From Betaproteobacteria bacterium (lineage in GTDB: Bacteria; Pseudomonadota; Gammaproteobacteria; Burkholderiales; JAEUOS01), in the NCBI GenBank assembly GCA_028292405.1, contig JAQGMJ010000083.1:148676-212675 (forward strand): DNA of 64,000 nt, in the 5' to 3' direction. The notes under the pieces were generated by a model. It ran no database searches. It saw only the letters and a list, made by a program, of their open reading frames with translations, and was not told where the DNA came from. A program made the translations under genes and the position numbers. This document shows, one piece after another, positions 1 through 64,000 of this stretch; position 1 is the stretch's first letter, and the number at the start of each line of letters is the position of its first letter.

Positions 1-2
1 AC

Positions 3-806
3 GTCAAGCGCCTGGTGCGTGTCGATCAGAAGCCGATCGGCCGCACCCCGCGCTCCAACCTTGCCACCTACACCGGCCTGTTCGACCACGTGCGCAAGCT
101 GTTCGCCGCCACCCGCACCGCACGCGCCCGGCATTACGACGCCGGCCGCTTTTCCTTCAACGTCGCCAAGGGCCGCTGCGAAAACTGCGAAGGCGAAGGC
201 TTCGTCATGGTCGAGCTGCTGTTCCTGCCCAGCGTCTACGCGCCATGTCCTGTGTGCCAGGGCGCGCGCTACAACGCCAAGACCCTGGAAGTGCGCTACC
301 GCGAGAAGAACATCGCCGAGGTGCTGGGCATGACGGTGGACGCCGCCTGGGCCTTTTTCGAAGGCGAGGAGCAAATCCGCCGCTCGCTCTCCATCCTGCG
401 CGAAGTCGGCCTGGGCTACCTGCGCCTGGGCCAGCCCGCCACCGAGCTTTCCGGCGGCGAGGCGCAGCGTATCAAGCTCGCCACCGAATTGCAGCGCGCC
501 GCGCGCGGCGGCACCCTCTATGTGCTCGACGAACCGACCACCGGGCTGCATCCGGCCGACGTCGAGCGCCTGATCGCGCAACTCGACGAACTGGTGGCTG
601 CCGGCAACACCGTAATCGTGGTCGAGCACGACATGCGCGTGGCCGCCGCCAGCGACTGGCTGATCGACATCGGCCCCGGCGCGGGCGACGAAGGCGGGCA
701 GGTGGTCGCCGCCGCCCCGCCTGCCACGGTGGCGACAATGAAGGAGAGCCGCACCGCGCCCTACCTGGCGCGATTCCTGGCGGGTGGCGGCAGCGGCGCC
801 GCCTAG
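3..806 (+). CDS. uvrA: Excinuclease ABC subunit UvrA, C-terminal part (5' end outside the window)
   Basis: The frame is open from the window edge. The translation has [17 protein letters not shown], the zinc module [14 protein letters not shown], the ABC signature [12 protein letters not shown] and the Walker [13 protein letters not shown]. Confidence 0.95.
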
Positions 807-823
807 CGCCCGCCGCCCGAATC

Positions 824-2299
824 TCAGCGGCCGCGCCGGTCTTCAGGCCCGCCGCGGCCGTAATGCGCGCGCTTGGCCTCGTACATGCGGCGGTCGGCCT
901 GATTTTGCACCTGTTCCACCGGGGTGCCGGCTTCGCCGGTGGCCACGCCCACCGACAGGCTGAGGGGGACGCCGCTGTTGGCCTGTTCGGCCCGCTCAGT
1001 TGCCCGATTGCCGGCCCGCACCAGCGCCTGGATGCGCGTTGCCTTGTCCTGCGCGGCCACCGCGGCCTGTCCGGGCAGGAGCAGCGCAAACTCGTCGCCG
1101 CCGATGCGCGCGGCGACGTCGCCGGGCTGCGCCACCCGCGTGATCACCTCGGCGGCGCGACGCAGCAGCGCGTCGCCGGCCTCGTGGCCGCCGCCGTCGT
1201 TGGCCAGCTTGAGCCCGTTGAGATCGATCATCACGATGCTCACGGGGTAATTCTGTTCGCGCTCGGCCTGCTCGCAATGCTTCTCGAAGTAGCCGCGGTT
1301 GAACAGCCCGGTGAGCATGTCGTGGGTGCCGAGGTAGGCGATATGGGCATCGGCCTTCTTGCGCGCGGTGACGTCCGAGATGGCGATCAGCACCCGCTCC
1401 CAGGTCTCCTCGGCGCCGGGCAGCAGCTGGGTGCGCACCACCACGTCGAGCGCGCTGCCGTCGAGCGCGTAGTTGACGCCTTCGTATTCCGCTTCAAACT
1501 TGCCGCTCCACATGTCGAGCAACTGGGCGCGCCACAGCAGGCACATGTCGTCGCGCAGCACCCGGCCGATGCCGGCCACCAGTTCCTCCTGGCTGCCCGC
1601 GCGGTACAGCGCCAGGGTTTGCTGGTTCACCTGCAGCACCTTGATCAGCTTCAGGCTCTCGGCGAGCGCGCCCGGATGGTCGGCCAGGTAGCGCTGCAGG
1701 TTTTCCACGCCGGCCGCGCGCAGGCCCTCCAGCCAGGCCTTGACCGCGCTCTGGTCCTGCACCCACAGGGAAATCGGCGAATGCTCGAACAGGCTGCGCA
1801 CGTAACTCTGGTTGTGCGCGGCCTCATCAAGCGCGTGCTTGCGCTCGCCGATGTCGGTAAGCGAGATCAGGATGCGCGACCAGTCGTGCTCATGGCCGGG
1901 CAGGATGCTACGCGAAAGCTGCAGGTGGATCGCCCTGCCGTCGAGCGCGTAGTTGACCGTTTCCATCTCCATTTCCACGCAGCCCAGCCACAGGCTCTCC
2001 AGTTCCTTGCGGAAGTGCAGGTACATGTCGCCGCGGAACACGCGGTGCAGATTGTCCAGCAGCGCCTGGCGTGTCGGCGCACCGAACATCCGCAGCGTGT
2101 AGGCGTTGACGTCCACTACCTGGATCGCCGCGATGCATGCGTCGATCACCTGCGGATGGCCGTCCAGGTGGGCGCTCAGGTCGGTGACTCCCTGGGCGCG
2201 GAGCGCCTCCAGTTGCCCGCGGATGCCCGAGTAATCCTCGATCCACAGCGAAACCCTGGAGTGCTGGAAGACGTCTTGGAAATCGAGATCTGCGGACAT
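824..2299 (-). CDS. PAS-PAS-GGDEF diguanylate cyclase
   Basis: ATG at 2299 (MSADLDFQ). Two PAS-like repeats (..LWIEDYS.., ..LWVQDQS..) precede a GGDEF domain with an intact RIGGDEFALLL motif. The extension to 2437 looks non-coding. Confidence 0.85.
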   Translation of the reverse strand: MSADLDFQDVFQHSRVSLWIEDYSGIRGQLEALRAQGVTDLSAHLDGHPQVIDACIAAIQVVDVNAYTLRMFGAPTRQALLDNLHRVFRGDMYLHFRKELESLWLGCVEMEMETVNYALDGRAIHLQLSRSILPGHEHDWSRILISLTDIGERKHALDEAAHNQSYVRSLFEHSPISLWVQDQSAVKAWLEGLRAAGVENLQRYLADHPGALAESLKLIKVLQVNQQTLALYRAGSQEELVAGIGRVLRDDMCLLWRAQLLDMWSGKFEAEYEGVNYALDGSALDVVVRTQLLPGAEETWERVLIAISDVTARKKADAHIAYLGTHDMLTGLFNRGYFEKHCEQAEREQNYPVSIVMIDLNGLKLANDGGGHEAGDALLRRAAEVITRVAQPGDVAARIGGDEFALLLPGQAAVAAQDKATRIQALVRAGNRATERAEQANSGVPLSLSVGVATGEAGTPVEQVQNQADRRMYEAKRAHYGRGGPEDRRGR

Positions 2300-2778
2300 T
2301 GGCTTGGATGCGAGGGCGGTCAGGCTGAAGCGGACGGGAGGCGCAGCGAAATCGGCCTGGGGCGGACCAAGCATGCCACGACTCGTGGAGGTATGCCGTT
2401 TGCATGAGACTGCCAGGAGAGCATCAAGTTGCGCCATCCCCGGTCCGGGAGATTGGTGACAGGAGGTTTGCGATTTTCATGCCAGCGCGCATGCGCCTTG
2501 CACCATCCGGGCCCCGCGCCGCAAATAAATTGCCGCCGCCAGCGCGCAAGCGAGGACTGAAAATAAATCCGCCCGCGCACCTTGCATTCCCCCCCGATTC
2601 GCACGAAGTACCAACTCCGGGCTGCCGGGATCCCCTGCTGGTGTGTAAAACATGCCGCCTGCGCGCTCGTTTGACCAGAATCAAAAATACGGCCGGCGGT
2701 GCGATCAAGCTTTGCACGTTGCCGCATCAGCCTGATTTGCCGCCAAACCAATAAAGCATCTTTCCGGAGACCTTCATC

Positions 2779-3186
2779 ATGACTTTCAAGCACGCCATCG
2801 TCTGGATCGACCACGCCGAAGCGCACATCATGGCCTTCAACGCCGAAGAGGCGGAAGCCTCCCAGGTCAGAGCCCACTCCACCCACAAGAAGCAGCACCT
2901 GAAATCCGGCAAGCCGGGCAGCGGCCACGCACCTGACGACCATGCCTACTATCACGAGGTGGCGCAGGCGCTGGGCGATTCGGGCGAGATCCTGATCGTC
3001 GGCCCGGCCGGCGCCAAGCTGGCCCTGATCAAGCACCTGCACAAGCATGATCCCGGCCTGGCGCAAAAAGTGGTCGGCGTCGAAACCGTCGATCACCCCA
3101 GCGACGCCCAATTGCTGGCCTACGCGCGCCATTACTTCGTCGGCGCGGACCGCATGCGCGGCGACGAGGGCCTGCTGAAGAACTGA
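2779..3186 (+). CDS. Conserved hypothetical protein (family often auto-annotated as translational machinery protein)
   Basis: ATG at 2779 with GGAG about 10 nt upstream and GC3-rich codons. The N-terminus FKHAIVWIDHAEAHI resembles a conserved small-protein family of Burkholderiales. Confidence 0.7.
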   Translation: MTFKHAIVWIDHAEAHIMAFNAEEAEASQVRAHSTHKKQHLKSGKPGSGHAPDDHAYYHEVAQALGDSGEILIVGPAGAKLALIKHLHKHDPGLAQKVVGVETVDHPSDAQLLAYARHYFVGADRMRGDEGLLKN

Positions 3187-3326
3187 GACGGCGCGGCCGG
3201 CGGCTGGCGCGAAAGCGGCGCCGCCCGTATACTGCGCGACTTCCGCGAATCCGCCCCGGCGATTCGCACCGCGCCGGCTGCCACGGCAGCGCCTTGCGCG
3301 TTCACCGCCGCCCCCCGAAAAGCCTG

Positions 3327-4172
3327 ATGAAAATCCCCAAGCGGCTTGTGCCGCTGATCGAAGACGGTCTGATCGACGAAGTGATGCGCCAGCTGATGAG
3401 CGGCAAGGAGGCGATGGTCTTCGTCGTCCGCTGCGGCGATGAAGTGCGCTGCGCCAAGGTCTACAAGGAAGCCAACAAGCGCGCCTTTCGCCAGGCGGTG
3501 GACTACACGGAAAACCGCCGCACCAAGAACAGCCGGATGGCGCGCGCCATGGCCAAGGGCTCGCGCTTTGGCCGCGAGGCGCAGGAAGCGGCCTGGCAAA
3601 GCGCCGAGGTCGATGCGCTGTACCGCCTGGCCGCCGCCGGCGTGCGCGTGCCGGTGCCCTACAACTTCCACGAGGGCGTGCTGCTGATGGAGCTGGTGAC
3701 GGACGCCGAAGGCGCCGCCGCTCCGCGCCTGAACGACTGCAACTTCACCGCCGAGGAAGCCGTAGCCACCCACGCCACCCTGATCCGCGAAGTGGTGCGC
3801 ATGCTCTGCGCCGGGGTGATCCACGGCGACCTCTCCGAATTCAACATCCTGATCGGCGCCGACGGCCCGGTCATCATCGACCTGCCGCAGGCGGTGGACG
3901 CCGCCGGCAACAACCACGCGCCCGAGATGCTGGCGCGCGACGTCGGCAACCTGCGCAACTACTTCGGCCAGTACGCCCCGGAACTGCTCACCACCGACTA
4001 CGCCGGCGAGATGTGGGCGCTGTACCAGGCCGGCCTGCTGGCGCCCGAGACGCCGCTCACCGGCCTGCATATACGCGAAGAAAAAGCGGTGGACCTGGAA
4101 GGCGTGCTGCAGGAAATCGAGGACATCGAGCTGGAAGAAAAAGCCCGCCTGATGCGCCTGGACGAAGAGTAG
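3327..4172 (+). CDS. RIO1-family atypical serine protein kinase
   Basis: ATG at 3327 (MKIPKRL). It has the nucleotide-binding stretch SGKEAMVF..AKVYK, the catalytic loop HGDLSEFNIL and the metal-binding IDLPQAV typical of RIO kinases. Confidence 0.8.
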   Translation: MKIPKRLVPLIEDGLIDEVMRQLMSGKEAMVFVVRCGDEVRCAKVYKEANKRAFRQAVDYTENRRTKNSRMARAMAKGSRFGREAQEAAWQSAEVDALYRLAAAGVRVPVPYNFHEGVLLMELVTDAEGAAAPRLNDCNFTAEEAVATHATLIREVVRMLCAGVIHGDLSEFNILIGADGPVIIDLPQAVDAAGNNHAPEMLARDVGNLRNYFGQYAPELLTTDYAGEMWALYQAGLLAPETPLTGLHIREEKAVDLEGVLQEIEDIELEEKARLMRLDEE

Positions 4173-4675
4173 GGCGCCGTCGAAAGCAGCCTGTTGGCGC
4201 GCGTGCAAATCACTCACACTTAGCGCTTGAACTAGCGTATGTTTGGAACCATGGGTAGCGGCTTCGGGCTTGGTTTGAGCCCAGGTTGAGTCCGGCTTGA
4301 CCCGGGTTGCTGTCTGCACGCCGGTGCGCAAGCCAAGGGCCGCGAGGCCGATCGCCAGCCGTTTTGCGCAGGCCTACCACTTTTGTGGTGCCGTCCCGGT
4401 GCAGTGGGGGCGACGCGATTTGGGGAAAAACCTCGGGATTTATCAGGTTGCCCTGCCATCGCGGGCCATAAAAAATGCCGAAACCACCGTGATTTACCGT
4501 GGTTTTGCCCGAGCCCCGCCCCAAGCCGGTGCCTTAAAGGCACTGAAAATGTTGCGTATGTGACTCAATTTAAAGGAAATTGTCATGCTCTGATGGCAAA
4601 AACCGCGTACAATGGCGGGTTTTGCATCGCAGCAATGCGCCCGACCTTTCCCGGGCGTTCCCTCAAGGATTCATC

Positions 4676-6493
<1,818 letters not shown>

Positions 6494-6499
6494 ATGCTT

Positions 6500-6529
6500 C
6501 CGAAAAAAGTACACACCTACTTTTTTCGG
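6500..6529 (+). terminator. A/T-rich hairpin immediately after typA
   Basis: ccgaaaaaagta (6500-6511) pairs with tacttttttcgg (6518-6529) across a 6-nt loop, 7 nt after the typA stop. Confidence 0.45.
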
Positions 6530-6590
6530 GCCTGAAGTGGTTGAAATCGCCGGCAGAGCCGGACGATTTCACTGGACGTAAAAGGCTAGG

Positions 6591-6622
6591 AACAAAGGCG
6601 CCGTTTTCGCGGCGCCTTTGTT
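6591..6622. terminator. GC-rich hairpin between convergent typA and the heme-c operon (possible bidirectional terminator)
   Basis: aacaaaggcgccg (6591-6603) pairs with cggcgcctttgtt (6610-6622), a perfect 13-bp stem with A/T-rich flanks on both strands. Confidence 0.55.
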
Positions 6623-6687
6623 ATGTGGGGCGTGGCATTGTGCTTTTCGCGTTGCAGTGAGCTGCAGCGAAGCTGATGAACAGCAAG

Positions 6688-8334
6688 CTAGTCCAGCGGC
6701 GTGAGCTTGACTATCGAGGCGCCGTGGTTGCTGCCGGTCCACAGACTCGCGGGCCGCGTGCGGTCATCGACCGTGACGCGGCGCATATTGGTCTGTCGCG
6801 GCAGCAGGTACTCGACTGATTTTCCGGTGGCGGGGTCGAGGCGCAGCACGCGGTCGGTGGCCATCGAGCCGCTCCACACTTCGCCATGGCGGTCCAGCAC
6901 GATGTCGTAGGGGTAGGTGTGCGGCGTCGGCGCCGGCCACTCCTTGAACTCTTCGCGTTGCGTGTCGAACATCGCCACCTGGTTGGCGGCGTACTCGGCA
7001 AACCAGATGCGCCCACGCGCATCGATCATGCCGCGGCGCGGGCGCGAGCGTGGCGTCGGCGTCGGGTAGATGGTGGTCAGCCTGGTCTTGGCATCGACGC
7101 GCACCAGCGCCTCGCCGGCGAAGTCCATGAAGTAGAGGTTGTTGCCGGCGTCCGCTACCAGCCCGTAGGGAAAGTGGCTGCCGGCAGTCGGCAGGGTCTT
7201 GAACGGGTCGATGCGCTCGAAGGCACCGGTGGCAAGGTCCATGCGCAGCACCGACTGCTTGCTGCCTTCGTTGGCCCACACCTTGCCATCGACGGCCGAC
7301 TGGCGCGGCATCACCATGGTCTGCTGCGCGGCGTCGCCGTCGATCTCCGGCGGCAGGCGGAACACCTGGAACTTCTGCGTCTTGATGTCGAACTTCAGCA
7401 AACCGGACTGGAATACCGGCGCCAGCCACCAGTTGCCGTCGCGGTCCGGCTCGAAGCCGAGCGAGCCGGTGGGAAAGCCCGGCTTGTTCAGCGGATAGGC
7501 GAACTCGGTGTGCGCACCGGTCGCGGGGTCGAGGCGGCCGAAAAAGTTCTCGACGAAGTTGGTATACCAGGCGATGCCGTGGCTATCGAGCAGCACGTCG
7601 TGCGGGGCGATGCTCTTGCGCGGCAGGTCGTACTCGGTGATGAGCACGCGGGTGGCGCGGCCGCTCGGGCGCGGCAGGGTCTTCAGCGGATAGGTCCAGG
7701 TAGCGGACGTGCTGAGGTTGACGCTGGCCAGATAAGTGGCGAGCTTGCGGAAACTCTCGGGGTCAAAGGTGCGGTTGACGTGGCGCGTCTGCACTGCCGC
7801 CATGGTGCTGTTGTTGGCATAGGTGGCCATGCGCTCGAGCACCGGCAGCATCTGCTTGGCGCTGTATTTGCTGCGCGCGATTCGCTCGAGGGTGTGGCAG
7901 CTCATGCATTCGATCAGCGGGCGTTTCTGCGCCGCCTCGCCCGGCATGCTGAGCAGCCACTCGGCGTTGGAGAGTTGCGCGGCGAGGTCGGCGGCGCGGC
8001 GCAGCGTGAGATCGGCGCGGGCAGCCTTGCCGGCGGTGAGCGTGGCACTGTTCGGGCTCTCGAGTTCATAGCCGACGGCGCGGATCTGCAGCGTGTAGGC
8101 ACCGGGCTTGAGATGTGCGGCGGCAAAGTCGTAGCGCCCGTCGGCGCCGCTGACCACGGTGTAGGTGATGGTGGAGCCGGCAGCACGCGCACTGACCAGC
8201 ACGCCCTGCATGGCGCTTTCGGCGGCGGCGCTGATGCGGCCGCTGAGAGTGGCTTCGGTGGCCGCTGCTGCACTAGGCGCCCACACGGCGGCCGACAACA
8301 ACAGCGCCAGTACTAGCCGCGTTGCAGCCTGCAT
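6688..8334 (-). CDS. Secreted protein: beta-sandwich (carboxypeptidase-regulatory-like) domain, single CxxCH heme-c motif and Vgb/NHL-like beta-propeller
   Basis: ATG at 8334 gives the signal peptide MQAATRLVLALLLSAAVWAPSAAAA. CMSCH is encoded at 7894-7908. At least five blade-like repeats occur (HDVLLDSHGIAWYTNF, PDRDGNWWLA, ADAGNNLYFMDF, IDARGRIWFAEY, LDRHGEVWSGSM). Confidence 0.85.
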   Translation of the reverse strand: MQAATRLVLALLLSAAVWAPSAAAATEATLSGRISAAAESAMQGVLVSARAAGSTITYTVVSGADGRYDFAAAHLKPGAYTLQIRAVGYELESPNSATLTAGKAARADLTLRRAADLAAQLSNAEWLLSMPGEAAQKRPLIECMSCHTLERIARSKYSAKQMLPVLERMATYANNSTMAAVQTRHVNRTFDPESFRKLATYLASVNLSTSATWTYPLKTLPRPSGRATRVLITEYDLPRKSIAPHDVLLDSHGIAWYTNFVENFFGRLDPATGAHTEFAYPLNKPGFPTGSLGFEPDRDGNWWLAPVFQSGLLKFDIKTQKFQVFRLPPEIDGDAAQQTMVMPRQSAVDGKVWANEGSKQSVLRMDLATGAFERIDPFKTLPTAGSHFPYGLVADAGNNLYFMDFAGEALVRVDAKTRLTTIYPTPTPRSRPRRGMIDARGRIWFAEYAANQVAMFDTQREEFKEWPAPTPHTYPYDIVLDRHGEVWSGSMATDRVLRLDPATGKSVEYLLPRQTNMRRVTVDDRTRPASLWTGSNHGASIVKLTPLD

Positions 8335-8717
8335 TCGGTTTCCACCGCCTTGACGGTCGAGTTGGGCGAGGGCGGGCGGCGGATCACGCGGGTCTGCTTG
8401 TAGCCGTCCTTGGAGCAGGCGATGAGCACGTCGTCGGGCCGCACGTTTTCGTTCAGCGGACCGAAGTTGTACATGCCGGTGAGGTTGGTGCGGGCGATCA
8501 GGCGCGTGCCGTCCTTCACCGTGGCGGTGACCTTGGCATCGACCACGGCCTTGCCGTCGGCGTCCTTGACGAAGCCGAAGTAGGGCGTGCCGGTATCGAC
8601 GTGGTCGGGGTCTCCCATCTCGCCGCCGGCCCATGCCATTGCAGGGCAGGCCAGCAGAAGAGGCAGTGTGAACAGCTTGAACTTGCGCGGGAACATTATG
8701 GTTGGCGAAGACGCCAT
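8313..8717 (-). CDS. Small secreted beta-sandwich protein (carboxypeptidase-regulatory-like fold)
   Basis: Signal peptide MFPRKFKLFTLPLLLACPAMAWA. The body GFVKDADGKAVVDAKVTATVKDGTRLIARTNLTGMYNF resembles the N-domains of the two large neighbours. ATG 8717 lies 1 nt after the upstream stop, with an alternative ATG at 8696. The 3' end overlaps the next gene by 22 nt. Confidence 0.7.
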   Translation of the reverse strand: MASSPTIMFPRKFKLFTLPLLLACPAMAWAGGEMGDPDHVDTGTPYFGFVKDADGKAVVDAKVTATVKDGTRLIARTNLTGMYNFGPLNENVRPDDVLIACSKDGYKQTRVIRRPPSPNSTVKAVETECRLQRG

Positions 8718-8718
8718 G

Positions 8719-9057
8719 TCAGTGCAAAAAGAAGTTACGCAAAAGATAACCTAAAACGAGCGTGGCGATCAGCGGCGCCAGCCAGGCGAGCGCTGCTGGC
8801 AGGCGCCTGGTCAGCCCTTGCGGCAGCGCGCAGGCGATCAGCCCGGCGACAGCGCCAGTGATGGTGGAAGTGGCGATCCAGCCGTACCAGTACATCGCCG
8901 GCGCGTCGCGCGCCTTTTCCACGCCCAGGCCGAACTCGCCGGTGGCGGGGTGATAGGTGAAGAGGGCGTAGTTGTAGATCACCGCGACCACATAGGCGAT
9001 GACCGTGGCCAGCGAAAAGACGATGACGAAAACCGGCAGGCGAGCGTTCTGGTTCAT
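8719..9057 (-). CDS. Small integral membrane protein (about 3 TM)
   Basis: ATG at 9057 overlaps the upstream stop (ATGA). Hydrophobic segments include LPVFVIVFSLATVIAYVVAVIY, MYWYGWIATSTITGAVAGLIACAL and ALAWLAPLIATLVLGYLL. Third codon positions are GC-rich. Confidence 0.7.
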   Translation of the reverse strand: MNQNARLPVFVIVFSLATVIAYVVAVIYNYALFTYHPATGEFGLGVEKARDAPAMYWYGWIATSTITGAVAGLIACALPQGLTRRLPAALAWLAPLIATLVLGYLLRNFFLH

Positions 9058-9524
9058 GAGCCGAAACCCCGGATGTTGTTGAGAATGTGGCCGACCAGAA
9101 AATTCCACCAGACGAAGAATGCCAGCAGGCTGGTCAGCGCGACGCGGGCGCGGGCGTAGGCCGGCTCCAGCGACGCACGCCAGAAGTACCAGTAGGCCGG
9201 CAGCATCGCCAGGCCCAGCATGGCGAAGTGTTCCTTCAGTTCGAAGCTGCCGTTGGCGGCGGGCATCTGCAACTGCTCAAGCACCACGCGCACGTTGAGG
9301 CGATAAGCCGGATAAAGCCAGCCGCCGAGGAAAGTCGAAACAAGATAGAGCAGCACCACGGCATTGGCGTACGAGGTGGCGGGCACCGCGCGCAGCCGGG
9401 TAACAAAAGAGGCGGCGGCCGGCTTGCGCGCGGCCGACCAGACGCTGATGGCCTGGTGCGTGACGGCGCCGAGCAGCGCCACCGCGACCAGGCCGTGGAT
9501 GATTAACAGATAGGTTGGATTCAT
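9054..9524 (-). CDS. Integral membrane protein, 4 predicted TM helices carrying four His (possible b-type heme binder)
   Basis: ATG at 9524. TM segments lie around residues 5-25, 50-72, 98-117 and 128-148, with His at positions 10, 23, 99 and 146. Confidence 0.7.
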   Translation of the reverse strand: MNPTYLLIIHGLVAVALLGAVTHQAISVWSAARKPAAASFVTRLRAVPATSYANAVVLLYLVSTFLGGWLYPAYRLNVRVVLEQLQMPAANGSFELKEHFAMLGLAMLPAYWYFWRASLEPAYARARVALTSLLAFFVWWNFLVGHILNNIRGFGS

Positions 9525-9550
9525 GAGGCAGTACTCTTCAGCGGATCACC

Positions 9551-9577
9551 CAAACAAAACGCCCGGCGAGCCGGGCG
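9551..9577 (-). terminator. Intrinsic-terminator-like hairpin between the first and second genes of the heme-c operon
   Basis: On the minus strand, cgcccggc-tc-gccgggcg is followed by ttttgtttgg. It is preceded by a perfect 11-bp-stem hairpin at 9591-9617. Confidence 0.45.
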
Positions 9578-9633
9578 GGAAGGACCGCGCGCCGCCATGC
9601 GGTTTGCGCATGGCGGCACGGCCATCCTGTCGC

Positions 9634-11817
9634 CTAGTGTGCCAGCGGGTCCGGGCGCACCTGCACCTTGTAGACCTTCGGGTAATTCTTTTTGCCGCCC
9701 TCGTTGTGGAACACGGCGCGGGTACCGGAGGTGGTCCAGAGTCCGCGGCCCTTCCAGCCGGCCTTCGGGTCGTCGATGCGGCCGTCGACGTTCTTGGTGA
9801 AAAAGCCCATCGGGTAAGGCACGTGGATGTTGACGAACTTGCCGTTCACCACCGCCAGCAGCGATTCACCGCCGTTGAGTTCGGCGATCGGCACATCCTT
9901 GCCCAGGCCCAGGGTATTGAAGCGGTCAACCCAGACGTAATAGGCATGGTCGGCAGCGCCCTCGGAAGTCACGCCCTTGAACTGCGGGCCAGGGAACTTG
10001 TAGATCGTCCAGCCTTCGGGGCAATGCTTGCCGGTCATTGCCGCCGGGCCGTTCAGCGGGCCCTTGCACTTGCGGCGGTCGAAACTGCCCATGTGGCCGC
10101 TGGAGAACACGGTCCAGGCCACGCCGTCGGAAGTCAGGTCGATGCCGCGCGAGCCGTAGATGCCGTCCGGCGGCAGGTAGACCTCGGTCAGCGCCGTGTT
10201 GGTCGGATCAGACCCCGGCACCATGCGCAGGATATAGCCCGGCTGGTCGATGCGGGTGAAGCCCACGTCCATCGCCTGGCCCCAGATCGAATCGTCCGCC
10301 GGGCTCGGCTGCACGCCGTAGAAGGCAGCCATGATGCGGCGGTCCTTGGACGGGTCAAGCGGGTCCTTGGCTTCGGTGTAGGCGTCGCGCTTGCCGTTGC
10401 CGTTGGTGTCGAGGATGATCGGCGTCCAGCCCTGCGACTTCTGCTCGTCGCCGGTGGCGTCGAACATCTTGGTGTTGATGAAGCCGACCACGCCGCTTTG
10501 CGGGCCGCCCTGGGAAGTCCACAGGGTGTTGTTCTTGTCATGCCCGAAGTACAGATGGTGGGTCGAGAAGCAGGTGTTGATGTGGCGCCACTTGCCGGTC
10601 TTCGGGTCATAGGTGGAGAACTGACGCTCCGAATCCTTCTGCGGCGCGATTTTCGCCGAAGGCAGGCTGGAGCCTTCCTTGCAATACTCGGGGTTCTCGG
10701 CGCCGCGTATGCGCGCGCTCACCCACAGACGGCCCTTCTCGTCGAGCATCGGATTGTGGATGCTGGAGTGGCCGTCCCAGATCGGCTCCTCGCCCCAGTG
10801 CGGCGAAGGCTGCATCGCCAGGGTTTTGGAGGAAGGCGTGTTTGGGTCGATGTAGGGATGGACGATGAAGCCGGCCTTGTTGCGCACCGGGTCGAGCGTC
10901 GGAATCTTGTCCGTGCTCTCTTCGGGCGAGCCGTAGATCAGGCCGTTGGCATTGACCGTGGGGTTGCGCTTGTCGGTGGACACCGAGTCATGCAGATAGT
11001 ATTGCGGCTGCGACCAGTCCCAGCTGGTGATCACCACGTTGCGCTCCACGCCTTGGGGGCGCTCCGGCTTGGACTCGGGCAGGGCGCCGGCGGCGATACG
11101 GTCGGTCCAGTCGGCGAACAGCTGCAGGCCCTTCTCCGGCCCAATGCGCCCGAGGGTGCGCGCCATGTTGAACATCGCCTGGCCCGACTGCGTGCGCCGC
11201 GCCCAGCCGGCGAAACTGCTGTCGAAATGGCCGAGGTTTTGCGTGCCGTGGCGAATCCACGCCGAGCCCAGCGCATGGCAGGACTGGCAGGAGTTCTTCA
11301 CCGTGTCGATCCAGTAAGCCTGGGTCTTGATCACTTCGGGAATGCCGTTGCCCTTTTCACCAGTGCCGGGGAACGCGCTGACCGGCGGAATCTCCAGCAG
11401 CGAGTACCAGTACACGCCGGGATAATATTCAGCGGCGGCCTTCGCGCTCGGCGCGATCACGGCGGTAAGCGCAACCTGCTTGCCGGGACGGACGTCGATT
11501 TTTTCGGAATCCACCAGGCCGTAGCCGCGCGCCCATACCTTGTAGCTGGCCTTGGGCAATTGCGGGATCACGAAACGTCCCTGGTCGTCGGTCACCACCA
11601 TCTTCGAATAACCGGTGGGCAGGTCGTGGGTCTCGGCGATCACCCAGACACCGGCCTCGGGGCCGTTCGGCCCGGTGACGGTGCCGCCGATGTCGGTGCC
11701 GCCGATGCGCACGGCAGGCGCCGGTGCGGCCAGGGCGGCAGGCGCGAGATGCGCGCACGCCAGTGCAATGCCGATCGCGGCGGCGAGCCGCGTGCGGGCA
11801 TATCGATTCTTGTTCAT
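9634..11817 (-). CDS. Large secreted protein: beta-sandwich (carboxypeptidase-regulatory-like) domain, single CxxCH heme-c motif and large C-terminal domain
   Basis: ATG at 11817 with AGGAGA upstream. Signal peptide MNKNRYARTRLAAAIGIALACAHLAPAALA, N-domain GTVTGPNGPEAGVWVIAE..DDQGRFVIPQLPKASYKVWARGYG, and CQSCH encoded at 11275-11289. The extension to 12129 is rejected. Confidence 0.85.
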   Translation of the reverse strand: MNKNRYARTRLAAAIGIALACAHLAPAALAAPAPAVRIGGTDIGGTVTGPNGPEAGVWVIAETHDLPTGYSKMVVTDDQGRFVIPQLPKASYKVWARGYGLVDSEKIDVRPGKQVALTAVIAPSAKAAAEYYPGVYWYSLLEIPPVSAFPGTGEKGNGIPEVIKTQAYWIDTVKNSCQSCHALGSAWIRHGTQNLGHFDSSFAGWARRTQSGQAMFNMARTLGRIGPEKGLQLFADWTDRIAAGALPESKPERPQGVERNVVITSWDWSQPQYYLHDSVSTDKRNPTVNANGLIYGSPEESTDKIPTLDPVRNKAGFIVHPYIDPNTPSSKTLAMQPSPHWGEEPIWDGHSSIHNPMLDEKGRLWVSARIRGAENPEYCKEGSSLPSAKIAPQKDSERQFSTYDPKTGKWRHINTCFSTHHLYFGHDKNNTLWTSQGGPQSGVVGFINTKMFDATGDEQKSQGWTPIILDTNGNGKRDAYTEAKDPLDPSKDRRIMAAFYGVQPSPADDSIWGQAMDVGFTRIDQPGYILRMVPGSDPTNTALTEVYLPPDGIYGSRGIDLTSDGVAWTVFSSGHMGSFDRRKCKGPLNGPAAMTGKHCPEGWTIYKFPGPQFKGVTSEGAADHAYYVWVDRFNTLGLGKDVPIAELNGGESLLAVVNGKFVNIHVPYPMGFFTKNVDGRIDDPKAGWKGRGLWTTSGTRAVFHNEGGKKNYPKVYKVQVRPDPLAH

Positions 11818-12192
11818 GAGTCTCTCTCCTCTTGGTTGCACCCGGGTCTCGCGCCCAGGGTGATCGGTGCATGCAGCCGGCGCTGGCCCTCGGCTATAGT
11901 GCCGCGTGCGGACGGACCGCGCGATTCGCGCTGCATCTTTGTCTCGGTGACTGTTGTCGTCTCCTTGGCGCGGCGTGGCCGCACGGGATTTCGCTTTTCT
12001 CCCGGCGTGCTCAAGCGAGTGACGCCGGGTCGGGTAATTCGCGCAATGATGCGCTCGCGGCGGGCGGAAAACAAGTGCAACTTCTCTATTGATTATTGCA
12101 TCCATTGCATTAATGGACGCGAGTTGCACAGGGTCCTTATTCAGCTGCAGCGCATCCCGCGCAGCAGCTCCCGGGTATTGCGCAATGCGGGC

Positions 12193-13407
12193 CTAGCGCG
12201 GCGGCTCGCCCGCGTCTTTCGGCCAGAGCACGTAGAGCTCGCCGTTCTGGCGCATGCGCCCGGCCTCGCGGGTGGCGTCTTCGCCGAAGCCCCAGAAAAA
12301 GTCGGCGCGATTGGCCCCGTTGATGGCGCCGCCGGTGTCCTGCGCCAGCATCAGGCGCTGCAGCGGCTTGGGCGAATTCGGCCAGGTGGTGGCCAGCCAC
12401 ACCGGCGCGCCCAGGGGCGTGAAGCGCGGGTCCACGGCGATCGAGCGCATCGCCGTGAGCGGCTGGCCGAGCGCGCCTTGCGGGCCTTCGTCGCCGGCGC
12501 GCGACTCGCGGAAGAACACATAGCTGGGATTGTGGTTCAGCAGTTCGTTCAGGCGCGCCGGGTTGGCGACGGCCCAGGCCTTGATGCCCTGCATCGACGC
12601 CTGCTCCAGTTTCATCTCGCCCTGGTCGACCAGGTAGCGGCCCACCGACTTGTAGGGGTAGCCGTTCTGGTCGGCGTAGTTCAGGTGCACCATGGAGCCG
12701 CTGTCGAGCTTGATGCGTCCGGAACCCTGGATCATCAGGAAAAACAGTTCCACCGGGTCGTCCACGTAAAGCAACGGCTTGGAAGTGGAAAGGCCGGCGC
12801 CGGCCCCGGCCTCGATCTCTTCGCGCGAATAGTAGGGCACCACCTTTTTTCCATCGAGTCGGCCGCGCAGGCGCTGGCCCTTCAGGTCGGGGCGCAGGTC
12901 GCCGAGGTCGATGGTCAGCAGGTCGTCGGGCGCGGCGTAGGCGGCGTAGAGGTAGGGCGCCTTCTTGCCGCGGCTGCCGTTGAGCAGCGGCTCATAGTAG
13001 CCGGTGATGATGCCGGGGGCTGCGTCGCGGATCCACGGCGTGAAGCGCGATTCGAAAAACGCGCGTGCCTGCGCCGGGCCGGCGTTTTGCGCGTCGTTGC
13101 ACACGGCAGTCCAGGCGCTCTGGCGGCGCAGGCTCTTGCAACTGGCGAGAAACGGGGCCCAGGCTTCCTGTTGCGCCTCGTCGTTCCAACCCGGCAACTG
13201 GCCGAAGCCGGCGCTTTTCCAGCCCGGCTTGACCGGCGTGGGTTCAACCGGCTTTTCGCAATTGCACGGCGCGCAGGTGTTGGCGGCCGGTGCGCAGGTC
13301 TGTGCGACCGGCGCCATCGGCGGCGTGCGCGGCGGACTCTGGGCAGCGCAGCCGGCCAGCAGCAGCACGGCGGCTACAATGCTGACTGAGCCGCGCGGCA
13401 AACGCAT
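12193..13407 (-). CDS. mltA: Membrane-bound lytic murein transglycosylase A (lipoprotein)
   Basis: ATG at 13407 gives the lipobox MRLPRGSVSIVAAVLLLAGC. MltA/3D-domain motifs are present (YYEP, GSGRIKL, YADQNGYPYKSVG, LAQDTGGAINGANRADFFWG). Confidence 0.9.
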   Translation of the reverse strand: MRLPRGSVSIVAAVLLLAGCAAQSPPRTPPMAPVAQTCAPAANTCAPCNCEKPVEPTPVKPGWKSAGFGQLPGWNDEAQQEAWAPFLASCKSLRRQSAWTAVCNDAQNAGPAQARAFFESRFTPWIRDAAPGIITGYYEPLLNGSRGKKAPYLYAAYAAPDDLLTIDLGDLRPDLKGQRLRGRLDGKKVVPYYSREEIEAGAGAGLSTSKPLLYVDDPVELFFLMIQGSGRIKLDSGSMVHLNYADQNGYPYKSVGRYLVDQGEMKLEQASMQGIKAWAVANPARLNELLNHNPSYVFFRESRAGDEGPQGALGQPLTAMRSIAVDPRFTPLGAPVWLATTWPNSPKPLQRLMLAQDTGGAINGANRADFFWGFGEDATREAGRMRQNGELYVLWPKDAGEPPR

Positions 13408-13426
13408 CGTACCGGCCAGGCTGGAA

Positions 13427-13591
13427 ATGGAGAACAAGGTGTTCGAGAGCGGTTTGTGGGTCATCGTGCTGGAAATGTGTACCGCCTTCGGCCTGGGCGC
13501 GTTCATTATATGGTGGACCTGGCCGCGCAAGCCGAAGCCGCCGGCGGGGAACGAAAAAGCGGGCGAAAAAGCAAACGAGAAAAGGAACTAG
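13427..13591 (+). CDS. Possible small membrane protein (54 aa)
   Basis: ATG at 13427, read divergently from mltA. It has one hydrophobic helix (GLWVIVLEMCTAFGLGAFIIWWTW), a Lys/Glu-rich tail and mostly GC3 codons. There is no strong SD and I recognise no family. Confidence 0.4.
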   Translation: MENKVFESGLWVIVLEMCTAFGLGAFIIWWTWPRKPKPPAGNEKAGEKANEKRN

Positions 13592-13637
13592 CGCGAAAGC
13601 GTGGGGCAAAAAGCGCTTCCGCCTGCCGCGCTGCCGC

Positions 13638-14192
13638 TCATCGAAATGCGGATCGCCGCCGGTGACGCTGGATCGCCCGCAGCCGGATGCTGATGCGCCC
13701 GGGCTTCCAGCGCGAAAACCAGGCGCGGATGGCGGCGCGGATCGCCTCCACCCTTTGCCAGGCGCCCGAGGCCATCACCCAGCCGTAGAGCTTGGCGCGA
13801 ATGCGCATGACGAAGTTGTATAGCGTGACGAACCAGGCGAGCGTCATCAGCTGGGGTTTGGTCAAAGTGAAGATGCGTGCCACCAGCGCCGTGCCGACCA
13901 GCTTGGCGGCGAGAATCACCTGGCAACCGAGCATGGCGTGGTGGTTGGCGATGAGCCAGACGGCGGCGAGCTTGACCGGCAGTAGCAAAGCACCGGGAAA
14001 CAGGAAGGCGACGGCAGCGCCATAAGGCGGCAAGCGGCTGATCCACGCCTCGATCGAGCGCATCACCGGCAGCTTGCCGACGGCCGCCATGATGCGCTTG
14101 AGGGCCTCCCACAGCACCTCCTCGACAAACATCAGCAGCGCGGCCAGCAGCATCAGCGGCGGCATCAGCAGGGTACGAAGGGGGCGGCGCAT
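13638..14192 (-). CDS. Hypothetical integral membrane protein
   Basis: ATG at 14192, with several hydrophobic helices (LLMPPLMLLAALLMFV, AAVAFLFPGALLLPVKLAAVWLI, CQVILAAKLVGTALVARIF) and GC3-rich codons. Confidence 0.7.
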   Translation of the reverse strand: MRRPLRTLLMPPLMLLAALLMFVEEVLWEALKRIMAAVGKLPVMRSIEAWISRLPPYGAAVAFLFPGALLLPVKLAAVWLIANHHAMLGCQVILAAKLVGTALVARIFTLTKPQLMTLAWFVTLYNFVMRIRAKLYGWVMASGAWQRVEAIRAAIRAWFSRWKPGRISIRLRAIQRHRRRSAFR

Positions 14193-14249
14193 GGCGATAT
14201 CCTGAAGGCGGACGGGCGGGTGGACGGGGGGCGAATGAAGGCCTGCGCC

Positions 14250-14627
14250 TTAGTGCAGGGTACGCGGCATCGACAGCACGAATTCCGCAATCGGCGCATC
14301 GAACTGGGTGCCGTCTTCCGCCACCATTTGATAAGTGCCGCGCATCGTGCCTACCGGGGTGCCGAGCGGAGTACCGCTCTGGTACTGGAACTCCTCGCCG
14401 GGTTTGAGCAGCGGCTGGTGGCCGACCACGCCCAGGCCCTTGACCTCCTGGCTGCGGCCTTCGGCATCGGTGATGATCCAGTGCCGGCTGATCAATTGGG
14501 CCGGCATGCTGCCGGTGTTTTTCAGCGTGACGAAGTAGGCGAAGACGAAAGGCCCGCTCGCTGTGTCCGACTGTTCAGGCACGAACTGCGTGCGCACGCT
14601 GACTGTAATTTCGTATTTGCCGCTCAT
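14250..14627 (-). CDS. apaG: ApaG (DUF525) protein
   Basis: ATG at 14627 (MSGKYEITVSV..). The pattern FAYFVTLKNTG..QLISRHWIITDAEG..EVKGLGVVG.QP.L.PGE.F.Y.S is typical of ApaG. Confidence 0.9.
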   Translation of the reverse strand: MSGKYEITVSVRTQFVPEQSDTASGPFVFAYFVTLKNTGSMPAQLISRHWIITDAEGRSQEVKGLGVVGHQPLLKPGEEFQYQSGTPLGTPVGTMRGTYQMVAEDGTQFDAPIAEFVLSMPRTLH

Positions 14628-14868
14628 GCGGTGCATTGCACACGAAATCGCGGCAATGCGCAAGCGCGCAGCGGTGGGCTCAGTGGTAAGCAAGGCCGAG
14701 CAGCAAGGTGCCGGTGAACAGCAACAACAGCGCGAAAACGGCAGAGAGTGAAAGATTGCCGGGCATGGGTCTCGAAACGATTGAGGGTGGCGGCAGGAAC
14801 CGCAGCTTGGGGAGTTGGACGAAGGCGAGCCCCGCGAGTTCCGCGAATCGCCGGACAAATTAAGCGGC

Positions 14869-14900
14869 AATGCCGGGAGGATGCTGCCGGCATTTTTTTT
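14869..14900 (+). terminator. Hairpin followed by T8 on the plus strand (orphan terminator)
   Basis: aatgccgg (14869-14876) pairs with ccggcatt (14887-14894), running into tttttttt (14893-14900). No annotated plus-strand gene ends here. Confidence 0.45.
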
Positions 14901-14903
14901 GTC

Positions 14904-15647
14904 CTACGGACGCCAGGCGATGGCGCGGGTGCGGGCCGGCGCATAGCCGAACGGAGCGCTGTCCTCGCTGCTGCCAAGATCGACGGCGATCACTTCCGGC
15001 GGCAGGTCGGCGCCGCGGTTGCTGGCGTAGGCGACGGCGGCGACCATGTACTGGCCAAGGCTGTCGATTTCCAGGCGCAGCCGGCCCGGGCCCTCATGGC
15101 CGTCGGCGAGGAAATAGTCGCAGGCTTCGGCCAGTTCACGGTTCACCTGTTCGTAACGCGGGTCGGTAAAGCGCGGCCGCACGCAGTTGCGCACACCGCC
15201 ATCGGCCTCGACCGCCTGGCTGGTCCAGGCGGCGGCACGGGTGAGGGTGACGGGCAGTTTGCGGCGGCCATCGGCGCTCGTCCAGGTGCCGCTGATGTGT
15301 TCGCCGTCTTTGCTCAGCTTGGTCTCGAAGCGGCCAGCTTGGGCCACCTTGCCGCGTGCGCCGGTAAGGGTTGCGCGCAGGGCCAGGCGGCCGTCAGGCC
15401 TAAGTTGCCCGGCGACCTGGAAGTCCTGCTGGTTCCAGCCCAGTGCCGGATGGTAGCTGCCGCTGACGGCGACGACGCCGGCGGCGCTGGGTTCCAGAGT
15501 CAGCAGCACATTGTTGCCTTCGCCGATCTCACCCACATATACCCCTTGCGCCGGGTTTTCCGCCGGCGACGCGGCGTGCGCCGTGCCGCAGTGCAGCGTA
15601 AATGCGGTGAGCAGCGAAGCGGCGATGGCGTGCAGGCGGGCGGACAT
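14904..15647 (-). CDS. Secreted hypothetical protein
   Basis: ATG at 15647 with AGGAAACC upstream. Signal peptide MSARLHAIAASLLTAFTLHCGTAHA. I recognise no motif. Confidence 0.7.
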   Translation of the reverse strand: MSARLHAIAASLLTAFTLHCGTAHAASPAENPAQGVYVGEIGEGNNVLLTLEPSAAGVVAVSGSYHPALGWNQQDFQVAGQLRPDGRLALRATLTGARGKVAQAGRFETKLSKDGEHISGTWTSADGRRKLPVTLTRAAAWTSQAVEADGGVRNCVRPRFTDPRYEQVNRELAEACDYFLADGHEGPGRLRLEIDSLGQYMVAAVAYASNRGADLPPEVIAVDLGSSEDSAPFGYAPARTRAIAWRP

Positions 15648-15910
15648 GGTGGTTTCCTCGTTGGCCGGCAGCGGGTGCTTGCCGATGGATACCATTTCAA
15701 CGCCGGGCGCTGGCCGGTTCGGGGCTTGAAAGCGCCGTCCTGATGAACAAAAGTGGCCGAATTCTGGCGCTTATTTGCAAACTGTTGCGGCGCTGTATGC
15801 CGCACAATCGCCCTTCGCGTTAAAGTACCGTCCGTTTTGCTTTGCCGGCGTCATTCCGCGCAGCAACACATGACAGCGGAAGTGCCGGCAGGGTTCGAGG
15901 AGAAAACGCA

Positions 15911-16672
15911 GTGCGCGGGCTGATTGAAAAATTCTGGGTGATTGCCCTGGTATGCGCGCTGGCAGGCTGCGCGACGCACAAGCCGGTGCCGGACAGCGTC
16001 GCGCTGGCCGACGTCACCCGTTTTTCCACCGGCAAGCCGGGCGAGGTGCTGCCGGGAAGCTGGCAGCCGTGGACCCTGTCAAAGCTGAAGAAGTCCACTG
16101 CCTACCGCATGGTGCAGGACGACGGCAAGACCGTGATCAGCGCCCGCGCCGATGCCTCCGCTTCCGGGCTGATCCATCCCCTGGCCAATCTCGACCCGAA
16201 TGCTTATGGCGAACTGTCCTGGCGCTGGAAGGTGGAAGACCTGATCAAGGGCGCCGACAACACGCGCGGCAACCGTGAAGACTCGCCGGTGCGCCTGGTG
16301 GTGACCTTCGCCGGCGACATGGAAAAACTCGACTTCGGCGAAAAGATGTTCTTCTCCCAGGTGAAGGCGATGACCGGGCAGCAGATGCCCTATGCCACGC
16401 TGATGTACATCTGGGAAAACCGCGCGAAAAAAGACCTGGTGATCGCCAACGGCCACACCGGGCGCATCAAGATGGTGGTGGCCGAGTCAGGGCGCGACAA
16501 GGTCGGGCGCTGGCAGGAGGTGCGGCGCAACCTGGTGGAAGACTACAAGCGCGCTTTCGGCGAGGAGCCGGGCGCCATCACGGCGATCGGCATCATGACC
16601 GACACCGATAACACCGGTGAAAAAGTGCACGCCTGGTACGGTGACATTTCCCTGCACAAGCACGTCGAATAG
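15911..16672 (+). CDS. DUF3047-like lipoprotein
   Basis: GTG at 15911 with GAGGAG upstream; lipobox VIALVCALAGC. The body resembles the DUF3047 family (WQPWTLSKLKKSTAY, DSPVRLVVTFAGD, LMYIWEN). Confidence 0.7.
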   Translation: MRGLIEKFWVIALVCALAGCATHKPVPDSVALADVTRFSTGKPGEVLPGSWQPWTLSKLKKSTAYRMVQDDGKTVISARADASASGLIHPLANLDPNAYGELSWRWKVEDLIKGADNTRGNREDSPVRLVVTFAGDMEKLDFGEKMFFSQVKAMTGQQMPYATLMYIWENRAKKDLVIANGHTGRIKMVVAESGRDKVGRWQEVRRNLVEDYKRAFGEEPGAITAIGIMTDTDNTGEKVHAWYGDISLHKHVE

Positions 16673-16734
16673 CCTTTGCCATTGATGTCCGAAAACGGCT
16701 AGTAAGAGCCGCCGCGCCGGCGTAGAGTGGCGTC

Positions 16735-18264
16735 ATGCAAACCATTGATTCAGGCGATGCCGGCGGCTACCTCGGCCACGCCCTTCGCCAGCACGAAAGC
16801 GACGGCACGGCGGCTGAAAACCTGTTCCGCGCCTACGAGACCCGCGACCCGCGCTTCGACGGGCGTTTTTTCGTCGCCGTGCGCAGCACGAAAATCTTTT
16901 GCCGCCCGGTTTGCCCGGCGCGCACGCCCAAGCGCGTCAACGTCACGTTCTATCCCAGTTCCGCCGCTGCTTTCGAAGCGGGCTATCGGCCCTGCCTGCG
17001 CTGCCGCCCGGAGCGCGCGCCGGCGGTGCGCGGGCAGGAGAGCGGCGGCGCGGCGCTGGTGTCGCGCGCGCTGGAGGCGATCGACGGCGGCGCGCTCAAC
17101 GAGGGTTCGCTGGAGGACTTGAGCGGGCGCATCGGCGTCACCGCGCGTCACTTGCGCCGCCTGTTCGAGGAGCACCTGGGCGCCTCGCCGATCGCGGTGG
17201 CGCAAATGCGCCGCCTGCTGTTCGCCAAGCAATTGATCGAGGAATCGGCGCTGCCGCTGACCCAGGTGGCGTTCGCTTCCGGCTTCGGCAGCGTGCGCCG
17301 CTTCAATGCGACCCTGAGCGCGGCTTACGGGCGCGCGCCCGGCAGCCTGCGGCGCCGCAACGCCGTGCAGGAAGATGAACTGGTGCAACTGCGCCTGGGC
17401 GGCATCGATGCCGAGCGCTTCGCCGGGCTGCTCGGCTTTTATCGCGCGCGTGCGTTTGCCGGCGTCGAATCGGTGGGCGAGGAAGACTATGCGCGAACCA
17501 TTCGCATCGGCGATGCCATAGGCACCATCGCCGCGCGCGGCGATGCCGACGGGCTGATACTGACCTGCGACTTCCCCGAGGCCGGGCGCCTGCCGGCGAT
17601 TGTCGCGCGGGTCAAGCGCATGTTCGACCTCGACGCGCCGGCGGCGGCGATCCGCGCGCACCTGCTGCGCGATCCGAAACTGAAAGCGGCGCTGCAAAAG
17701 CCGGCGCTCGGCGTGCCCTGCGCCTGGGATCCGTACGAACTCGCGGTGCGCGCGGTGCTGGGCCAGCAGGTCAGTGTCGCCGCCGCCACCACGCTGGCGG
17801 GACGCCTGGTGGCGAAACTGGGCGAACCAGTCAGTGTGACCGGCGTGCACGCCGAGCGCTTGCGCCTGGCGTTTCCGCGGCCCGAGGTGCTGGGCGCGGC
17901 GCAGGTGGACGATTTGCGCACCATCGGCCTGGTGCGGGCGCGGGCGGAAACGCTGATTTCGCTCGGGCGCCACATCTCCACCAACCTTTCCTGGCGCGAA
18001 CGCTATGTCGGGCTGGAGCAATTCAGCGCGGAGTTCTGCGAGCTGCCCGGCATCGGCCCGTGGACCGCGCAGTATGTGGCGATGCGGGGCTTCGCCGACC
18101 CCGACGCCTTTCCCTCCGGCGACTTGGGCCTGGTGCGCGCCGCCAAATCACTGGGTATCGCGCAAACGCCGAAAGAACTGCTGCAATACGCCGAGCGCTG
18201 GCGGCCCTGGCGGGCCTATGCCGCGCAGACCCTGTGGAATTACGAAGTCAGGAGTGCCGCATGA
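16735..18264 (+). CDS. ada: Ada-like regulatory domain fused to AlkA DNA-3-methyladenine glycosylase II
   Basis: It carries an N-terminal Ada zinc/methyl-acceptor motif (FCRPVCPAR..CLRC), an AraC-type HTH, and a C-terminal HhH-GPD glycosylase region (LPGIGPWTAQYVAMRGF.DPDAFP.GD). Confidence 0.85.
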   Translation: MQTIDSGDAGGYLGHALRQHESDGTAAENLFRAYETRDPRFDGRFFVAVRSTKIFCRPVCPARTPKRVNVTFYPSSAAAFEAGYRPCLRCRPERAPAVRGQESGGAALVSRALEAIDGGALNEGSLEDLSGRIGVTARHLRRLFEEHLGASPIAVAQMRRLLFAKQLIEESALPLTQVAFASGFGSVRRFNATLSAAYGRAPGSLRRRNAVQEDELVQLRLGGIDAERFAGLLGFYRARAFAGVESVGEEDYARTIRIGDAIGTIAARGDADGLILTCDFPEAGRLPAIVARVKRMFDLDAPAAAIRAHLLRDPKLKAALQKPALGVPCAWDPYELAVRAVLGQQVSVAAATTLAGRLVAKLGEPVSVTGVHAERLRLAFPRPEVLGAAQVDDLRTIGLVRARAETLISLGRHISTNLSWRERYVGLEQFSAEFCELPGIGPWTAQYVAMRGFADPDAFPSGDLGLVRAAKSLGIAQTPKELLQYAERWRPWRAYAAQTLWNYEVRSAA

Positions 18265-18791
18265 AACCCACGCCGATTGATCTGCTGTTTGACCGCGTTG
18301 CCGCGCCCAAGGGCGCGCCATTCGAAGCCGTTCTCTACGCCGTCGATGGCGACAAGCTGTGCGCGGTGGATTTCGCCGGCTATGAAGCGCGCATGGACAA
18401 GCTGCTGAAGCGCCGTTACGGCAGCTATCGTTTCATCGAAAGCAAGAACCCGCAGGGCTTCGGCACGCGCATCGCCGCCTACCTGGCCGGCGACCTGAGT
18501 GCGATCGACGACCTGCCGGTGAGCCTTGGCGGCACCGCCTTCCAGCAAAGCGCCTGGCTGGCGCTGCGCCAGATACCCGCCGGCAAGACCGCGAGCTACG
18601 CAACGCAGGCCGCGCGCATCGGCAAGCCGGCCGCGGTACGCGCGCTGGGTGCGGCCAACGGGCAAAACCCGGTGGCCATCGTGCTGCCCTGCCACCGGGT
18701 GATCGGCAGCACTGGCGCACTCACCGGCTTTGGCGGCGGCATCGCCACCAAGGCCTGGCTGTTACGCCACGAGGGCGCGTTGCTAGCTTAG
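18261..18791 (+). CDS. ogt: Methylated-DNA--protein-cysteine methyltransferase
   Basis: ATG at 18261 overlaps the ada-alkA stop (ATGA). The active site PCHRVIG and the helix GKTASYATQAARIGKPAAVRALGAANGQNP are present. Confidence 0.9.
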   Translation: MKPTPIDLLFDRVAAPKGAPFEAVLYAVDGDKLCAVDFAGYEARMDKLLKRRYGSYRFIESKNPQGFGTRIAAYLAGDLSAIDDLPVSLGGTAFQQSAWLALRQIPAGKTASYATQAARIGKPAAVRALGAANGQNPVAIVLPCHRVIGSTGALTGFGGGIATKAWLLRHEGALLA

Positions 18792-18811
18792 GCTGCAAGC
18801 GCGGCGCACGC

Positions 18812-19732
18812 TCAGACGTAGGTCAGCCAGGATGAGCGCAGCGCGTCCTCGCCGTGCACGCAGTTGAAAAACTTCTCCTGCATCATCTGCGTGATCGGCC
18901 CGGGCTTGCCGGTGCCGATGCGCCGCCGGTCGACCTCGATGATCGGCGTCACCTCTGCCGCCGTGCCGGTGAAAAAGGCCTCGTCGGCGATGTACACCTC
19001 GTCGCGCGTGACGCGCCGGGCCTCCACCGGGATGCCGGCTTCGCGCGCGAAGTCGATGATGGCGCGGCGGGTCACGCCTTCGAGGGCGGAGGCGAGTTCG
19101 GGCTCGACCAGCCTGCCGTCGCGCACCAGGAAGATGTTTTCGCCCGAGCCTTCGGCGACGAACCCGTCGGTGTCCAGCAGCAGGGCTTCATCGTAGCCGT
19201 CCTGCCGCGCTTCGCGGTTGGCCAGAATGGAGTTGGCGTAAGTGGAGACCGACTTGGAGCGGCACATCTGCACGTTGACATGGTGCCGCGCGAAGGAAGA
19301 GACCTTGACGCGGATGCCCTTGTCCAGCGCGGCGGCGCCGAGATAGGCGCTCCATTCCCAGGCGGCGATGGCGACGTGGGTGGAAACGCCTTCTGTGGAA
19401 ATGCCCAGGCGCTCCGAACCCATGAACACCAGCGGGCGGATGTAAGCCTGTTTCAGCTTGTTGGCGCGCAGCACTTCGAGCTGCGCGGCCTCGAGTTGTT
19501 CCTGGCTGTAGGGCAGGTCGATACCGAGAATGTGCGCGGACTGCACCAGGCGCTTGGTGTGGTCGCCCAAGCGGAACACGGCCGGACCGCGTGAGGTGGA
19601 GTAGGCCCGCACGCCTTCGAACACACCGAGGCCGTAATGCAGGGTGTGGGTAAGCACGTGGGTGGCGCATTCGGCCCAGGGCTTGAGCGCCCCGTCAAAC
19701 CAGATCCAGCCGTCTCTTTGGCTGATGGACAT
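18812..19732 (-). CDS. ilvE: Branched-chain amino acid aminotransferase
   Basis: ATG at 19732 (MSISQRDGWIWFDG). Class IV aminotransferase motifs are present (LHYGLGVFEGVRAY, YIRPLVF, EGSGENIF, TGTAAEVTPI). Confidence 0.92.
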   Translation of the reverse strand: MSISQRDGWIWFDGALKPWAECATHVLTHTLHYGLGVFEGVRAYSTSRGPAVFRLGDHTKRLVQSAHILGIDLPYSQEQLEAAQLEVLRANKLKQAYIRPLVFMGSERLGISTEGVSTHVAIAAWEWSAYLGAAALDKGIRVKVSSFARHHVNVQMCRSKSVSTYANSILANREARQDGYDEALLLDTDGFVAEGSGENIFLVRDGRLVEPELASALEGVTRRAIIDFAREAGIPVEARRVTRDEVYIADEAFFTGTAAEVTPIIEVDRRRIGTGKPGPITQMMQEKFFNCVHGEDALRSSWLTYV

Positions 19733-20019
19733 GTTGTTTCTCCTGACTGCGTAAAGGTCCGGGCCGGACGTAGCGCAGGCCCGATCGAATAGGTGGCTGG
19801 CGCGTACGGCCGCGATGGCGGCGCCGCAAAACCAGAACGAAGACCTTTTGGGCGAGGGAGAAACCGGCGAGATGGGCCGGTGTGCTGCGGATGCGCGGTT
19901 GGCGCAGGTGAAGGATGCGCGCCGCGGGGGGCGGTGCACAAACGAATAGTTTTGCGGATCGGCTGAAACCGATTCAAGCGAGGCCGGCCGGCAGGACGAT
20001 GGCCGTCCTGTGCCCGCTG

Positions 20020-20235
20020 CTAAACGACGGGTGGCGGGACGTTGCGCTGCTTCACGTGCCACTGCCGCTTGCGGAAGTCGCCTTCGCAATCGGGATCGCA
20101 GAATTTCTGGTTCACGGCCAGGGTTTCGCCGCAATTGTGGCACTCGCCGATGGCGGGTAATTCATCTCCTTTTTTGGCGCGCATGGCGCGCTCGTGGAAC
20201 TCGATTTCGTTTTGTGCGACGTCTGCTTCATCCAT
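20020..20235 (-). CDS. Small zinc-ribbon protein (71 aa)
   Basis: ATG at 20235 (MDEADVAQNEIEF..) and a Cys cluster CHNCGETLAVNQKFCDPDC. Confidence 0.65.
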   Translation of the reverse strand: MDEADVAQNEIEFHERAMRAKKGDELPAIGECHNCGETLAVNQKFCDPDCEGDFRKRQWHVKQRNVPPPVV

Positions 20236-20353
20236 GGTGCTGTAGGGCTTCCGGTGCTTCGAAAAGGCGCGGATTCTACACGATGCACCGCCTGTACGGT
20301 GAAGTATTTGGCCTCTATATTCCAGTCGCCGCAAAGCGACTGCCGGGGAGGGC

Positions 20354-21214
20354 TTATGCAGCCTGCAGCAACCAGTCGGTAAACAGGCGTGTTAGCGGCT
20401 TTTCCGCGGCTTCCGGGGCCAAAACGATGTAATAAGCACGGTCTGGCAGCTCCAGCGTGAAAGGCTGGATCAGCGACGTGCCTTGGGCGTCGAACAGGGT
20501 CTTGGGGGTGAGCGCGACGCCGTGGCCGGCGGCTGCTGCTTCGTACATCATCATCGCGTCTTCATAGCTCGGGCCGCTGACCGGCTCCGGCCAGTTCAGG
20601 CCGGCGGCTTCGAACCAGGGTTTCCAGAACAGCAGCGGGTGGCGCAGCAGGGTGGCGCGGCGCAGGTCGGCCGGCTCCTTCAGGCCGCCGATGCTCTCCA
20701 CGTAGGCGGGGCTGGCGATGGGGAACACGGTTTCGTCGGCCAGCTTCAGCGCTTTCAGGCCGCCCCAATCTTCCGAGCCGTAGCGGATGCCCAGGTCGGC
20801 TTCGCCGCGCCTGATCACCTCGATGTCGTAGGAGGAGGAAACGGCGAGGTCGATTTCCGGGTGGGCACGCTGAAAGCTGGCCAGCTTGCCGACCAGCCAC
20901 TTCGCGCCCAGGGCGGGCGCCACCGAGATGCGCAGGGTCTTGCGCTCGCCGCCGGTGACGCGCTCGGTGGCGGCCTCCAGGCGTGCCAGGGTGTCGCGCA
21001 CGTCGGCCAGATAGCGCTCGCCGGCGCTGGTGAGCGCGATATTGCGGTTGATGCGGATGAACAGCGGCAGGCCGAGAAACTCTTCCAGCGACTTGATGCG
21101 GTGGCTTACCGCCGACTGGGTCAGGTGCAACTCTTCGGAAGCCTTGAGAAAGCTCGCCAGGCGCGCGGCTGCTTCGAAGGCGATCAGATCGTGGAGAGGC
21201 GGCAGGCGCGGCAT
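20354..21214 (-). CDS. LysR-family transcriptional regulator (GcvA-like)
   Basis: ATG at 21214. The N-terminal wHTH reads LPPLHDLIAFEAAARLASFLKASEELHLTQSAVSHRIKSLEEFLG, followed by a LysR substrate-binding body. It is divergent from the hydrolase-ligase gene. Confidence 0.9.
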   Translation of the reverse strand: MPRLPPLHDLIAFEAAARLASFLKASEELHLTQSAVSHRIKSLEEFLGLPLFIRINRNIALTSAGERYLADVRDTLARLEAATERVTGGERKTLRISVAPALGAKWLVGKLASFQRAHPEIDLAVSSSYDIEVIRRGEADLGIRYGSEDWGGLKALKLADETVFPIASPAYVESIGGLKEPADLRRATLLRHPLLFWKPWFEAAGLNWPEPVSGPSYEDAMMMYEAAAAGHGVALTPKTLFDAQGTSLIQPFTLELPDRAYYIVLAPEAAEKPLTRLFTDWLLQAA

Positions 21215-21230
21215 GCGGGCATTGTAAGGC

Positions 21231-21292
21231 ACGGCCCAATACGTTACGGCCCGATACATCATGACCCAATATGTTGGGACCCGAATACGTTT
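21231..21292. repeat. Four tandem imperfect repeats of about 15 bp in the divergent LysR promoter region
   Basis: Units are acggcccaatacgtt / acggcccgatacatc / atgacccaatatgtt / gggacccgaatacgtt, read directly from 21231-21291. Confidence 0.85.
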
Positions 21293-21335
21293 GCGCGATT
21301 GACCCGGATGCCGGTTGACGGCATCATCGGCCGCC

Positions 21336-23855
21336 ATGACCATCGATGTCGACCTGTATCGCCGCACCGTCAGCCTGCCGGCACCGCCCGGCGCCGGACC
21401 CGATGCGGAGCCGGTGCGCTTCTCGGTGATCGACGCCGGGCCGCGCGACGCCTTGCGAACGATGGTGTTCGTGCACGGCTTCGGCGGGCGGGCCGCTTAT
21501 TGGCACTACCAGCTCGACCACTTTCACTACGACAGCCGCGTGATTGCGATGGACCTGCGCGGCCACGGCTACAGCGACGCGCCGCACAGCAGCTACTCCA
21601 TAGAGGAGTTGTGCGCCGACCTGGTCGGTATCCTCGCCGAAGTTGGTGCGCCGGAAAAGTTCGTGCTGGTGGCGCATTCCTTCGGCGGCGCGCTGGCGAC
21701 TTATTTCACCGGCAAATATCCGCAGCGGGTCGAGCGCCTGGTGATCATCGGCTCGGCGGTGGAGTTTCGCCTGAAGTGGACCGGCCGCGCGGTGCTGAAA
21801 ATGCCGCCTTCGGCATTGCGCCTGATGCGCCGGGTGGTGCCGATCGCCAAGCTCTACCCGCCGGGGCATGTGGTGAGCGCGCAATATCGCCATGCGGTGG
21901 CGCCGTGGCATGGCGCGGCGTTGCTCAAGCGGTTGCACACGCCGACGCTGGTGATCCTCGGCCAGCGCGACTCGCTGTTCGAGGAAGCCTCGCAGCACGA
22001 GATCGCGCGCCTGATCCCGGAAGCGGAAGAGATCGTGATCCCGGTCTCCGCGCACCAGGTGATGGTGGAGCGGCCGGATGCGGTGAATCGGGCGATCGAG
22101 CGCTTCATCGGCCCGGCGCGCTTGGCCGAAGAACGTGCCGCGCGCCGCACCCGCGAGCGCGAGCTGGAGCGCTCGCGGCCCTGGCTCAAGTTTTACGACA
22201 GCCGCACGCCTTATGAAACGCGCCCGCCGATCGCGCCGGTGACGCGTACGCTGGAAGTGGCGGCGCGGCGCTTCGGCAAGAACGAGGCGCTGCGCTTCCA
22301 GGGCCGCGGCATGAGTTACGCGGCGCTCGACAAGCTCTCCAGCCGTTTCGCCAAGGGCCTGGCCGGGCTGGGCGTTACGCATGGCGAGCGCGTGGCGATT
22401 GTGCTGCCGAATATTCCGCAGGCGCTGATCGCCTATTACGGCGTGCTCAAGCTGGGCGCGGTGGTGGTGTTCGTCAATCCGCTGTTCTCGCGCGACGAGC
22501 TGGGCTTGCGCATTCGCGATGCCGGCGCGCGGGTACTGATCGCGCTTTCCTCGTTTCGCGGCGAGGCCGATGCGATTGCCGATGCCGCCGGGCTGGACAG
22601 TGTGATCCTCACCCATATCAAGGACTACATGGGGCTGAAGGACCGGCTGCTCTACGGCCTGCTGCACCAGCAGAAGGGGGAGATCAACGCACAGGACCGG
22701 CAGCCGGCCGGCAAGCGCGCCACTATCCACCATTTCAACCGCGTGCTGACGTTGGGTAGCCGCTTCGCCGACTTGCGCGGGCCCGAAGTCGAGGACCTGG
22801 CAGTGATCGCCTACACCAGCGGCACCACAGGCGCCGTGCCGGCCGGGGTGATGCTGACGCATGCGAACCTCGCTGCCAATGCGCTGCAACTGCGCCACTG
22901 GGCGCCGGAAATGCGTGCGGGGATGGAGCGCATTCTCGCCGTGGTACCGTTTTCGCACGCTTACGGCATCACCTCCTGCGTCAACGTCGGCGCGCTGATC
23001 GGCGCCACGCTGATACTGCTGCCGCGCTTCGACCTGGCCGAGGTGTTGCGCACCATCGCGCGCGAAAAGCCTTCGATGTTCCCCGGCGTGCCGCTGATGT
23101 TCCAGAGCCTGGCGCATTTTCCCGACGTGCGCAAATATGGCATCGCCTCGATCCGCCTGTGCGTCTCTTCCGGCACGCCGCTGGCGGTGGAAGTGCAGGA
23201 AGAGTTCGAAAAGCTGACCCGCGGCCGCCTGGTCGAGGCCTATGGTTTGACCGAGGCCAGCCCGGCGACGCACTCCAACCCCTTCAGCGGCCGGCGGCGT
23301 CCCGGCGCCATCGGCCTGCCGCTGCCCGATACAGAAGCCAAGGTGGTCGACCCCGACACCGGCGTCACTTTGCCGCCGGACACGCCCGGCGAACTGGTGT
23401 TGCGCGGCCCGCAGGTGATGCGCGGCTATTGGCAGCGGCCGGAGGAGACCGCGCTGGCGCTGCGCGACGGCTGGCTTTATACCGGCGACATCGCGAAAAT
23501 GGACGAGGACGGTTTCTTCACCATCATCGATCGCAAGAAGGACATCATTTTCACCGCCGGCTACCCGGTCTATCCGCGCGACATCGAGGAGGTGCTGTAC
23601 GAGCACCCCGGCGTGTACGACGCGGCGGTGGTCGGCGTGCCGGACTGGGACGAGGCCCTGAGCATCCGTGCCTTTGTGGTCAAACGGCATCATGCGCATG
23701 TGACGGAAGCGGAGTTGATGGCGCATGCGAAAAAGCGCCTGCCGCCGTATGCGGTGCCGGCGACGCTGGAGTTTGTCGAGGCATTGCCGCGCAATGCGCT
23801 GGGGAAGGTGTTGCGGCGGGAGTTGGCGCGGCGGGAAGGCGCCCAGGCCGGTTAG
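21336..23855 (+). CDS. Fusion protein: N-terminal alpha/beta hydrolase plus C-terminal AMP-dependent acyl-CoA synthetase/ligase
   Basis: ATG at 21336; the track start at 21315 is a TTG. The hydrolase part has VFVHGFGG and the nucleophile elbow AHSFGG. The ligase part has YTSGTTG, EAYGLTE, YTGD, DRKKD and a terminal GKVLRREL. Confidence 0.85.
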   Translation: MTIDVDLYRRTVSLPAPPGAGPDAEPVRFSVIDAGPRDALRTMVFVHGFGGRAAYWHYQLDHFHYDSRVIAMDLRGHGYSDAPHSSYSIEELCADLVGILAEVGAPEKFVLVAHSFGGALATYFTGKYPQRVERLVIIGSAVEFRLKWTGRAVLKMPPSALRLMRRVVPIAKLYPPGHVVSAQYRHAVAPWHGAALLKRLHTPTLVILGQRDSLFEEASQHEIARLIPEAEEIVIPVSAHQVMVERPDAVNRAIERFIGPARLAEERAARRTRERELERSRPWLKFYDSRTPYETRPPIAPVTRTLEVAARRFGKNEALRFQGRGMSYAALDKLSSRFAKGLAGLGVTHGERVAIVLPNIPQALIAYYGVLKLGAVVVFVNPLFSRDELGLRIRDAGARVLIALSSFRGEADAIADAAGLDSVILTHIKDYMGLKDRLLYGLLHQQKGEINAQDRQPAGKRATIHHFNRVLTLGSRFADLRGPEVEDLAVIAYTSGTTGAVPAGVMLTHANLAANALQLRHWAPEMRAGMERILAVVPFSHAYGITSCVNVGALIGATLILLPRFDLAEVLRTIAREKPSMFPGVPLMFQSLAHFPDVRKYGIASIRLCVSSGTPLAVEVQEEFEKLTRGRLVEAYGLTEASPATHSNPFSGRRRPGAIGLPLPDTEAKVVDPDTGVTLPPDTPGELVLRGPQVMRGYWQRPEETALALRDGWLYTGDIAKMDEDGFFTIIDRKKDIIFTAGYPVYPRDIEEVLYEHPGVYDAAVVGVPDWDEALSIRAFVVKRHHAHVTEAELMAHAKKRLPPYAVPATLEFVEALPRNALGKVLRRELARREGAQAG

Positions 23856-26800
23856 CGAAAATCCCGCGAGGCCGGCGTTGCCAGCCAGTCGATCAGGCTG
23901 GTGTCGTCAACCACCCGCTTGGCGATCAGGTGCGCCACCTTGCCGTCGGTTTCCCATACCCCATAGACCGTCATCAGCCGGCTGAGCAGGATTTCACGGC
24001 GGAACTGCTCGATCATGCTGGGCCAGCAGACCACGTTGACGTAGCCTGTCTCATCCTCCAGGGTGACGAAGATCGTGCCTTTGGCGGTACCCGGGCGCTG
24101 GCGCCCGGTGACGATGCCGCAGGCGCGGGCCAGGCGGCCATGCGGATAGCGGCTTAATTCGGCGGCGCTCGACAGGCGGCGTTCGCGCAGTTGTGAGCGC
24201 AGCAGAGTCAGCGGGTGGCGGCGCAGGGTGAGAGAGAGCGCGGCGTAGTCCTGCTGCAGGTCTTCGTGCGCGGTGGGTGCGGCCAGTTCGGCGCGGGTCT
24301 CCGGCGTCGCCGTTTCCGGCGTGAGTGGAATCGGCGCCTCGACGCCGATCACGTCCCATACGGCGCGGCGGCGATGGCCGGAGATCGAGGCCAGCGCGTC
24401 GGCGGCGGCGAGGGCCTCGAGGTCGGAGCGATCCAGGCGCGCGCGATGGGTGAGATCGTGTACGTCGGTAAATGCGCCGGCGCGGCGCGCTTCGAGCAGG
24501 CGGTCGGCGCCGGCGGCGGAGAGGTTGGCGATCTTTTTCAGGCCCAGGCGCACGGCGGCTTGCGGGGCGCGTTGGTAGGGGCGTGGAGGCGGATAGGCGT
24601 TGACCCGCATCTCGCCCGTGCCTGCGTAGTAGTGCCCCAATTTCCTGCCCTCCGGATGATTGTCTTGCGGATGTATGTAATCTCCACGCGCCAGGCGATT
24701 CTCGAAAGCCCGTCGCCAATCGGCGCGCTGTTGCTCGCTTTGCTCCAGCCGGGCTTCGTAGTTGCTCTCATTGACATCTACTGGAAGCACCTCCACGCCG
24801 TTGCGCCGCGCGTCTTGTACTAATTGGGAAGGTGCGTAAAAACCAAGCGGCTGGCTGTTGAGCAGGGCGAGCAGAAAGATGGCCGGCTCGTGGCGCTTCA
24901 GCCAGGAAGAGACGTAGACCAGCAAGGCAAAGCTGTTGGCGTGACTTTCGGGAAAGCCGTATTCGCCGAAGCCCTGGATCTGTTTGCAAATTTGTTCGGC
25001 ATATTCGGCCGAATACTCGCGGTCTTTCATGCCGCTCTTGATCCGCGCTTCGAACTCCTCCAGCCCGCCCGTGCGCTTCCATGCCCCCATGGCGCGGCGC
25101 AGTCGGTTGGCGTCGGCATCCGTGAAGCCCGCGGCCACCATGGCGAGCTGCATTACCTGCTCCTGGAAGATCGATACGCCGAGGGTGCGCTTCAGCACAC
25201 CTTCGACTGCCGCAGAAGGATAGGTGACGGGTTCCAGTCCTTGCCTACGTCTCAGGTAAGGGTGCACCATGCCGCCCTGGATCGGCCCCGGGCGCACGAT
25301 GGCGACTTCGATCACCAGATCGTAAAACACCCGCGGCTGCAGGCGCGGCAGCATGCTCATCTGCGCGCGCGACTCGACCTGGAACACGCCGATGGTTTCC
25401 CCGGCGCACAGCATGTCGTAGACCTCGGGGTCTTCCTTGGGAATGTCGTCCATTTCGAAAAGGGCGCCGCGCGCCTCGCTGATCGCCTCCATCGCACGGC
25501 GGATCAGGGTCAGCATGCCCAGGCCGAGCACATCGACTTTCATCAGCCTCAGGGATTCGAGATCGTCCTTGTCCCACTGGATGACGGTTCGTTTCTCCAT
25601 GGTGGCGTTTTCCACCGGCACCATGGAGGACAGCTTTTTATCCGCAAGCACGAACCCGCCGGAGTGCTGCGAGAGATGGCGCGGATTTTTCATCAACTGC
25701 CGCGTCAGGTAAAGCAGTTGCGTCACCACTGGTGATTCGGTATCCAGCCCGCATTCGGCCAGGCGCTTGTCCATGGTGGAATGGCCATCCCACCAGGCCA
25801 TGTTCTTGGAGACGGCATCAAGCTGGTCGTTGGACAGCCCCAGCGCTTTTCCGACATCGCGCAATGCGCCGCGCGGGCGGTAGACGGAAACGGCGGCGGC
25901 CAGTGCGGCGCGGTGGCGGCCGTATTTTTCGTACAGGTGCTGGATCACCTCTTCGCGGCGCTCGTGCTCGAAATCGACGTCGATATCCGGCGGCTCGTCG
26001 CGGTCCTTGGAAAGGAAGCGGGCAAACATCAACTGATGGCGTGAAGGGTCGACCGCGGTGATGTGCAGGGCATAGCACACCACCGAATTGGCCGCCGAAC
26101 CGCGGCCCTGGCAAAGGATTTTTTTACTGCGCGCGAATCTAACGATGTCATGCACGGTGAGGAAATAAGCCTCGTAGCCCTTTTCCTCGATAAGCTGCAA
26201 TTCCCTTTCCATTTGCGCCAACTCTTTGGAGCCGGGGCCATCGGGATAACGATCGTTCAATCCTTCGGTGGCAAGCTTGCGCAGGTAGGAGGCGGCAGTC
26301 TCGCCCGGCGGCACCATTTCCTCAGGGTAGGTGTACTTGATTTCGCTCAGTTCAAATGAGCACATCTGGGCGATGCGTATGCTCTCTTGCAGCCACTCGC
26401 TTTTGTAGACACGCGCAAGGGAGAGGCGGTCACGCAAATGGCGCTCGCCGTTGGTCAGCAGCGCATGGCCGCAGTCAGGTACCGGAATGTTCAGGCGGAT
26501 CGCCGTCATCACATCGTGCAGGGGCTTGCGCGCACGCTCGTGCATGCGCACGTCGCCGCAGGCGACGATGGGCAGGCCGGCGCGCCGCGCGATTTCCTCG
26601 ACCGCCTGGCGGTTGGCGCGGTCGTTCGGCCCGGCGTGGAGTTCGCACGCAAGCCACATGCGGCCGGGAAAATGCCGGGCCAGGTCGATCGCATCGCGGC
26701 TCAAGGCGGCGATACGCGCTTCTTCCGCCGGTGCGTCCTGCGCCGCGCGCACCGGCAGTTCGGGCACGTACAGGCAGATGCAGTCCGGCAGCTCGTTTCT

Positions 26801-27217
26801 CAGGTAATGACGATAGAAGAGATAGCTGCCCTTTTCCGCCTTCAGGCGCGCCCGTGTGATCAGGCCGCTAAGCAACTGGTAGCCGGTGATGGTCTGCGCC
26901 AGCAGGACGATGCGCGAACGCGGCAGGCCGGGATTTCTTTTGTGATCGCCGGTAAAGCGGAATTCGCTGCCGATGATCAGCTTGAAGGGAGCGTCCTTGA
27001 CCAGGTCATGGGCGCGCACCACACCGGCCAGGGAACATTCGTCGGTGATGGCCAGCCCTGAATAGCCAAGCTGCATGGCCTGTGTGACCAGTTCCTCGGC
27101 ATGCGATGCGCCGCGCAAAAACGAAAAATTGGAAAGGCAGTGCAATTCGTAATAGCCCGGCAGCCCGCCGCCCGGCATGGCCGTCGCGGGCGATGCTGCG
27201 GGTGTGTACGCCTGCAT
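23852..27217 (-). CDS. dnaE2: Error-prone DNA polymerase III alpha-like subunit DnaE2 (ImuC)
   Basis: PHP N-terminus YELHCLSNFSFLRGAS and a Pol III alpha body, sitting directly downstream of imuA-imuB. Start taken at ATG 27217, 5 nt after the imuB stop; 27178 is an alternative. Confidence 0.9.
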   Translation of the reverse strand: MQAYTPAASPATAMPGGGLPGYYELHCLSNFSFLRGASHAEELVTQAMQLGYSGLAITDECSLAGVVRAHDLVKDAPFKLIIGSEFRFTGDHKRNPGLPRSRIVLLAQTITGYQLLSGLITRARLKAEKGSYLFYRHYLRNELPDCICLYVPELPVRAAQDAPAEEARIAALSRDAIDLARHFPGRMWLACELHAGPNDRANRQAVEEIARRAGLPIVACGDVRMHERARKPLHDVMTAIRLNIPVPDCGHALLTNGERHLRDRLSLARVYKSEWLQESIRIAQMCSFELSEIKYTYPEEMVPPGETAASYLRKLATEGLNDRYPDGPGSKELAQMERELQLIEEKGYEAYFLTVHDIVRFARSKKILCQGRGSAANSVVCYALHITAVDPSRHQLMFARFLSKDRDEPPDIDVDFEHERREEVIQHLYEKYGRHRAALAAAVSVYRPRGALRDVGKALGLSNDQLDAVSKNMAWWDGHSTMDKRLAECGLDTESPVVTQLLYLTRQLMKNPRHLSQHSGGFVLADKKLSSMVPVENATMEKRTVIQWDKDDLESLRLMKVDVLGLGMLTLIRRAMEAISEARGALFEMDDIPKEDPEVYDMLCAGETIGVFQVESRAQMSMLPRLQPRVFYDLVIEVAIVRPGPIQGGMVHPYLRRRQGLEPVTYPSAAVEGVLKRTLGVSIFQEQVMQLAMVAAGFTDADANRLRRAMGAWKRTGGLEEFEARIKSGMKDREYSAEYAEQICKQIQGFGEYGFPESHANSFALLVYVSSWLKRHEPAIFLLALLNSQPLGFYAPSQLVQDARRNGVEVLPVDVNESNYEARLEQSEQQRADWRRAFENRLARGDYIHPQDNHPEGRKLGHYYAGTGEMRVNAYPPPRPYQRAPQAAVRLGLKKIANLSAAGADRLLEARRAGAFTDVHDLTHRARLDRSDLEALAAADALASISGHRRRAVWDVIGVEAPIPLTPETATPETRAELAAPTAHEDLQQDYAALSLTLRRHPLTLLRSQLRERRLSSAAELSRYPHGRLARACGIVTGRQRPGTAKGTIFVTLEDETGYVNVVCWPSMIEQFRREILLSRLMTVYGVWETDGKVAHLIAKRVVDDTSLIDWLATPASRDFR

Positions 27218-27222
27218 TTCGC

Positions 27223-28707
27223 TCACGCAAAATAGCCCTGCAAAAACCAGCCAAGCGGCTGCTTGTGGTCGCGGAATATCCACACCAGGGCGCCGTCGGC
27301 CGTTTCAGCGATGAAGTAGTCGCGGCGAATTTTTCCACCGTCCCACCAGCCGGATTCGATGCGCTCGGCCGAGGACAGCAGCTTCAGCGGACCCTCGTAA
27401 AACGGTTTGTTGTTCACTTCACTCAGAGGGCGCGGTGGTTCCAGCAGCCATGCAGGACGCGGGCCGAAGACGGGGAGCGGCAAGGGTTCCTTGGGCTTTT
27501 TGCGCGCAGCCGTATGAACCCGCTCATCAGCCTCGAGCAGGTTGTTGCCGCCGGAGGCGCGTGCCGGACGGTGATCGGCGCGCACTTGCAACCGCTGTAT
27601 GGCCTGCTGCCCCAGCCGCGCATTCAAGCGCTCGAGCAAATCCCGCATGTCCTTCGCGGCGTTCTCTTCTTCCAGCAGCAGCGAATGCGTGACTTCCTCC
27701 GCGCGCAGCAATTGCGGTGCGCGTAGCGTGATGCGCTCGACCCGCCGTTCCAGCGTGTGGCGGTTCAGGCGCTCGGAGAGCAGCAGGGTGAAGCGCCTGG
27801 CGTCGGCGCTGGGCTGCATCAGGTGCAGGGTGAGGACGGTGTCGTCCTGCGCGTCGCGTTGCGTATTGCGTTCATGGTGCAGGGTGAGTTCGATGCGGTC
27901 CACCGCGCGTTTGCTGGCGCGCAGAAATCCTTCGAGCTGGCGCAGGCCGCGGCCGCTGGCGAAGACCAGGGCTGTACTGGATTCGGCCGGGGCCGGTAGC
28001 GGCAGGGCGCAACTGAAGGCTTGTGGCGGCACGATGGGGTGCACCGGGTCGGGCGCGTGGCCGAAGGCGCGGTCGATTTCGTCGAGCAGGAAGTCGCCGA
28101 AGCGGCGCTTGAGCCCGTCGCGCGGCAGGGCCATCAGGTCGGCGATGGTGCGCGCGCCCAGGGAGTCGAAGGTGCTGGCGTAGGCCTGAGCGCTGATCAG
28201 GGAAGAGACCGGCAGGCCGGGCAGCAGGCGGCGCAATTCGGGCAGGGTGGTGATGTGTTCAGCGTAGCCGCTACGCGCCAGCATCAGCGCGCCGGCGGGG
28301 GTGGGGGCGGAGGCGAAGACGGCGCTGTAGTTTTGCTCCGCGGTACCGGCGGCGATCTGCTTGAGCAGGGCGTCGAGGCCGCCGAACAATTTGGCGCTGC
28401 CGCCGGTTTCCAGCAGCAGGCCATGCGGTGCGGCGAGGCTGATGGCGCTGGTGTATTGCAGCGCCCATAGGCTCAGTGCTTCAAGCGCGGCTTTTTCAGC
28501 GCGTGGTTCACGTTCCTGCCATTGCAGCGCAGGTTCCAGCGCCAGCGCGGCGGACAAGGGTTTATCGACGCGCACGCCGGCGGCGCGGGCGGCGGCGTTG
28601 GCCATGTGGATGCGGCGCTTTTCGACGACGGCGAAAGGCTGCGCCGCGTGGGTCTGCGCGTAGCAGTCAAGCGGCAGTTGCGGCAGGTACAGGGCGGTCC
28701 AGAGCAT
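27223..28707 (-). CDS. imuB: Y-family polymerase-like protein ImuB
   Basis: ATG at 28707. The N-terminus MLWTALYLPQLPLD..PFAVV.. is typical of ImuB, and it lies between imuA and dnaE2. Confidence 0.85.
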   Translation of the reverse strand: MLWTALYLPQLPLDCYAQTHAAQPFAVVEKRRIHMANAAARAAGVRVDKPLSAALALEPALQWQEREPRAEKAALEALSLWALQYTSAISLAAPHGLLLETGGSAKLFGGLDALLKQIAAGTAEQNYSAVFASAPTPAGALMLARSGYAEHITTLPELRRLLPGLPVSSLISAQAYASTFDSLGARTIADLMALPRDGLKRRFGDFLLDEIDRAFGHAPDPVHPIVPPQAFSCALPLPAPAESSTALVFASGRGLRQLEGFLRASKRAVDRIELTLHHERNTQRDAQDDTVLTLHLMQPSADARRFTLLLSERLNRHTLERRVERITLRAPQLLRAEEVTHSLLLEEENAAKDMRDLLERLNARLGQQAIQRLQVRADHRPARASGGNNLLEADERVHTAARKKPKEPLPLPVFGPRPAWLLEPPRPLSEVNNKPFYEGPLKLLSSAERIESGWWDGGKIRRDYFIAETADGALVWIFRDHKQPLGWFLQGYFA

Positions 28708-29479
28708 GGAGTGGCTCCTCGTGGAAATCGGGGATGAAGGGCAGCGGCGAGGGCGGCTCGACCCATATCGGCCGGGTGATCAGCGCACCTCGGCGCTTGA
28801 GGATGCGCAAGCCTAGTTGCCTGGAGCCCGGGTCGGTCGATAAGGCGATGCGCAAGGCGGCGGCGGAAGAGTGCTGTGCCGTCTTGAGATCGCGCATCAG
28901 CACCGCCAGCACGGGCCGGTTTTCAACCGCCAGTTGCAAACGCCGCAAGTCCTGTGACGCCAGGCGCTGCGGCCAGGCGAACACGGCGCTGCGCGGCGCG
29001 TATTTCAGGCATTGCTCGCAGGCCCATAGCGCGTCTTCAGGCCTGCGTGTACGCAGCACCAGCACCTGTTCCGGTGCGATGCCGGCGCCGGCGAAGGCTG
29101 GGGCATAGGGCATGTACGGAGGTTGCAGCAGGATGATAGGCGGGGCGTCTGCGCGCTTTGACAGGACGGCCAGCGCCGGAAAAAACAGGCGCATCTCGCC
29201 GATGCCGGTGTGGCCGTTGAGGATTTCGGTCAGCGCGCCCAGCGGCCAGCCGCCGCCGGGCAGTTGCGCGTCCAGCGCGCTATAGCCGGTGGACAGGCTC
29301 TCAAGCTCGACCCGCGCCAGCGCATCGCCGCGCCACAGGCCCGGCACGGCGGCCAGCGCGGCCAGGCCGGTGGGCGTGCGGTCCAGCGGCGTGGCGTCCA
29401 GGCGCGGGCCGGAAGAGGCGTAGACCGTCTCTTCCGGATCGCCGGAGAAATCGCCGGAGAAAATGAGGGCCTGCCCCAT
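28667..29479 (-). CDS. imuA: Translesion-synthesis cassette protein ImuA (SulA/RecA-like)
   Basis: ATG at 29479. It has the motif STGYSALDAQLPGGGWPLGALTEIL, overlaps imuB by 41 nt, and has a LexA box upstream. Confidence 0.8.
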   Translation of the reverse strand: MGQALIFSGDFSGDPEETVYASSGPRLDATPLDRTPTGLAALAAVPGLWRGDALARVELESLSTGYSALDAQLPGGGWPLGALTEILNGHTGIGEMRLFFPALAVLSKRADAPPIILLQPPYMPYAPAFAGAGIAPEQVLVLRTRRPEDALWACEQCLKYAPRSAVFAWPQRLASQDLRRLQLAVENRPVLAVLMRDLKTAQHSSAAALRIALSTDPGSRQLGLRILKRRGALITRPIWVEPPSPLPFIPDFHEEPLHALDRPVPAATAA

Positions 29480-29630
29480 GGCAACGGGCGAACGATGCGG
29501 TGGTGGAAGGCGGGCTCAGGCGCGTGGCCTGAAATGCGCGAAGCGCTGGGCGGCCGCGGGCGGCGCGAGGGTCGGACTAAAAGGCGCGGGGACGATCATG
29601 GCGAATACCGGGAGTCCTTGGGAGGAACAG

Positions 29631-29670
29631 AATACACAAATACTGTTTATTTGTACAGTATTTGTGTATT
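29631..29670. promoter_or_regulatory. LexA (SOS) box CTGT-N8-ACAG embedded in a 16-bp-arm perfect palindrome
   Basis: aatacacaaatactgt (29631-29646) and acagtatttgtgtatt (29655-29670) are exact reverse complements. The core CTGTttatttgtACAG lies at 29643-29658, about 165 nt upstream of imuA. Confidence 0.85.
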
Positions 29671-29720
29671 ACTCGCCGTGGCGGATTTACGCCTTTAAAA
29701 TCAGATGCTTACGAAAAACT

Positions 29721-30746
29721 TTACTTCGCCTCCGCCTGCATTTTCAGGTTCAGCAGCTTCATTGCATTGCCGAAGTAAATCTTCCGCTTGTCGTCCTCGG
29801 CCAGGTTCAGGTCCTCGATCGAGCGGATGCCTTCGCGGATGAACATCGGGCCGTTTTCCGGATCGAAGGGGCAGTCGCTGGCAAACACGATCTTGTCGGC
29901 GCCGAAAAAATCCAGGCCGCAGCGTAGCGCCGAGGCGGAGCCGCCCAATACCGTATCGGCGTAGAACATTTTGAAGTATTCGATCGGCTTTTTTGCCATG
30001 CGCTGCAAAATCTCTTCGTAGTTCTCGCCGGCGGTGCGGCTGCCGAGTTGCGCCCACAGGGTTTCCGCGCGTCCCGATAAAAACGGAATCATCGCGCCAC
30101 AGTGGTGGGTGATGATGCGCAGCTCCGGCAGCTTTTCGTAGAACCCCGAGAACACCATGCGCGCCATCGCCACGCTGGTTTCGTACGGCCAGCCCAGCAC
30201 CTGCCAGATTTCATATTTGGATTTGTCTTCGCCGACATAGTCCGGCCGCGAGGCGGGGCGCGCCGGATGCATCCAGATCGGCATCGCATACTTCTGCGTG
30301 ATGTACTCGAACACAGGAAAGAATTCCGGGTCGTCCAGCGCCCGGCCATTCACGTTGGTGCAGATCTGGATGCCGCGCGCGCCGAGCTCGCCTACCGCGC
30401 GGTCGATTTCTTCCAGCGCCGCCGGCACATTGTTCATCGGCAGCGAGGCGACGAAGGCGGGAAACTTGTCCGGCCACCGGTCGACGATTTTCGCCATTTC
30501 ATCATTCGCCACGCGCGCGAAGCCGGGTGAGAGGTCGGGGCCGCCGAGCAACTCGGGCGAGGGCAGGGCGAGGGTCAGCACCTGCTGCACTTCCGGCCAC
30601 TGCTTTAACATCTCGACGCGCGCTTCCAGGTCCCACAGCATGCGCAGGCTGCTCATGCGCTTGACGATGCCGGCGTCCTTGGAATGCTGCTTCATCAGTT
30701 CCAGGTAAGGGGCGGGGAGGACGTGGTTGTAGATGTCGATTTTCAT
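29721..30746 (-). CDS. Amidohydrolase-2 family protein (ACMSD-like metal-dependent hydrolase/decarboxylase)
   Basis: ATG at 30746 (MKIDIYNHVLP..). The length is right for the family and it carries a late HHCGAMIPF and a C-terminal FASDCPFD. Confidence 0.8.
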   Translation of the reverse strand: MKIDIYNHVLPAPYLELMKQHSKDAGIVKRMSSLRMLWDLEARVEMLKQWPEVQQVLTLALPSPELLGGPDLSPGFARVANDEMAKIVDRWPDKFPAFVASLPMNNVPAALEEIDRAVGELGARGIQICTNVNGRALDDPEFFPVFEYITQKYAMPIWMHPARPASRPDYVGEDKSKYEIWQVLGWPYETSVAMARMVFSGFYEKLPELRIITHHCGAMIPFLSGRAETLWAQLGSRTAGENYEEILQRMAKKPIEYFKMFYADTVLGGSASALRCGLDFFGADKIVFASDCPFDPENGPMFIREGIRSIEDLNLAEDDKRKIYFGNAMKLLNLKMQAEAK

Positions 30747-30860
30747 CAGCGGGAAGGGAAGGACAGGCCGGACGCGGCTCGTTATACTCACACCATGCTC
30801 GCCGGTGTGTCAATCCGGCTTCGAAAATCAACATCGGGGCAAAGACCCCTGGGAGGCCGC

Positions 30861-31613
30861 ATGGCGACCACGATCACGCTGCTGGTGATGTTCATGATTC
30901 CGCTGGCCATCGGCTTTGCGCTGTTTTACGCCATCCGCAAAATCCGCAGCGCGGGCAACGGCGGTTCCTCGATGCTGGGCAACATGGCCCGCCGCATGCC
31001 CAGCGGCGACGCGCTCTACGCGATGACGTTTCCCGACATCGCGCCCCTGTTCAAGCCCGAGGCCTTGCTGGAATGGCACGCCTGGTACATGGCGCGGCGC
31101 CAGAACCGCCAGCTGATCCGTGACGGCCGCCGCTGGCACGGCGAAATCCCGGGCTTCCCCACGGCTGCCACCATGGGTGTCACCGCCCAGGGCAAGGAAG
31201 ACAACGCCGCTGACCTGATGGCATTGCAGGACGCGGCCGGCCAGACCATCGTCGAAGTGCTGATCGAATACAAGGATGACAGCCGCACCCTGCTGACCAA
31301 CAACGCCGGCATTTTCACCATCAACCCGGCCGATGAGCGCAAGGTGCGCTTCAAGGATGAGAGTCAGGGCCGCAGCTTCGAATGGCGCGGCCAGGGCCTG
31401 TGGAGCATCAAGGGCGCGGGCACCATGGAAGAAATGATGGCGCAGGGTAACGACGTGCGCACGGCCGGCATGGGCAGCGGCGCGGCGCTCGCCACGGGCG
31501 TGGCCGCGGGCGCGGTGATCGGCATCGCTGCCGACCGTATCCTGCAGGAGCGCGAACAGGCCCGCGAAGCGCGGCGGGCGCAAAGGCTCGCCAGCACGGA
31601 TACCAGCTATTGA
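30861..31613 (+). CDS. Hypothetical membrane-anchored protein
   Basis: ATG at 30861 with GGGAGG upstream. It has an N-terminal TM (ITLLVMFMIPLAIGFALFYAI) and a second hydrophobic segment near the C-terminus. I recognise no family. Confidence 0.65.
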   Translation: MATTITLLVMFMIPLAIGFALFYAIRKIRSAGNGGSSMLGNMARRMPSGDALYAMTFPDIAPLFKPEALLEWHAWYMARRQNRQLIRDGRRWHGEIPGFPTAATMGVTAQGKEDNAADLMALQDAAGQTIVEVLIEYKDDSRTLLTNNAGIFTINPADERKVRFKDESQGRSFEWRGQGLWSIKGAGTMEEMMAQGNDVRTAGMGSGAALATGVAAGAVIGIAADRILQEREQAREARRAQRLASTDTSY

Positions 31614-31674
31614 GTTTGGCCGCAGTCGTTGCTGACTTTGCATTGGCCTCGCGCTGACCACACGCTGACCCCGC

Positions 31675-33876
31675 ATGCATCCGCTGCCCGAACATTTGCT
31701 GGCGCAACCGCTTGCCGGCTGCGTGCCTCTGGCCGATGCGCGTGTGCCGCTGCGCGCCGTCATTTCCAGTCTGGCCCTCGGCGGCGCCGAGCGCATCGTG
31801 CTCGAATGGGCGGCCGATGCATTGCGCCGCGGGCGCGCCATCGAGCTGGCAGTGCTCAACCGCGCGACCATGGAGTGGCAGGCACCTGGGGGCTTGAGCG
31901 TGATTCGCCGCGCAGCCGAAAGCATGGAACAGTTCGCCGCCCTGCTGGGGCAGCGCTGGGGACGCGGCGCCGTGGTGGCGGCGCATTTGCTGCGCGACCC
32001 CATGCTGGCCGAACTGCGCATGCATGGTTTGGTGCCGCTGCCGGTGCTGCACAACGCACGCGACGGCTGGCTCAATGATCCGGCAGCGTGGCAGAGCGGC
32101 GATATGCCCGCCGCGATCGCTTGCGCTGAAGCTGTCGCGCAGCAGGCGCGCGCCGCCGGTTGCAGCGTGCCGTTGTCGGTGATCCGCCATCGGCCGGCGC
32201 TGGACGACGCGGCGTTCTCCATGCAGGCGCGATGCGACATCCGTCGCCGCCTGGGGGTGGACGACACCACCCTGCTGGTCGGCATGGTGGGGGCGCTGAA
32301 GGCGCAAAAGAATTATCCGCGCGCGCTACGCGTGCTGGAGCATCTGCTGCGGCGGCGCCCGGCGGCGTTGGCGATTGCCGGCGGTGTCAGTGGCGAAGCC
32401 GGGATGGATGTATTGCGCGAGATAGCCAGCTACGCGGGTGAGCGCGGCCTGGCGCATCACGTCAAGCTGCCGGGCTTCGTCAGCCCGGTGGCGCCCTGGC
32501 TCGCGGCCTTCGACGTGTTGCTCAATACCAGCGATTACGAGGGCTACTCGATTGCCACGCAGGAGGCGCTGGCCGCCGGCCTGCCGGTGGTGGCTACGGC
32601 GGTTTCCGGCCAGGGGGAAGATCCGCAGCCGGGGCTGCGCCTGTTGCCTGCCGAGGCCGGCGATGCGGCTTTTGCGCGTGCGCTGGCGCAATATCCGGTG
32701 CGCAGTGGTTTGCAGGTGCGCGAGCCGCGCTTGCGTGCGCCTTACCTGTGGTCGCTGCCGCCTGCTGGCTGCGCCGCGCCAGGGCGCGAAGAGGTGCGCA
32801 CCCTGTTTGTGACGGCGAACCTGAATGCCGGCGGCGCGCAGCGCTCCTTGGTCAACCTTGCGACCGCCATTTACGCGCGCCATGATCTCGCGGTGGCGGT
32901 CTGCGGCGCCAGCACCCATGATTATTTTACGCGGCTATTGCGTGAGGTTGGCGTCAGGCATTTTCGGCCGGCCGAGGCGAGCGATGTGTTCGAAGTGGCG
33001 GAGGGTTTGCTCGCCTGGATCGCGCGGCACCGGGTGCGCCAGGTCTGCTTCTGGAACGCCGACCCCAAGCTCAAGCTATTGCTCGCCAAATTCGCGGCGC
33101 CGGACTTGCGCCTGATCGATGTCAGCCCCGGCTACTACGCCTTCGAGGAAATGGCCGCGACGGCGGAGTTCCAGTCGGCGATTGCCTATGACGAAGCGGC
33201 CTTCCGGGTGCGCCTGGACCTACTGGTGCTCAAGTATGGCCACGCACTGCCCGGGCGCGCCCGCGCCTGCGCGGTGATTCCGAACGGCGTTGCGCTCGGC
33301 GGGGCGGTGGCCGAAAGCGCGCCGCGCGCACCGCGCTTTCTGGTCAGCGGCCGGATCGCGCCCTCCAAGCACCTGGAAAAAATCATCGCCGCCTTTGGCC
33401 GCGTGTGCGCGCGTCACGCGACAGCCACCCTGCACATCGCCGGCCAGGCCGAGCCGCGTTACGCTGCCTATCTTGCGCAACTGCTGGAGGCAGCGGGTGC
33501 CGGCGTGCATTTTCGCGGCGCCTTGCCCGATCTTGCGCATTTGCACGAGTCGGGAGGCTGGAGCGCGCAAATCGTCATCGGCACCCACCAGGGGTCGCCC
33601 AACGCGGTGCTGGAAGCGATGGCGGCGGGCGTGCCGGTGATCGCCAACGACAGCGGCGGCACCCGCGAACTGGTGAACCGGCGCACCGGCTGGCTGCTGC
33701 CCGAGGCGGCTAATGAGCGGCAGATTGCCAAGGCGATGCTGCAACTCGTTGCCGCGCCGGGAAAAGCCGGCCAGCGGGCCGCGCGGGCGCGCGAGCAGGT
33801 GGCAGGGCGCGGCCTGGAGGCAATGGCGGCGGCTTACCTCGCTGTATTGGAGAGCGGGGATACAATCCCGGGATAG
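31675..33876 (+). CDS. Tandem (double) GT-B glycosyltransferase, GT4-like modules
   Basis: Two glycosyltransferase C-terminal signatures occur in one ORF: NTSDYEGYSIATQEALAAGLPVVA and GTHQGSPNAVLEAMAAGVPVIANDSGGTRELV. Confidence 0.8.
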   Translation: MHPLPEHLLAQPLAGCVPLADARVPLRAVISSLALGGAERIVLEWAADALRRGRAIELAVLNRATMEWQAPGGLSVIRRAAESMEQFAALLGQRWGRGAVVAAHLLRDPMLAELRMHGLVPLPVLHNARDGWLNDPAAWQSGDMPAAIACAEAVAQQARAAGCSVPLSVIRHRPALDDAAFSMQARCDIRRRLGVDDTTLLVGMVGALKAQKNYPRALRVLEHLLRRRPAALAIAGGVSGEAGMDVLREIASYAGERGLAHHVKLPGFVSPVAPWLAAFDVLLNTSDYEGYSIATQEALAAGLPVVATAVSGQGEDPQPGLRLLPAEAGDAAFARALAQYPVRSGLQVREPRLRAPYLWSLPPAGCAAPGREEVRTLFVTANLNAGGAQRSLVNLATAIYARHDLAVAVCGASTHDYFTRLLREVGVRHFRPAEASDVFEVAEGLLAWIARHRVRQVCFWNADPKLKLLLAKFAAPDLRLIDVSPGYYAFEEMAATAEFQSAIAYDEAAFRVRLDLLVLKYGHALPGRARACAVIPNGVALGGAVAESAPRAPRFLVSGRIAPSKHLEKIIAAFGRVCARHATATLHIAGQAEPRYAAYLAQLLEAAGAGVHFRGALPDLAHLHESGGWSAQIVIGTHQGSPNAVLEAMAAGVPVIANDSGGTRELVNRRTGWLLPEAANERQIAKAMLQLVAAPGKAGQRAARAREQVAGRGLEAMAAAYLAVLESGDTIPG

Positions 33877-33930
33877 ATCGCCGTGGTACGCACGCCGTGC
33901 GCGCCGCGGCCGGCGGTCCGGGAGTTTTTC

Positions 33931-36069
33931 ATGAGCAGCGTCCTCAGCAATCCCCAGCAGCGCGTGGTCAAGGCGGCTTGCCCGCACGATTGTCCGGACA
34001 CCTGCGCCATGCACGTCACCGTCGAAGGTGAAACCCGCATGCCCGATGGCACTGTGCTGGGCACGCGCGCCGTCAAGGTGGCGGGCGATGCGGCGCATCC
34101 CACTACTGCCGGCGTGCTATGCAACAAGGTGGCGCGTTATCTCGAGCGCACCTACGCGGCGGACCGCCTGCTGCATCCGATGCGGCGGGTCGGTCCCAAG
34201 GGCCCGAATGCACGCTTCGAGGCAATTTCGTGGGGCGAGGCGCTGGAGGCCATCACCTCGCGCTTCAAGGCGATCGCCACCGACGACCCGCAGGGCATCC
34301 TGCCGTATTCGTACGCCGGCACCATGGGTATCGTGCAGGCCAACTCGATCGACCGGCGTTTTTTTCACAAGCTGGGCGCCTCCCTGCTCGACCGCACCAT
34401 CTGCTCGAACGCCGGCAAGGCTGGCATGGACATCACCCTCGGCGGCAACATCGGCATGGAGATGGAGCGTTTCGACGAGGCCAAGCTGATCCTGCTCTGG
34501 GGCACCAACCCGGTCACCTCATCCGTGCATTTGTGGACCCGCGTCACCGAGGCCAAGCGCCGCGGCGCGAAAGTGATCGCCATCGACCCCTACAAGTCGC
34601 TCTCGGCGGAAAAGTGCCACCAGTGGCTGCCGATCAACCCCGGTACCGATGCGGCGCTGGCGCTGGCGATGATGCACGTGCTGGTGCGCGACGACTTGCT
34701 GGACCACGATTACATCGCGAAATACACCCTGGGCTTCGAGCAGTTGAAGGAGCGCGTGGCGCAATGGTCGCCCGCGCGCGCGGCGCAGATCACAGGCCTG
34801 GAAGCGGCCGACATCGAATCCCTGGCGCGCGACTACGGCAACGCGCGTGGTGAAAGCGGCCCGGCGGCCATCCGCATCAACTACGGCCTGCAGCGCACCG
34901 CCGGCGGCGCCATGAGCTGCCGCACCATCGCCTGCCTGCCGGCGCTTACCGGCGCCTGGCGCCATGCGGCGGGTGGCGTACTGCTGGGCACCGGCTCCAC
35001 TTATCCGGTGAACGTGAAGGCGCTGGAACGCCCGGACCTGATCTGGAACAAGCCGCGCACCATCAACATGTCTACCCTGGGTGACGCCCTGCTGGACCTG
35101 AAGGAGCCGCCGGTACGCGCGCTCTACGTCTATTCCTCCAATCCGGCCGCGGTCGCGCCGGAGTCGGGCAAGGTGCTCGAAGGCCTGATGCGCGAGGACC
35201 TGTTCACCGTGGTGCACGATTGCTTTCTCACCGACACCTGCGACTACGCCGACATTGTGCTGCCGGCCACCACGCAGCTCGAACACTTCGACATCCACAA
35301 GTCCTACGGCCATCTATACTGGCTGGTGAACCATCCGGCGATCGCCCCGGTGGGCGAGTCTAAATCGGACAGCGAGGTGTTCCGCCTGCTGGCCGCGCGC
35401 ATGGGCTTCACGGAGCCCTGCCTGTTCGACAGCGATGAGCAGATCGCGGCCGTGGCCATCGACACCACGCATCCGTACAACGAAGGCATCACCTTCGAGA
35501 AACTGAAGGAGCAGGGCTGGATGCGCCTGAACGTGCCGGAGCGCTGGATGCCGTTCGCCGAAGGCAACTTTCGCACGCCCTCCGGCAAGTGCGAGTTCTA
35601 TTCGGAGAAGGCGAGACAGCTCGGCCTCGACCCGCTGCCGGACTTCATCGCACCGCGCGAGTCGCCGCAGTCCAATCCCGCGCTGGCGGAGAAATACCCC
35701 CTGATGGTGATCTCGCCGCCGGCGCGCAATTTCATGAACTCCACCTTCGGCAACATCAAGGTGCTGGCCGATGCGGAGAAGGAACCCTTTCTCGACATGC
35801 ACGAGATCGACGCGCGCGCGCGCGGCATTGCCGACGGCGCCATGGTACGAATTTTCAATGGCCGCGGCGCCTTCCAGGCGCGCGCGCGGGTGCGCAACCA
35901 TGCGCGCCCCGGCGTGGTGGCCGCGATCTCGGTGTGGTGGCACAAAAAGGCGCCAGGCAAGCTCAACGCCAACGCCGTCACCAGCCAGGCGCTGACCGAC
36001 CTCGGGCGCGGCCCGACCTTTTATGACTGCCTGGTGGAAGTCGAACTCGCTGCGGAAGCGTCCGCATGA
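33931..36069 (+). CDS. Molybdopterin (bis-MGD) oxidoreductase family protein
   Basis: ATG at 33931 with GGGAG upstream. It has an N-terminal 4Fe-4S motif CPHDCPDTC plus a later Cys, and a MopB-type body through a C-terminal beta-barrel region (GDGAMVRIFNGRGAFQARARV). Confidence 0.85.
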   Translation: MSSVLSNPQQRVVKAACPHDCPDTCAMHVTVEGETRMPDGTVLGTRAVKVAGDAAHPTTAGVLCNKVARYLERTYAADRLLHPMRRVGPKGPNARFEAISWGEALEAITSRFKAIATDDPQGILPYSYAGTMGIVQANSIDRRFFHKLGASLLDRTICSNAGKAGMDITLGGNIGMEMERFDEAKLILLWGTNPVTSSVHLWTRVTEAKRRGAKVIAIDPYKSLSAEKCHQWLPINPGTDAALALAMMHVLVRDDLLDHDYIAKYTLGFEQLKERVAQWSPARAAQITGLEAADIESLARDYGNARGESGPAAIRINYGLQRTAGGAMSCRTIACLPALTGAWRHAAGGVLLGTGSTYPVNVKALERPDLIWNKPRTINMSTLGDALLDLKEPPVRALYVYSSNPAAVAPESGKVLEGLMREDLFTVVHDCFLTDTCDYADIVLPATTQLEHFDIHKSYGHLYWLVNHPAIAPVGESKSDSEVFRLLAARMGFTEPCLFDSDEQIAAVAIDTTHPYNEGITFEKLKEQGWMRLNVPERWMPFAEGNFRTPSGKCEFYSEKARQLGLDPLPDFIAPRESPQSNPALAEKYPLMVISPPARNFMNSTFGNIKVLADAEKEPFLDMHEIDARARGIADGAMVRIFNGRGAFQARARVRNHARPGVVAAISVWWHKKAPGKLNANAVTSQALTDLGRGPTFYDCLVEVELAAEASA

Positions 36070-36446
36070 TCGCCTGGCTCAACCTGCGCGCCGTCGGCGG
36101 CGTGGTGTGCATGATCATCGGTTTTTACCTGGTCTGGCTGGGCATCCACAAGCTCAGGCGCTGGCCACGCGCCCAGGGCGAGGTGATCAACGTGGTGCGC
36201 CTGGCCGGCGTGCCGACGCCGGAAATCGAATTCACCGCCGCCGACGGCGTCGCGCGCACCTTCCTGGCCAAGATGCCTTATCGCCAGGGCTTGCGCATCG
36301 GCACCAAGGTCAAGGTGCTGTACAACCCGGCCTCGCCGGACGATGTCGAGCGCCTGAGCTTGATGGGCACGGTGTTCGCGCCGCTGGTGTTCGGCCTCTT
36401 CGGTGCCTCGCAACTGTTCTGCGGCTTCTGGTCCTGCAAAGGATGA
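36066..36446 (+). CDS. DUF3592-like membrane protein
   Basis: ATG at 36066 overlaps the upstream stop (ATGA). TM helices at both ends flank a beta-rich core (GEVINV..IEFTAADG..VLYNP), the DUF3592 pattern. Confidence 0.7.
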   Translation: MIAWLNLRAVGGVVCMIIGFYLVWLGIHKLRRWPRAQGEVINVVRLAGVPTPEIEFTAADGVARTFLAKMPYRQGLRIGTKVKVLYNPASPDDVERLSLMGTVFAPLVFGLFGASQLFCGFWSCKG

Positions 36447-37093
36447 GCGTGGTGCGCGGCGAGGCGGTGGTGTGCGTGCATGGCCTGTGGCTGTCCGGCT
36501 TTGCCACGGGCTTCTGGCGCGCGCGCTTCGCCGGGGCCGGCTACGCGGCGCATTCCTTTTCCTACGCCACGGTGCGCCAGCCGCTGAAGACCAGCGCGCG
36601 CCAGCTGGCGGAATTTGTCCAGGCGCTGCCGCAGCATCGCGTGCATCTGGTCGGGCACAGCCTGGGCGGCGTGCTGATCGCGGCCATGTTGGCCGAGCGC
36701 GGTTGGGCGCTGCCGGGCAAGCAGATTGGGCGCGTGGTTCTGGTTGGTTCGCCGTTTCAGGGCACGCACGTCGGCCGCAACCTGGCGCGCGTCGGCTTCG
36801 GCCGGGTGGTGCTCGGGCGCGCGGTGCAGGACTGGCTGGCGGGCGAGCCGCCGACGGTGCCCGAGGGTTTCGAACTGGGCGTGATTGCCGGCAACCGGCC
36901 GCTGGGCCTGGGGCGCATCGCTGCGCCCGGCCTGCCGCTGCCGCACGATGGCACCGTGGGCGTGGCGGAGACCCGGGTCGAGGGCGCGCGGGAACATCTG
37001 ACCCTGCCGGTGAGTCATACGGAGATGTTGATGTCCGCCCGCGTCACGCAGCAAATGCTCCGCTTTGTCGAACACGGCGCCTTTATCCGATGA
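36443..37093 (+). CDS. Alpha/beta hydrolase (lipase/esterase-like)
   Basis: ATG at 36443 overlaps the upstream stop (ATGA). Motifs VCVHGLW and the nucleophile elbow GHSLGG are present. Confidence 0.8.
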   Translation: MSVVRGEAVVCVHGLWLSGFATGFWRARFAGAGYAAHSFSYATVRQPLKTSARQLAEFVQALPQHRVHLVGHSLGGVLIAAMLAERGWALPGKQIGRVVLVGSPFQGTHVGRNLARVGFGRVVLGRAVQDWLAGEPPTVPEGFELGVIAGNRPLGLGRIAAPGLPLPHDGTVGVAETRVEGAREHLTLPVSHTEMLMSARVTQQMLRFVEHGAFIR

Positions 37094-38166
37094 AGCGCCG
37101 GATCGCCCTCCTGCTTGTCGCCGCACTGGCCACCACCGGTCTGCTGGCCGGCTGCAGCACCACCTCTTACTATTGGCAGGCCTTTACCGGGCAGATGGAA
37201 GTGCGGCGCCTGTCGCGGCCGGTGGACGAGGTTATTGCCGCCGCCGACACCAGTGCCGAACTGAAGGCGCGCCTGGAGTATGCCCGCCAGGCGCGCGACT
37301 TCGCCAGCAAGCAGCTCGGCCTGCCGGACAATGGCAGCTACCGCGTCTATGCCGACCTCAAGCGCAACTACGTGGTGTGGAATGTGTTCGCCGCACCGGC
37401 GCTGTCGCTGGAATTGAAGACCCAATGCTTTCCGGTGGCCGGCTGCGTCACCTATCGCGGTTATTTTTCGGAAGACGATGCGCGCGTCTATGCCGACAAG
37501 CTGCGCGCCGAGGGGCTGGATGTCTACTCCGGCGGGGTGCCGGCCTATTCGACGCTGGGCTACTTCAACGACCCGCTCCTCAACACCTTCATCCGCTATC
37601 CCGAGCTGGAAATCGCGCGCCTGATTTTCCACGAACTAGGGCACCAGGTGGCCTACGCCAAGGGCGACTCCACCTTCAACGAATCCTTCGCCACCGCGGT
37701 CGAGGAGGAGGGGCTGAAGCGCTGGATGGTGGCGCATGCCACGGCCGAGCAAAAGACGCGCTACGACCAGTTCACCCACCGCCGTGAAGATTTCATGGCG
37801 ATGATGCGCCGTACCCGCGACAAGCTGGAAGCCATCTACAAGCAGCCGGGCAGCGAAGCCGACAAGCGCGCCGCCAAGGAGGCTGTATTCGCCGACCTGC
37901 GCCGCGAGTACGAGCAGATGAAACTCGGCTGGGGCGGCTTCAAGGGTTACGACGCGTGGATCGCCAAGGATCTGAACAATGCCAAGCTGGGCTCGATCTC
38001 CACCTACTCCAAGCTGGTGCCCGCCTTCAACACCCTGCTGGCGCGCGAGCATGACGACCTGCCGCGCTTCTACGCGAAGGTGAAGCAACTTGCCGCCATG
38101 CCCAAGGACGAGCGCGACCGCGAGCTGGTGGCACTCGGTGCGCCGGCCAACACCGCCGGAAACTGA
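37090..38166 (+). CDS. Putative zinc aminopeptidase lipoprotein (HExxH)
   Basis: ATG at 37090 overlaps the upstream stop (ATGA). It has the lipobox LLAGC, the zinc motif FHELGHQ, and the downstream NESFATAVE typical of the bacterial putative-aminopeptidase family. Confidence 0.8.
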   Translation: MKRRIALLLVAALATTGLLAGCSTTSYYWQAFTGQMEVRRLSRPVDEVIAAADTSAELKARLEYARQARDFASKQLGLPDNGSYRVYADLKRNYVVWNVFAAPALSLELKTQCFPVAGCVTYRGYFSEDDARVYADKLRAEGLDVYSGGVPAYSTLGYFNDPLLNTFIRYPELEIARLIFHELGHQVAYAKGDSTFNESFATAVEEEGLKRWMVAHATAEQKTRYDQFTHRREDFMAMMRRTRDKLEAIYKQPGSEADKRAAKEAVFADLRREYEQMKLGWGGFKGYDAWIAKDLNNAKLGSISTYSKLVPAFNTLLAREHDDLPRFYAKVKQLAAMPKDERDRELVALGAPANTAGN

Positions 38167-38175
38167 GGTGCGCGC

Positions 38176-38574
38176 ATGGGCTTCGGAATGGACAAGCTGA
38201 TCGAGGAGCGCATCCGCAAGGCGCAGGCCGAAGGCGCTTTCGACGACCTTCCCGGGCAGGGTCAGCCGCTCAATCTCGATGACGACCTGCTGATTCCGGA
38301 AGAACTTCGCATGGTCTGCCGGGTGCTGAAGAATGCCGGTTACGTGCCGCCGGAAGTCGAGGAGTTGCGCGAGTTGCATCAACTCGAAGCGGTGATCGCC
38401 AGCGACGCCCTGGAAGAAGGCGATCGCCTGGCCGCGCGTCGGCGCATGGAGTTCCTGCTGATCAAGCTGGAACAGTCCGGCATGGCGCGGGTGGCGCAGG
38501 CGGCCTGGGACCAGTACGCCGAAAAGGTTGCCGCGCGCCTTGCCGCCGAGCAGCCGCAAGGCGAGGCGCCGTGA
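38176..38574 (+). CDS. DUF1992 (DnaJC28-like) protein
   Basis: ATG at 38176 with GAGGTG upstream. The N-terminal IEERIRKAQAEGAFDDLPGQGQPL is characteristic of the family. Confidence 0.8.
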   Translation: MGFGMDKLIEERIRKAQAEGAFDDLPGQGQPLNLDDDLLIPEELRMVCRVLKNAGYVPPEVEELRELHQLEAVIASDALEEGDRLAARRRMEFLLIKLEQSGMARVAQAAWDQYAEKVAARLAAEQPQGEAP

Positions 38575-39059
38575 GTGCGACTCTTCTACTATTCGCCGAA
38601 GCATCCGCGTCAGGTGTGTCTGAAGGTTTAGTGCTGGCGGAGGAATGGCGGCGCGAGACCGGGAACGAGGCGCGATGGTGCTGGCCCTCGCATCTAGGCC
38701 TGCCGCCCGCATTGGGCACGGCCCCCGTGCGCAAGATACCGGCTTGCGACACTCCGGGCGCCGCGCTCTGGTTATCGCTATGCGATTCGTTGGCGCGCGG
38801 CGAAACGCCGCTGCTGGTACGACTCGGGCACTCGATTTTAGGTTTGCCGCAGTTGCGGCAGGTGGAGCAACTGTTCACGAAGAGCGACGCCGTGTTCGGC
38901 ATCACCGCCCTGGGGGACTATGCGCTGGTAGGCTTGGCGCGCGCGGTGCCCGAGTTTTTCGCCGGTATTCCGTGGGGTACGAACCAAGTGATGTCTGTCA
39001 CGCGCGCGCAGGCGAGGCGCTATGGCTGCAAGATCGGTGAACTGGCGCTCGACAGCTAA
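38571..39059 (+). CDS. Divergent DUF2064-like protein
   Basis: GTG at 38571 overlaps the upstream stop (GTGA). The C-terminal [37 protein letters not shown] matches the DUF2064 pattern, but the N-terminal nucleotide-binding-like motif is degenerate. Confidence 0.55.
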
Positions 39060-40405
39060 GCGCTTGCCCGCGCCAGCGTAAGGCGCGCGCACAGGCCGCC
39101 ACCCTCGCGCGGCAGGAGCTGAAAGCGGCCGCCGTGCTGGTGCGCGATGCGATCGACGATCGCCAGCCCCAGGCCCGAGCCGCCCTGGGCGCCGCCCTCG
39201 CTGCCGTCGGCGGTGCCGCGCGCGACGTCGAGCCGGGTGAAGGGCTGCTTCAGGCGCTCGGAATGCTCGGCCGGCACGCCCGGGCCGCGGTCCAGCACTT
39301 CGACAAAAGCGAAGCGCCGCTCGGTGCCGATGCGCAGGGTGATGTCGGCCTCGCCTTGTTCGTTCGTGCTGTAGCGCAACGCGTTGTCGACCAGGTTGTG
39401 CAAAGCGCGCTTGAGCGCCGGCCGGCGGCCCTGAATCATCAGTGGCGTGCTTTCGATCTCAAGCGCAATCGGGTGGCCGTGGCTTTCGTAGTGGCCCCGT
39501 AGCTCCTGCGCCAGTTCGGCCAGGTCCACCGGTTCGGCTGGCGTGGCTTCGTCCTGGCCGCTGCGAGCGAAATCAAGGAACTGCCCGATGATGCCGTCGA
39601 TCTGCTCGATGTCGGCAACCATGCCGTCGCGAAAGGTGGTGTCGGAAGACATTTCCGTGCCCAGACGCAGGCGCGCCAGCGGGGTGCGCAGGTCGTGCGA
39701 AATGCCGGCGAGGATCAGGGTGCGGTTGTCGTCGGCGGTCTTCAGGTCGGAGGCCATCTGGTTGAAGGCGGTCGCCAGGGTCTGGATTTCTGCCGGGCCG
39801 CCGTCGCTCATTGCCGGCGGGGTCTCGCCGCGGCCGACGGCGCGCGCTGCTTCGGTCAGGCGCTTTAGCGGCCGGTTCACTGTCCAGACGATGAAGTAGG
39901 CGCCGATCAGCGCCAGCAGCAGGGCGGCCGCGCCCCAACCCAGCCACTGCTGCGGTGGGTTTGGGTCGACGCGGTCGCGCCGCAGGCGAACCCAATACTC
40001 GTCTTCCTCGATGACGAAGCTGACCCAGACGCCGGGCAGGCCGTTGCGCGCGGAGGCGAAGCGGGTTTCCGCACCGAGCTTGTCGTGCAGCAGTTCCTCG
40101 ATACGCTGGAACACCGGGCGCTGGCCCAGCGGCTCGAGTTTTTCGTTCGGCTCGACCGGGTAGATTTCGATCTGTTCCGACTGCGACAGTTCGCCCAGCA
40201 GGTAGGCGCGGTTTTCCGGCCGCGAGCTGATCAGCGCGGCGCGCGTCAGGTTGACGATGGCGGCGATCTGCGTGGCTATCTGCACGCTGCGCGGCTCGCG
40301 CTCGTAGAGCCGGAAAATCTGCACCCATGACACCACCGACAGCCCGAGCAGCAGGGCCATCAGCAAAAAGGTGCGCCAGAGCAGGCTCTGCGGGAGCAGG
40401 CGCAT
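39056..40405 (-). CDS. envZ: Osmolarity-type sensor histidine kinase EnvZ
   Basis: It has two TM segments, a HAMP domain, the HisKA H-box [17 protein letters not shown], and ATPase N/G boxes ([23 protein letters not shown]). It lies directly downstream of ompR. Confidence 0.88.
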
Positions 40406-40451
40406 GCGGGTTCAGGTCAGGGTAGGGCGGGAGGCGCGCGTAAGCGCCGGG

Positions 40452-41165
40452 TCAGTCCGGAACGAACACATAGCCGAAGCCCCACACCGTCTGGATATAG
40501 CGCGGGTTGGCGGGGTCGGTTTCGATCAGCTTGCGCAGGCGCGAGATCTGCACGTCGATGGCGCGGTCGAACACGTCGTACTCGCGGCCGCGCGCCAGTT
40601 CCATTAGCTTGTCGCGCGACAGCGGCTTGCGCGGGTTGCGCGCCAGCACTTTGAGCACCGAGAATTCGCCCGAGGTGAGGGTGACGGCTTCGCCGTCCCT
40701 GGTCATGCTGCGGGTGGCGAGGTTGAGCACGTAGGGACCGAAGCTGACCGATTCCGTTTCCTGCGCGGGGCCTGCCGGCGGTCCCGTTTCGGCGACACGG
40801 CGCAGCACCGCGTTGATGCGCGCCACCAGTTCGCGCGGGTTGAAGGGCTTGGCGAGATAGTCGTCGGCGCCCATCTCCAGGCCGACAATGCGGTCCACTT
40901 CCTCGCCTTTGGCGGTGAGCATGATGATGGGGGTGTTGTTGCCGGCGGCACGCAGGCGGCGGCAGATCGCCAGGCCGTCTTCCTGCGGCATCATGAGATC
41001 AAGGACGATGAGGTCGAACAGTTCACGGTTGAGCAGCTTGTCCATGAACTGGCCGCCGGGCGCCGCCTGCACGGCGAAGTCCTGCTCGGTGAGGTAGCGC
41101 AGCAGCAAGTCGCGCAAGCCCTTGTCGTCGTCGACGATAAGGATTTTTCGTTTTTGGGCCGTCAT
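40452..41165 (-). CDS. ompR: Response regulator OmpR
   Basis: ATG at 41165 (MTAQKRKILIVDDD). The receiver domain has LIVLDLMMP and LTAKG. The winged-helix C-terminus reads YIQTVWGFGYVFVPD. Confidence 0.92.
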   Translation of the reverse strand: MTAQKRKILIVDDDKGLRDLLLRYLTEQDFAVQAAPGGQFMDKLLNRELFDLIVLDLMMPQEDGLAICRRLRAAGNNTPIIMLTAKGEEVDRIVGLEMGADDYLAKPFNPRELVARINAVLRRVAETGPPAGPAQETESVSFGPYVLNLATRSMTRDGEAVTLTSGEFSVLKVLARNPRKPLSRDKLMELARGREYDVFDRAIDVQISRLRKLIETDPANPRYIQTVWGFGYVFVPD

Positions 41166-41527
41166 AGAATGGTGCGCAGGCGTCGGCACGTAGAGTCGAT
41201 TTGCCACATCTTAGCGCCATCGGCCCGAATACGCGCGGATGCGCTTGTTAAAGGCGTGTCTCGAATTGCAACAAGGTGTAACGCCAGTATTCACTCCTGT
41301 TGACGGGGCATGCAAGCAATCCATCGCGGCTTTTTCGCCGGTCGCCGTGCGGGAAAACCCGTGTGCGGCGCGCTATTGCAATTCGCGTTAAAGCTGCTAA
41401 TGTAGCGAATTATTATCCAGTTCGTTAATTGGCTCGCATCAAAATGCATCAATAGACCGCTTTCACCCAGCGCCGCTTTTAAAAATAATGCGGACGCATC
41501 TAAAACCATCCTGAAAAAGGAGGAGAC

Positions 41528-42904
41528 ATGCAGTTGAATAAAATCGCCGTAGCCTTGGTGACGGGTGCGGCCATGCTGTTTGGTGCTGCCACCGCGCAGG
41601 CCCAGCAAAAGCTTACCGTCTGGTGGGTCAAGGGCTTCTATAAATCCGAAGACGACGCGCTTTACGACGCGATCAAGAAGTACGAAGCCAAGACCGGCGT
41701 CAAGGTCGAGCTTTCGCAATACCCGATCCAGGACATGATCCCCAAGACCGTGTCCGCGCTGGACTCGGGCAGCCCGCCGGACGTGGCTTATGCCGACGTC
41801 TACGACTTCCAGGTCGCCGGCAAGTGGGCTTTCGACGGCAAGCTCGAAGACATCAGCGACGTGCTCACGCCGATGAAGGACCGTTTCGCCAAGAACACCC
41901 TGGAGACGGCCCACCTGTACAACGACAAGACCAAGAAGCGCGCCTATTACGCCTTCCCGATGAAGCAGCAGACCATGCACATCGAGGTCTGGTCCGACAT
42001 GCTGGCGAAAGCGGGTTACAAAATCAGCGACCTGCCCACCAAGTGGGCCGACTACTGGAACTTCTGGTGCGAGAAGGTGCAGCCGGCCTACCGCAAGGCC
42101 AGCGGCGACCGCGTGTTCGCCATCGGCATGCCGATGGGCGTGGACTCTTCCGACGCCTTTTACTCCTTCCTCACCTTCATGGACGCCTACAACGTCAAGC
42201 TGGTGGACGACAACGGCAAGCTGCTGGTCGACGACCCCAAGGTGAAGGCCGGCCTGATCAACGCGCTGCGCGACTACACCATGCCTTACATGAAAGGCTG
42301 CTCGCCGCCTTCTTCGACCAGCTGGAAGGACCCGGACAACAACGTCGCCTTCCACAACAAGACCACCATCATGACCCACAACGCGACGATCTCGATCGCC
42401 GCCAAGTGGCTCGACGACGCCAACAACGCCACCCTCACGACAGAGCAGCGCGCCGCGGCGAAGAAGGCCTACGACGAGACGATCTACACCCTGGGCTTCC
42501 CCAACAAGCCGGACGGCTCGAAGATGGTCTACCGCACGGCCGTCAAGCTGGGCGTGGTGTTCGAACAGTCGAAGAACAAGGCGCTGGCGAAAGACTTCGT
42601 CAAGTTCATGATGATCGAGCAGAACCTCGGGCCCTACGTTGAAGGTTCCTTGGGCCGCTGGTTCCCGGTGACTAAGGAGGGGCAGGCGAGCGCTTTCTGG
42701 CAGGCCGACAAGCATCGCAAGTCGGTGTTCAACCAGTATGCCGCCGGCACTGTCACTTTCGAGTTCACGAAGAACTATAAATTTACGATTCTCAACAACG
42801 AGAACGTCTGGGCCAAGGCGATGAACCGCGTGGTCAACGACAAGATTCCCGTCGACAAGGCGGTTGATGAAATGATCGCCCGCATCAAGGCAGTGGCGGG
42901 CTAA
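41528..42904 (+). CDS. ABC transporter substrate-binding protein (carbohydrate-type, Sec signal)
   Basis: ATG at 41528 with AAGGAGGAG upstream. Signal peptide MQLNKIAVALVTGAAMLFGAATAQA. The size and composition fit family-1 solute-binding proteins. Confidence 0.85.
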   Translation: MQLNKIAVALVTGAAMLFGAATAQAQQKLTVWWVKGFYKSEDDALYDAIKKYEAKTGVKVELSQYPIQDMIPKTVSALDSGSPPDVAYADVYDFQVAGKWAFDGKLEDISDVLTPMKDRFAKNTLETAHLYNDKTKKRAYYAFPMKQQTMHIEVWSDMLAKAGYKISDLPTKWADYWNFWCEKVQPAYRKASGDRVFAIGMPMGVDSSDAFYSFLTFMDAYNVKLVDDNGKLLVDDPKVKAGLINALRDYTMPYMKGCSPPSSTSWKDPDNNVAFHNKTTIMTHNATISIAAKWLDDANNATLTTEQRAAAKKAYDETIYTLGFPNKPDGSKMVYRTAVKLGVVFEQSKNKALAKDFVKFMMIEQNLGPYVEGSLGRWFPVTKEGQASAFWQADKHRKSVFNQYAAGTVTFEFTKNYKFTILNNENVWAKAMNRVVNDKIPVDKAVDEMIARIKAVAG

Positions 42905-42970
42905 GCAAGAGTGCGGGCCGCCCCTGACCGGAGCGGCTCGCGTATTTTCCAGAAGACGAGGTGATCCCAG

Positions 42971-43852
42971 ATGTCTTCCGTCGCACTGCCTGAAGCCGCC
43001 GGCGCGCAACTGGCCGCGCCTGCGAAAAAAAAGGGCCTGTCCCCCTGGGAAACCTGGGGCCTGGTGCTGATCGCGCCCTACGTGCTGGTGTTCCTGATTT
43101 TCGTGCTCTACCCGGTGTGCTACGGCCTCTGGCTGGCGCGCCATCCCGAGAGCTACGTCAAGCTGTACAACGACCCGGTGTTTTTCCGCTCGGTCGTCAA
43201 CACGCTCGTCTTCCTGGTGATCGGCATCAACATCAAGATGGTGATCGCCTTGTTCCTGTCGGGCTTTTTCGTTACTGCGCGCACCTGGATCAAGTGGCTG
43301 TCGCTGCTGTTCATTTTGCCGTGGGCGATGCCGTCGATTCCGACCATCCTTTCGCTGCGCTTCATGCTCAACCCCGAGTGGGGGTTGATCAACTCCCTGA
43401 TCTTCCGCTTCACCGGCGCGGACGGGCCGAACTGGCTCAACGACCCGTATCTCGCCCTGACCCTGGCGATACTCACGCACATCTGGAAGTCGCTGCCGTT
43501 CTGGACTTTGATCCTGGTGGCCGGGCGCCTGGCGATTCCCGGCGAGCTTTACGAGGCTGCGTCGGTGGACGGCGCCACCACCTGGCAGAAATTCCGCTTC
43601 ATTACCTGGCCGTCGATGAAGACGCTGTATCTCACCTCCACCATCCTGTCGATGATCTGGACCCTGGGCGACTTCAACAGCGTCTACCTGCTTACCGGCG
43701 GCGCGCCGGCCGACCAGACGCACGTGCTGGCCACGCTCGGCATCCGCTACCTGCGTCTGGATGAGGTGGACATGTCGATGGCTTCCATCGTCGTCGCCCT
43801 GCCGCTGATGTTGCCGCTGGTCTACTTCATGATGAAGCGTTTGTCCAAGTGA
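42971..43852 (+). CDS. ABC transporter permease (MalF/UgpA-like)
   Basis: Six hydrophobic segments and an EAA-loop region ELYEAASVDGATTWQKFRFITWP. Confidence 0.88.
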   Translation: MSSVALPEAAGAQLAAPAKKKGLSPWETWGLVLIAPYVLVFLIFVLYPVCYGLWLARHPESYVKLYNDPVFFRSVVNTLVFLVIGINIKMVIALFLSGFFVTARTWIKWLSLLFILPWAMPSIPTILSLRFMLNPEWGLINSLIFRFTGADGPNWLNDPYLALTLAILTHIWKSLPFWTLILVAGRLAIPGELYEAASVDGATTWQKFRFITWPSMKTLYLTSTILSMIWTLGDFNSVYLLTGGAPADQTHVLATLGIRYLRLDEVDMSMASIVVALPLMLPLVYFMMKRLSK

Positions 43853-43868
43853 GCCAAGCGAGAAAGCC

Positions 43869-44762
43869 ATGAGCGCCATCCCTTCCCAGATAGTCGCCGT
43901 GAAACTGCCCGCCAGGCCCTTCAGCTGGCGCCGCGTGGCCACCGAAGCCAAGCTGCTGCTGATCGGCATTCCCGTGCTGATCTGGACCATGATCCCGATC
44001 TATCACCTCGTGCTGTTCGCCATTTCGCCCAAGGAATCGGCGCTCTCCGGCAAGATGTGGCCGGACCATCCGACCCTGCACAACTTCAGCGTGGTGTTTC
44101 ACCAGCAGCACCACTATCTGTTCCACTTCTGGCAGCAGATGTGGAACTCGCTGCTGATCGCGGTGGCCGCCGGCGCACTCACCCTGCTGATCGCCACCGG
44201 CGCGGCGTTTTCCATCAGCCGCCTCAAGGTCAGGGGCGGGCGCGCCATCATGAACCTGGCACTGTTCACCTACTTCATCCCCGCCGCTTTTCTCGCGGTG
44301 CCGATGTACAAGACCATGGGCAACTATGGCCTGCTGAACAACCAGTGGGCGCTGATCCTCGCGATGGTCACCATCGCCTCGCCCTACGCCATTTGGGTGC
44401 TCAAGCAGGCCTCCGACAAGCTGCCCTATGAACTGGACGAGGCGGCCATCATGGACGGCGCCACGCCCCTGCAGCTATTCCGCCTGGTCTATGTGCCGCT
44501 GATGATGCCTTCGCTGGTGGCCGTCGGCACCTACGCATTGTTGCTGACCTGGAACGAATACCTCTACGCCTTCCTGCTGCTCTCGCGCGACGACAGCATC
44601 ACCCTGGGCGTCGCGCTGGGCAACTTTCTTTCGGCCGACGACTCGCCGTGGGAACTGCTGATGACCACCGGCCTGTTGTACGCGCTGCCGCCGGCGGCGA
44701 TCTACTACTGTTTCAAGCGCTACATGGTGTCCGGATTGACCGAGGGCGCCGTCAAGAGCTGA
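43869..44762 (+). CDS. ABC transporter permease (MalG/UgpE-like)
   Basis: EAA-loop ELDEAAIMDGATPLQLFRLVYVPLMMP and a polytopic membrane profile. Confidence 0.88.
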   Translation: MSAIPSQIVAVKLPARPFSWRRVATEAKLLLIGIPVLIWTMIPIYHLVLFAISPKESALSGKMWPDHPTLHNFSVVFHQQHHYLFHFWQQMWNSLLIAVAAGALTLLIATGAAFSISRLKVRGGRAIMNLALFTYFIPAAFLAVPMYKTMGNYGLLNNQWALILAMVTIASPYAIWVLKQASDKLPYELDEAAIMDGATPLQLFRLVYVPLMMPSLVAVGTYALLLTWNEYLYAFLLLSRDDSITLGVALGNFLSADDSPWELLMTTGLLYALPPAAIYYCFKRYMVSGLTEGAVKS

Positions 44763-44815
44763 TCGCTACGCAGGTGCTGCGCACCTGCGTCTTCGCCACC
44801 TGAACCCGAACTCCC

Positions 44816-45463
44816 ATGGCTGACCTCACACAGCGACTCCTCGCCTGCTACACCGGTGCGATCCACGACGTACTGCGCGCCTTGGGTCACGACAATTGCG
44901 TGCTGCCCACCAACATCCGCCCGCTCGACCCCGCGATCAAGACCGCCGGCCCGGTGTGGACCGTCTCCGGCCATATCGACCGCACGCAGTCGCGCCACGA
45001 CACCTTGCTCGGCTGGACCACGCTGCTGTCGAAGGCGCCGACCGGCCACGTGGTGGTCTGCCAGCCGAACAACCACGAAGTTGCGCTGATGGGTGAACTG
45101 TCGAGCGAGACTTTGAAGAATAAAGGCGTGCTGGGCTATGTGGTCGATGGCGGCTGCCGCGATACCGATTTCATCCTCGAACAAAAATTTCCGGTGTTCC
45201 ATACCTTTTTCACGCCCTCCGACATCGTCGCCCGCTGGATCCCCGACCGCTATGCCGAGCCGGTGACCATCGGCACCGTGACCATCCGCACTGGCGACTA
45301 TATTCTCGGCGACCGCGACGGCGTGGTGGTGATCCCAAAAGAGATTGCCGAAGAAGCCATCGGCAAAACCGAGGAAGTGGCGCTGACCGAAAACAAGGTG
45401 CGCGACGCCATCCGCGGCGGCATGGACCCGGTCGATGCCTACCTGAAATATGGGAAGTTTTGA
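44816..45463 (+). CDS. RraA-family protein (class II aldolase / oxaloacetate decarboxylase-like)
   Basis: RraA-fold motifs are present: ALMGELSSETLKNKGVLGYVVDGGCRD, GDYILGDRDGVVVIP. Confidence 0.85.
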   Translation: MADLTQRLLACYTGAIHDVLRALGHDNCVLPTNIRPLDPAIKTAGPVWTVSGHIDRTQSRHDTLLGWTTLLSKAPTGHVVVCQPNNHEVALMGELSSETLKNKGVLGYVVDGGCRDTDFILEQKFPVFHTFFTPSDIVARWIPDRYAEPVTIGTVTIRTGDYILGDRDGVVVIPKEIAEEAIGKTEEVALTENKVRDAIRGGMDPVDAYLKYGKF

Positions 45464-45749
45464 CTCGCGGGTGATCTTGCTGGCGCCGGAAGACAATTGC
45501 GTCGCCGTCGCTGCCACGCTTGCCGCCGGTACCCGGCTGCTGATCGACGGCGCCATGGTCTTGATCGAGCGCGACATCGGCATTGGCCACAAGCTGGCGC
45601 GCCGTGACATTGCTCCTGGCGAAAAGATACTCAAGTACGGTGCGATAATCGGCAGTGCGACCCGGCCAATTGCGCGGGGTGCGCACATCCACTTGCACAA
45701 TCTTGCCAGCGACTATCTTCCCACCTACACCTTGCCGCCCGCGGGCTGA
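45450..45749 (+). CDS. UxaA-family dehydratase, small N-terminal (SAF) subunit
   Basis: SAF-domain pattern LAPEDNCVAVAA..IGIGHKLARRDIAPGEKILKYGAIIGSATRPIARGAHIHLHNL. ATG at 45450 overlaps the RraA-like gene; an alternative GTG lies at 45471. Confidence 0.8.
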   Translation: MGSFDSRVILLAPEDNCVAVAATLAAGTRLLIDGAMVLIERDIGIGHKLARRDIAPGEKILKYGAIIGSATRPIARGAHIHLHNLASDYLPTYTLPPAG

Positions 45750-45776
45750 CCGCGTGCGCCGGACGCGAGCCACATC

Positions 45777-46580
45777 ATGCTCTGGCTGAGGCTGGCGGCG
45801 GTGCCCCTGGTGGTGTGGATCGCCAGCTGGGCCGGGCGGCGCTGGGGCCACAAGGCTTCCGGCTGGATCAGCGGCCTGCCGATGATCGCCGCCCCGGTGA
45901 TGCTGTTTCTCGCGCTGGACCAGCCGCGTGATTTCGTGCTGCCCACTGCCTGGATCGCGATGACGGTGGCGCCCGCTGTCGGCCTGCACTGCCTGGTGTT
46001 CGCGCGGCTTGCAACTCTGGTCACCCGCATGCGCGTGCGTCCCGCGCTGGCCTGGGTAGTATGCTTGCTGGCGGGCTGGGTGACGTGCGTGCTGGCGGAA
46101 CTCGCCCTGGCAGAGGTGGTGGTACCCAACTTCATCGGCGCCGCCGTTGCCGTGGTCGAACTGCTGTTGCTCAACGCGCTGATGCCTGTGCCCGGCGCGG
46201 TGGGCGCGGCACCGCGCATTCCGGCTAGCGAAATCTTCGTGCGCATGGGCGCGGCCCTGGCGCTGGCCGCCGTCATCACCGTCGGCGCCAATGCCTTCGG
46301 CCCGCGCGTCAGCGGCATCCTGCTGGGCTTTCCGATCACCGCTTCGGTGCTGCCGGTATTCACCCTGGTGCTGTACGGCGCCGACTCCGCCGTCCGCCTG
46401 CTCTCCGGCTTTCTCACCGGGCTGATCGGCTTCGTACTCTACTTTTTTGCCTTCGCCAGCGTGATCGCGGCGGGCGGCCCGCCGCTGGCCGCCTTCAGCA
46501 CCGGTGTCGCGGCCAGCCTGGCTTCGGCCGGGGCGATGGCCTTGTGGCATCGTTTCCGTTTCGCGCGGGAGCCGGCATGA
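45777..46580 (+). CDS. Polytopic integral membrane protein of unknown family (267 aa)
   Basis: ATG at 45777. It has about 7-8 hydrophobic helices and GC3-rich codons, and its stop overlaps the start of the UxaA large subunit (ATGA at 46577-46580). Confidence 0.7.
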   Translation: MLWLRLAAVPLVVWIASWAGRRWGHKASGWISGLPMIAAPVMLFLALDQPRDFVLPTAWIAMTVAPAVGLHCLVFARLATLVTRMRVRPALAWVVCLLAGWVTCVLAELALAEVVVPNFIGAAVAVVELLLLNALMPVPGAVGAAPRIPASEIFVRMGAALALAAVITVGANAFGPRVSGILLGFPITASVLPVFTLVLYGADSAVRLLSGFLTGLIGFVLYFFAFASVIAAGGPPLAAFSTGVAASLASAGAMALWHRFRFAREPA

Positions 46581-47824
46581 GCACCGGCACTTTTCCGGCC
46601 CTGCGCGGCTATCCGCGCGCCGATGGCCGCAAGGGCATACGCAACGTGGTGGTGGTCGGCTACCTGGTCGAGTGCGCGCATCATGTCGCGCGCCATATCA
46701 CATCGCGCTTTACCGACCGTGAAGTGCACCTGATCGGCTTTCCCGGCTGCTACCCGAATGCCTATGCCGAGAAAATGATGCAGCGCCTGTGCACCCACCC
46801 GAATGTCGGCGCCGCGCTGTTGGTGTCGCTGGGTTGCGAGAGCATGAACAAGTCCTGGCTGGAGCAGCAGATCGCCGCCAGCGGCCGCCCGGTGCATACC
46901 CTCACCATCCAGAAAACCGGCGGTACCAAGAAGACCATTGCCGCCGGCGTCGAATGGGTGCAGTGGGCGCTGGACGAACTGGGGGGCATGGAGCCCGTGC
47001 CCATGGGTGTGGACGAACTGGTGATCGGCACCACCTGCGGCGGCTCCGACGGCACCAGCGGCCTTACCGCCAACCCCGCGGTGGGCCGCGCCTTTGACGC
47101 ACTGATCGCCGCCGGCGCCGCTTGCGTGTTCGAGGAGACCGGCGAGCTGATCGGCTGCGAGCCCCACATGGTGCAGCGGGCAGTCACGCCCGAACTCGGC
47201 GGTGAAATCATGCGCTCGATGGAAAAGGCCGCGCGCTATTACGCGACGCTGGGCTACGGCAGCTTCGCGGTCGGCAACTCGGATGGCGGGCTTACCACCA
47301 TCGAAGAAAAATCGCTGGGCGCCTACGCCAAGAGCGGCGCCTCTGCCATTAGCGGCCTGGTCAAGCCGGGCGATGTGCCGCCGAGCGGCAAGGGCGGCTT
47401 GTACTTGCTCGACGTGGTGCCTGACGGTGAAGTACGCTTCGGCTTTCCCAACATCAACGACAACGCCGAGCTGGCCGAGCTGATCGCTTGCGGCGCGCAC
47501 CTGATTTTGTTCACCACCGGACGCGGCTCGGTGGTCGGCTCGGCGATTTCACCGGTGATCAAGGTGTGCGCCAACCCGGAAACCTATCGCGCCATGCAGG
47601 ACGATATGGACATCGACGCCGGCAGCATCCTTGAAGGTCGCGCGACACTGGAAGAAGTGGGGCGGGAGATCTGCGACCGGGTGGTGGCCATCGGCAACCA
47701 GGTGCAAAGCAAGTCCGAGGAACTCGGGCATCAGGAATTCATTTTGACTTACAAATCCTTCGAGCCAATCGGCCCGGCCTGCTTGCCGGTATCGATGCCG
47801 TTCTCCATTGGAGCGGTGCGATGA
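46577..47824 (+). CDS. UxaA-family dehydratase, large catalytic subunit
   Basis: ATG at 46577 (MSTGTFPALRGYPRADGRKGIRN). It carries the altronate/galactarate dehydratase C-terminal pattern (LGCE, GTTCGGSDGTSGLTANPA, LFTTGRGS). Confidence 0.85.
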   Translation: MSTGTFPALRGYPRADGRKGIRNVVVVGYLVECAHHVARHITSRFTDREVHLIGFPGCYPNAYAEKMMQRLCTHPNVGAALLVSLGCESMNKSWLEQQIAASGRPVHTLTIQKTGGTKKTIAAGVEWVQWALDELGGMEPVPMGVDELVIGTTCGGSDGTSGLTANPAVGRAFDALIAAGAACVFEETGELIGCEPHMVQRAVTPELGGEIMRSMEKAARYYATLGYGSFAVGNSDGGLTTIEEKSLGAYAKSGASAISGLVKPGDVPPSGKGGLYLLDVVPDGEVRFGFPNINDNAELAELIACGAHLILFTTGRGSVVGSAISPVIKVCANPETYRAMQDDMDIDAGSILEGRATLEEVGREICDRVVAIGNQVQSKSEELGHQEFILTYKSFEPIGPACLPVSMPFSIGAVR

Positions 47825-48840
47825 GCGACACGCAGGACTGGGTCGATACCTTCACCAAGGCTGGGCTGACCGCGGCCGGCGAGATGCCATCGATCGAGCC
47901 GCTCACCGGCGGCGTGTCTTCCGACATAGTGCTGGTGCAAAGCGGCGGCCGGCGCTTTTGCGTCAAGCGCGCCCTGGCCAAGCTCAAGGTGGCGGCCGAC
48001 TGGCGCGCGCCGGTGGAGCGCAACCGCAGCGAGGCGGACTGGTTCGCCGTGGTCGGCGCGGTGCTGCCGCAGGCGGTGCCGAAAATCATCGCCGACCATG
48101 CGGATGAAGGCTGGTTCGCGATGGAGTATCTGCCGCCCGAGGAATATCCGTTGTGGAAGGCGCAGTTTCGCGATGGTGAGATCGATACGGGCTTCGCTGC
48201 CCAAGTAGGCGCCACGCTGGCGCAAATCCACGCTGCCACCGCCGGGCGCGCGGGAATGGCGCAGCGCTTCGCCACCGACCACATCTTTTTCCCGATACGC
48301 CTCGAAGCCTATTTGCTGGCGACTGCTGAAAAGCATCCCGAATGCGCCCCAGAGTTGCGTGCACTGGTCGAAGTCACCGTCAGCACCAAGCTCGCGCTGG
48401 TGCACGGCGACGTCAGCCCGAAGAACATCCTGCGCGGACCTCTCTCGTCGAAAAGCGCGGGACCGGTGTTTCTCGATGCCGAATGCGCCTGGTATGGCGA
48501 CCCGGCCTTCGACCTTTCGTTCTGCCTCAATCACATGCTGCTCAAATGCCTGTGGCGCCCGCAACATGCGGCGGCGTATTTGCGCTGTTTCGACGCGCTC
48601 GCCGCGGCTTATCTTGCCGGCGTGGATTGGGAGCCGGCGCAGCGCATCGAAGAGCGCGCCGCGCGCCTGCTGCCGGGGCTGTTCCTGGCGCGGGTGGACG
48701 GCAAGTCGCCGGTGGAATATGTGACAGAGGAAGCGCAAAAGCAGCAGGTGCGAAAAGTCGCCGTGCCCCTTCTGCAAACGCCGCCGCAACAACTGGCCGA
48801 TGTGCGCGCCGCCTGGGCAAGGGAAATGGGAGTGTCATGA
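47821..48840 (+). CDS. APH-fold (MtnK/choline-kinase-like) small-molecule kinase
   Basis: ATG at 47821 overlaps the upstream stop (ATGA). It has the Gly-rich LTGGVSSDIV, CVKRAL, the catalytic loop HGDVSPKNIL and the metal-binding DAECAWYGDPAFDLSF. Confidence 0.8.
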   Translation: MSDTQDWVDTFTKAGLTAAGEMPSIEPLTGGVSSDIVLVQSGGRRFCVKRALAKLKVAADWRAPVERNRSEADWFAVVGAVLPQAVPKIIADHADEGWFAMEYLPPEEYPLWKAQFRDGEIDTGFAAQVGATLAQIHAATAGRAGMAQRFATDHIFFPIRLEAYLLATAEKHPECAPELRALVEVTVSTKLALVHGDVSPKNILRGPLSSKSAGPVFLDAECAWYGDPAFDLSFCLNHMLLKCLWRPQHAAAYLRCFDALAAAYLAGVDWEPAQRIEERAARLLPGLFLARVDGKSPVEYVTEEAQKQQVRKVAVPLLQTPPQQLADVRAAWAREMGVS

Positions 48841-50108
48841 GCAAGAGCATCATCCAGCAGGTACGCGGCCGCCGCATCTGGGACTCGCGCGGCCGCCCGA
48901 CAGTGGAGGCCGAAATCACCCTGGCCGACGGCAGCGTCGGCTTCGGCCTGGCGCCGGCCGGCGCTTCGCGTGGTTCGCGCGAGGCGGTGGACTTGCGCGA
49001 TCCCGGCAAGAAACTTGGCGGCTTCGACATCGTCGGCGCAGTGGCGAATGTAAATGGCGAAATTGCCCAAGCGCTCATCGGCCTGGACGCCAGCGACCAG
49101 GCCGGCATCGACGCACGCCTGATCGCGCTCGACGGCACGCCGACCAAGTCGCGCCTGGGCGGCAACGCCACCATCGCCGCCAGCCTGGCCGCGCTGCACG
49201 CGGCGGCGGCTTCGGCACGCCAGCCGCTATGGCAATACGTCGCGCAGGGCAGGGCGGTGACCATGCCCTTGCCGGAAATCCAGATTTTCGGCGGCGGTGC
49301 GCACGCCGGGCGGCGCGTTGACATCCAGGACTTCATGGTAATGGCCCTGGGTGCGAAAAGTTTCGACCAGGCGCTGGAGTGGACCGCCGAGGTCTACCTC
49401 GCCGCCGGCAGCTTGATGAAAGCCGCCGGCAAGCAGGCCGGGGTGGCGGATGAGGGCGGCTACTGGCCGCTGTTCGCCGCCAACGAAGAGGCGCTGGAAA
49501 TGCTCACCCGCGCGATTGCCGCGGCCGGTTTCACCCACGAGCAGGTGGCGATTTCGCTGGACATCGCGGCTTCCGAATTCGGTTCCAACGGGCGCTACAA
49601 GCTGGGCCTTGAATCGCGCGAACTCGACACCAGCGGGCTGATCGACATGCTCGGCAAATGGATGGCGGCCTACCCCATCGTTTCTGTCGAAGACCCGCTG
49701 GCGGAAGACGACGAAGCCGGCCTGATCGAGTTCACCCGCCGTTTTGGTGCCAAGGTGCAGATCATCGGCGACGACTATCTCGTGACCAGCGCAGAGCGCG
49801 TGCAGCATGCCGCCGGCGCGGGCGCCTGCAATTGCGCCCTGATCAAGCTGAACCAGGCCGGCACCGTAACGGAGACAAAGGCCGCGCTGGACGCCGCCCA
49901 GGCCGCCGGCTGGAACACCGTCGTCTCCGCCCGTTCCGGCGAGACCGAAGACACCAGCATCACCCACCTGGCGGTCGGCTGGAACGCCGGCCAGCTCAAG
50001 GTCGGTTCCTTTTCCCGTTCCGAGCGCATGGCGAAATGGAACGAGGGCTTGCGCATCGAGGAGGCGACCCGGGCGCCGTTTGCCGGGCGCGGCGCGGTTT
50101 TCCGCTAA
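48837..50108 (+). CDS. Enolase-family protein, divergent paralog
   Basis: ATG at 48837 overlaps the kinase stop (ATGA). It aligns by eye with enolase throughout (DSRGRPTVEAE, GASRGSREA, VADEGGY, LDIAASEF, SVEDP, IGDD, IKLNQAG, SGETED, QLKVG). However, it reads IQDFMV where enolases have QEFM, and SARSGETED where they have SHRSGETED. Confidence 0.85.
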   Translation: MSKSIIQQVRGRRIWDSRGRPTVEAEITLADGSVGFGLAPAGASRGSREAVDLRDPGKKLGGFDIVGAVANVNGEIAQALIGLDASDQAGIDARLIALDGTPTKSRLGGNATIAASLAALHAAAASARQPLWQYVAQGRAVTMPLPEIQIFGGGAHAGRRVDIQDFMVMALGAKSFDQALEWTAEVYLAAGSLMKAAGKQAGVADEGGYWPLFAANEEALEMLTRAIAAAGFTHEQVAISLDIAASEFGSNGRYKLGLESRELDTSGLIDMLGKWMAAYPIVSVEDPLAEDDEAGLIEFTRRFGAKVQIIGDDYLVTSAERVQHAAGAGACNCALIKLNQAGTVTETKAALDAAQAAGWNTVVSARSGETEDTSITHLAVGWNAGQLKVGSFSRSERMAKWNEGLRIEEATRAPFAGRGAVFR

Positions 50109-50148
50109 GCCGGTCCGGACAGGTGGTTTTTATTCGGGGGAGACCCTA

Positions 50149-50178
50149 TTGACGGGGTGATAACCAACTGGTTACGAT
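50149..50178 (+). promoter_or_regulatory. Candidate sigma70 promoter with embedded 14-bp palindrome
   Basis: TTGACG (50149-50154) and TACGAT (50173-50178) are 18 nt apart. The palindrome TAACCA-AC-TGGTTA at 50161-50174 spans the spacer and -10, upstream of the ABC ATPase gene. Confidence 0.4.
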
Positions 50179-50213
50179 GCATGCATAACTAGGTGTATTT
50201 GGAGACAAAAACC

Positions 50214-51290
50214 GTGGCATCGGTATCCATACAACAAACACAAAAGTATTTCGGCCAGACCCACATCATCAAGGGCGTGTCGATAGACATTGCCGACGGT
50301 GAATTCTGCGTCCTGGTCGGTCCCTCCGGCTGCGGCAAATCCACCCTCCTGCGCATGATCGCCGGCCTGGAAGAAATTTCCGGCGGGCAGATCTCCATCG
50401 GCGGCAAGGTGGTGAACAACATGCCGCCGAAAGAGCGCGACATCGCGATGGTGTTCCAGAATTACGCCCTGTATCCGCACATGACGGTGCGCGACAACAT
50501 GGCGTTTTCGTTGATGCTGGCCAAGCGCGAAAAATCGGTGATCGACGAGCGCGTCGGCAAGGCCGCAGGCATCCTCGGCCTCAATCAACTGCTCGACCGC
50601 TACCCGCGCCAGCTTTCCGGCGGCCAGCGCCAGCGCGTGGCCATGGGCCGGGCCATCGTGCGCGACCCGCAGGTGTTCCTGTTCGACGAGCCGTTGTCCA
50701 ACCTCGACGCCAAGCTGCGCGTGCAAATGCGCACCGAGATCAAGGAGCTGCACCAGCGCCTGAAGACCACTTCCATTTACGTCACGCACGACCAGATCGA
50801 AGCCATGACCATGGCCGACAAGATCGTGGTGATGCGCGACGGCCTGGTGGAACAGATCGGCACGCCGCTGGAGCTCTACGACAACCCGGCGAACCAGTTT
50901 GTCGCCGGCTTCATCGGCTCGCCGTCGATGAATTTTTTGCCGGGCACCGTCATGCGCAGCGGCGGCAATGTCGGTGTGCAATTATCCGACGGCGTGGTAC
51001 TGCAGATGCCCAGCGGTACCGCCGGGGCGGATGGCCAGAAGGTGATTTTCGGCACCCGGCCCGAGCATGTCGAACTGGTGGGCGGCAGCGAGGGTGTGGC
51101 GGCGGAAGTCGTGGTGGTCGAGCCTACCGGCGCCGACACCCAGGTGTATTCGAAAATCTCCGGCACCGAAGTCACCACCATATTCCGCGAGCGCCATGAC
51201 TTCAAGCCGGGCTCGACCATCCGTCTACGCCCCGATCCTACGCGCGCCCATCTTTTCGATGCCGCTAATGGCAACCGGCTGGCCGCCTAG
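50214..51290 (+). CDS. ABC transporter ATP-binding protein (MalK/UgpC-like)
   Basis: GTG at 50214 with GGAG 9 nt upstream. It has Walker A GPSGCGKST, the signature LSGGQRQRVAMGRA, Walker B FLFDEPLSNLD, and a C-terminal TOBE-like domain. Confidence 0.9.
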   Translation: MASVSIQQTQKYFGQTHIIKGVSIDIADGEFCVLVGPSGCGKSTLLRMIAGLEEISGGQISIGGKVVNNMPPKERDIAMVFQNYALYPHMTVRDNMAFSLMLAKREKSVIDERVGKAAGILGLNQLLDRYPRQLSGGQRQRVAMGRAIVRDPQVFLFDEPLSNLDAKLRVQMRTEIKELHQRLKTTSIYVTHDQIEAMTMADKIVVMRDGLVEQIGTPLELYDNPANQFVAGFIGSPSMNFLPGTVMRSGGNVGVQLSDGVVLQMPSGTAGADGQKVIFGTRPEHVELVGGSEGVAAEVVVVEPTGADTQVYSKISGTEVTTIFRERHDFKPGSTIRLRPDPTRAHLFDAANGNRLAA

Positions 51291-51408
51291 ATTTTTCGTT
51301 TTACCATGGTTGCATCACCTTTGAGCCGGCCTGTTGCAGGGTAGGCTCAACTCAAACCAGAACGGGCAAAAACAGGGAATCACTGTTGCCCTCACAGGAG
51401 ACAAAAAA

Positions 51409-52731
51409 ATGGTTCATCACACGCGCCGCAAATTCATCAAGAGTTCGACCGCCGCCGCGGCCGTCAGCGCCGCTGCCGGCCCGCTGATCTGGGTCAAGGA
51501 CGCAAATGCCCAGTGGAATAACCAGGTAGAGAAGGGCGCCAAGCTGCGCGTGCTGCGCTGGAAGCGTTTCGTCGCCGGCGACGAAACGGTGTACCTGGAG
51601 AACGTCAAGAAGTTCAGCGAAAAATACGGCGTCGAAGTCAAGGTCGATAGCGAGTCCTGGGAAGACGTGCGCCCGAAGGCGGCTGTTGCCGCCAACGTCG
51701 GCAGCGGCCCGGACATCATCCTCTCGACCAACGACGACGCCAACCTCTATCCCGCCAAGCTGCTCGACGTCACTGATGTGGCCGACTACCTCGGGAAGAA
51801 ATACGGCGGCTGGTACCCGGTGTGCGAGCAATATCTGAAACCCGATGGGAAGAAGTGGATCGGCATTCCGCTGGGTGCGGCGGGCAACTGCATCGTCTAC
51901 CGTGAAAGCCAGGTGAAGGCGGCCGGTTTCGCCACCTTTCCGAAGACCACCGACGAATTCCTGAAGATGATGAAGGCCCTGAAGGAAAAGGGCACCCCCG
52001 GCGGTTTCGCGCTGGGCCACGCCACCGGCGACCAGGCCTGGGCCTTCTGGCTGGTGTGGGCCTTCGGCGGCAAGATGGTCGACAACAACAACAAGGTGGT
52101 GATCAACAGCCCCGAGACGGTCAAGGCGCTGGAGTACGTCAAGGAGTTGTACCAGACCTTCGTGCCCGGCACGCTTTCCTGGCTGGATCCGAACAACAAC
52201 AAGGCCTTCCTCGACGGCCAGTGCAGCGTCACCGCCAACGGCATCTCCGTCTACTACGCGGCGAAGAATGCGACCGACCCGAAGATCAAGGAACTGGCGG
52301 CCGACATCCAGCATGCCAATTTTCCGATCGGCCCGGCCGGCGTGCCCACCGAATTCAACCTGTTCTTCAACCAGATGGTCTTCAAGTACACCAAGTATCC
52401 GAAGGCGGCGAAGGAGTTTCTGCGCTTCATGATGGAAGAAGAGCAGTACGGCCCGTGGATGCAGGCCTCGATCGGCTACACCTGCCAGCCGCTGCGCGCC
52501 TACGAGAAGAACCCGATCTGGACCGTGGACCCGAAGCACACTCCATATCGCAACGCGATGAACGTGATGCGCCCCACCGGTTACTCCGGCAAGATGGGCT
52601 CGGGGTCGGCCGCGACCATGGCCGACTTCGTCATGCTCGACATGGTGGCCGAGGCCGCCTCGGGGCAAAAGACGCCGGCCGAAGCCGCCGCCCGCGCCGC
52701 GCAGCGCGCCACGCGCAACTACAAGGCGTAA
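51409..52731 (+). CDS. ABC transporter substrate-binding protein with twin-arginine (Tat) signal
   Basis: ATG at 51409 with AGGAGA upstream. The Tat motif reads TRRKFIKSSTAAAAVSAAAGPLIWVKDANA, followed by a family-1 SBP-like body. Confidence 0.85.
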   Translation: MVHHTRRKFIKSSTAAAAVSAAAGPLIWVKDANAQWNNQVEKGAKLRVLRWKRFVAGDETVYLENVKKFSEKYGVEVKVDSESWEDVRPKAAVAANVGSGPDIILSTNDDANLYPAKLLDVTDVADYLGKKYGGWYPVCEQYLKPDGKKWIGIPLGAAGNCIVYRESQVKAAGFATFPKTTDEFLKMMKALKEKGTPGGFALGHATGDQAWAFWLVWAFGGKMVDNNNKVVINSPETVKALEYVKELYQTFVPGTLSWLDPNNNKAFLDGQCSVTANGISVYYAAKNATDPKIKELAADIQHANFPIGPAGVPTEFNLFFNQMVFKYTKYPKAAKEFLRFMMEEEQYGPWMQASIGYTCQPLRAYEKNPIWTVDPKHTPYRNAMNVMRPTGYSGKMGSGSAATMADFVMLDMVAEAASGQKTPAEAAARAAQRATRNYKA

Positions 52732-52795
52732 AGCGCTAGTCGGCGGTAGCGCGGCTATCGCGATTTCCGCCGCCAATCAGCAAAAACGGATCACC

Positions 52796-53746
52796 ATGCA
52801 CGCAGCAGTCAAGGAACCCGCAGTACCCCGCGGCTCCGGCCTTGGGGCGCTCGGGCGCCTGTCCAACAACGTCACTTTTCTCGGCTTGCTGTTCATGCTG
52901 CCGGCGGCCGCGCTGCTGTTGGTGTTTCTCACCTATCCCCTGGGCCTGGGTATGTGGCTGGGGCTGACCGACACCAAGATCGGCCGCAGCGGCGAATTCA
53001 TCGGCCTGGAAAATTACCAGGCGCTTTGGGACGACGACGTGTTCTGGCTTTCGGTGCGCACCACCATCCTCTATACCTCGGTGGCGAGTTTTTTCAAGTT
53101 CGTGCTCGGCCTGTGGCTGGCGCTGCTGCTGAATCAGAACATCGCCTTCAAGTCGTTCATGCGCGCGATCCTGCTCTTGCCATGGATCGTGCCGACCACG
53201 CTGTCTGCCATCGCCTTCTGGTGGATCTACGACAGCCAGTTTTCCATCATCTCCTGGGCCCTGACGAAGATGGGCCTGATCCACGGCTACATCGACTTTC
53301 TCGGTGACGGCTGGAACGCGCGCTGGTCGGTGATCGCCGCCAACGTCTGGCGCGGCATCCCCTTTGTCGCCATATCGCTGCTCGCCGGCTTGCAGACCAT
53401 TTCGCCCTCTCTGTACGAAGCGGCGACCATCGACGGCGCCAGCCCCTGGCAGAACTTCCGCTTCATCACTTATCCGCTGCTCACGCCGATCATCGCCATC
53501 GTCATGACCTTCTCGGTGCTGTTCACCTTCACCGACTTCCAGCTCATCTACGTCATCACCCGCGGCGGCCCGGTCAACTACACCCACCTGATGGCCACGC
53601 TTTCTTTCCAGCGCGCCATTCCCGGCGGCAACCTCGCCGAGGGCGCGGCGATTGCCATGGCGATGGTGCCCTTTCTGATCGGCGCCATCCTGATCAGCTT
53701 TTTCGGCCTGCAGCGGCGCGCCTGGCAACAGGGTTCGAAGGATTGA
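52796..53746 (+). CDS. ABC transporter permease (MalF/UgpA-like)
   Basis: Polytopic profile with EAA-loop SLYEAATIDGASPWQNFRFITYP. Confidence 0.88.
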   Translation: MHAAVKEPAVPRGSGLGALGRLSNNVTFLGLLFMLPAAALLLVFLTYPLGLGMWLGLTDTKIGRSGEFIGLENYQALWDDDVFWLSVRTTILYTSVASFFKFVLGLWLALLLNQNIAFKSFMRAILLLPWIVPTTLSAIAFWWIYDSQFSIISWALTKMGLIHGYIDFLGDGWNARWSVIAANVWRGIPFVAISLLAGLQTISPSLYEAATIDGASPWQNFRFITYPLLTPIIAIVMTFSVLFTFTDFQLIYVITRGGPVNYTHLMATLSFQRAIPGGNLAEGAAIAMAMVPFLIGAILISFFGLQRRAWQQGSKD

Positions 53747-53750
53747 TGCG

Positions 53751-54650
53751 ATGAGCCAGACCGTCACTAGCAGCCCGCAGGCGCCGACCTATTCCGACGG
53801 CGGCATGGACTACCTGGTCACGCGCCAGCGCCGCTTTTTCACCGTGTTCCTGCCGCTGGCGGCGTTCACCTTCGTGCTGCTGTTTCCGTTCTACTGGATG
53901 ACGGTCACCACCTTCAAGCCGAACGAAGAGATGTACGACTTCAGCCACCACAACCCATTCTGGATCAACAGCCCGACGCTGGCCAACGTCAAGAAATTGT
54001 TGTTCGACACCGCTTATCCGCAGTGGCTGCTCAACACCATGATCGTCGCGGTGGCCTCCACCTTCATCGCCCTGTTCTGCAGCGTGCTGGCCGCCTACGC
54101 TATCGAGCGCCTGCGCTTCAAGGGCAGCAAGTGGGTGGGCTTGGCGATCTACGGGGCCTATCTGGTGCCTCCGTCGATCCTGTTCATCCCGCTGGCGACG
54201 ATGATCTTCAAGCTGGAGCTGTTCGACACGCGCTGGGCGCTGATTCTCAGCTATCCGACCTTCCTGATCCCGTTTTGCACCTGGCTGCTGATGGGCTATT
54301 TCCGCTCGATTCCCTACGAGTTGGAAGAGTGCGCGCTGATCGACGGCGCCACCCGCCTGCAGATATTGTGGAAGATCGTCCTGCCGCTCGCGGTGCCCGG
54401 CCTGATCTCCGCCGGCATCTTCGCTTTTACCCTGTCGTGGAACGAGTTCATCTACGCGCTCACCTTCATCTCCTCCTCGGAAGTGAAAACCGTCCCGGTG
54501 GGCGTGATCACCGAGCTGGTCGACGGCGATGTCTACCACTGGGGCGCGCTGATGGCGGGCGCCTTGTTCGGCTCGGTGCCGGTGGCCGTCCTGTACTCCT
54601 TCTTTGTCGAGTACTACGTCTCGGGCATGACGGGCGCGGTGAAGGAATAA
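53751..54650 (+). CDS. ABC transporter permease (MalG/UgpE-like)
   Basis: Polytopic profile with EAA-loop ELEECALIDGATRLQILWKIVLP. Confidence 0.88.
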   Translation: MSQTVTSSPQAPTYSDGGMDYLVTRQRRFFTVFLPLAAFTFVLLFPFYWMTVTTFKPNEEMYDFSHHNPFWINSPTLANVKKLLFDTAYPQWLLNTMIVAVASTFIALFCSVLAAYAIERLRFKGSKWVGLAIYGAYLVPPSILFIPLATMIFKLELFDTRWALILSYPTFLIPFCTWLLMGYFRSIPYELEECALIDGATRLQILWKIVLPLAVPGLISAGIFAFTLSWNEFIYALTFISSSEVKTVPVGVITELVDGDVYHWGALMAGALFGSVPVAVLYSFFVEYYVSGMTGAVKE

Positions 54651-54745
54651 GCCGGGGCTGCCGGCGTTTCACGCGCTCGCCGCGTCCGCGCTGTTAACAT
54701 CCGGACTTCGCACTGCCGCTTGCGCGCGGCGGTGCCTGCCCCTGA

Positions 54746-55870
<1,125 letters not shown>

Positions 55871-55926
55871 GCCTATATTTTGCAACGCGGGACAGCAGCT
55901 CCCGCCCATTCAAGCAAGGAAAAATC

Positions 55927-56700
55927 ATGGAACTCGGTCTCAAGGGAAAAACAGCCATCATCACCGGCGCCACGCAGGGCATCGGCCGCGCTACCGCGGA
56001 ACGCCTGGCTGCCGAAGGCGCGAACGTAGTGATTTGCGCGCGGCGCCAGGAGTTGCTCGACGAAGTGGTGGGCGGCATCCGCGCCGCCGGCGGCAAGGCG
56101 CACGGCGTGAGCGCGGACGTCAGCAAGGCGGAAGACTGCGCGCGCATCGTCAGTGAAGCGGTAAAGGCCTTCGGGCGTATCGACATACTGGTCAACAACG
56201 CCGGCACTTCCAATCGCGGCAAGTTCGAGGAGGTGAGCGACGAGGTATGGCAGGCCGACCTTGATCTGAAAGTGTTCGGCGCCATTCGCCTGACCCGCGG
56301 GGTGATCCCCGAAATGCGCAAGCAGGGCGGTGGCCGTGTCATCAACCTCACCAACATCGGCGCCAAGCAGCCCAAGGCCGAGTCCATGCCCACCGTGGTC
56401 AGCCGTGCGGCCGGCCTGGCGATGACCAAGGCGCTGTCGAAGGAATTCGCCGCCGACAAGATACTGGTCAATACCGTGTGCATCGGACTGATCAAGGCCG
56501 GCCAGCACGACACCACCGCGGCCAAGCGCGGCATTCCGGTCGAGAAGCTTTACGAGGGAATGGGCAAGGAAATTCCGCTCGGACGGGTGGGCGAAGCGGC
56601 CGAAGTAGCCAACGTCATCACCTTCCTCGCCTCGGACGCCGCCAGCTACGTCACCGGCACCAGCATCAATCTCGACGGCGGCACCTCGGGCGTACTGTGA
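55927..56700 (+). CDS. SDR-family oxidoreductase (FabG-like)
   Basis: It has the cofactor motif TGATQGIGRA, NNAG, and an SDR-length body ending in GGTSG. Confidence 0.85.
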   Translation: MELGLKGKTAIITGATQGIGRATAERLAAEGANVVICARRQELLDEVVGGIRAAGGKAHGVSADVSKAEDCARIVSEAVKAFGRIDILVNNAGTSNRGKFEEVSDEVWQADLDLKVFGAIRLTRGVIPEMRKQGGGRVINLTNIGAKQPKAESMPTVVSRAAGLAMTKALSKEFAADKILVNTVCIGLIKAGQHDTTAAKRGIPVEKLYEGMGKEIPLGRVGEAAEVANVITFLASDAASYVTGTSINLDGGTSGVL

Positions 56701-57602
56701 TGGGTTGGGCAGCGGCCTGGCCATGGCGCCAGGCCCGCGCCGTGGCCGCGCTTGCGGGATTGGTGTTCTGCGGCGGCGCGGCGGCGCTGGGCGTGACCTA
56801 TATGACGCCGCAGGAAGCCGCCTACAACGCGTTGCTTTCGTCGGCGCCCGTGGCCGCAACGCTGGGCGACATCGGTACCCGCTCACCGCTGGACCTCGAC
56901 GAGCAAAAGCGTATCGCCGCCATGCCTGTTTCCGGGCCGGGGTCCCGCGCCCAATACGTGCGTGCAGCCATGCGCCGGCTCGACCTGGAGGGCGCCTATG
57001 TCGACAGCGCGGGCAACGTCGTCGCGGAGCGCCTGGGCCTGCTGCATAGCCCGCGGCTGGTGATCGCCGCGAGCCTCGACGCAGGTGACGATGCGCGCGG
57101 GCTGGCCACCCTGCTGGCGGTGCTCGGCGCGTTGCAGGCGCGGCGCATGCAGACGACAGGCGACATCGTTTTTATCGCGGTCAACGACGGAGGAAAATCC
57201 CGCGCTGCCGCCGCCTTGTGGCGTGAAGTCAAGGACATCGACGGGTTCGTCGCCATCGATGATGCACCGGCCATGCACGGCCGGGTGCCGGCGGGTGCCA
57301 AGGCGCGCGCTGCCGGCCTGCTCGAGGCAGCGCGCCGCGCCGCGGAGTTGATGAAGGCACAGGCTCCCGGGCTGCCCGTGGCCGGTTCCCTTGCCGCCGG
57401 TGCGGCAGGCAAGGGTATTCCGGCGCTGAGCATGCGCGGAGGAGTTGTAGTGCTGGGCGCCGAACGCCTGTCCGCAGGCGAGTCGAAGGAGCCGCAAACG
57501 CTGTTCTTGACAGCGCTCGCGCTCACCGGCCTGGCCGGCACCAACGACCCGCTGCTGGAGGTCCGCCCGGCCGCGCCTGTGAAAGCGCCCGCCCTGCGGT
57601 AA
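56700..57602 (+). CDS. Hypothetical exported/anchored protein, Ala-rich
   Basis: ATG at 56700 overlaps the SDR stop by 1 nt (TGATG). It has an N-terminal hydrophobic segment AVAALAGLVFCGGAAALG and GC3-rich codons. Any resemblance to M20/M28 peptidases is weak. Confidence 0.55.
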   Translation: MGWAAAWPWRQARAVAALAGLVFCGGAAALGVTYMTPQEAAYNALLSSAPVAATLGDIGTRSPLDLDEQKRIAAMPVSGPGSRAQYVRAAMRRLDLEGAYVDSAGNVVAERLGLLHSPRLVIAASLDAGDDARGLATLLAVLGALQARRMQTTGDIVFIAVNDGGKSRAAAALWREVKDIDGFVAIDDAPAMHGRVPAGAKARAAGLLEAARRAAELMKAQAPGLPVAGSLAAGAAGKGIPALSMRGGVVVLGAERLSAGESKEPQTLFLTALALTGLAGTNDPLLEVRPAAPVKAPALR

Positions 57603-57653
57603 AGTGCGGGCTTCGTTTCGTCTCTCGGGCCGGCAGCGCCGGCCAGCATATCC

Positions 57654-59315
<1,662 letters not shown>

Positions 59316-59389
59316 CTTTGCAATAGCGCGGCGGCGTTTGTCCGCCGCCGCGTCAGGGCTCTTGCCCGCCGCGCTTTTTACTGCGCCTT

Positions 59390-60079
59390 TTACTGCATTG
59401 GTTGTTGCGGTGTTTCGGTGCAGCGCATCTGCATCGAATCCATGCGCGCATACTCCTCGGGCGAATCCACCGCCTTTTGCAGCTCCTGCACTTCGGCCAT
59501 GCCCTTTTCCATGTAGGGCTTGAGCACGGTCGAGGTCAGCGTCTGCATTTGCGCTTCCGCCGCGGCGGTGCTCGGAAAATACAGGATGCGGTCGCCGAAC
59601 TGCTGCTTCAGGTCGCGTTCGACGCGTTCTGAAAGCGTGTCGAGGTAGCGCGCGTAGACGCGCATGTGGCGGGTCTCGTGGTCCAGGGTGATCTGGTGCT
59701 CGCAGCCGCCGGGCTTTTGCTCGCTGGCCACGCGCAGCATCATCGGGTCGAAGGCTAGCTTCACCGTCACCGCCGGGCGCATGCAATAGCGCCCGGTGAT
59801 CGGCTTGACCACGCCGTTGCCGGAAAACGAAATCGCGCTTTTGAGCTGCGTTTCGGTCAGCCCGAGCACGATGCGCCCCGCCGTGTGCGCTCCGCGTGAG
59901 GTCAATTGCGCAGAGGACTGCGAAAAGTCCGTCTCGTATTGCACAGGCGCCACCTCCACGCTGATCGAGGCCGGCCCCAGCTTGCGCTCGCATATCTCCT
60001 CGAAGGGCCGTACGAAGTCGCAGGCGGCCAGGGGCAGGGCGGTGGTCAGGATCAATAGCAGGGCGAGCAGCTTGCGCAT
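59390..60079 (-). CDS. DUF922-like lipoprotein with HExxH motif (predicted secreted Zn-protease-like)
   Basis: ATG at 60079; the track start at 60088 is a TTG. It has the lipobox TALPLAAC and the motif LDHETRH. Confidence 0.7.
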   Translation of the reverse strand: MRKLLALLLILTTALPLAACDFVRPFEEICERKLGPASISVEVAPVQYETDFSQSSAQLTSRGAHTAGRIVLGLTETQLKSAISFSGNGVVKPITGRYCMRPAVTVKLAFDPMMLRVASEQKPGGCEHQITLDHETRHMRVYARYLDTLSERVERDLKQQFGDRILYFPSTAAAEAQMQTLTSTVLKPYMEKGMAEVQELQKAVDSPEEYARMDSMQMRCTETPQQPMQ

Positions 60080-60284
60080 GGGGTTCAAGCGGGGCCACTG
60101 CGCCCTGAAAGCCCGATAAGAGGGGGAAAAACCGGATTCTACCGGGGACCGCGCTCCCCGCGCCGGTCTTTTTCGTCCTCAATTTATGTCTCTCCCCGCC
60201 GATAAAAGAAGCATCAGCAGCAACGCTTGCCTTTGAACATCGGCTTGTGGGCCCCGTCCGCCGCGGCGGCCCCGGAGAGAACTC

Positions 60285-60731
60285 ATGCAACACAAATTCA
60301 CATTCGCGGTTTCCGCCGCTGCCAGACTGCTCATCGTCATGCTTCTGGCCGCCAGCGTTTCGGCCTGCGTCAGCCCGGGCCCGGTGCGCGAGGCAATGGT
60401 CTGCGGCGAGAAGGTCACCTTCCATCCGGACGACCTCAAGCCCTGCAACGGCGGCGCTTCGGCCTGCACCCTGAAGCCGGCTTCCGCTGCTTCGTATCAC
60501 GTCTATTACTCGACCATGGACGAGAGCGTACTGGGCCACGAGGAAGAGCACGTCTGCGGTATGCGCCATCGCGAACCCTGGGTCACCGTCGCCGGCAAGA
60601 TATGCACGGTCGTGACCGAGGGCGGCCATACCTCGTGGAAAAAGGGTGATGTCATGTGTCGCGTCGACGCGGGCCCGCCGGTGAAAATCACCGACGACCG
60701 CGTGCGTTCCTACACCCTGAATACACATTAG
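60285..60731 (+). CDS. Small Cys-rich lipoprotein with HExxHxxGxxH motif
   Basis: ATG at 60285 with GGAGAGA upstream; lipobox AASVSAC. HEEEHVCGMRH is encoded at 60537-60569. Confidence 0.7.
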   Translation: MQHKFTFAVSAAARLLIVMLLAASVSACVSPGPVREAMVCGEKVTFHPDDLKPCNGGASACTLKPASAASYHVYYSTMDESVLGHEEEHVCGMRHREPWVTVAGKICTVVTEGGHTSWKKGDVMCRVDAGPPVKITDDRVRSYTLNTH

Positions 60732-60750
60732 CATTCCTCATCCTTCCCAA

Positions 60751-60780
60751 GCCCGGCGCTTTTCGCCGGGCTTTTTGTTT
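60751..60780 (+). terminator. Rho-independent terminator after the small lipoprotein gene
   Basis: gcccggcg (60751-60758) pairs with cgccgggc (60764-60771), followed by tttttgtttt. Confidence 0.8.
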
Positions 60781-60850
60781 TGCAGCGCGCCTGCACTACA
60801 ATATTCGCTCCATTGACCAGCGCACCGCGCCTGCGGAGACCATCGTCGTT

Positions 60851-61684
60851 ATGAGCGAAATCATTTATCGCGGCATGAACCAGGCGCAACTCGACGCCGA
60901 TTACAACAACACCGCCGCCGTGCCCGACGTGCAGCGCCACATCAGCGGCTGGGCCGAGCGCAGCAACGCCCTGCGCCCGACGCTCGATGGCGTCTGGGAC
61001 ATGGCCTACGGCGACAAGCCGCGCCAGCGCGTCGACTTCATCCGCTGCGGCAAGCCCGGCCGCCCGACCTTCCTCTACATCCACGGCGGCTACTGGCAGC
61101 GCAACGACAAGGAGCCCCTGCACTGTCTGGCCCCCGGCTTGCTGGCTCACGGCGTCAACTTCGCCACCCTCGAATACACCCTGGCACCGACGGCGACGAT
61201 GGACGAGATAGTCGCCGAAGTCGGCGCCTGCGCCGACTACTTGGTGGGGCGCCTGGGTGAACTGGGCGCCGACCCGAATCGCCTGGTGGTGGGCGGGCAC
61301 TCGGCCGGCGGCCACCTCACCGCCACCCTGCGCGAGAAGGCCGGCATCATCGGCCTTCTGCCGATCAGCGGCCTGTTCGACCTCGAGCCGATCCAGCTCA
61401 CTTATCTCAACACCGCGCTGCGCATGGACGTGCCCACTGCCTTGCGCAATTCGCCGATCCGCCACCTCGCCGGCTCGCACCCCGCGATCATCGCGGTGGG
61501 GGGCGCCGAACTGGGCGAGCTGCAGCGCCAGAGCCGCGAGCTGCATGCCGCCTACCAGGCGAAGGGGCTCAAGTCCGAGCTGATCGTGTTGCCCGGCGAA
61601 GACCATTTTTCGATACTCGAACAACTGGCCTCGCCTGACGGTGCGCTGACCCATGCGGCGCTCAAACTGTTAGGCGAAAAATAA
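60851..61684 (+). CDS. Alpha/beta hydrolase (esterase / arylformamidase-like)
   Basis: ATG at 60851. It has the oxyanion motif YIHGGYW and the nucleophile elbow GGHSAGGH. Confidence 0.8.
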   Translation: MSEIIYRGMNQAQLDADYNNTAAVPDVQRHISGWAERSNALRPTLDGVWDMAYGDKPRQRVDFIRCGKPGRPTFLYIHGGYWQRNDKEPLHCLAPGLLAHGVNFATLEYTLAPTATMDEIVAEVGACADYLVGRLGELGADPNRLVVGGHSAGGHLTATLREKAGIIGLLPISGLFDLEPIQLTYLNTALRMDVPTALRNSPIRHLAGSHPAIIAVGGAELGELQRQSRELHAAYQAKGLKSELIVLPGEDHFSILEQLASPDGALTHAALKLLGEK

Positions 61685-61980
61685 ATCCGCCCGGCGGGAA
61701 TATTTTTGCGCTGGACAGGGCGTGCCGTCCCCTTTAACATTTGTGCCGTCATTGGGGAGTAGCCGCCTCGCGTTTTTCGCGGGGGCCTGCGTCAACACAC
61801 TTGGCCGTCCGGCCATGGTGCAGGCAGCCTGAGCATTCGCCTGGCAAGACCTTTGACCACATTGCTTCCGCCTTGGGCCGGGAAGCCTTGTGGTCATCGG
61901 TAATCCGGCCCGGGAACCTGTTCGTGGCCCTTCCATTTCCTTCCCTTCTTCCTCCTGTTCGCTCCCCGGTTCCCGTCTGG

Positions 61981-62742
61981 ATGATTGCGTTGTGCTGCGT
62001 GCTGAGTACGTCAGCGCATGGCGCCGACCGCATTGACACCGACGGCCCTGACTTCGTCGAGTCCACCGGGTCGGTGGCGAAGGGCCGCTTCCAGTTCGAA
62101 ACCGGACCGCAGCAAACCAGCGATCGCCGCCCGGGCGCGCACACGAACACCGCCGCCACGCCGCTGCTGCTCAAGGCCGGCATCGGCAAGGGTATGGAAC
62201 TGCGCCTGGAAACCGATGGCTACAGCCATGTCGGCGGCGCCGATGCCCCCGGAGTTCCAGGCGGCATGGCCGACACGGCCATCGGCATCAAGTGGCACGT
62301 TCAGGACAGCGAAGAGAGCACCATGAAGCCGGCACTGGCCTGGATCGCCCATGTCGAACTCCCCAGCGGCAGCCCGGCCCTGCGCGGCATCGGCCTTAGG
62401 CCCTCGCTGCGTGCGGTAATCGGCTGGGACCTTCCGCACGACTTCACGCTCGGCGTGATGCCCGGGGTCAAGCTCGACATCCGAGCGGACGGGCATCGCT
62501 TCGTCTCCGGCATCCTCGGCGTGGTGGCGGGGTATTGGTGGACGCCGCGCCTGCGCAGCTTCATCGAGGCCGAAGCCGACAGCATCGCCCGTGCGCAGGA
62601 TGGCGGGGTGATCTTCTACAAGAATGCCGGCGCCGCCTACCTGATCGCGGACGACTGGCAGATCGGCGGGCGCGCCGGCTGGGCGGCCAACAGCAATACG
62701 CCCAGCCGCTACTTCATGCTATCCCTCGCGGGACGCTTTTAG
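61981..62742 (+). CDS. Outer-membrane beta-barrel protein (phenol-degradation MetA-pathway-like transporter family)
   Basis: ATG at 61981 gives the signal peptide MIALCCVLSTSAHGA. It shows an alternating beta-strand pattern and a C-terminal ..LSLAGRF ending in Phe. Confidence 0.7.
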   Translation: MIALCCVLSTSAHGADRIDTDGPDFVESTGSVAKGRFQFETGPQQTSDRRPGAHTNTAATPLLLKAGIGKGMELRLETDGYSHVGGADAPGVPGGMADTAIGIKWHVQDSEESTMKPALAWIAHVELPSGSPALRGIGLRPSLRAVIGWDLPHDFTLGVMPGVKLDIRADGHRFVSGILGVVAGYWWTPRLRSFIEAEADSIARAQDGGVIFYKNAGAAYLIADDWQIGGRAGWAANSNTPSRYFMLSLAGRF

Positions 62743-63224
62743 GCGCGCCGCATTGCCGCATGTTCCATCGCGGCGAACCGTGCGCCTGGGAAGATGCCGG
62801 CCAAGGGCGGGTTCATGGTGCGCCAGGCGCCGAAGCCCAGCACCACCGCGCCGCCATAGCAGCCCAGCACATAGAGAAAGCTGCGGGTCGAGACGCGGCG
62901 CATGGTGGCCGGGGAGTAGAAGGCACCCTTGGCCCGCTGCGCCATCCAGGTCACCAGGCCCTTGAGCGCGACGCTCCAGGAAATGGCGGCGGCGAAGGCG
63001 CCGAGGGCATACAGGCTGCGCGAGGTTGGCAGGCCCATCTCGCCGGCGAGCACCACGCACAACATGCCGGTGGCCAGGCTGGCGACGGAAATCGCCAACT
63101 GGCCGCTCAGCGCCATGAAGATCGAAATACGCCAGTTGCACACGCGCCGCGCCTGTTGGCGCATGATCAGGGCCGCGCATACGACATGCAGCGCGAAGGC
63201 GGCGAGGAGCATGGTCCAGAGCAT
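62739..63224 (-). CDS. Hypothetical integral membrane protein (about 4 TM)
   Basis: ATG at 63224. It has GC3-rich codons and four hydrophobic segments. It converges on the OMP gene with a 4-nt overlap of stop codons. Confidence 0.65.
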   Translation of the reverse strand: MLWTMLLAAFALHVVCAALIMRQQARRVCNWRISIFMALSGQLAISVASLATGMLCVVLAGEMGLPTSRSLYALGAFAAAISWSVALKGLVTWMAQRAKGAFYSPATMRRVSTRSFLYVLGCYGGAVVLGFGAWRTMNPPLAGIFPGARFAAMEHAAMRRA

Positions 63225-63467
63225 CTGGCTGAGTGACGGCTTGTTTGTCTCGAGTTCTCGTGGGTCGCTTAAGCGCCTTGCCCGCGGGAATTATAGAGCA
63301 CATGCCAATGCCGAGACGGCAAAATCGTATGAACGATTCAATCTCTTGCGTTTCTCTGGAAACCTCTTCGAATCTCCCGAAACCTGACGCGTCAGCAACC
63401 GCCTTCGCCCCGTTCGGCGGCATCCAGGCGAAGATGGCCCGACACAACAAACGTGTTGGACCGGGTT

Positions 63468-63553
63468 CGAAACCTGAGAAAACCCGAGCTTTTTCGCGAT
63501 TCGCGGAATCGCAACCTGAGAAAACCTGACGTTTTTGCACGATTTCGCCGGAG
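63468..63553. repeat. Imperfect tandem duplication of about 43 bp in a long, lower-GC intergenic region
   Basis: cgaaacctgagaaaacccgagctttttcgcgattcgcggaat (from 63468) compares with cgcaacctgagaaaacctgacgtttttgcacgatttcgccgga (from 63510). The AACCTGA core also occurs near 63381. Confidence 0.7.
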
Positions 63554-63893
63554 GCATTTCCGGCGCGCGCGCTCTCTCGCAGGACAGCGCCCGGTGCTTG
63601 GAAGGGAAGTCCGATGGATCACGCCGGCACGGGAAATTGCCGCAGGCTTTTCCGCGCGTGGCTGAATGTTAAAGATCGGGCAGCGGCTTTTTGCGGCCGG
63701 CGGCAAACACGTTTGTGACACCGCCGATGCGGCGCCGGGGACTATTCCATCGAGGAAGGAACCGCGCCGCCGCTGCTGCCGTAGCGGTGTCCCTGGTTAC
63801 TAACATACAGCATCGCGATCCGGACCGGTAATTGTTTTTTCGCCTCCCGGCGGCGTGAAAACGCACGCCTGGCTGCAGCGGCTTGCGCGCTTC

Positions 63894-64000
63894 TCAGCCG
63901 CCCGAAGTTACGCCTCCCATCACCGGCAGGATGATCCCGGTGATGTACGACGAATCCGCTTCCGAGGCGAGGAACACATAGGCAGGCGCAAGCTCTTCCG
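63894..64000 (-). CDS. SDR-family oxidoreductase, C-terminal fragment (5' part outside the window)
   Basis: The reverse-strand translation ..EELAPAYVFLASEADSSYITGIILPVMGGVTSGG* is a typical SDR C-terminus. The stop is at 63894-63896. It is absent from the ORF track because it has no start codon in the window. Confidence 0.75.
   Translation of the reverse strand, partial: EELAPAYVFLASEADSSYITGIILPVMGGVTSGG

Follow-up and report, generated by a model that had tools for sequence, protein, structure and literature searches.

The 64,000-nucleotide stretch of DNA analysed here (the window) encodes an enolase-family protein with substitutions at two catalytic positions, whose gene overlaps that of a small-molecule kinase. 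Which reaction do the two proteins catalyse, and why are they encoded together? The relevant features of the enolase-family gene are:

48837–50108, + strand: enolase-family protein of the D/A (Asp/Ala) clade, 423 aa, with Enolase_N and Enolase_C domains
48954–48986, + strand: active-site lid PAGASRGSREA (canonical PSGASTGxHEA)
49290–49292, + strand: Gly152 (Asn155 in yeast and Asn in 96% of canonical enolases; the clade has Ser/Gly)
49329–49331, + strand: Asp165, codon GAC, aligned with yeast Glu168
49404–49406, + strand: Ala190 (Leu193 in yeast; the clade has Ala/Thr)
49446–49466, + strand: ADEGGYW, with Ala204 (yeast Gly209), the acid Glu206 (yeast Glu211) and Trp210 (yeast Ala215)
49929–49931, + strand: Ala365, codon GCC, aligned with yeast His373

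The protein scores 452 bits on TIGR01060 (cut-off 300), hence its database name, phosphopyruvate hydratase; databases label the D/A copies eno. It has the two-domain fold of enolase (EC 4.2.1.11; TIGR01060; E. coli 6bfy, Synechococcus 4rop, yeast 1one) and 43–49% identity to the solved enolases; its AF2 model (pLDDT 91) superimposes on E. coli enolase with a TM of 0.96 and an rmsd of 1.6–1.7 Å. The residue register comes from aligning the protein with solved enolases (HMMER) and with yeast enolase (MAFFT). These alignments uphold the two substitutions that the preliminary description had read by eye (Glu168 to Asp165 and His373 to Ala365), as well as its view that the protein is otherwise a complete enolase from end to end; the motifs it quoted sit where it placed them. 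Ser39, His159, Gln167, Glu211, Asp246, Glu295, Asp320, Lys345, Arg374, Ser375 and Lys396 (yeast numbering) are all kept. Judging from the alignments, this is a full-length enolase with the complete set of Mg ligands, the lysine base, the glutamate acid, and the phosphate and carboxylate ligands. Since the ligands are invariant and the fold is canonical, it is predicted to be an active enzyme with enolase chemistry, and PEP is the most likely product, as in enolase.

In yeast enolase, the E168Q variant is impaired about 10^5-fold and H373F is nearly dead, while H373N keeps about 10% of the activity. The lid of the window protein keeps the metal-II serine, and Thr40 and His43 are both replaced by Arg; the lid Arg is confined to one subclade, the rest of the D/A clade having T, M or K. 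No second enolase is encoded within the 64-kb window.

The two substitutions are not peculiar to this protein. The motifs QDF(M) and SARSGET occur in all 120 of its closest database homologues (69–95% identity), and Asp/Ala is found in 137 of 140 near-full-length enolase copies from the fetched loci, the motif pattern having missed position 168 in the other three. Among 150 enolases, each representing a 50%-identity cluster, 81 have Glu/His, 40 Asp/Ala and 5 Asp/Gly; when grouped, 52 are Asp/non-His and 6 Glu/non-His (one of them Glu/Ala), with a single Asp/His, so that 81 of the 87 Glu-type representatives are Glu/His. The association between positions 168 and 373 has a Fisher p of 2e-30, uncorrected for phylogeny, the Asp group being essentially one clade. 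A single split of the tree divides the Asp/non-His group from the Glu/His group, and the substitutions define a clade. They are neither chance nor error. Six positions co-vary in total, yeast Asn155, Leu193, Gly209 and Ala215 in addition to 168 and 373, and the D/A clade shows no variation in any of the metal, base, acid, carboxylate and phosphate ligands. Four of the six changes are to smaller residues, and together they look like a re-shaped pocket. The near-obligate coupling to the kinase, the six co-varying positions and monophyly are arguments that the constraint at the C3 side of the substrate has changed. The signature G152/D165/A190/A204/E206/W210/A365 is the same in every type of genomic context among clade members of at least 60% identity, which indicates the same substrate throughout. 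The window protein is therefore one member of a large and uncharacterised enolase-family branch, not a lone paralogue; no characterisation of a D/A enolase–kinase pair was found in the literature or the PDB.

The features of the kinase, and of its junction with the enolase gene, are:

47821–48840, + strand: APH/MtnK-fold small-molecule kinase, 339 aa (Pfam APH, E=1.7e-21)
48403–48432, + strand: intact catalytic loop HGDVSPKNIL
48472–48492, + strand: metal-binding motif LDAECAW (DxE), which aligns with the DPEF motif of MtnK
48697–48720, + strand: DGKSPVEY, a family-specific C-lobe motif, invariant in the homologue alignment
48837–48840, + strand: ATGA, in which the kinase stop TGA and the enolase start ATG overlap; GGGAG precedes it by a few bases

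The catalytic loop, already recognised as intact in the preliminary description, is conserved in 41 kinase homologues: H195, G196, D197, S199, P200, K201, N202, I203 and L204 do not vary, and V198 scarcely does. DGKSPVEY, used as a search pattern, retrieves 585 relatives. The closest solved fold is that of 5-methylthioribose kinase MtnK (TIGR01767): the AF2 model (pLDDT 92) has 2pyw and 2olc as top matches, with TMq about 0.8 and 14–16% identity, and MtnK (E=8.5e-10) is the sole significant match of the kinase profile in the PDB. The two share the N-lobe Lys/Glu arrangement, the HGD catalytic loop and the DxE motif. However, the window kinase is about 60 residues shorter, scores 42 bits on the MtnK model (cut-off 275) and lacks methionine-salvage neighbours: the inspected neighbour clusters and annotated records showed no recognisable mtnA, mtnB or mtnD and no aminoglycoside-resistance context. 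The many invariant Arg and Lys residues of the C-lobe suggest an anionic substrate.

The ATGA overlap and the exact coordinates of both reading frames agree with the preliminary description, and the overlap is a probable translational coupling of kinase and enolase. The pairing holds whether it is searched from the enolase or from the kinase. Of 80 genome loci found via the enolase, 77 have the kinase beside it; in the remaining 3 the flanking DNA is too short for the check. Conversely, the enolase lies directly downstream in all kinase-found loci with room for it except two (L083 and L111), and every copy readable at position 373 has Ala. Of 131 related loci, 77 show the same 4-bp overlap and 9 an overlap of 8 bp, and three single-ORF fusions (P0247, P0288 and P0241) occur. 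The kinase is also directly upstream in clade members of just 42–47% identity, and the pairing spans Proteobacteria, Streptomyces and others. It is thus reciprocal and near-obligate. This two-way pairing, the 4-bp overlaps and the fusions are strong evidence that kinase and enolase act sequentially. The earlier proposal that the kinase supplies the enolase stands as far as action in sequence is concerned; that the kinase comes first, which acid it uses and that PEP results are what we infer.

The neighbouring genes in the window are:

44816–45463, + strand: RraA-like protein, of a family that includes class II 4-hydroxy-2-oxoacid aldolases
45450–45749, + strand: SAF-domain small subunit of a split dehydratase
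45777–46580, + strand: 267-aa multi-pass membrane protein without a Pfam family (cluster 48)
46544–47824, + strand: large subunit of the split UxaA/GarD-type sugar-acid dehydratase (GD_AH_second, GD_AH_C)
50193–54650, + strand: CUT1-type sugar ABC transporter (ATPase, binding protein, two permeases)
54764–56700, + strand: glutathione-dependent formaldehyde dehydrogenase (class III ADH; TIGR02818, 615 bits, cut-off 544), then an SDR oxidoreductase (Pfam)

The stop of the dehydratase large subunit also overlaps the kinase start in an ATGA. This overlap, the size of the family and the four further signature positions go beyond the preliminary description. Outside the window, the split dehydratase is seen with the pair just in two loci (L033 and L034). 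In the closest relatives the 267-aa membrane protein is immediately 5' of the kinase; the transporter follows the enolase in L001–L004 as in the window, and an RraA gene is present in a Burkholderia pseudomallei plasmid cluster too.

Relatives of the pair lie on 20 plasmids or chromids, one of which is a conjugative plasmid of B. pseudomallei, and the housekeeping eno neighbourhood is absent from all fetched loci. The enolase copy is an accessory paralogue, as had been presumed, and the clade is set apart from enolase by being often plasmid-borne and linked to a kinase. The neighbours vary: sugar-acid oxidation clusters, FAH hydrolases, a minimal MFS transporter–kinase–enolase operon, or none, as in stand-alone kinase–enolase pairs. 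The commonest neighbour is a D-2-hydroxyacid dehydrogenase homologue, which 47 fetched loci contain, 18 of them right beside the pair. On three Rhizobium plasmids, ppc, this dehydrogenase and the kinase are co-directional, and PEP carboxylase is near the pair in L164. Some contexts combine SDR, lactonase, UxuA or UxaA dehydratase, FAH hydrolase and RraA-like proteins, and should yield glycerate; no canonical glycerate kinase is listed in the annotated example loci inspected. Taken together, the contexts point to a common C3 hub metabolite and to PEP as the product.

We favour, with a probability of about 0.55, a glycerate-type 2-kinase and a dedicated enolase-type lyase that form one module converting a C3 acid to PEP. 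The kinase, proposed to be a 2-kinase for a glycerate-type 2,3-dihydroxy acid, would transfer phosphate onto the 2-hydroxyl of a small free acid, most likely D-glycerate; in the enolase partner, Lys337 would then take the C2 proton and Glu206, as the acid, would expel the C3 leaving group to give phosphoenolpyruvate. The proposed role, the last committed step from a C3 hydroxy-acid into lower glycolysis for carbon from sugar-acid, tartrate or glyoxylate catabolism, is that of the known glycerate 2-kinases (GarK/GlxK class I, TtuD/GckA MOFRL class II, and class III), whereas the fold is unrelated (APH/MtnK, PF01636 being the sole match). A known form of glycerate kinase is present in just 53–67% of the HomK- or ThrB-encoding genomes surveyed (bioRxiv 10.1101/2024.10.14.618325), which leaves room for unrecognised ones.

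Several observations weigh against glycerate. A kinase making ordinary 2-phosphoglycerate needs no private enolase, and we know of no systematic pairing with enolase for GarK, TtuD or GckA; true enolases almost always have Glu168 and His373; the nearest known relatives of the kinase act on a sugar anomeric hydroxyl, not on an alpha-hydroxy acid; and Azospirillum-type contexts (PEP-mutase-family, PhyH, Fe-ADH, TRAP) offer no obvious glycerate source. The remodelled C3 pocket suggests a phospho-intermediate that is a variant unusable by the housekeeping enolase. The altered specificity anticipated earlier is thus favoured by coupling, co-variation and monophyly, but the C3 hub context is equally expected of a plain glycerate 2-kinase and enolase, which counts against it.

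A non-canonical C3 phospho-acid, still converted to PEP, is a possible though distinctly less probable substrate, and would explain why a lyase with a changed C3 pocket travels with a kinase. Candidates are L-2-phosphoglycerate, with the base and acid roles of Lys and Glu swapped, and 3-substituted 2-phospholactates losing a group other than hydroxide, such as sulfite from 2-phospho-3-sulfolactate (reverse ComA) or phosphate from 2,3-bisphosphoglycerate. Phosphosulfolactate synthase ComA, 'an enolase that is not an enolase', carries out Mg-dependent addition and elimination at the C3 carbon of a three-carbon 2-phospho acid, PEP being the partner, and is a chemical precedent from an unrelated protein family. 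The near-obligate coupling and fusions, the clade-wide loss of Glu168 and His373 with four more co-varying positions, the Paracoccus and Roseibium TTT transporters 5' of the pair and the FMN-dependent L-2-hydroxyacid dehydrogenase adjoining it in L166 fit such a substrate, with which the PEP linkage and minimal operons are compatible. So does the split SAF/UxaA-type lyase coupled directly 5' of the kinase, which we take to have the architecture of sulfolactate sulfo-lyase SuyAB. On the other hand, the D-specific dehydrogenase as commonest neighbour suggests that the acid has the D configuration, and Glu206, which would protonate a departing hydroxide, is conserved without exception. Two carboxylates near C3 would repel sulfonate or phosphate, neither a sulfite oxidase nor an exporter family was recognised near the pair (the membrane protein has no Pfam match), and eliminating phosphate from 2,3-BPG would waste ATP.

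It is unlikely that the pair is an ATP-dependent sugar-acid dehydratase, the kinase acting on O2 of a C4–C6 aldonate (erythronate, threonate, a hexonate) and the enolase, with an enlarged pocket, giving the enol-phosphate of a 2-keto-3-deoxy acid, later dephosphorylated, possibly regenerating ATP, and cleaved. Four of the changes, on or close to the C3 side, are to smaller residues and would accommodate this, the kinase–eno–FAH–SDR operons of Paracoccus and Roseibium have no separate dehydratase, and the PanB-like (L163) and ketopantoate-reductase-like (L014, L033, L034, L042) neighbours act on 4-hydroxy-2-oxo acids; formaldehyde dehydrogenase ends the window operon and formate dehydrogenase is 5' of the pair in 7 loci. 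Unlike in real acid-sugar dehydratase families, however, the active-site signature is constant across differing sugar contexts; a UxaA or UxuA dehydratase is already present in many clusters, minimal operons and stand-alone pairs would strand the enol-phosphate, and the link with PEP carboxylase speaks for PEP as such. Far less probable still is a redundant glycolytic isozyme with neutral or slightly deleterious drift beside an unrelated kinase (an antibiotic-resistance-type APH or the methylthioribose kinase of methionine salvage). The TIGR01060 score, the eno label, the residual activity of yeast H373N and the MtnK fold speak for it, but pairing is kept across phyla with translational coupling and fusions, the substitutions co-vary in a monophyletic clade and no close homologue read lacks them, and the kinase falls far below the MtnK cut-off, with neither methionine-salvage genes nor an aminoglycoside-resistance context recognised in the neighbourhoods inspected. 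The conservation data contradict an ordinary isozyme with drifted residues.

With a glycerate 2-kinase and its own lyase, the module would be a portable end-piece, attached to many peripheral pathways from which a C3 hydroxy-acid emerges: non-phosphorylative oxidation of sugars and sugar acids, FAH-type hydrolysis of 2,4-diketo acids, and reduction of hydroxypyruvate or tartronate semialdehyde. In the window, where the UxaA/GarD-type dehydratase and the RraA-like protein (a possible aldolase) mirror GarD and GarL of the E. coli galactarate pathway (GarD–GarL–GarR–GarK), it would close an operon for the dehydration and cleavage of a sugar acid.

The pair consists of an APH/MtnK-fold kinase gene and an enolase-family gene, and both open reading frames are as given in the preliminary description. 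The ATGA overlap that it reported between the kinase stop and the enolase start is present at 48837-48840, where it is preceded by GGGAG. An overlap of the same type joins the dehydratase large-subunit gene (46544-47824) to the kinase gene. The genes of the operon are as follows.

41528-44762: CUT1 ABC binding protein and two permeases (5' part of the operon)
44816-45463: RraA-like protein
45450-45749: SAF small subunit of a split dehydratase, 99 aa
45777-46580: membrane protein without Pfam match, 267 aa
46544-47824: large subunit of the split UxaA/GarD-type dehydratase, 426 aa
47821-48840, forward strand: APH/MtnK-fold kinase, 339 aa
48837-50108, forward strand: enolase-family protein, 423 aa
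50193-54650: ABC ATPase, binding protein and two permeases (3' of the enolase gene)
54764-55870: glutathione-dependent formaldehyde dehydrogenase (TIGR02818, 615 bits; cut-off 544)
55927-56700: SDR (last operon gene listed)

No second enolase gene is found within the 64-kb window. The enolase-family protein matches Pfam Enolase_N (PF03952, E=8e-43) and Enolase_C (PF00113, E=7e-86), with an N-terminal capping domain and a C-terminal TIM barrel. It is a structurally complete enolase in which the C3 side of the active site is altered: it scores 452 bits against TIGR01060 (cut-off 300), and its AlphaFold model (pLDDT 91) fits the E. coli enolase structure at a TM of 0.96 and an rmsd of 1.6-1.7 Å. 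Foldseek also gives a TM of 0.96 to 6bfy and 6d3q. The AlphaFold models support the folds only; what is said here of the size of the pocket draws on the identity of its residues and on structures published for enolases. The only segment of the enolase model with a pLDDT below 50 is the loop of residues 154-159 (49296-49313), which carries the phosphate-binding His156 and comes directly after the changed equivalent of Asn155.

Two kinds of alignment, HMMER against solved enolases and MAFFT with the yeast enzyme, give an unambiguous register. The catalytic residues said in the preliminary description to be retained do align (in yeast numbering, the metal ligands Asp246, Glu295 and Asp320, the base Lys345, the acid Glu211, and Lys396), and the metal-II Ser39, His159, Gln167, Arg374 and Ser375 are kept as well. 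All these columns are invariant across 40 members of the clade described below. The two substitutions that had been read by eye are borne out: yeast Glu168 is Asp165 (codon GAC, 49329-49331) and yeast His373 is Ala365 (codon GCC, 49929-49931). The protein is therefore like enolase proper (EC 4.2.1.11) in fold, family HMMs and metal, base and acid ligands, but differs from it at both Glu168 and His373, the residues that contact the C3 hydroxyl and the catalytic water. The lid reads PAGASRGSREA, compared to PSGASTGxHEA in canonical enolases. None of the solved enolases (PDB) in the alignments has a replacement of His373; all have SHRSGET.

Without exception, the 120 database proteins nearest to the query (69-95% identity) carry the motifs QDF(M) and SARSGET. 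An exhaustive HMMER search covered 1.84 billion cluster representatives, and among the best 150 matches, 81 have Glu/His at residues 168/373, 40 have Asp/Ala and 5 have Asp/Gly. Mixed states are scarce (one Asp/His and one Glu/Ala), and a few representatives combine Asp168 with another small or odd residue at 373. The states of the two positions are strongly associated (Fisher p = 2e-30, uncorrected for phylogeny). Four more positions separate the groups: Asn155 becomes Ser/Gly, Leu193 Ala/Thr, Gly209 Ala, and Ala215 Trp/Gly. The query reads G152, D165, A190, A204, W210 and A365, the signature of the Asp/Ala (D/A) clade, in which Ala at position 373 can be replaced by Gly. A neighbour-joining tree computed without the six signature columns has one split whose D/A side contains 41 of the 42 Asp/Ala and Asp/Gly sequences, the query, and only 2 of the 81 Glu/His sequences, so the variants fall into essentially one clade, a point on which the preliminary description had proposed a phylogeny. 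Judged from the substitution counts, the co-varying positions and this split, the D/A group branched off within the enolase family long ago and is essentially monophyletic. Roughly one third of the closest 150 cluster representatives belong to it. Relatives are found on 20 PLSDB plasmids or chromids, locations which fit an accessory role for the D/A enolase.

The preliminary description had raised the question whether the variant always occurs with the kinase. The association is near-obligate in both directions (about 97% in the reciprocal tests), but it is not universal: in two loci, L083 and L111, no enolase directly follows the kinase, and one cluster representative, P0340, is an enolase without an adjacent APH-family kinase. 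In species-representative genomes, the scan from the enolase found at least 588 relatives, of which 80 loci were kept, including Burkholderiales, Rhizobiales, Rhodospirillales, Streptomyces and Vicinamibacterales. The kinase lies in the flank of the enolase in 77 of these 80 loci, and the other three have too little flanking DNA. In metagenomes, the scan from the kinase found 585 relatives (80 loci kept), and the enolase is directly 3' of the kinase wherever room exists, except in L083 and L111; residue 373 is Ala in every readable enolase copy. These context counts refer to at most 80 loci per scan, not to the full set, and open reading frames in the fetched loci were called heuristically (GC3-based). 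Among 131 loci with the kinase upstream, a spacing of -4 bp occurs 77 times and one of -8 bp 9 times. Even the distant clade members (42-47% identity to the query) have an APH kinase immediately upstream, and an upstream or fused kinase of this fold, a mark of the clade, is also found in the query.

Three cluster representatives are kinase-enolase fusions in a single open reading frame: P0247 (770 aa), P0288 (745 aa) and P0241 (partial). The P0247 fusion is confirmed on its contig (L081 252-2564), and P0288 has Gly at the His373 position. P0340 (L177 8001-9296) is an Asp/Gly clade member in a PKS-like cluster, with no adjoining APH-family kinase; the cluster encodes an AMP-ligase, a ketosynthase, a luciferase-like oxygenase and a ChaC-like protein. 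This context suggests that the clade has been recruited into secondary metabolism, and the function need not be common to every offshoot.

The window kinase, which has a 100% identical counterpart in a Betaproteobacteria MAG, has the bilobal fold of the APH/eukaryotic-like kinase family (Pfam APH, PF01636, E=1.7e-21). The ATP-binding Lys K49, the HGDVSPKN loop and LDAECAW (DxE) are essentially invariant, V198 is nearly so, and many Arg and Lys residues of the C-lobe are invariant or nearly so. The closest structure to its AF2 model (pLDDT 92) is 5-methylthioribose kinase, with a TMq of about 0.8 and 14-16% identity, and MtnK is also the only significant PDB profile match. The kinase nevertheless differs from MtnK: it scores 42 bits, over the N-lobe only, against the MtnK equivalog model TIGR01767 (cut-off 275), and inspection of neighbour clusters and annotated records turned up no recognisable gene of methionine salvage. 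These two observations, together with the retention of the enolase carboxylate ligands, led us to reject a role in methionine salvage. An aminoglycoside-resistance function was rejected on account of the conserved pairing with the enolase. In Pfam and NCBIfam the kinase matches none of the known glycerate kinase families (Gly_kinase PF02595, MOFRL PF05161, class III), and only APH and a weak MTRK match are returned. The proposed likeness to glycerate kinases would thus be one of function, not of family. We know of no member of this fold that acts on small hydroxy-acids.

Of the genes around the pair, those for the membrane protein and for the ABC system 3' of the enolase persist in the closest relatives of the query, and no others do. 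The UxaA, SAF, RraA and first ABC genes of the window are missing from most related loci and were rejected as parts of a conserved unit. The membrane-protein gene sits between the genes of the two dehydratase subunits (45450-47824). The multi-pass protein has no Pfam match, even at E=1, and is kept directly 5' of the kinase in the closest relatives (L001, L003, L004, L098); it is a candidate for an uncharacterised transporter that belongs with the pair. The top NCBIfam match of the split dehydratase is galactarate dehydratase, far under the cut-off, and its split layout resembles that of sulfolactate sulfo-lyase SuyAB.

The operon has two sets of CUT1 binding-protein and permease genes (41528-44762 and 50193-54650) but only one ATPase gene (50193-51290). 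Genes transcribed divergently from it (39056-41207, reverse strand) encode a RisS-type sensor kinase and a response regulator of the OmpR type. No LacI or GntR regulator lies beside the pair in the window, whereas most related clusters have one. The confidently matched formaldehyde dehydrogenase (54764-55870) stands at the close of the operon, and seven related loci, e.g., L089, have FdsB/FdsA (NAD-dependent formate dehydrogenase) 5' of the pair and in the same orientation. A connection of these neighbours to C1 release is possible.

Outside the pair, gene contexts differ widely among related loci.

B. pseudomallei conjugative plasmid: SDR, two UxuA-type dehydratases, GntR, lactonase, FAH hydrolase, kinase, enolase, sugar ABC, RraA
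Paracoccus and Roseibium plasmids: LacI, then kinase-enolase-FAH-SDR-(SDR)-ABC-SDR
Locus L164: lactonase, ABC system, UxuA, GntR, kinase, enolase, SDR
Locus L033, one side: ketopantoate-reductase-like gene, MFS, D-2-hydroxyacid dehydrogenase
Locus L033, facing side: kinase, enolase, full-length UxaA, FAH-like gene, xylose-isomerase-like TIM barrel
Azospirillum brasilense Sp7 plasmid p1 (L171 953-10260), one strand: PEP-mutase-family, Fe-ADH, TRAP, PhyH-type dioxygenase, GntR, kinase, enolase

The B. pseudomallei, Paracoccus, Roseibium, L164 and L033 contexts are gene sets for the oxidation of sugars or sugar acids; the Azospirillum context is unlike these. Streptomyces, Rhizobium, Trinickia and Variovorax share a cluster of a CtBP-like D-2-hydroxyacid dehydrogenase and the kinase, then cupin-enolase-VOC dioxygenase-like-binding protein-ADH-FMN reductase, FAH, CMD and LacI. 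This cluster of 11-13 genes, with an HpaD-like VOC protein, is about 60-70% identical between Actinobacteria and Alpha/Betaproteobacteria (L167, L178 and L179 on Rhizobium plasmids, L012, L015, L048, and Streptomyces loci, e.g., L032-L076). On three Rhizobium plasmids, ppc, the D-2-hydroxyacid dehydrogenase and the kinase are co-directional. The minimal operon is MFS transporter-kinase-enolase, and stand-alone pairs have housekeeping genes (glpK, formate dehydrogenase or rpoH, for example) as neighbours. Tightly packed behind a distant clade member in L163 (257-3290; 43% identity) lie genes for a PanB-like ketopantoate hydroxymethyltransferase homologue (E=7e-89) and a FAH hydrolase. No canonical glycerate kinase is listed in the annotated clusters inspected. 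Among clade members of at least 60% identity, the signature G152/D165/A190/A204/E206/W210/A365 is identical across the sugar-oxidation, CtBP-cluster, minimal-operon and stand-alone contexts, and a single lid residue varies.

The same active site across pathways, the self-sufficient three-gene operon and the repeated linkage to PEP carboxylase indicate that the substrate of the pair is a common small hub metabolite and that the product is PEP. D-2-hydroxyacid dehydrogenases convert hydroxypyruvate to D-glycerate, FAH cleavage of hexose-derived substrates gives glycerate as the short acid, and in the gar pathway of E. coli a dehydratase and an aldolase lead via tartronate semialdehyde to D-glycerate. 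The UxaA/GarD-type dehydratase and the RraA-like protein of the window mirror these two gar enzymes. The general reaction of FAH hydrolases, from 2,4-diketo acids to pyruvate and a short acid, has been established in the routes for L-fucose, L-rhamnose and pentoses (PMC6336799). In the most economical reading, to which we assign a probability of roughly 55%, a glycerate-type 2-kinase of the APH/MtnK fold would phosphorylate the acid at O2, and the dedicated enolase-type partner would dehydrate the phospho-acid to PEP. However, the abundant housekeeping enolase would handle ordinary 2-phosphoglycerate, yet a private enolase is kept, coupled and even fused; two residues almost universal in true enolases are lost; and four other positions co-vary with them, most having gained a smaller side chain.

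These leftover points are the reason why two rivals are retained. A non-canonical C3 phospho-acid, either the L-enantiomer or an acid with a leaving group other than hydroxide, e.g., sulfite from phosphosulfolactate, is an unlikely substrate. The sulfolactate variant is suggested by the SuyAB-like split dehydratase of the window and by TTT transporters, but the membrane protein matches no sulfite-exporter family and C3 is flanked by two carboxylates, so that it is kept as a minor rival only. It is quite improbable that the substrate is a longer 2-phospho-aldonate, the pair then acting as an ATP-dependent dehydratase: this idea is weakened by the identical active-site signature across contexts and by the dehydratases already co-resident. 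That a redundant isozyme merely accompanies a functionally unrelated kinase is essentially excluded. More broadly, we consider it tentatively, with some doubt, that the D/A clade might be the first within the enolase family proper to do something other than dehydrate D-2-phosphoglycerate, a new MtnK-like kinase making a phospho-acid refractory to the housekeeping enolase. Such an acid could conceivably be the L-enantiomer, a C3 acid whose 3-substituent is a different leaving group, or a 2-phospho-aldonate of greater length, and the remodelled enolase might perhaps convert it to PEP or a PEP analogue.

To our knowledge, the enolase subgroup as a whole has so far been treated as isofunctional, and annotation pipelines label all members phosphopyruvate hydratase. 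The databases give that name to the enolase and call the kinase "aminoglycoside phosphotransferase family protein"; papers refer to S. coelicolor SCO7638 simply as a second enolase. Full-text literature searches found no description of the clade or of its pairing with the kinase. The enolase chemistry and fold are known; the remodelled C3 site and the kinase partner are new.

The pair is of clear interest to specialists of the enolase superfamily and of pathway annotation. What Glu168 and His373 contribute could be learned from the D/A clade as from a natural experiment. Should the pair turn out to be a glycerate-to-PEP shunt, its kinase would define a fourth, unrelated class of glycerate kinase, and gaps would be filled in reconstructions of sugar-acid, glyoxylate and tartrate catabolism in many Proteobacteria and Streptomyces. 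An intermediate other than D-2-phosphoglycerate would add a reaction to an enzyme family that is among the best studied, and several hundred bacterial species, if not more, would have a new route in which two enzymes "phosphorylate, then eliminate". In either case, many "eno" annotations and two-enolase flux models may need revision, and the Streptomyces "second enolase" is a candidate example.
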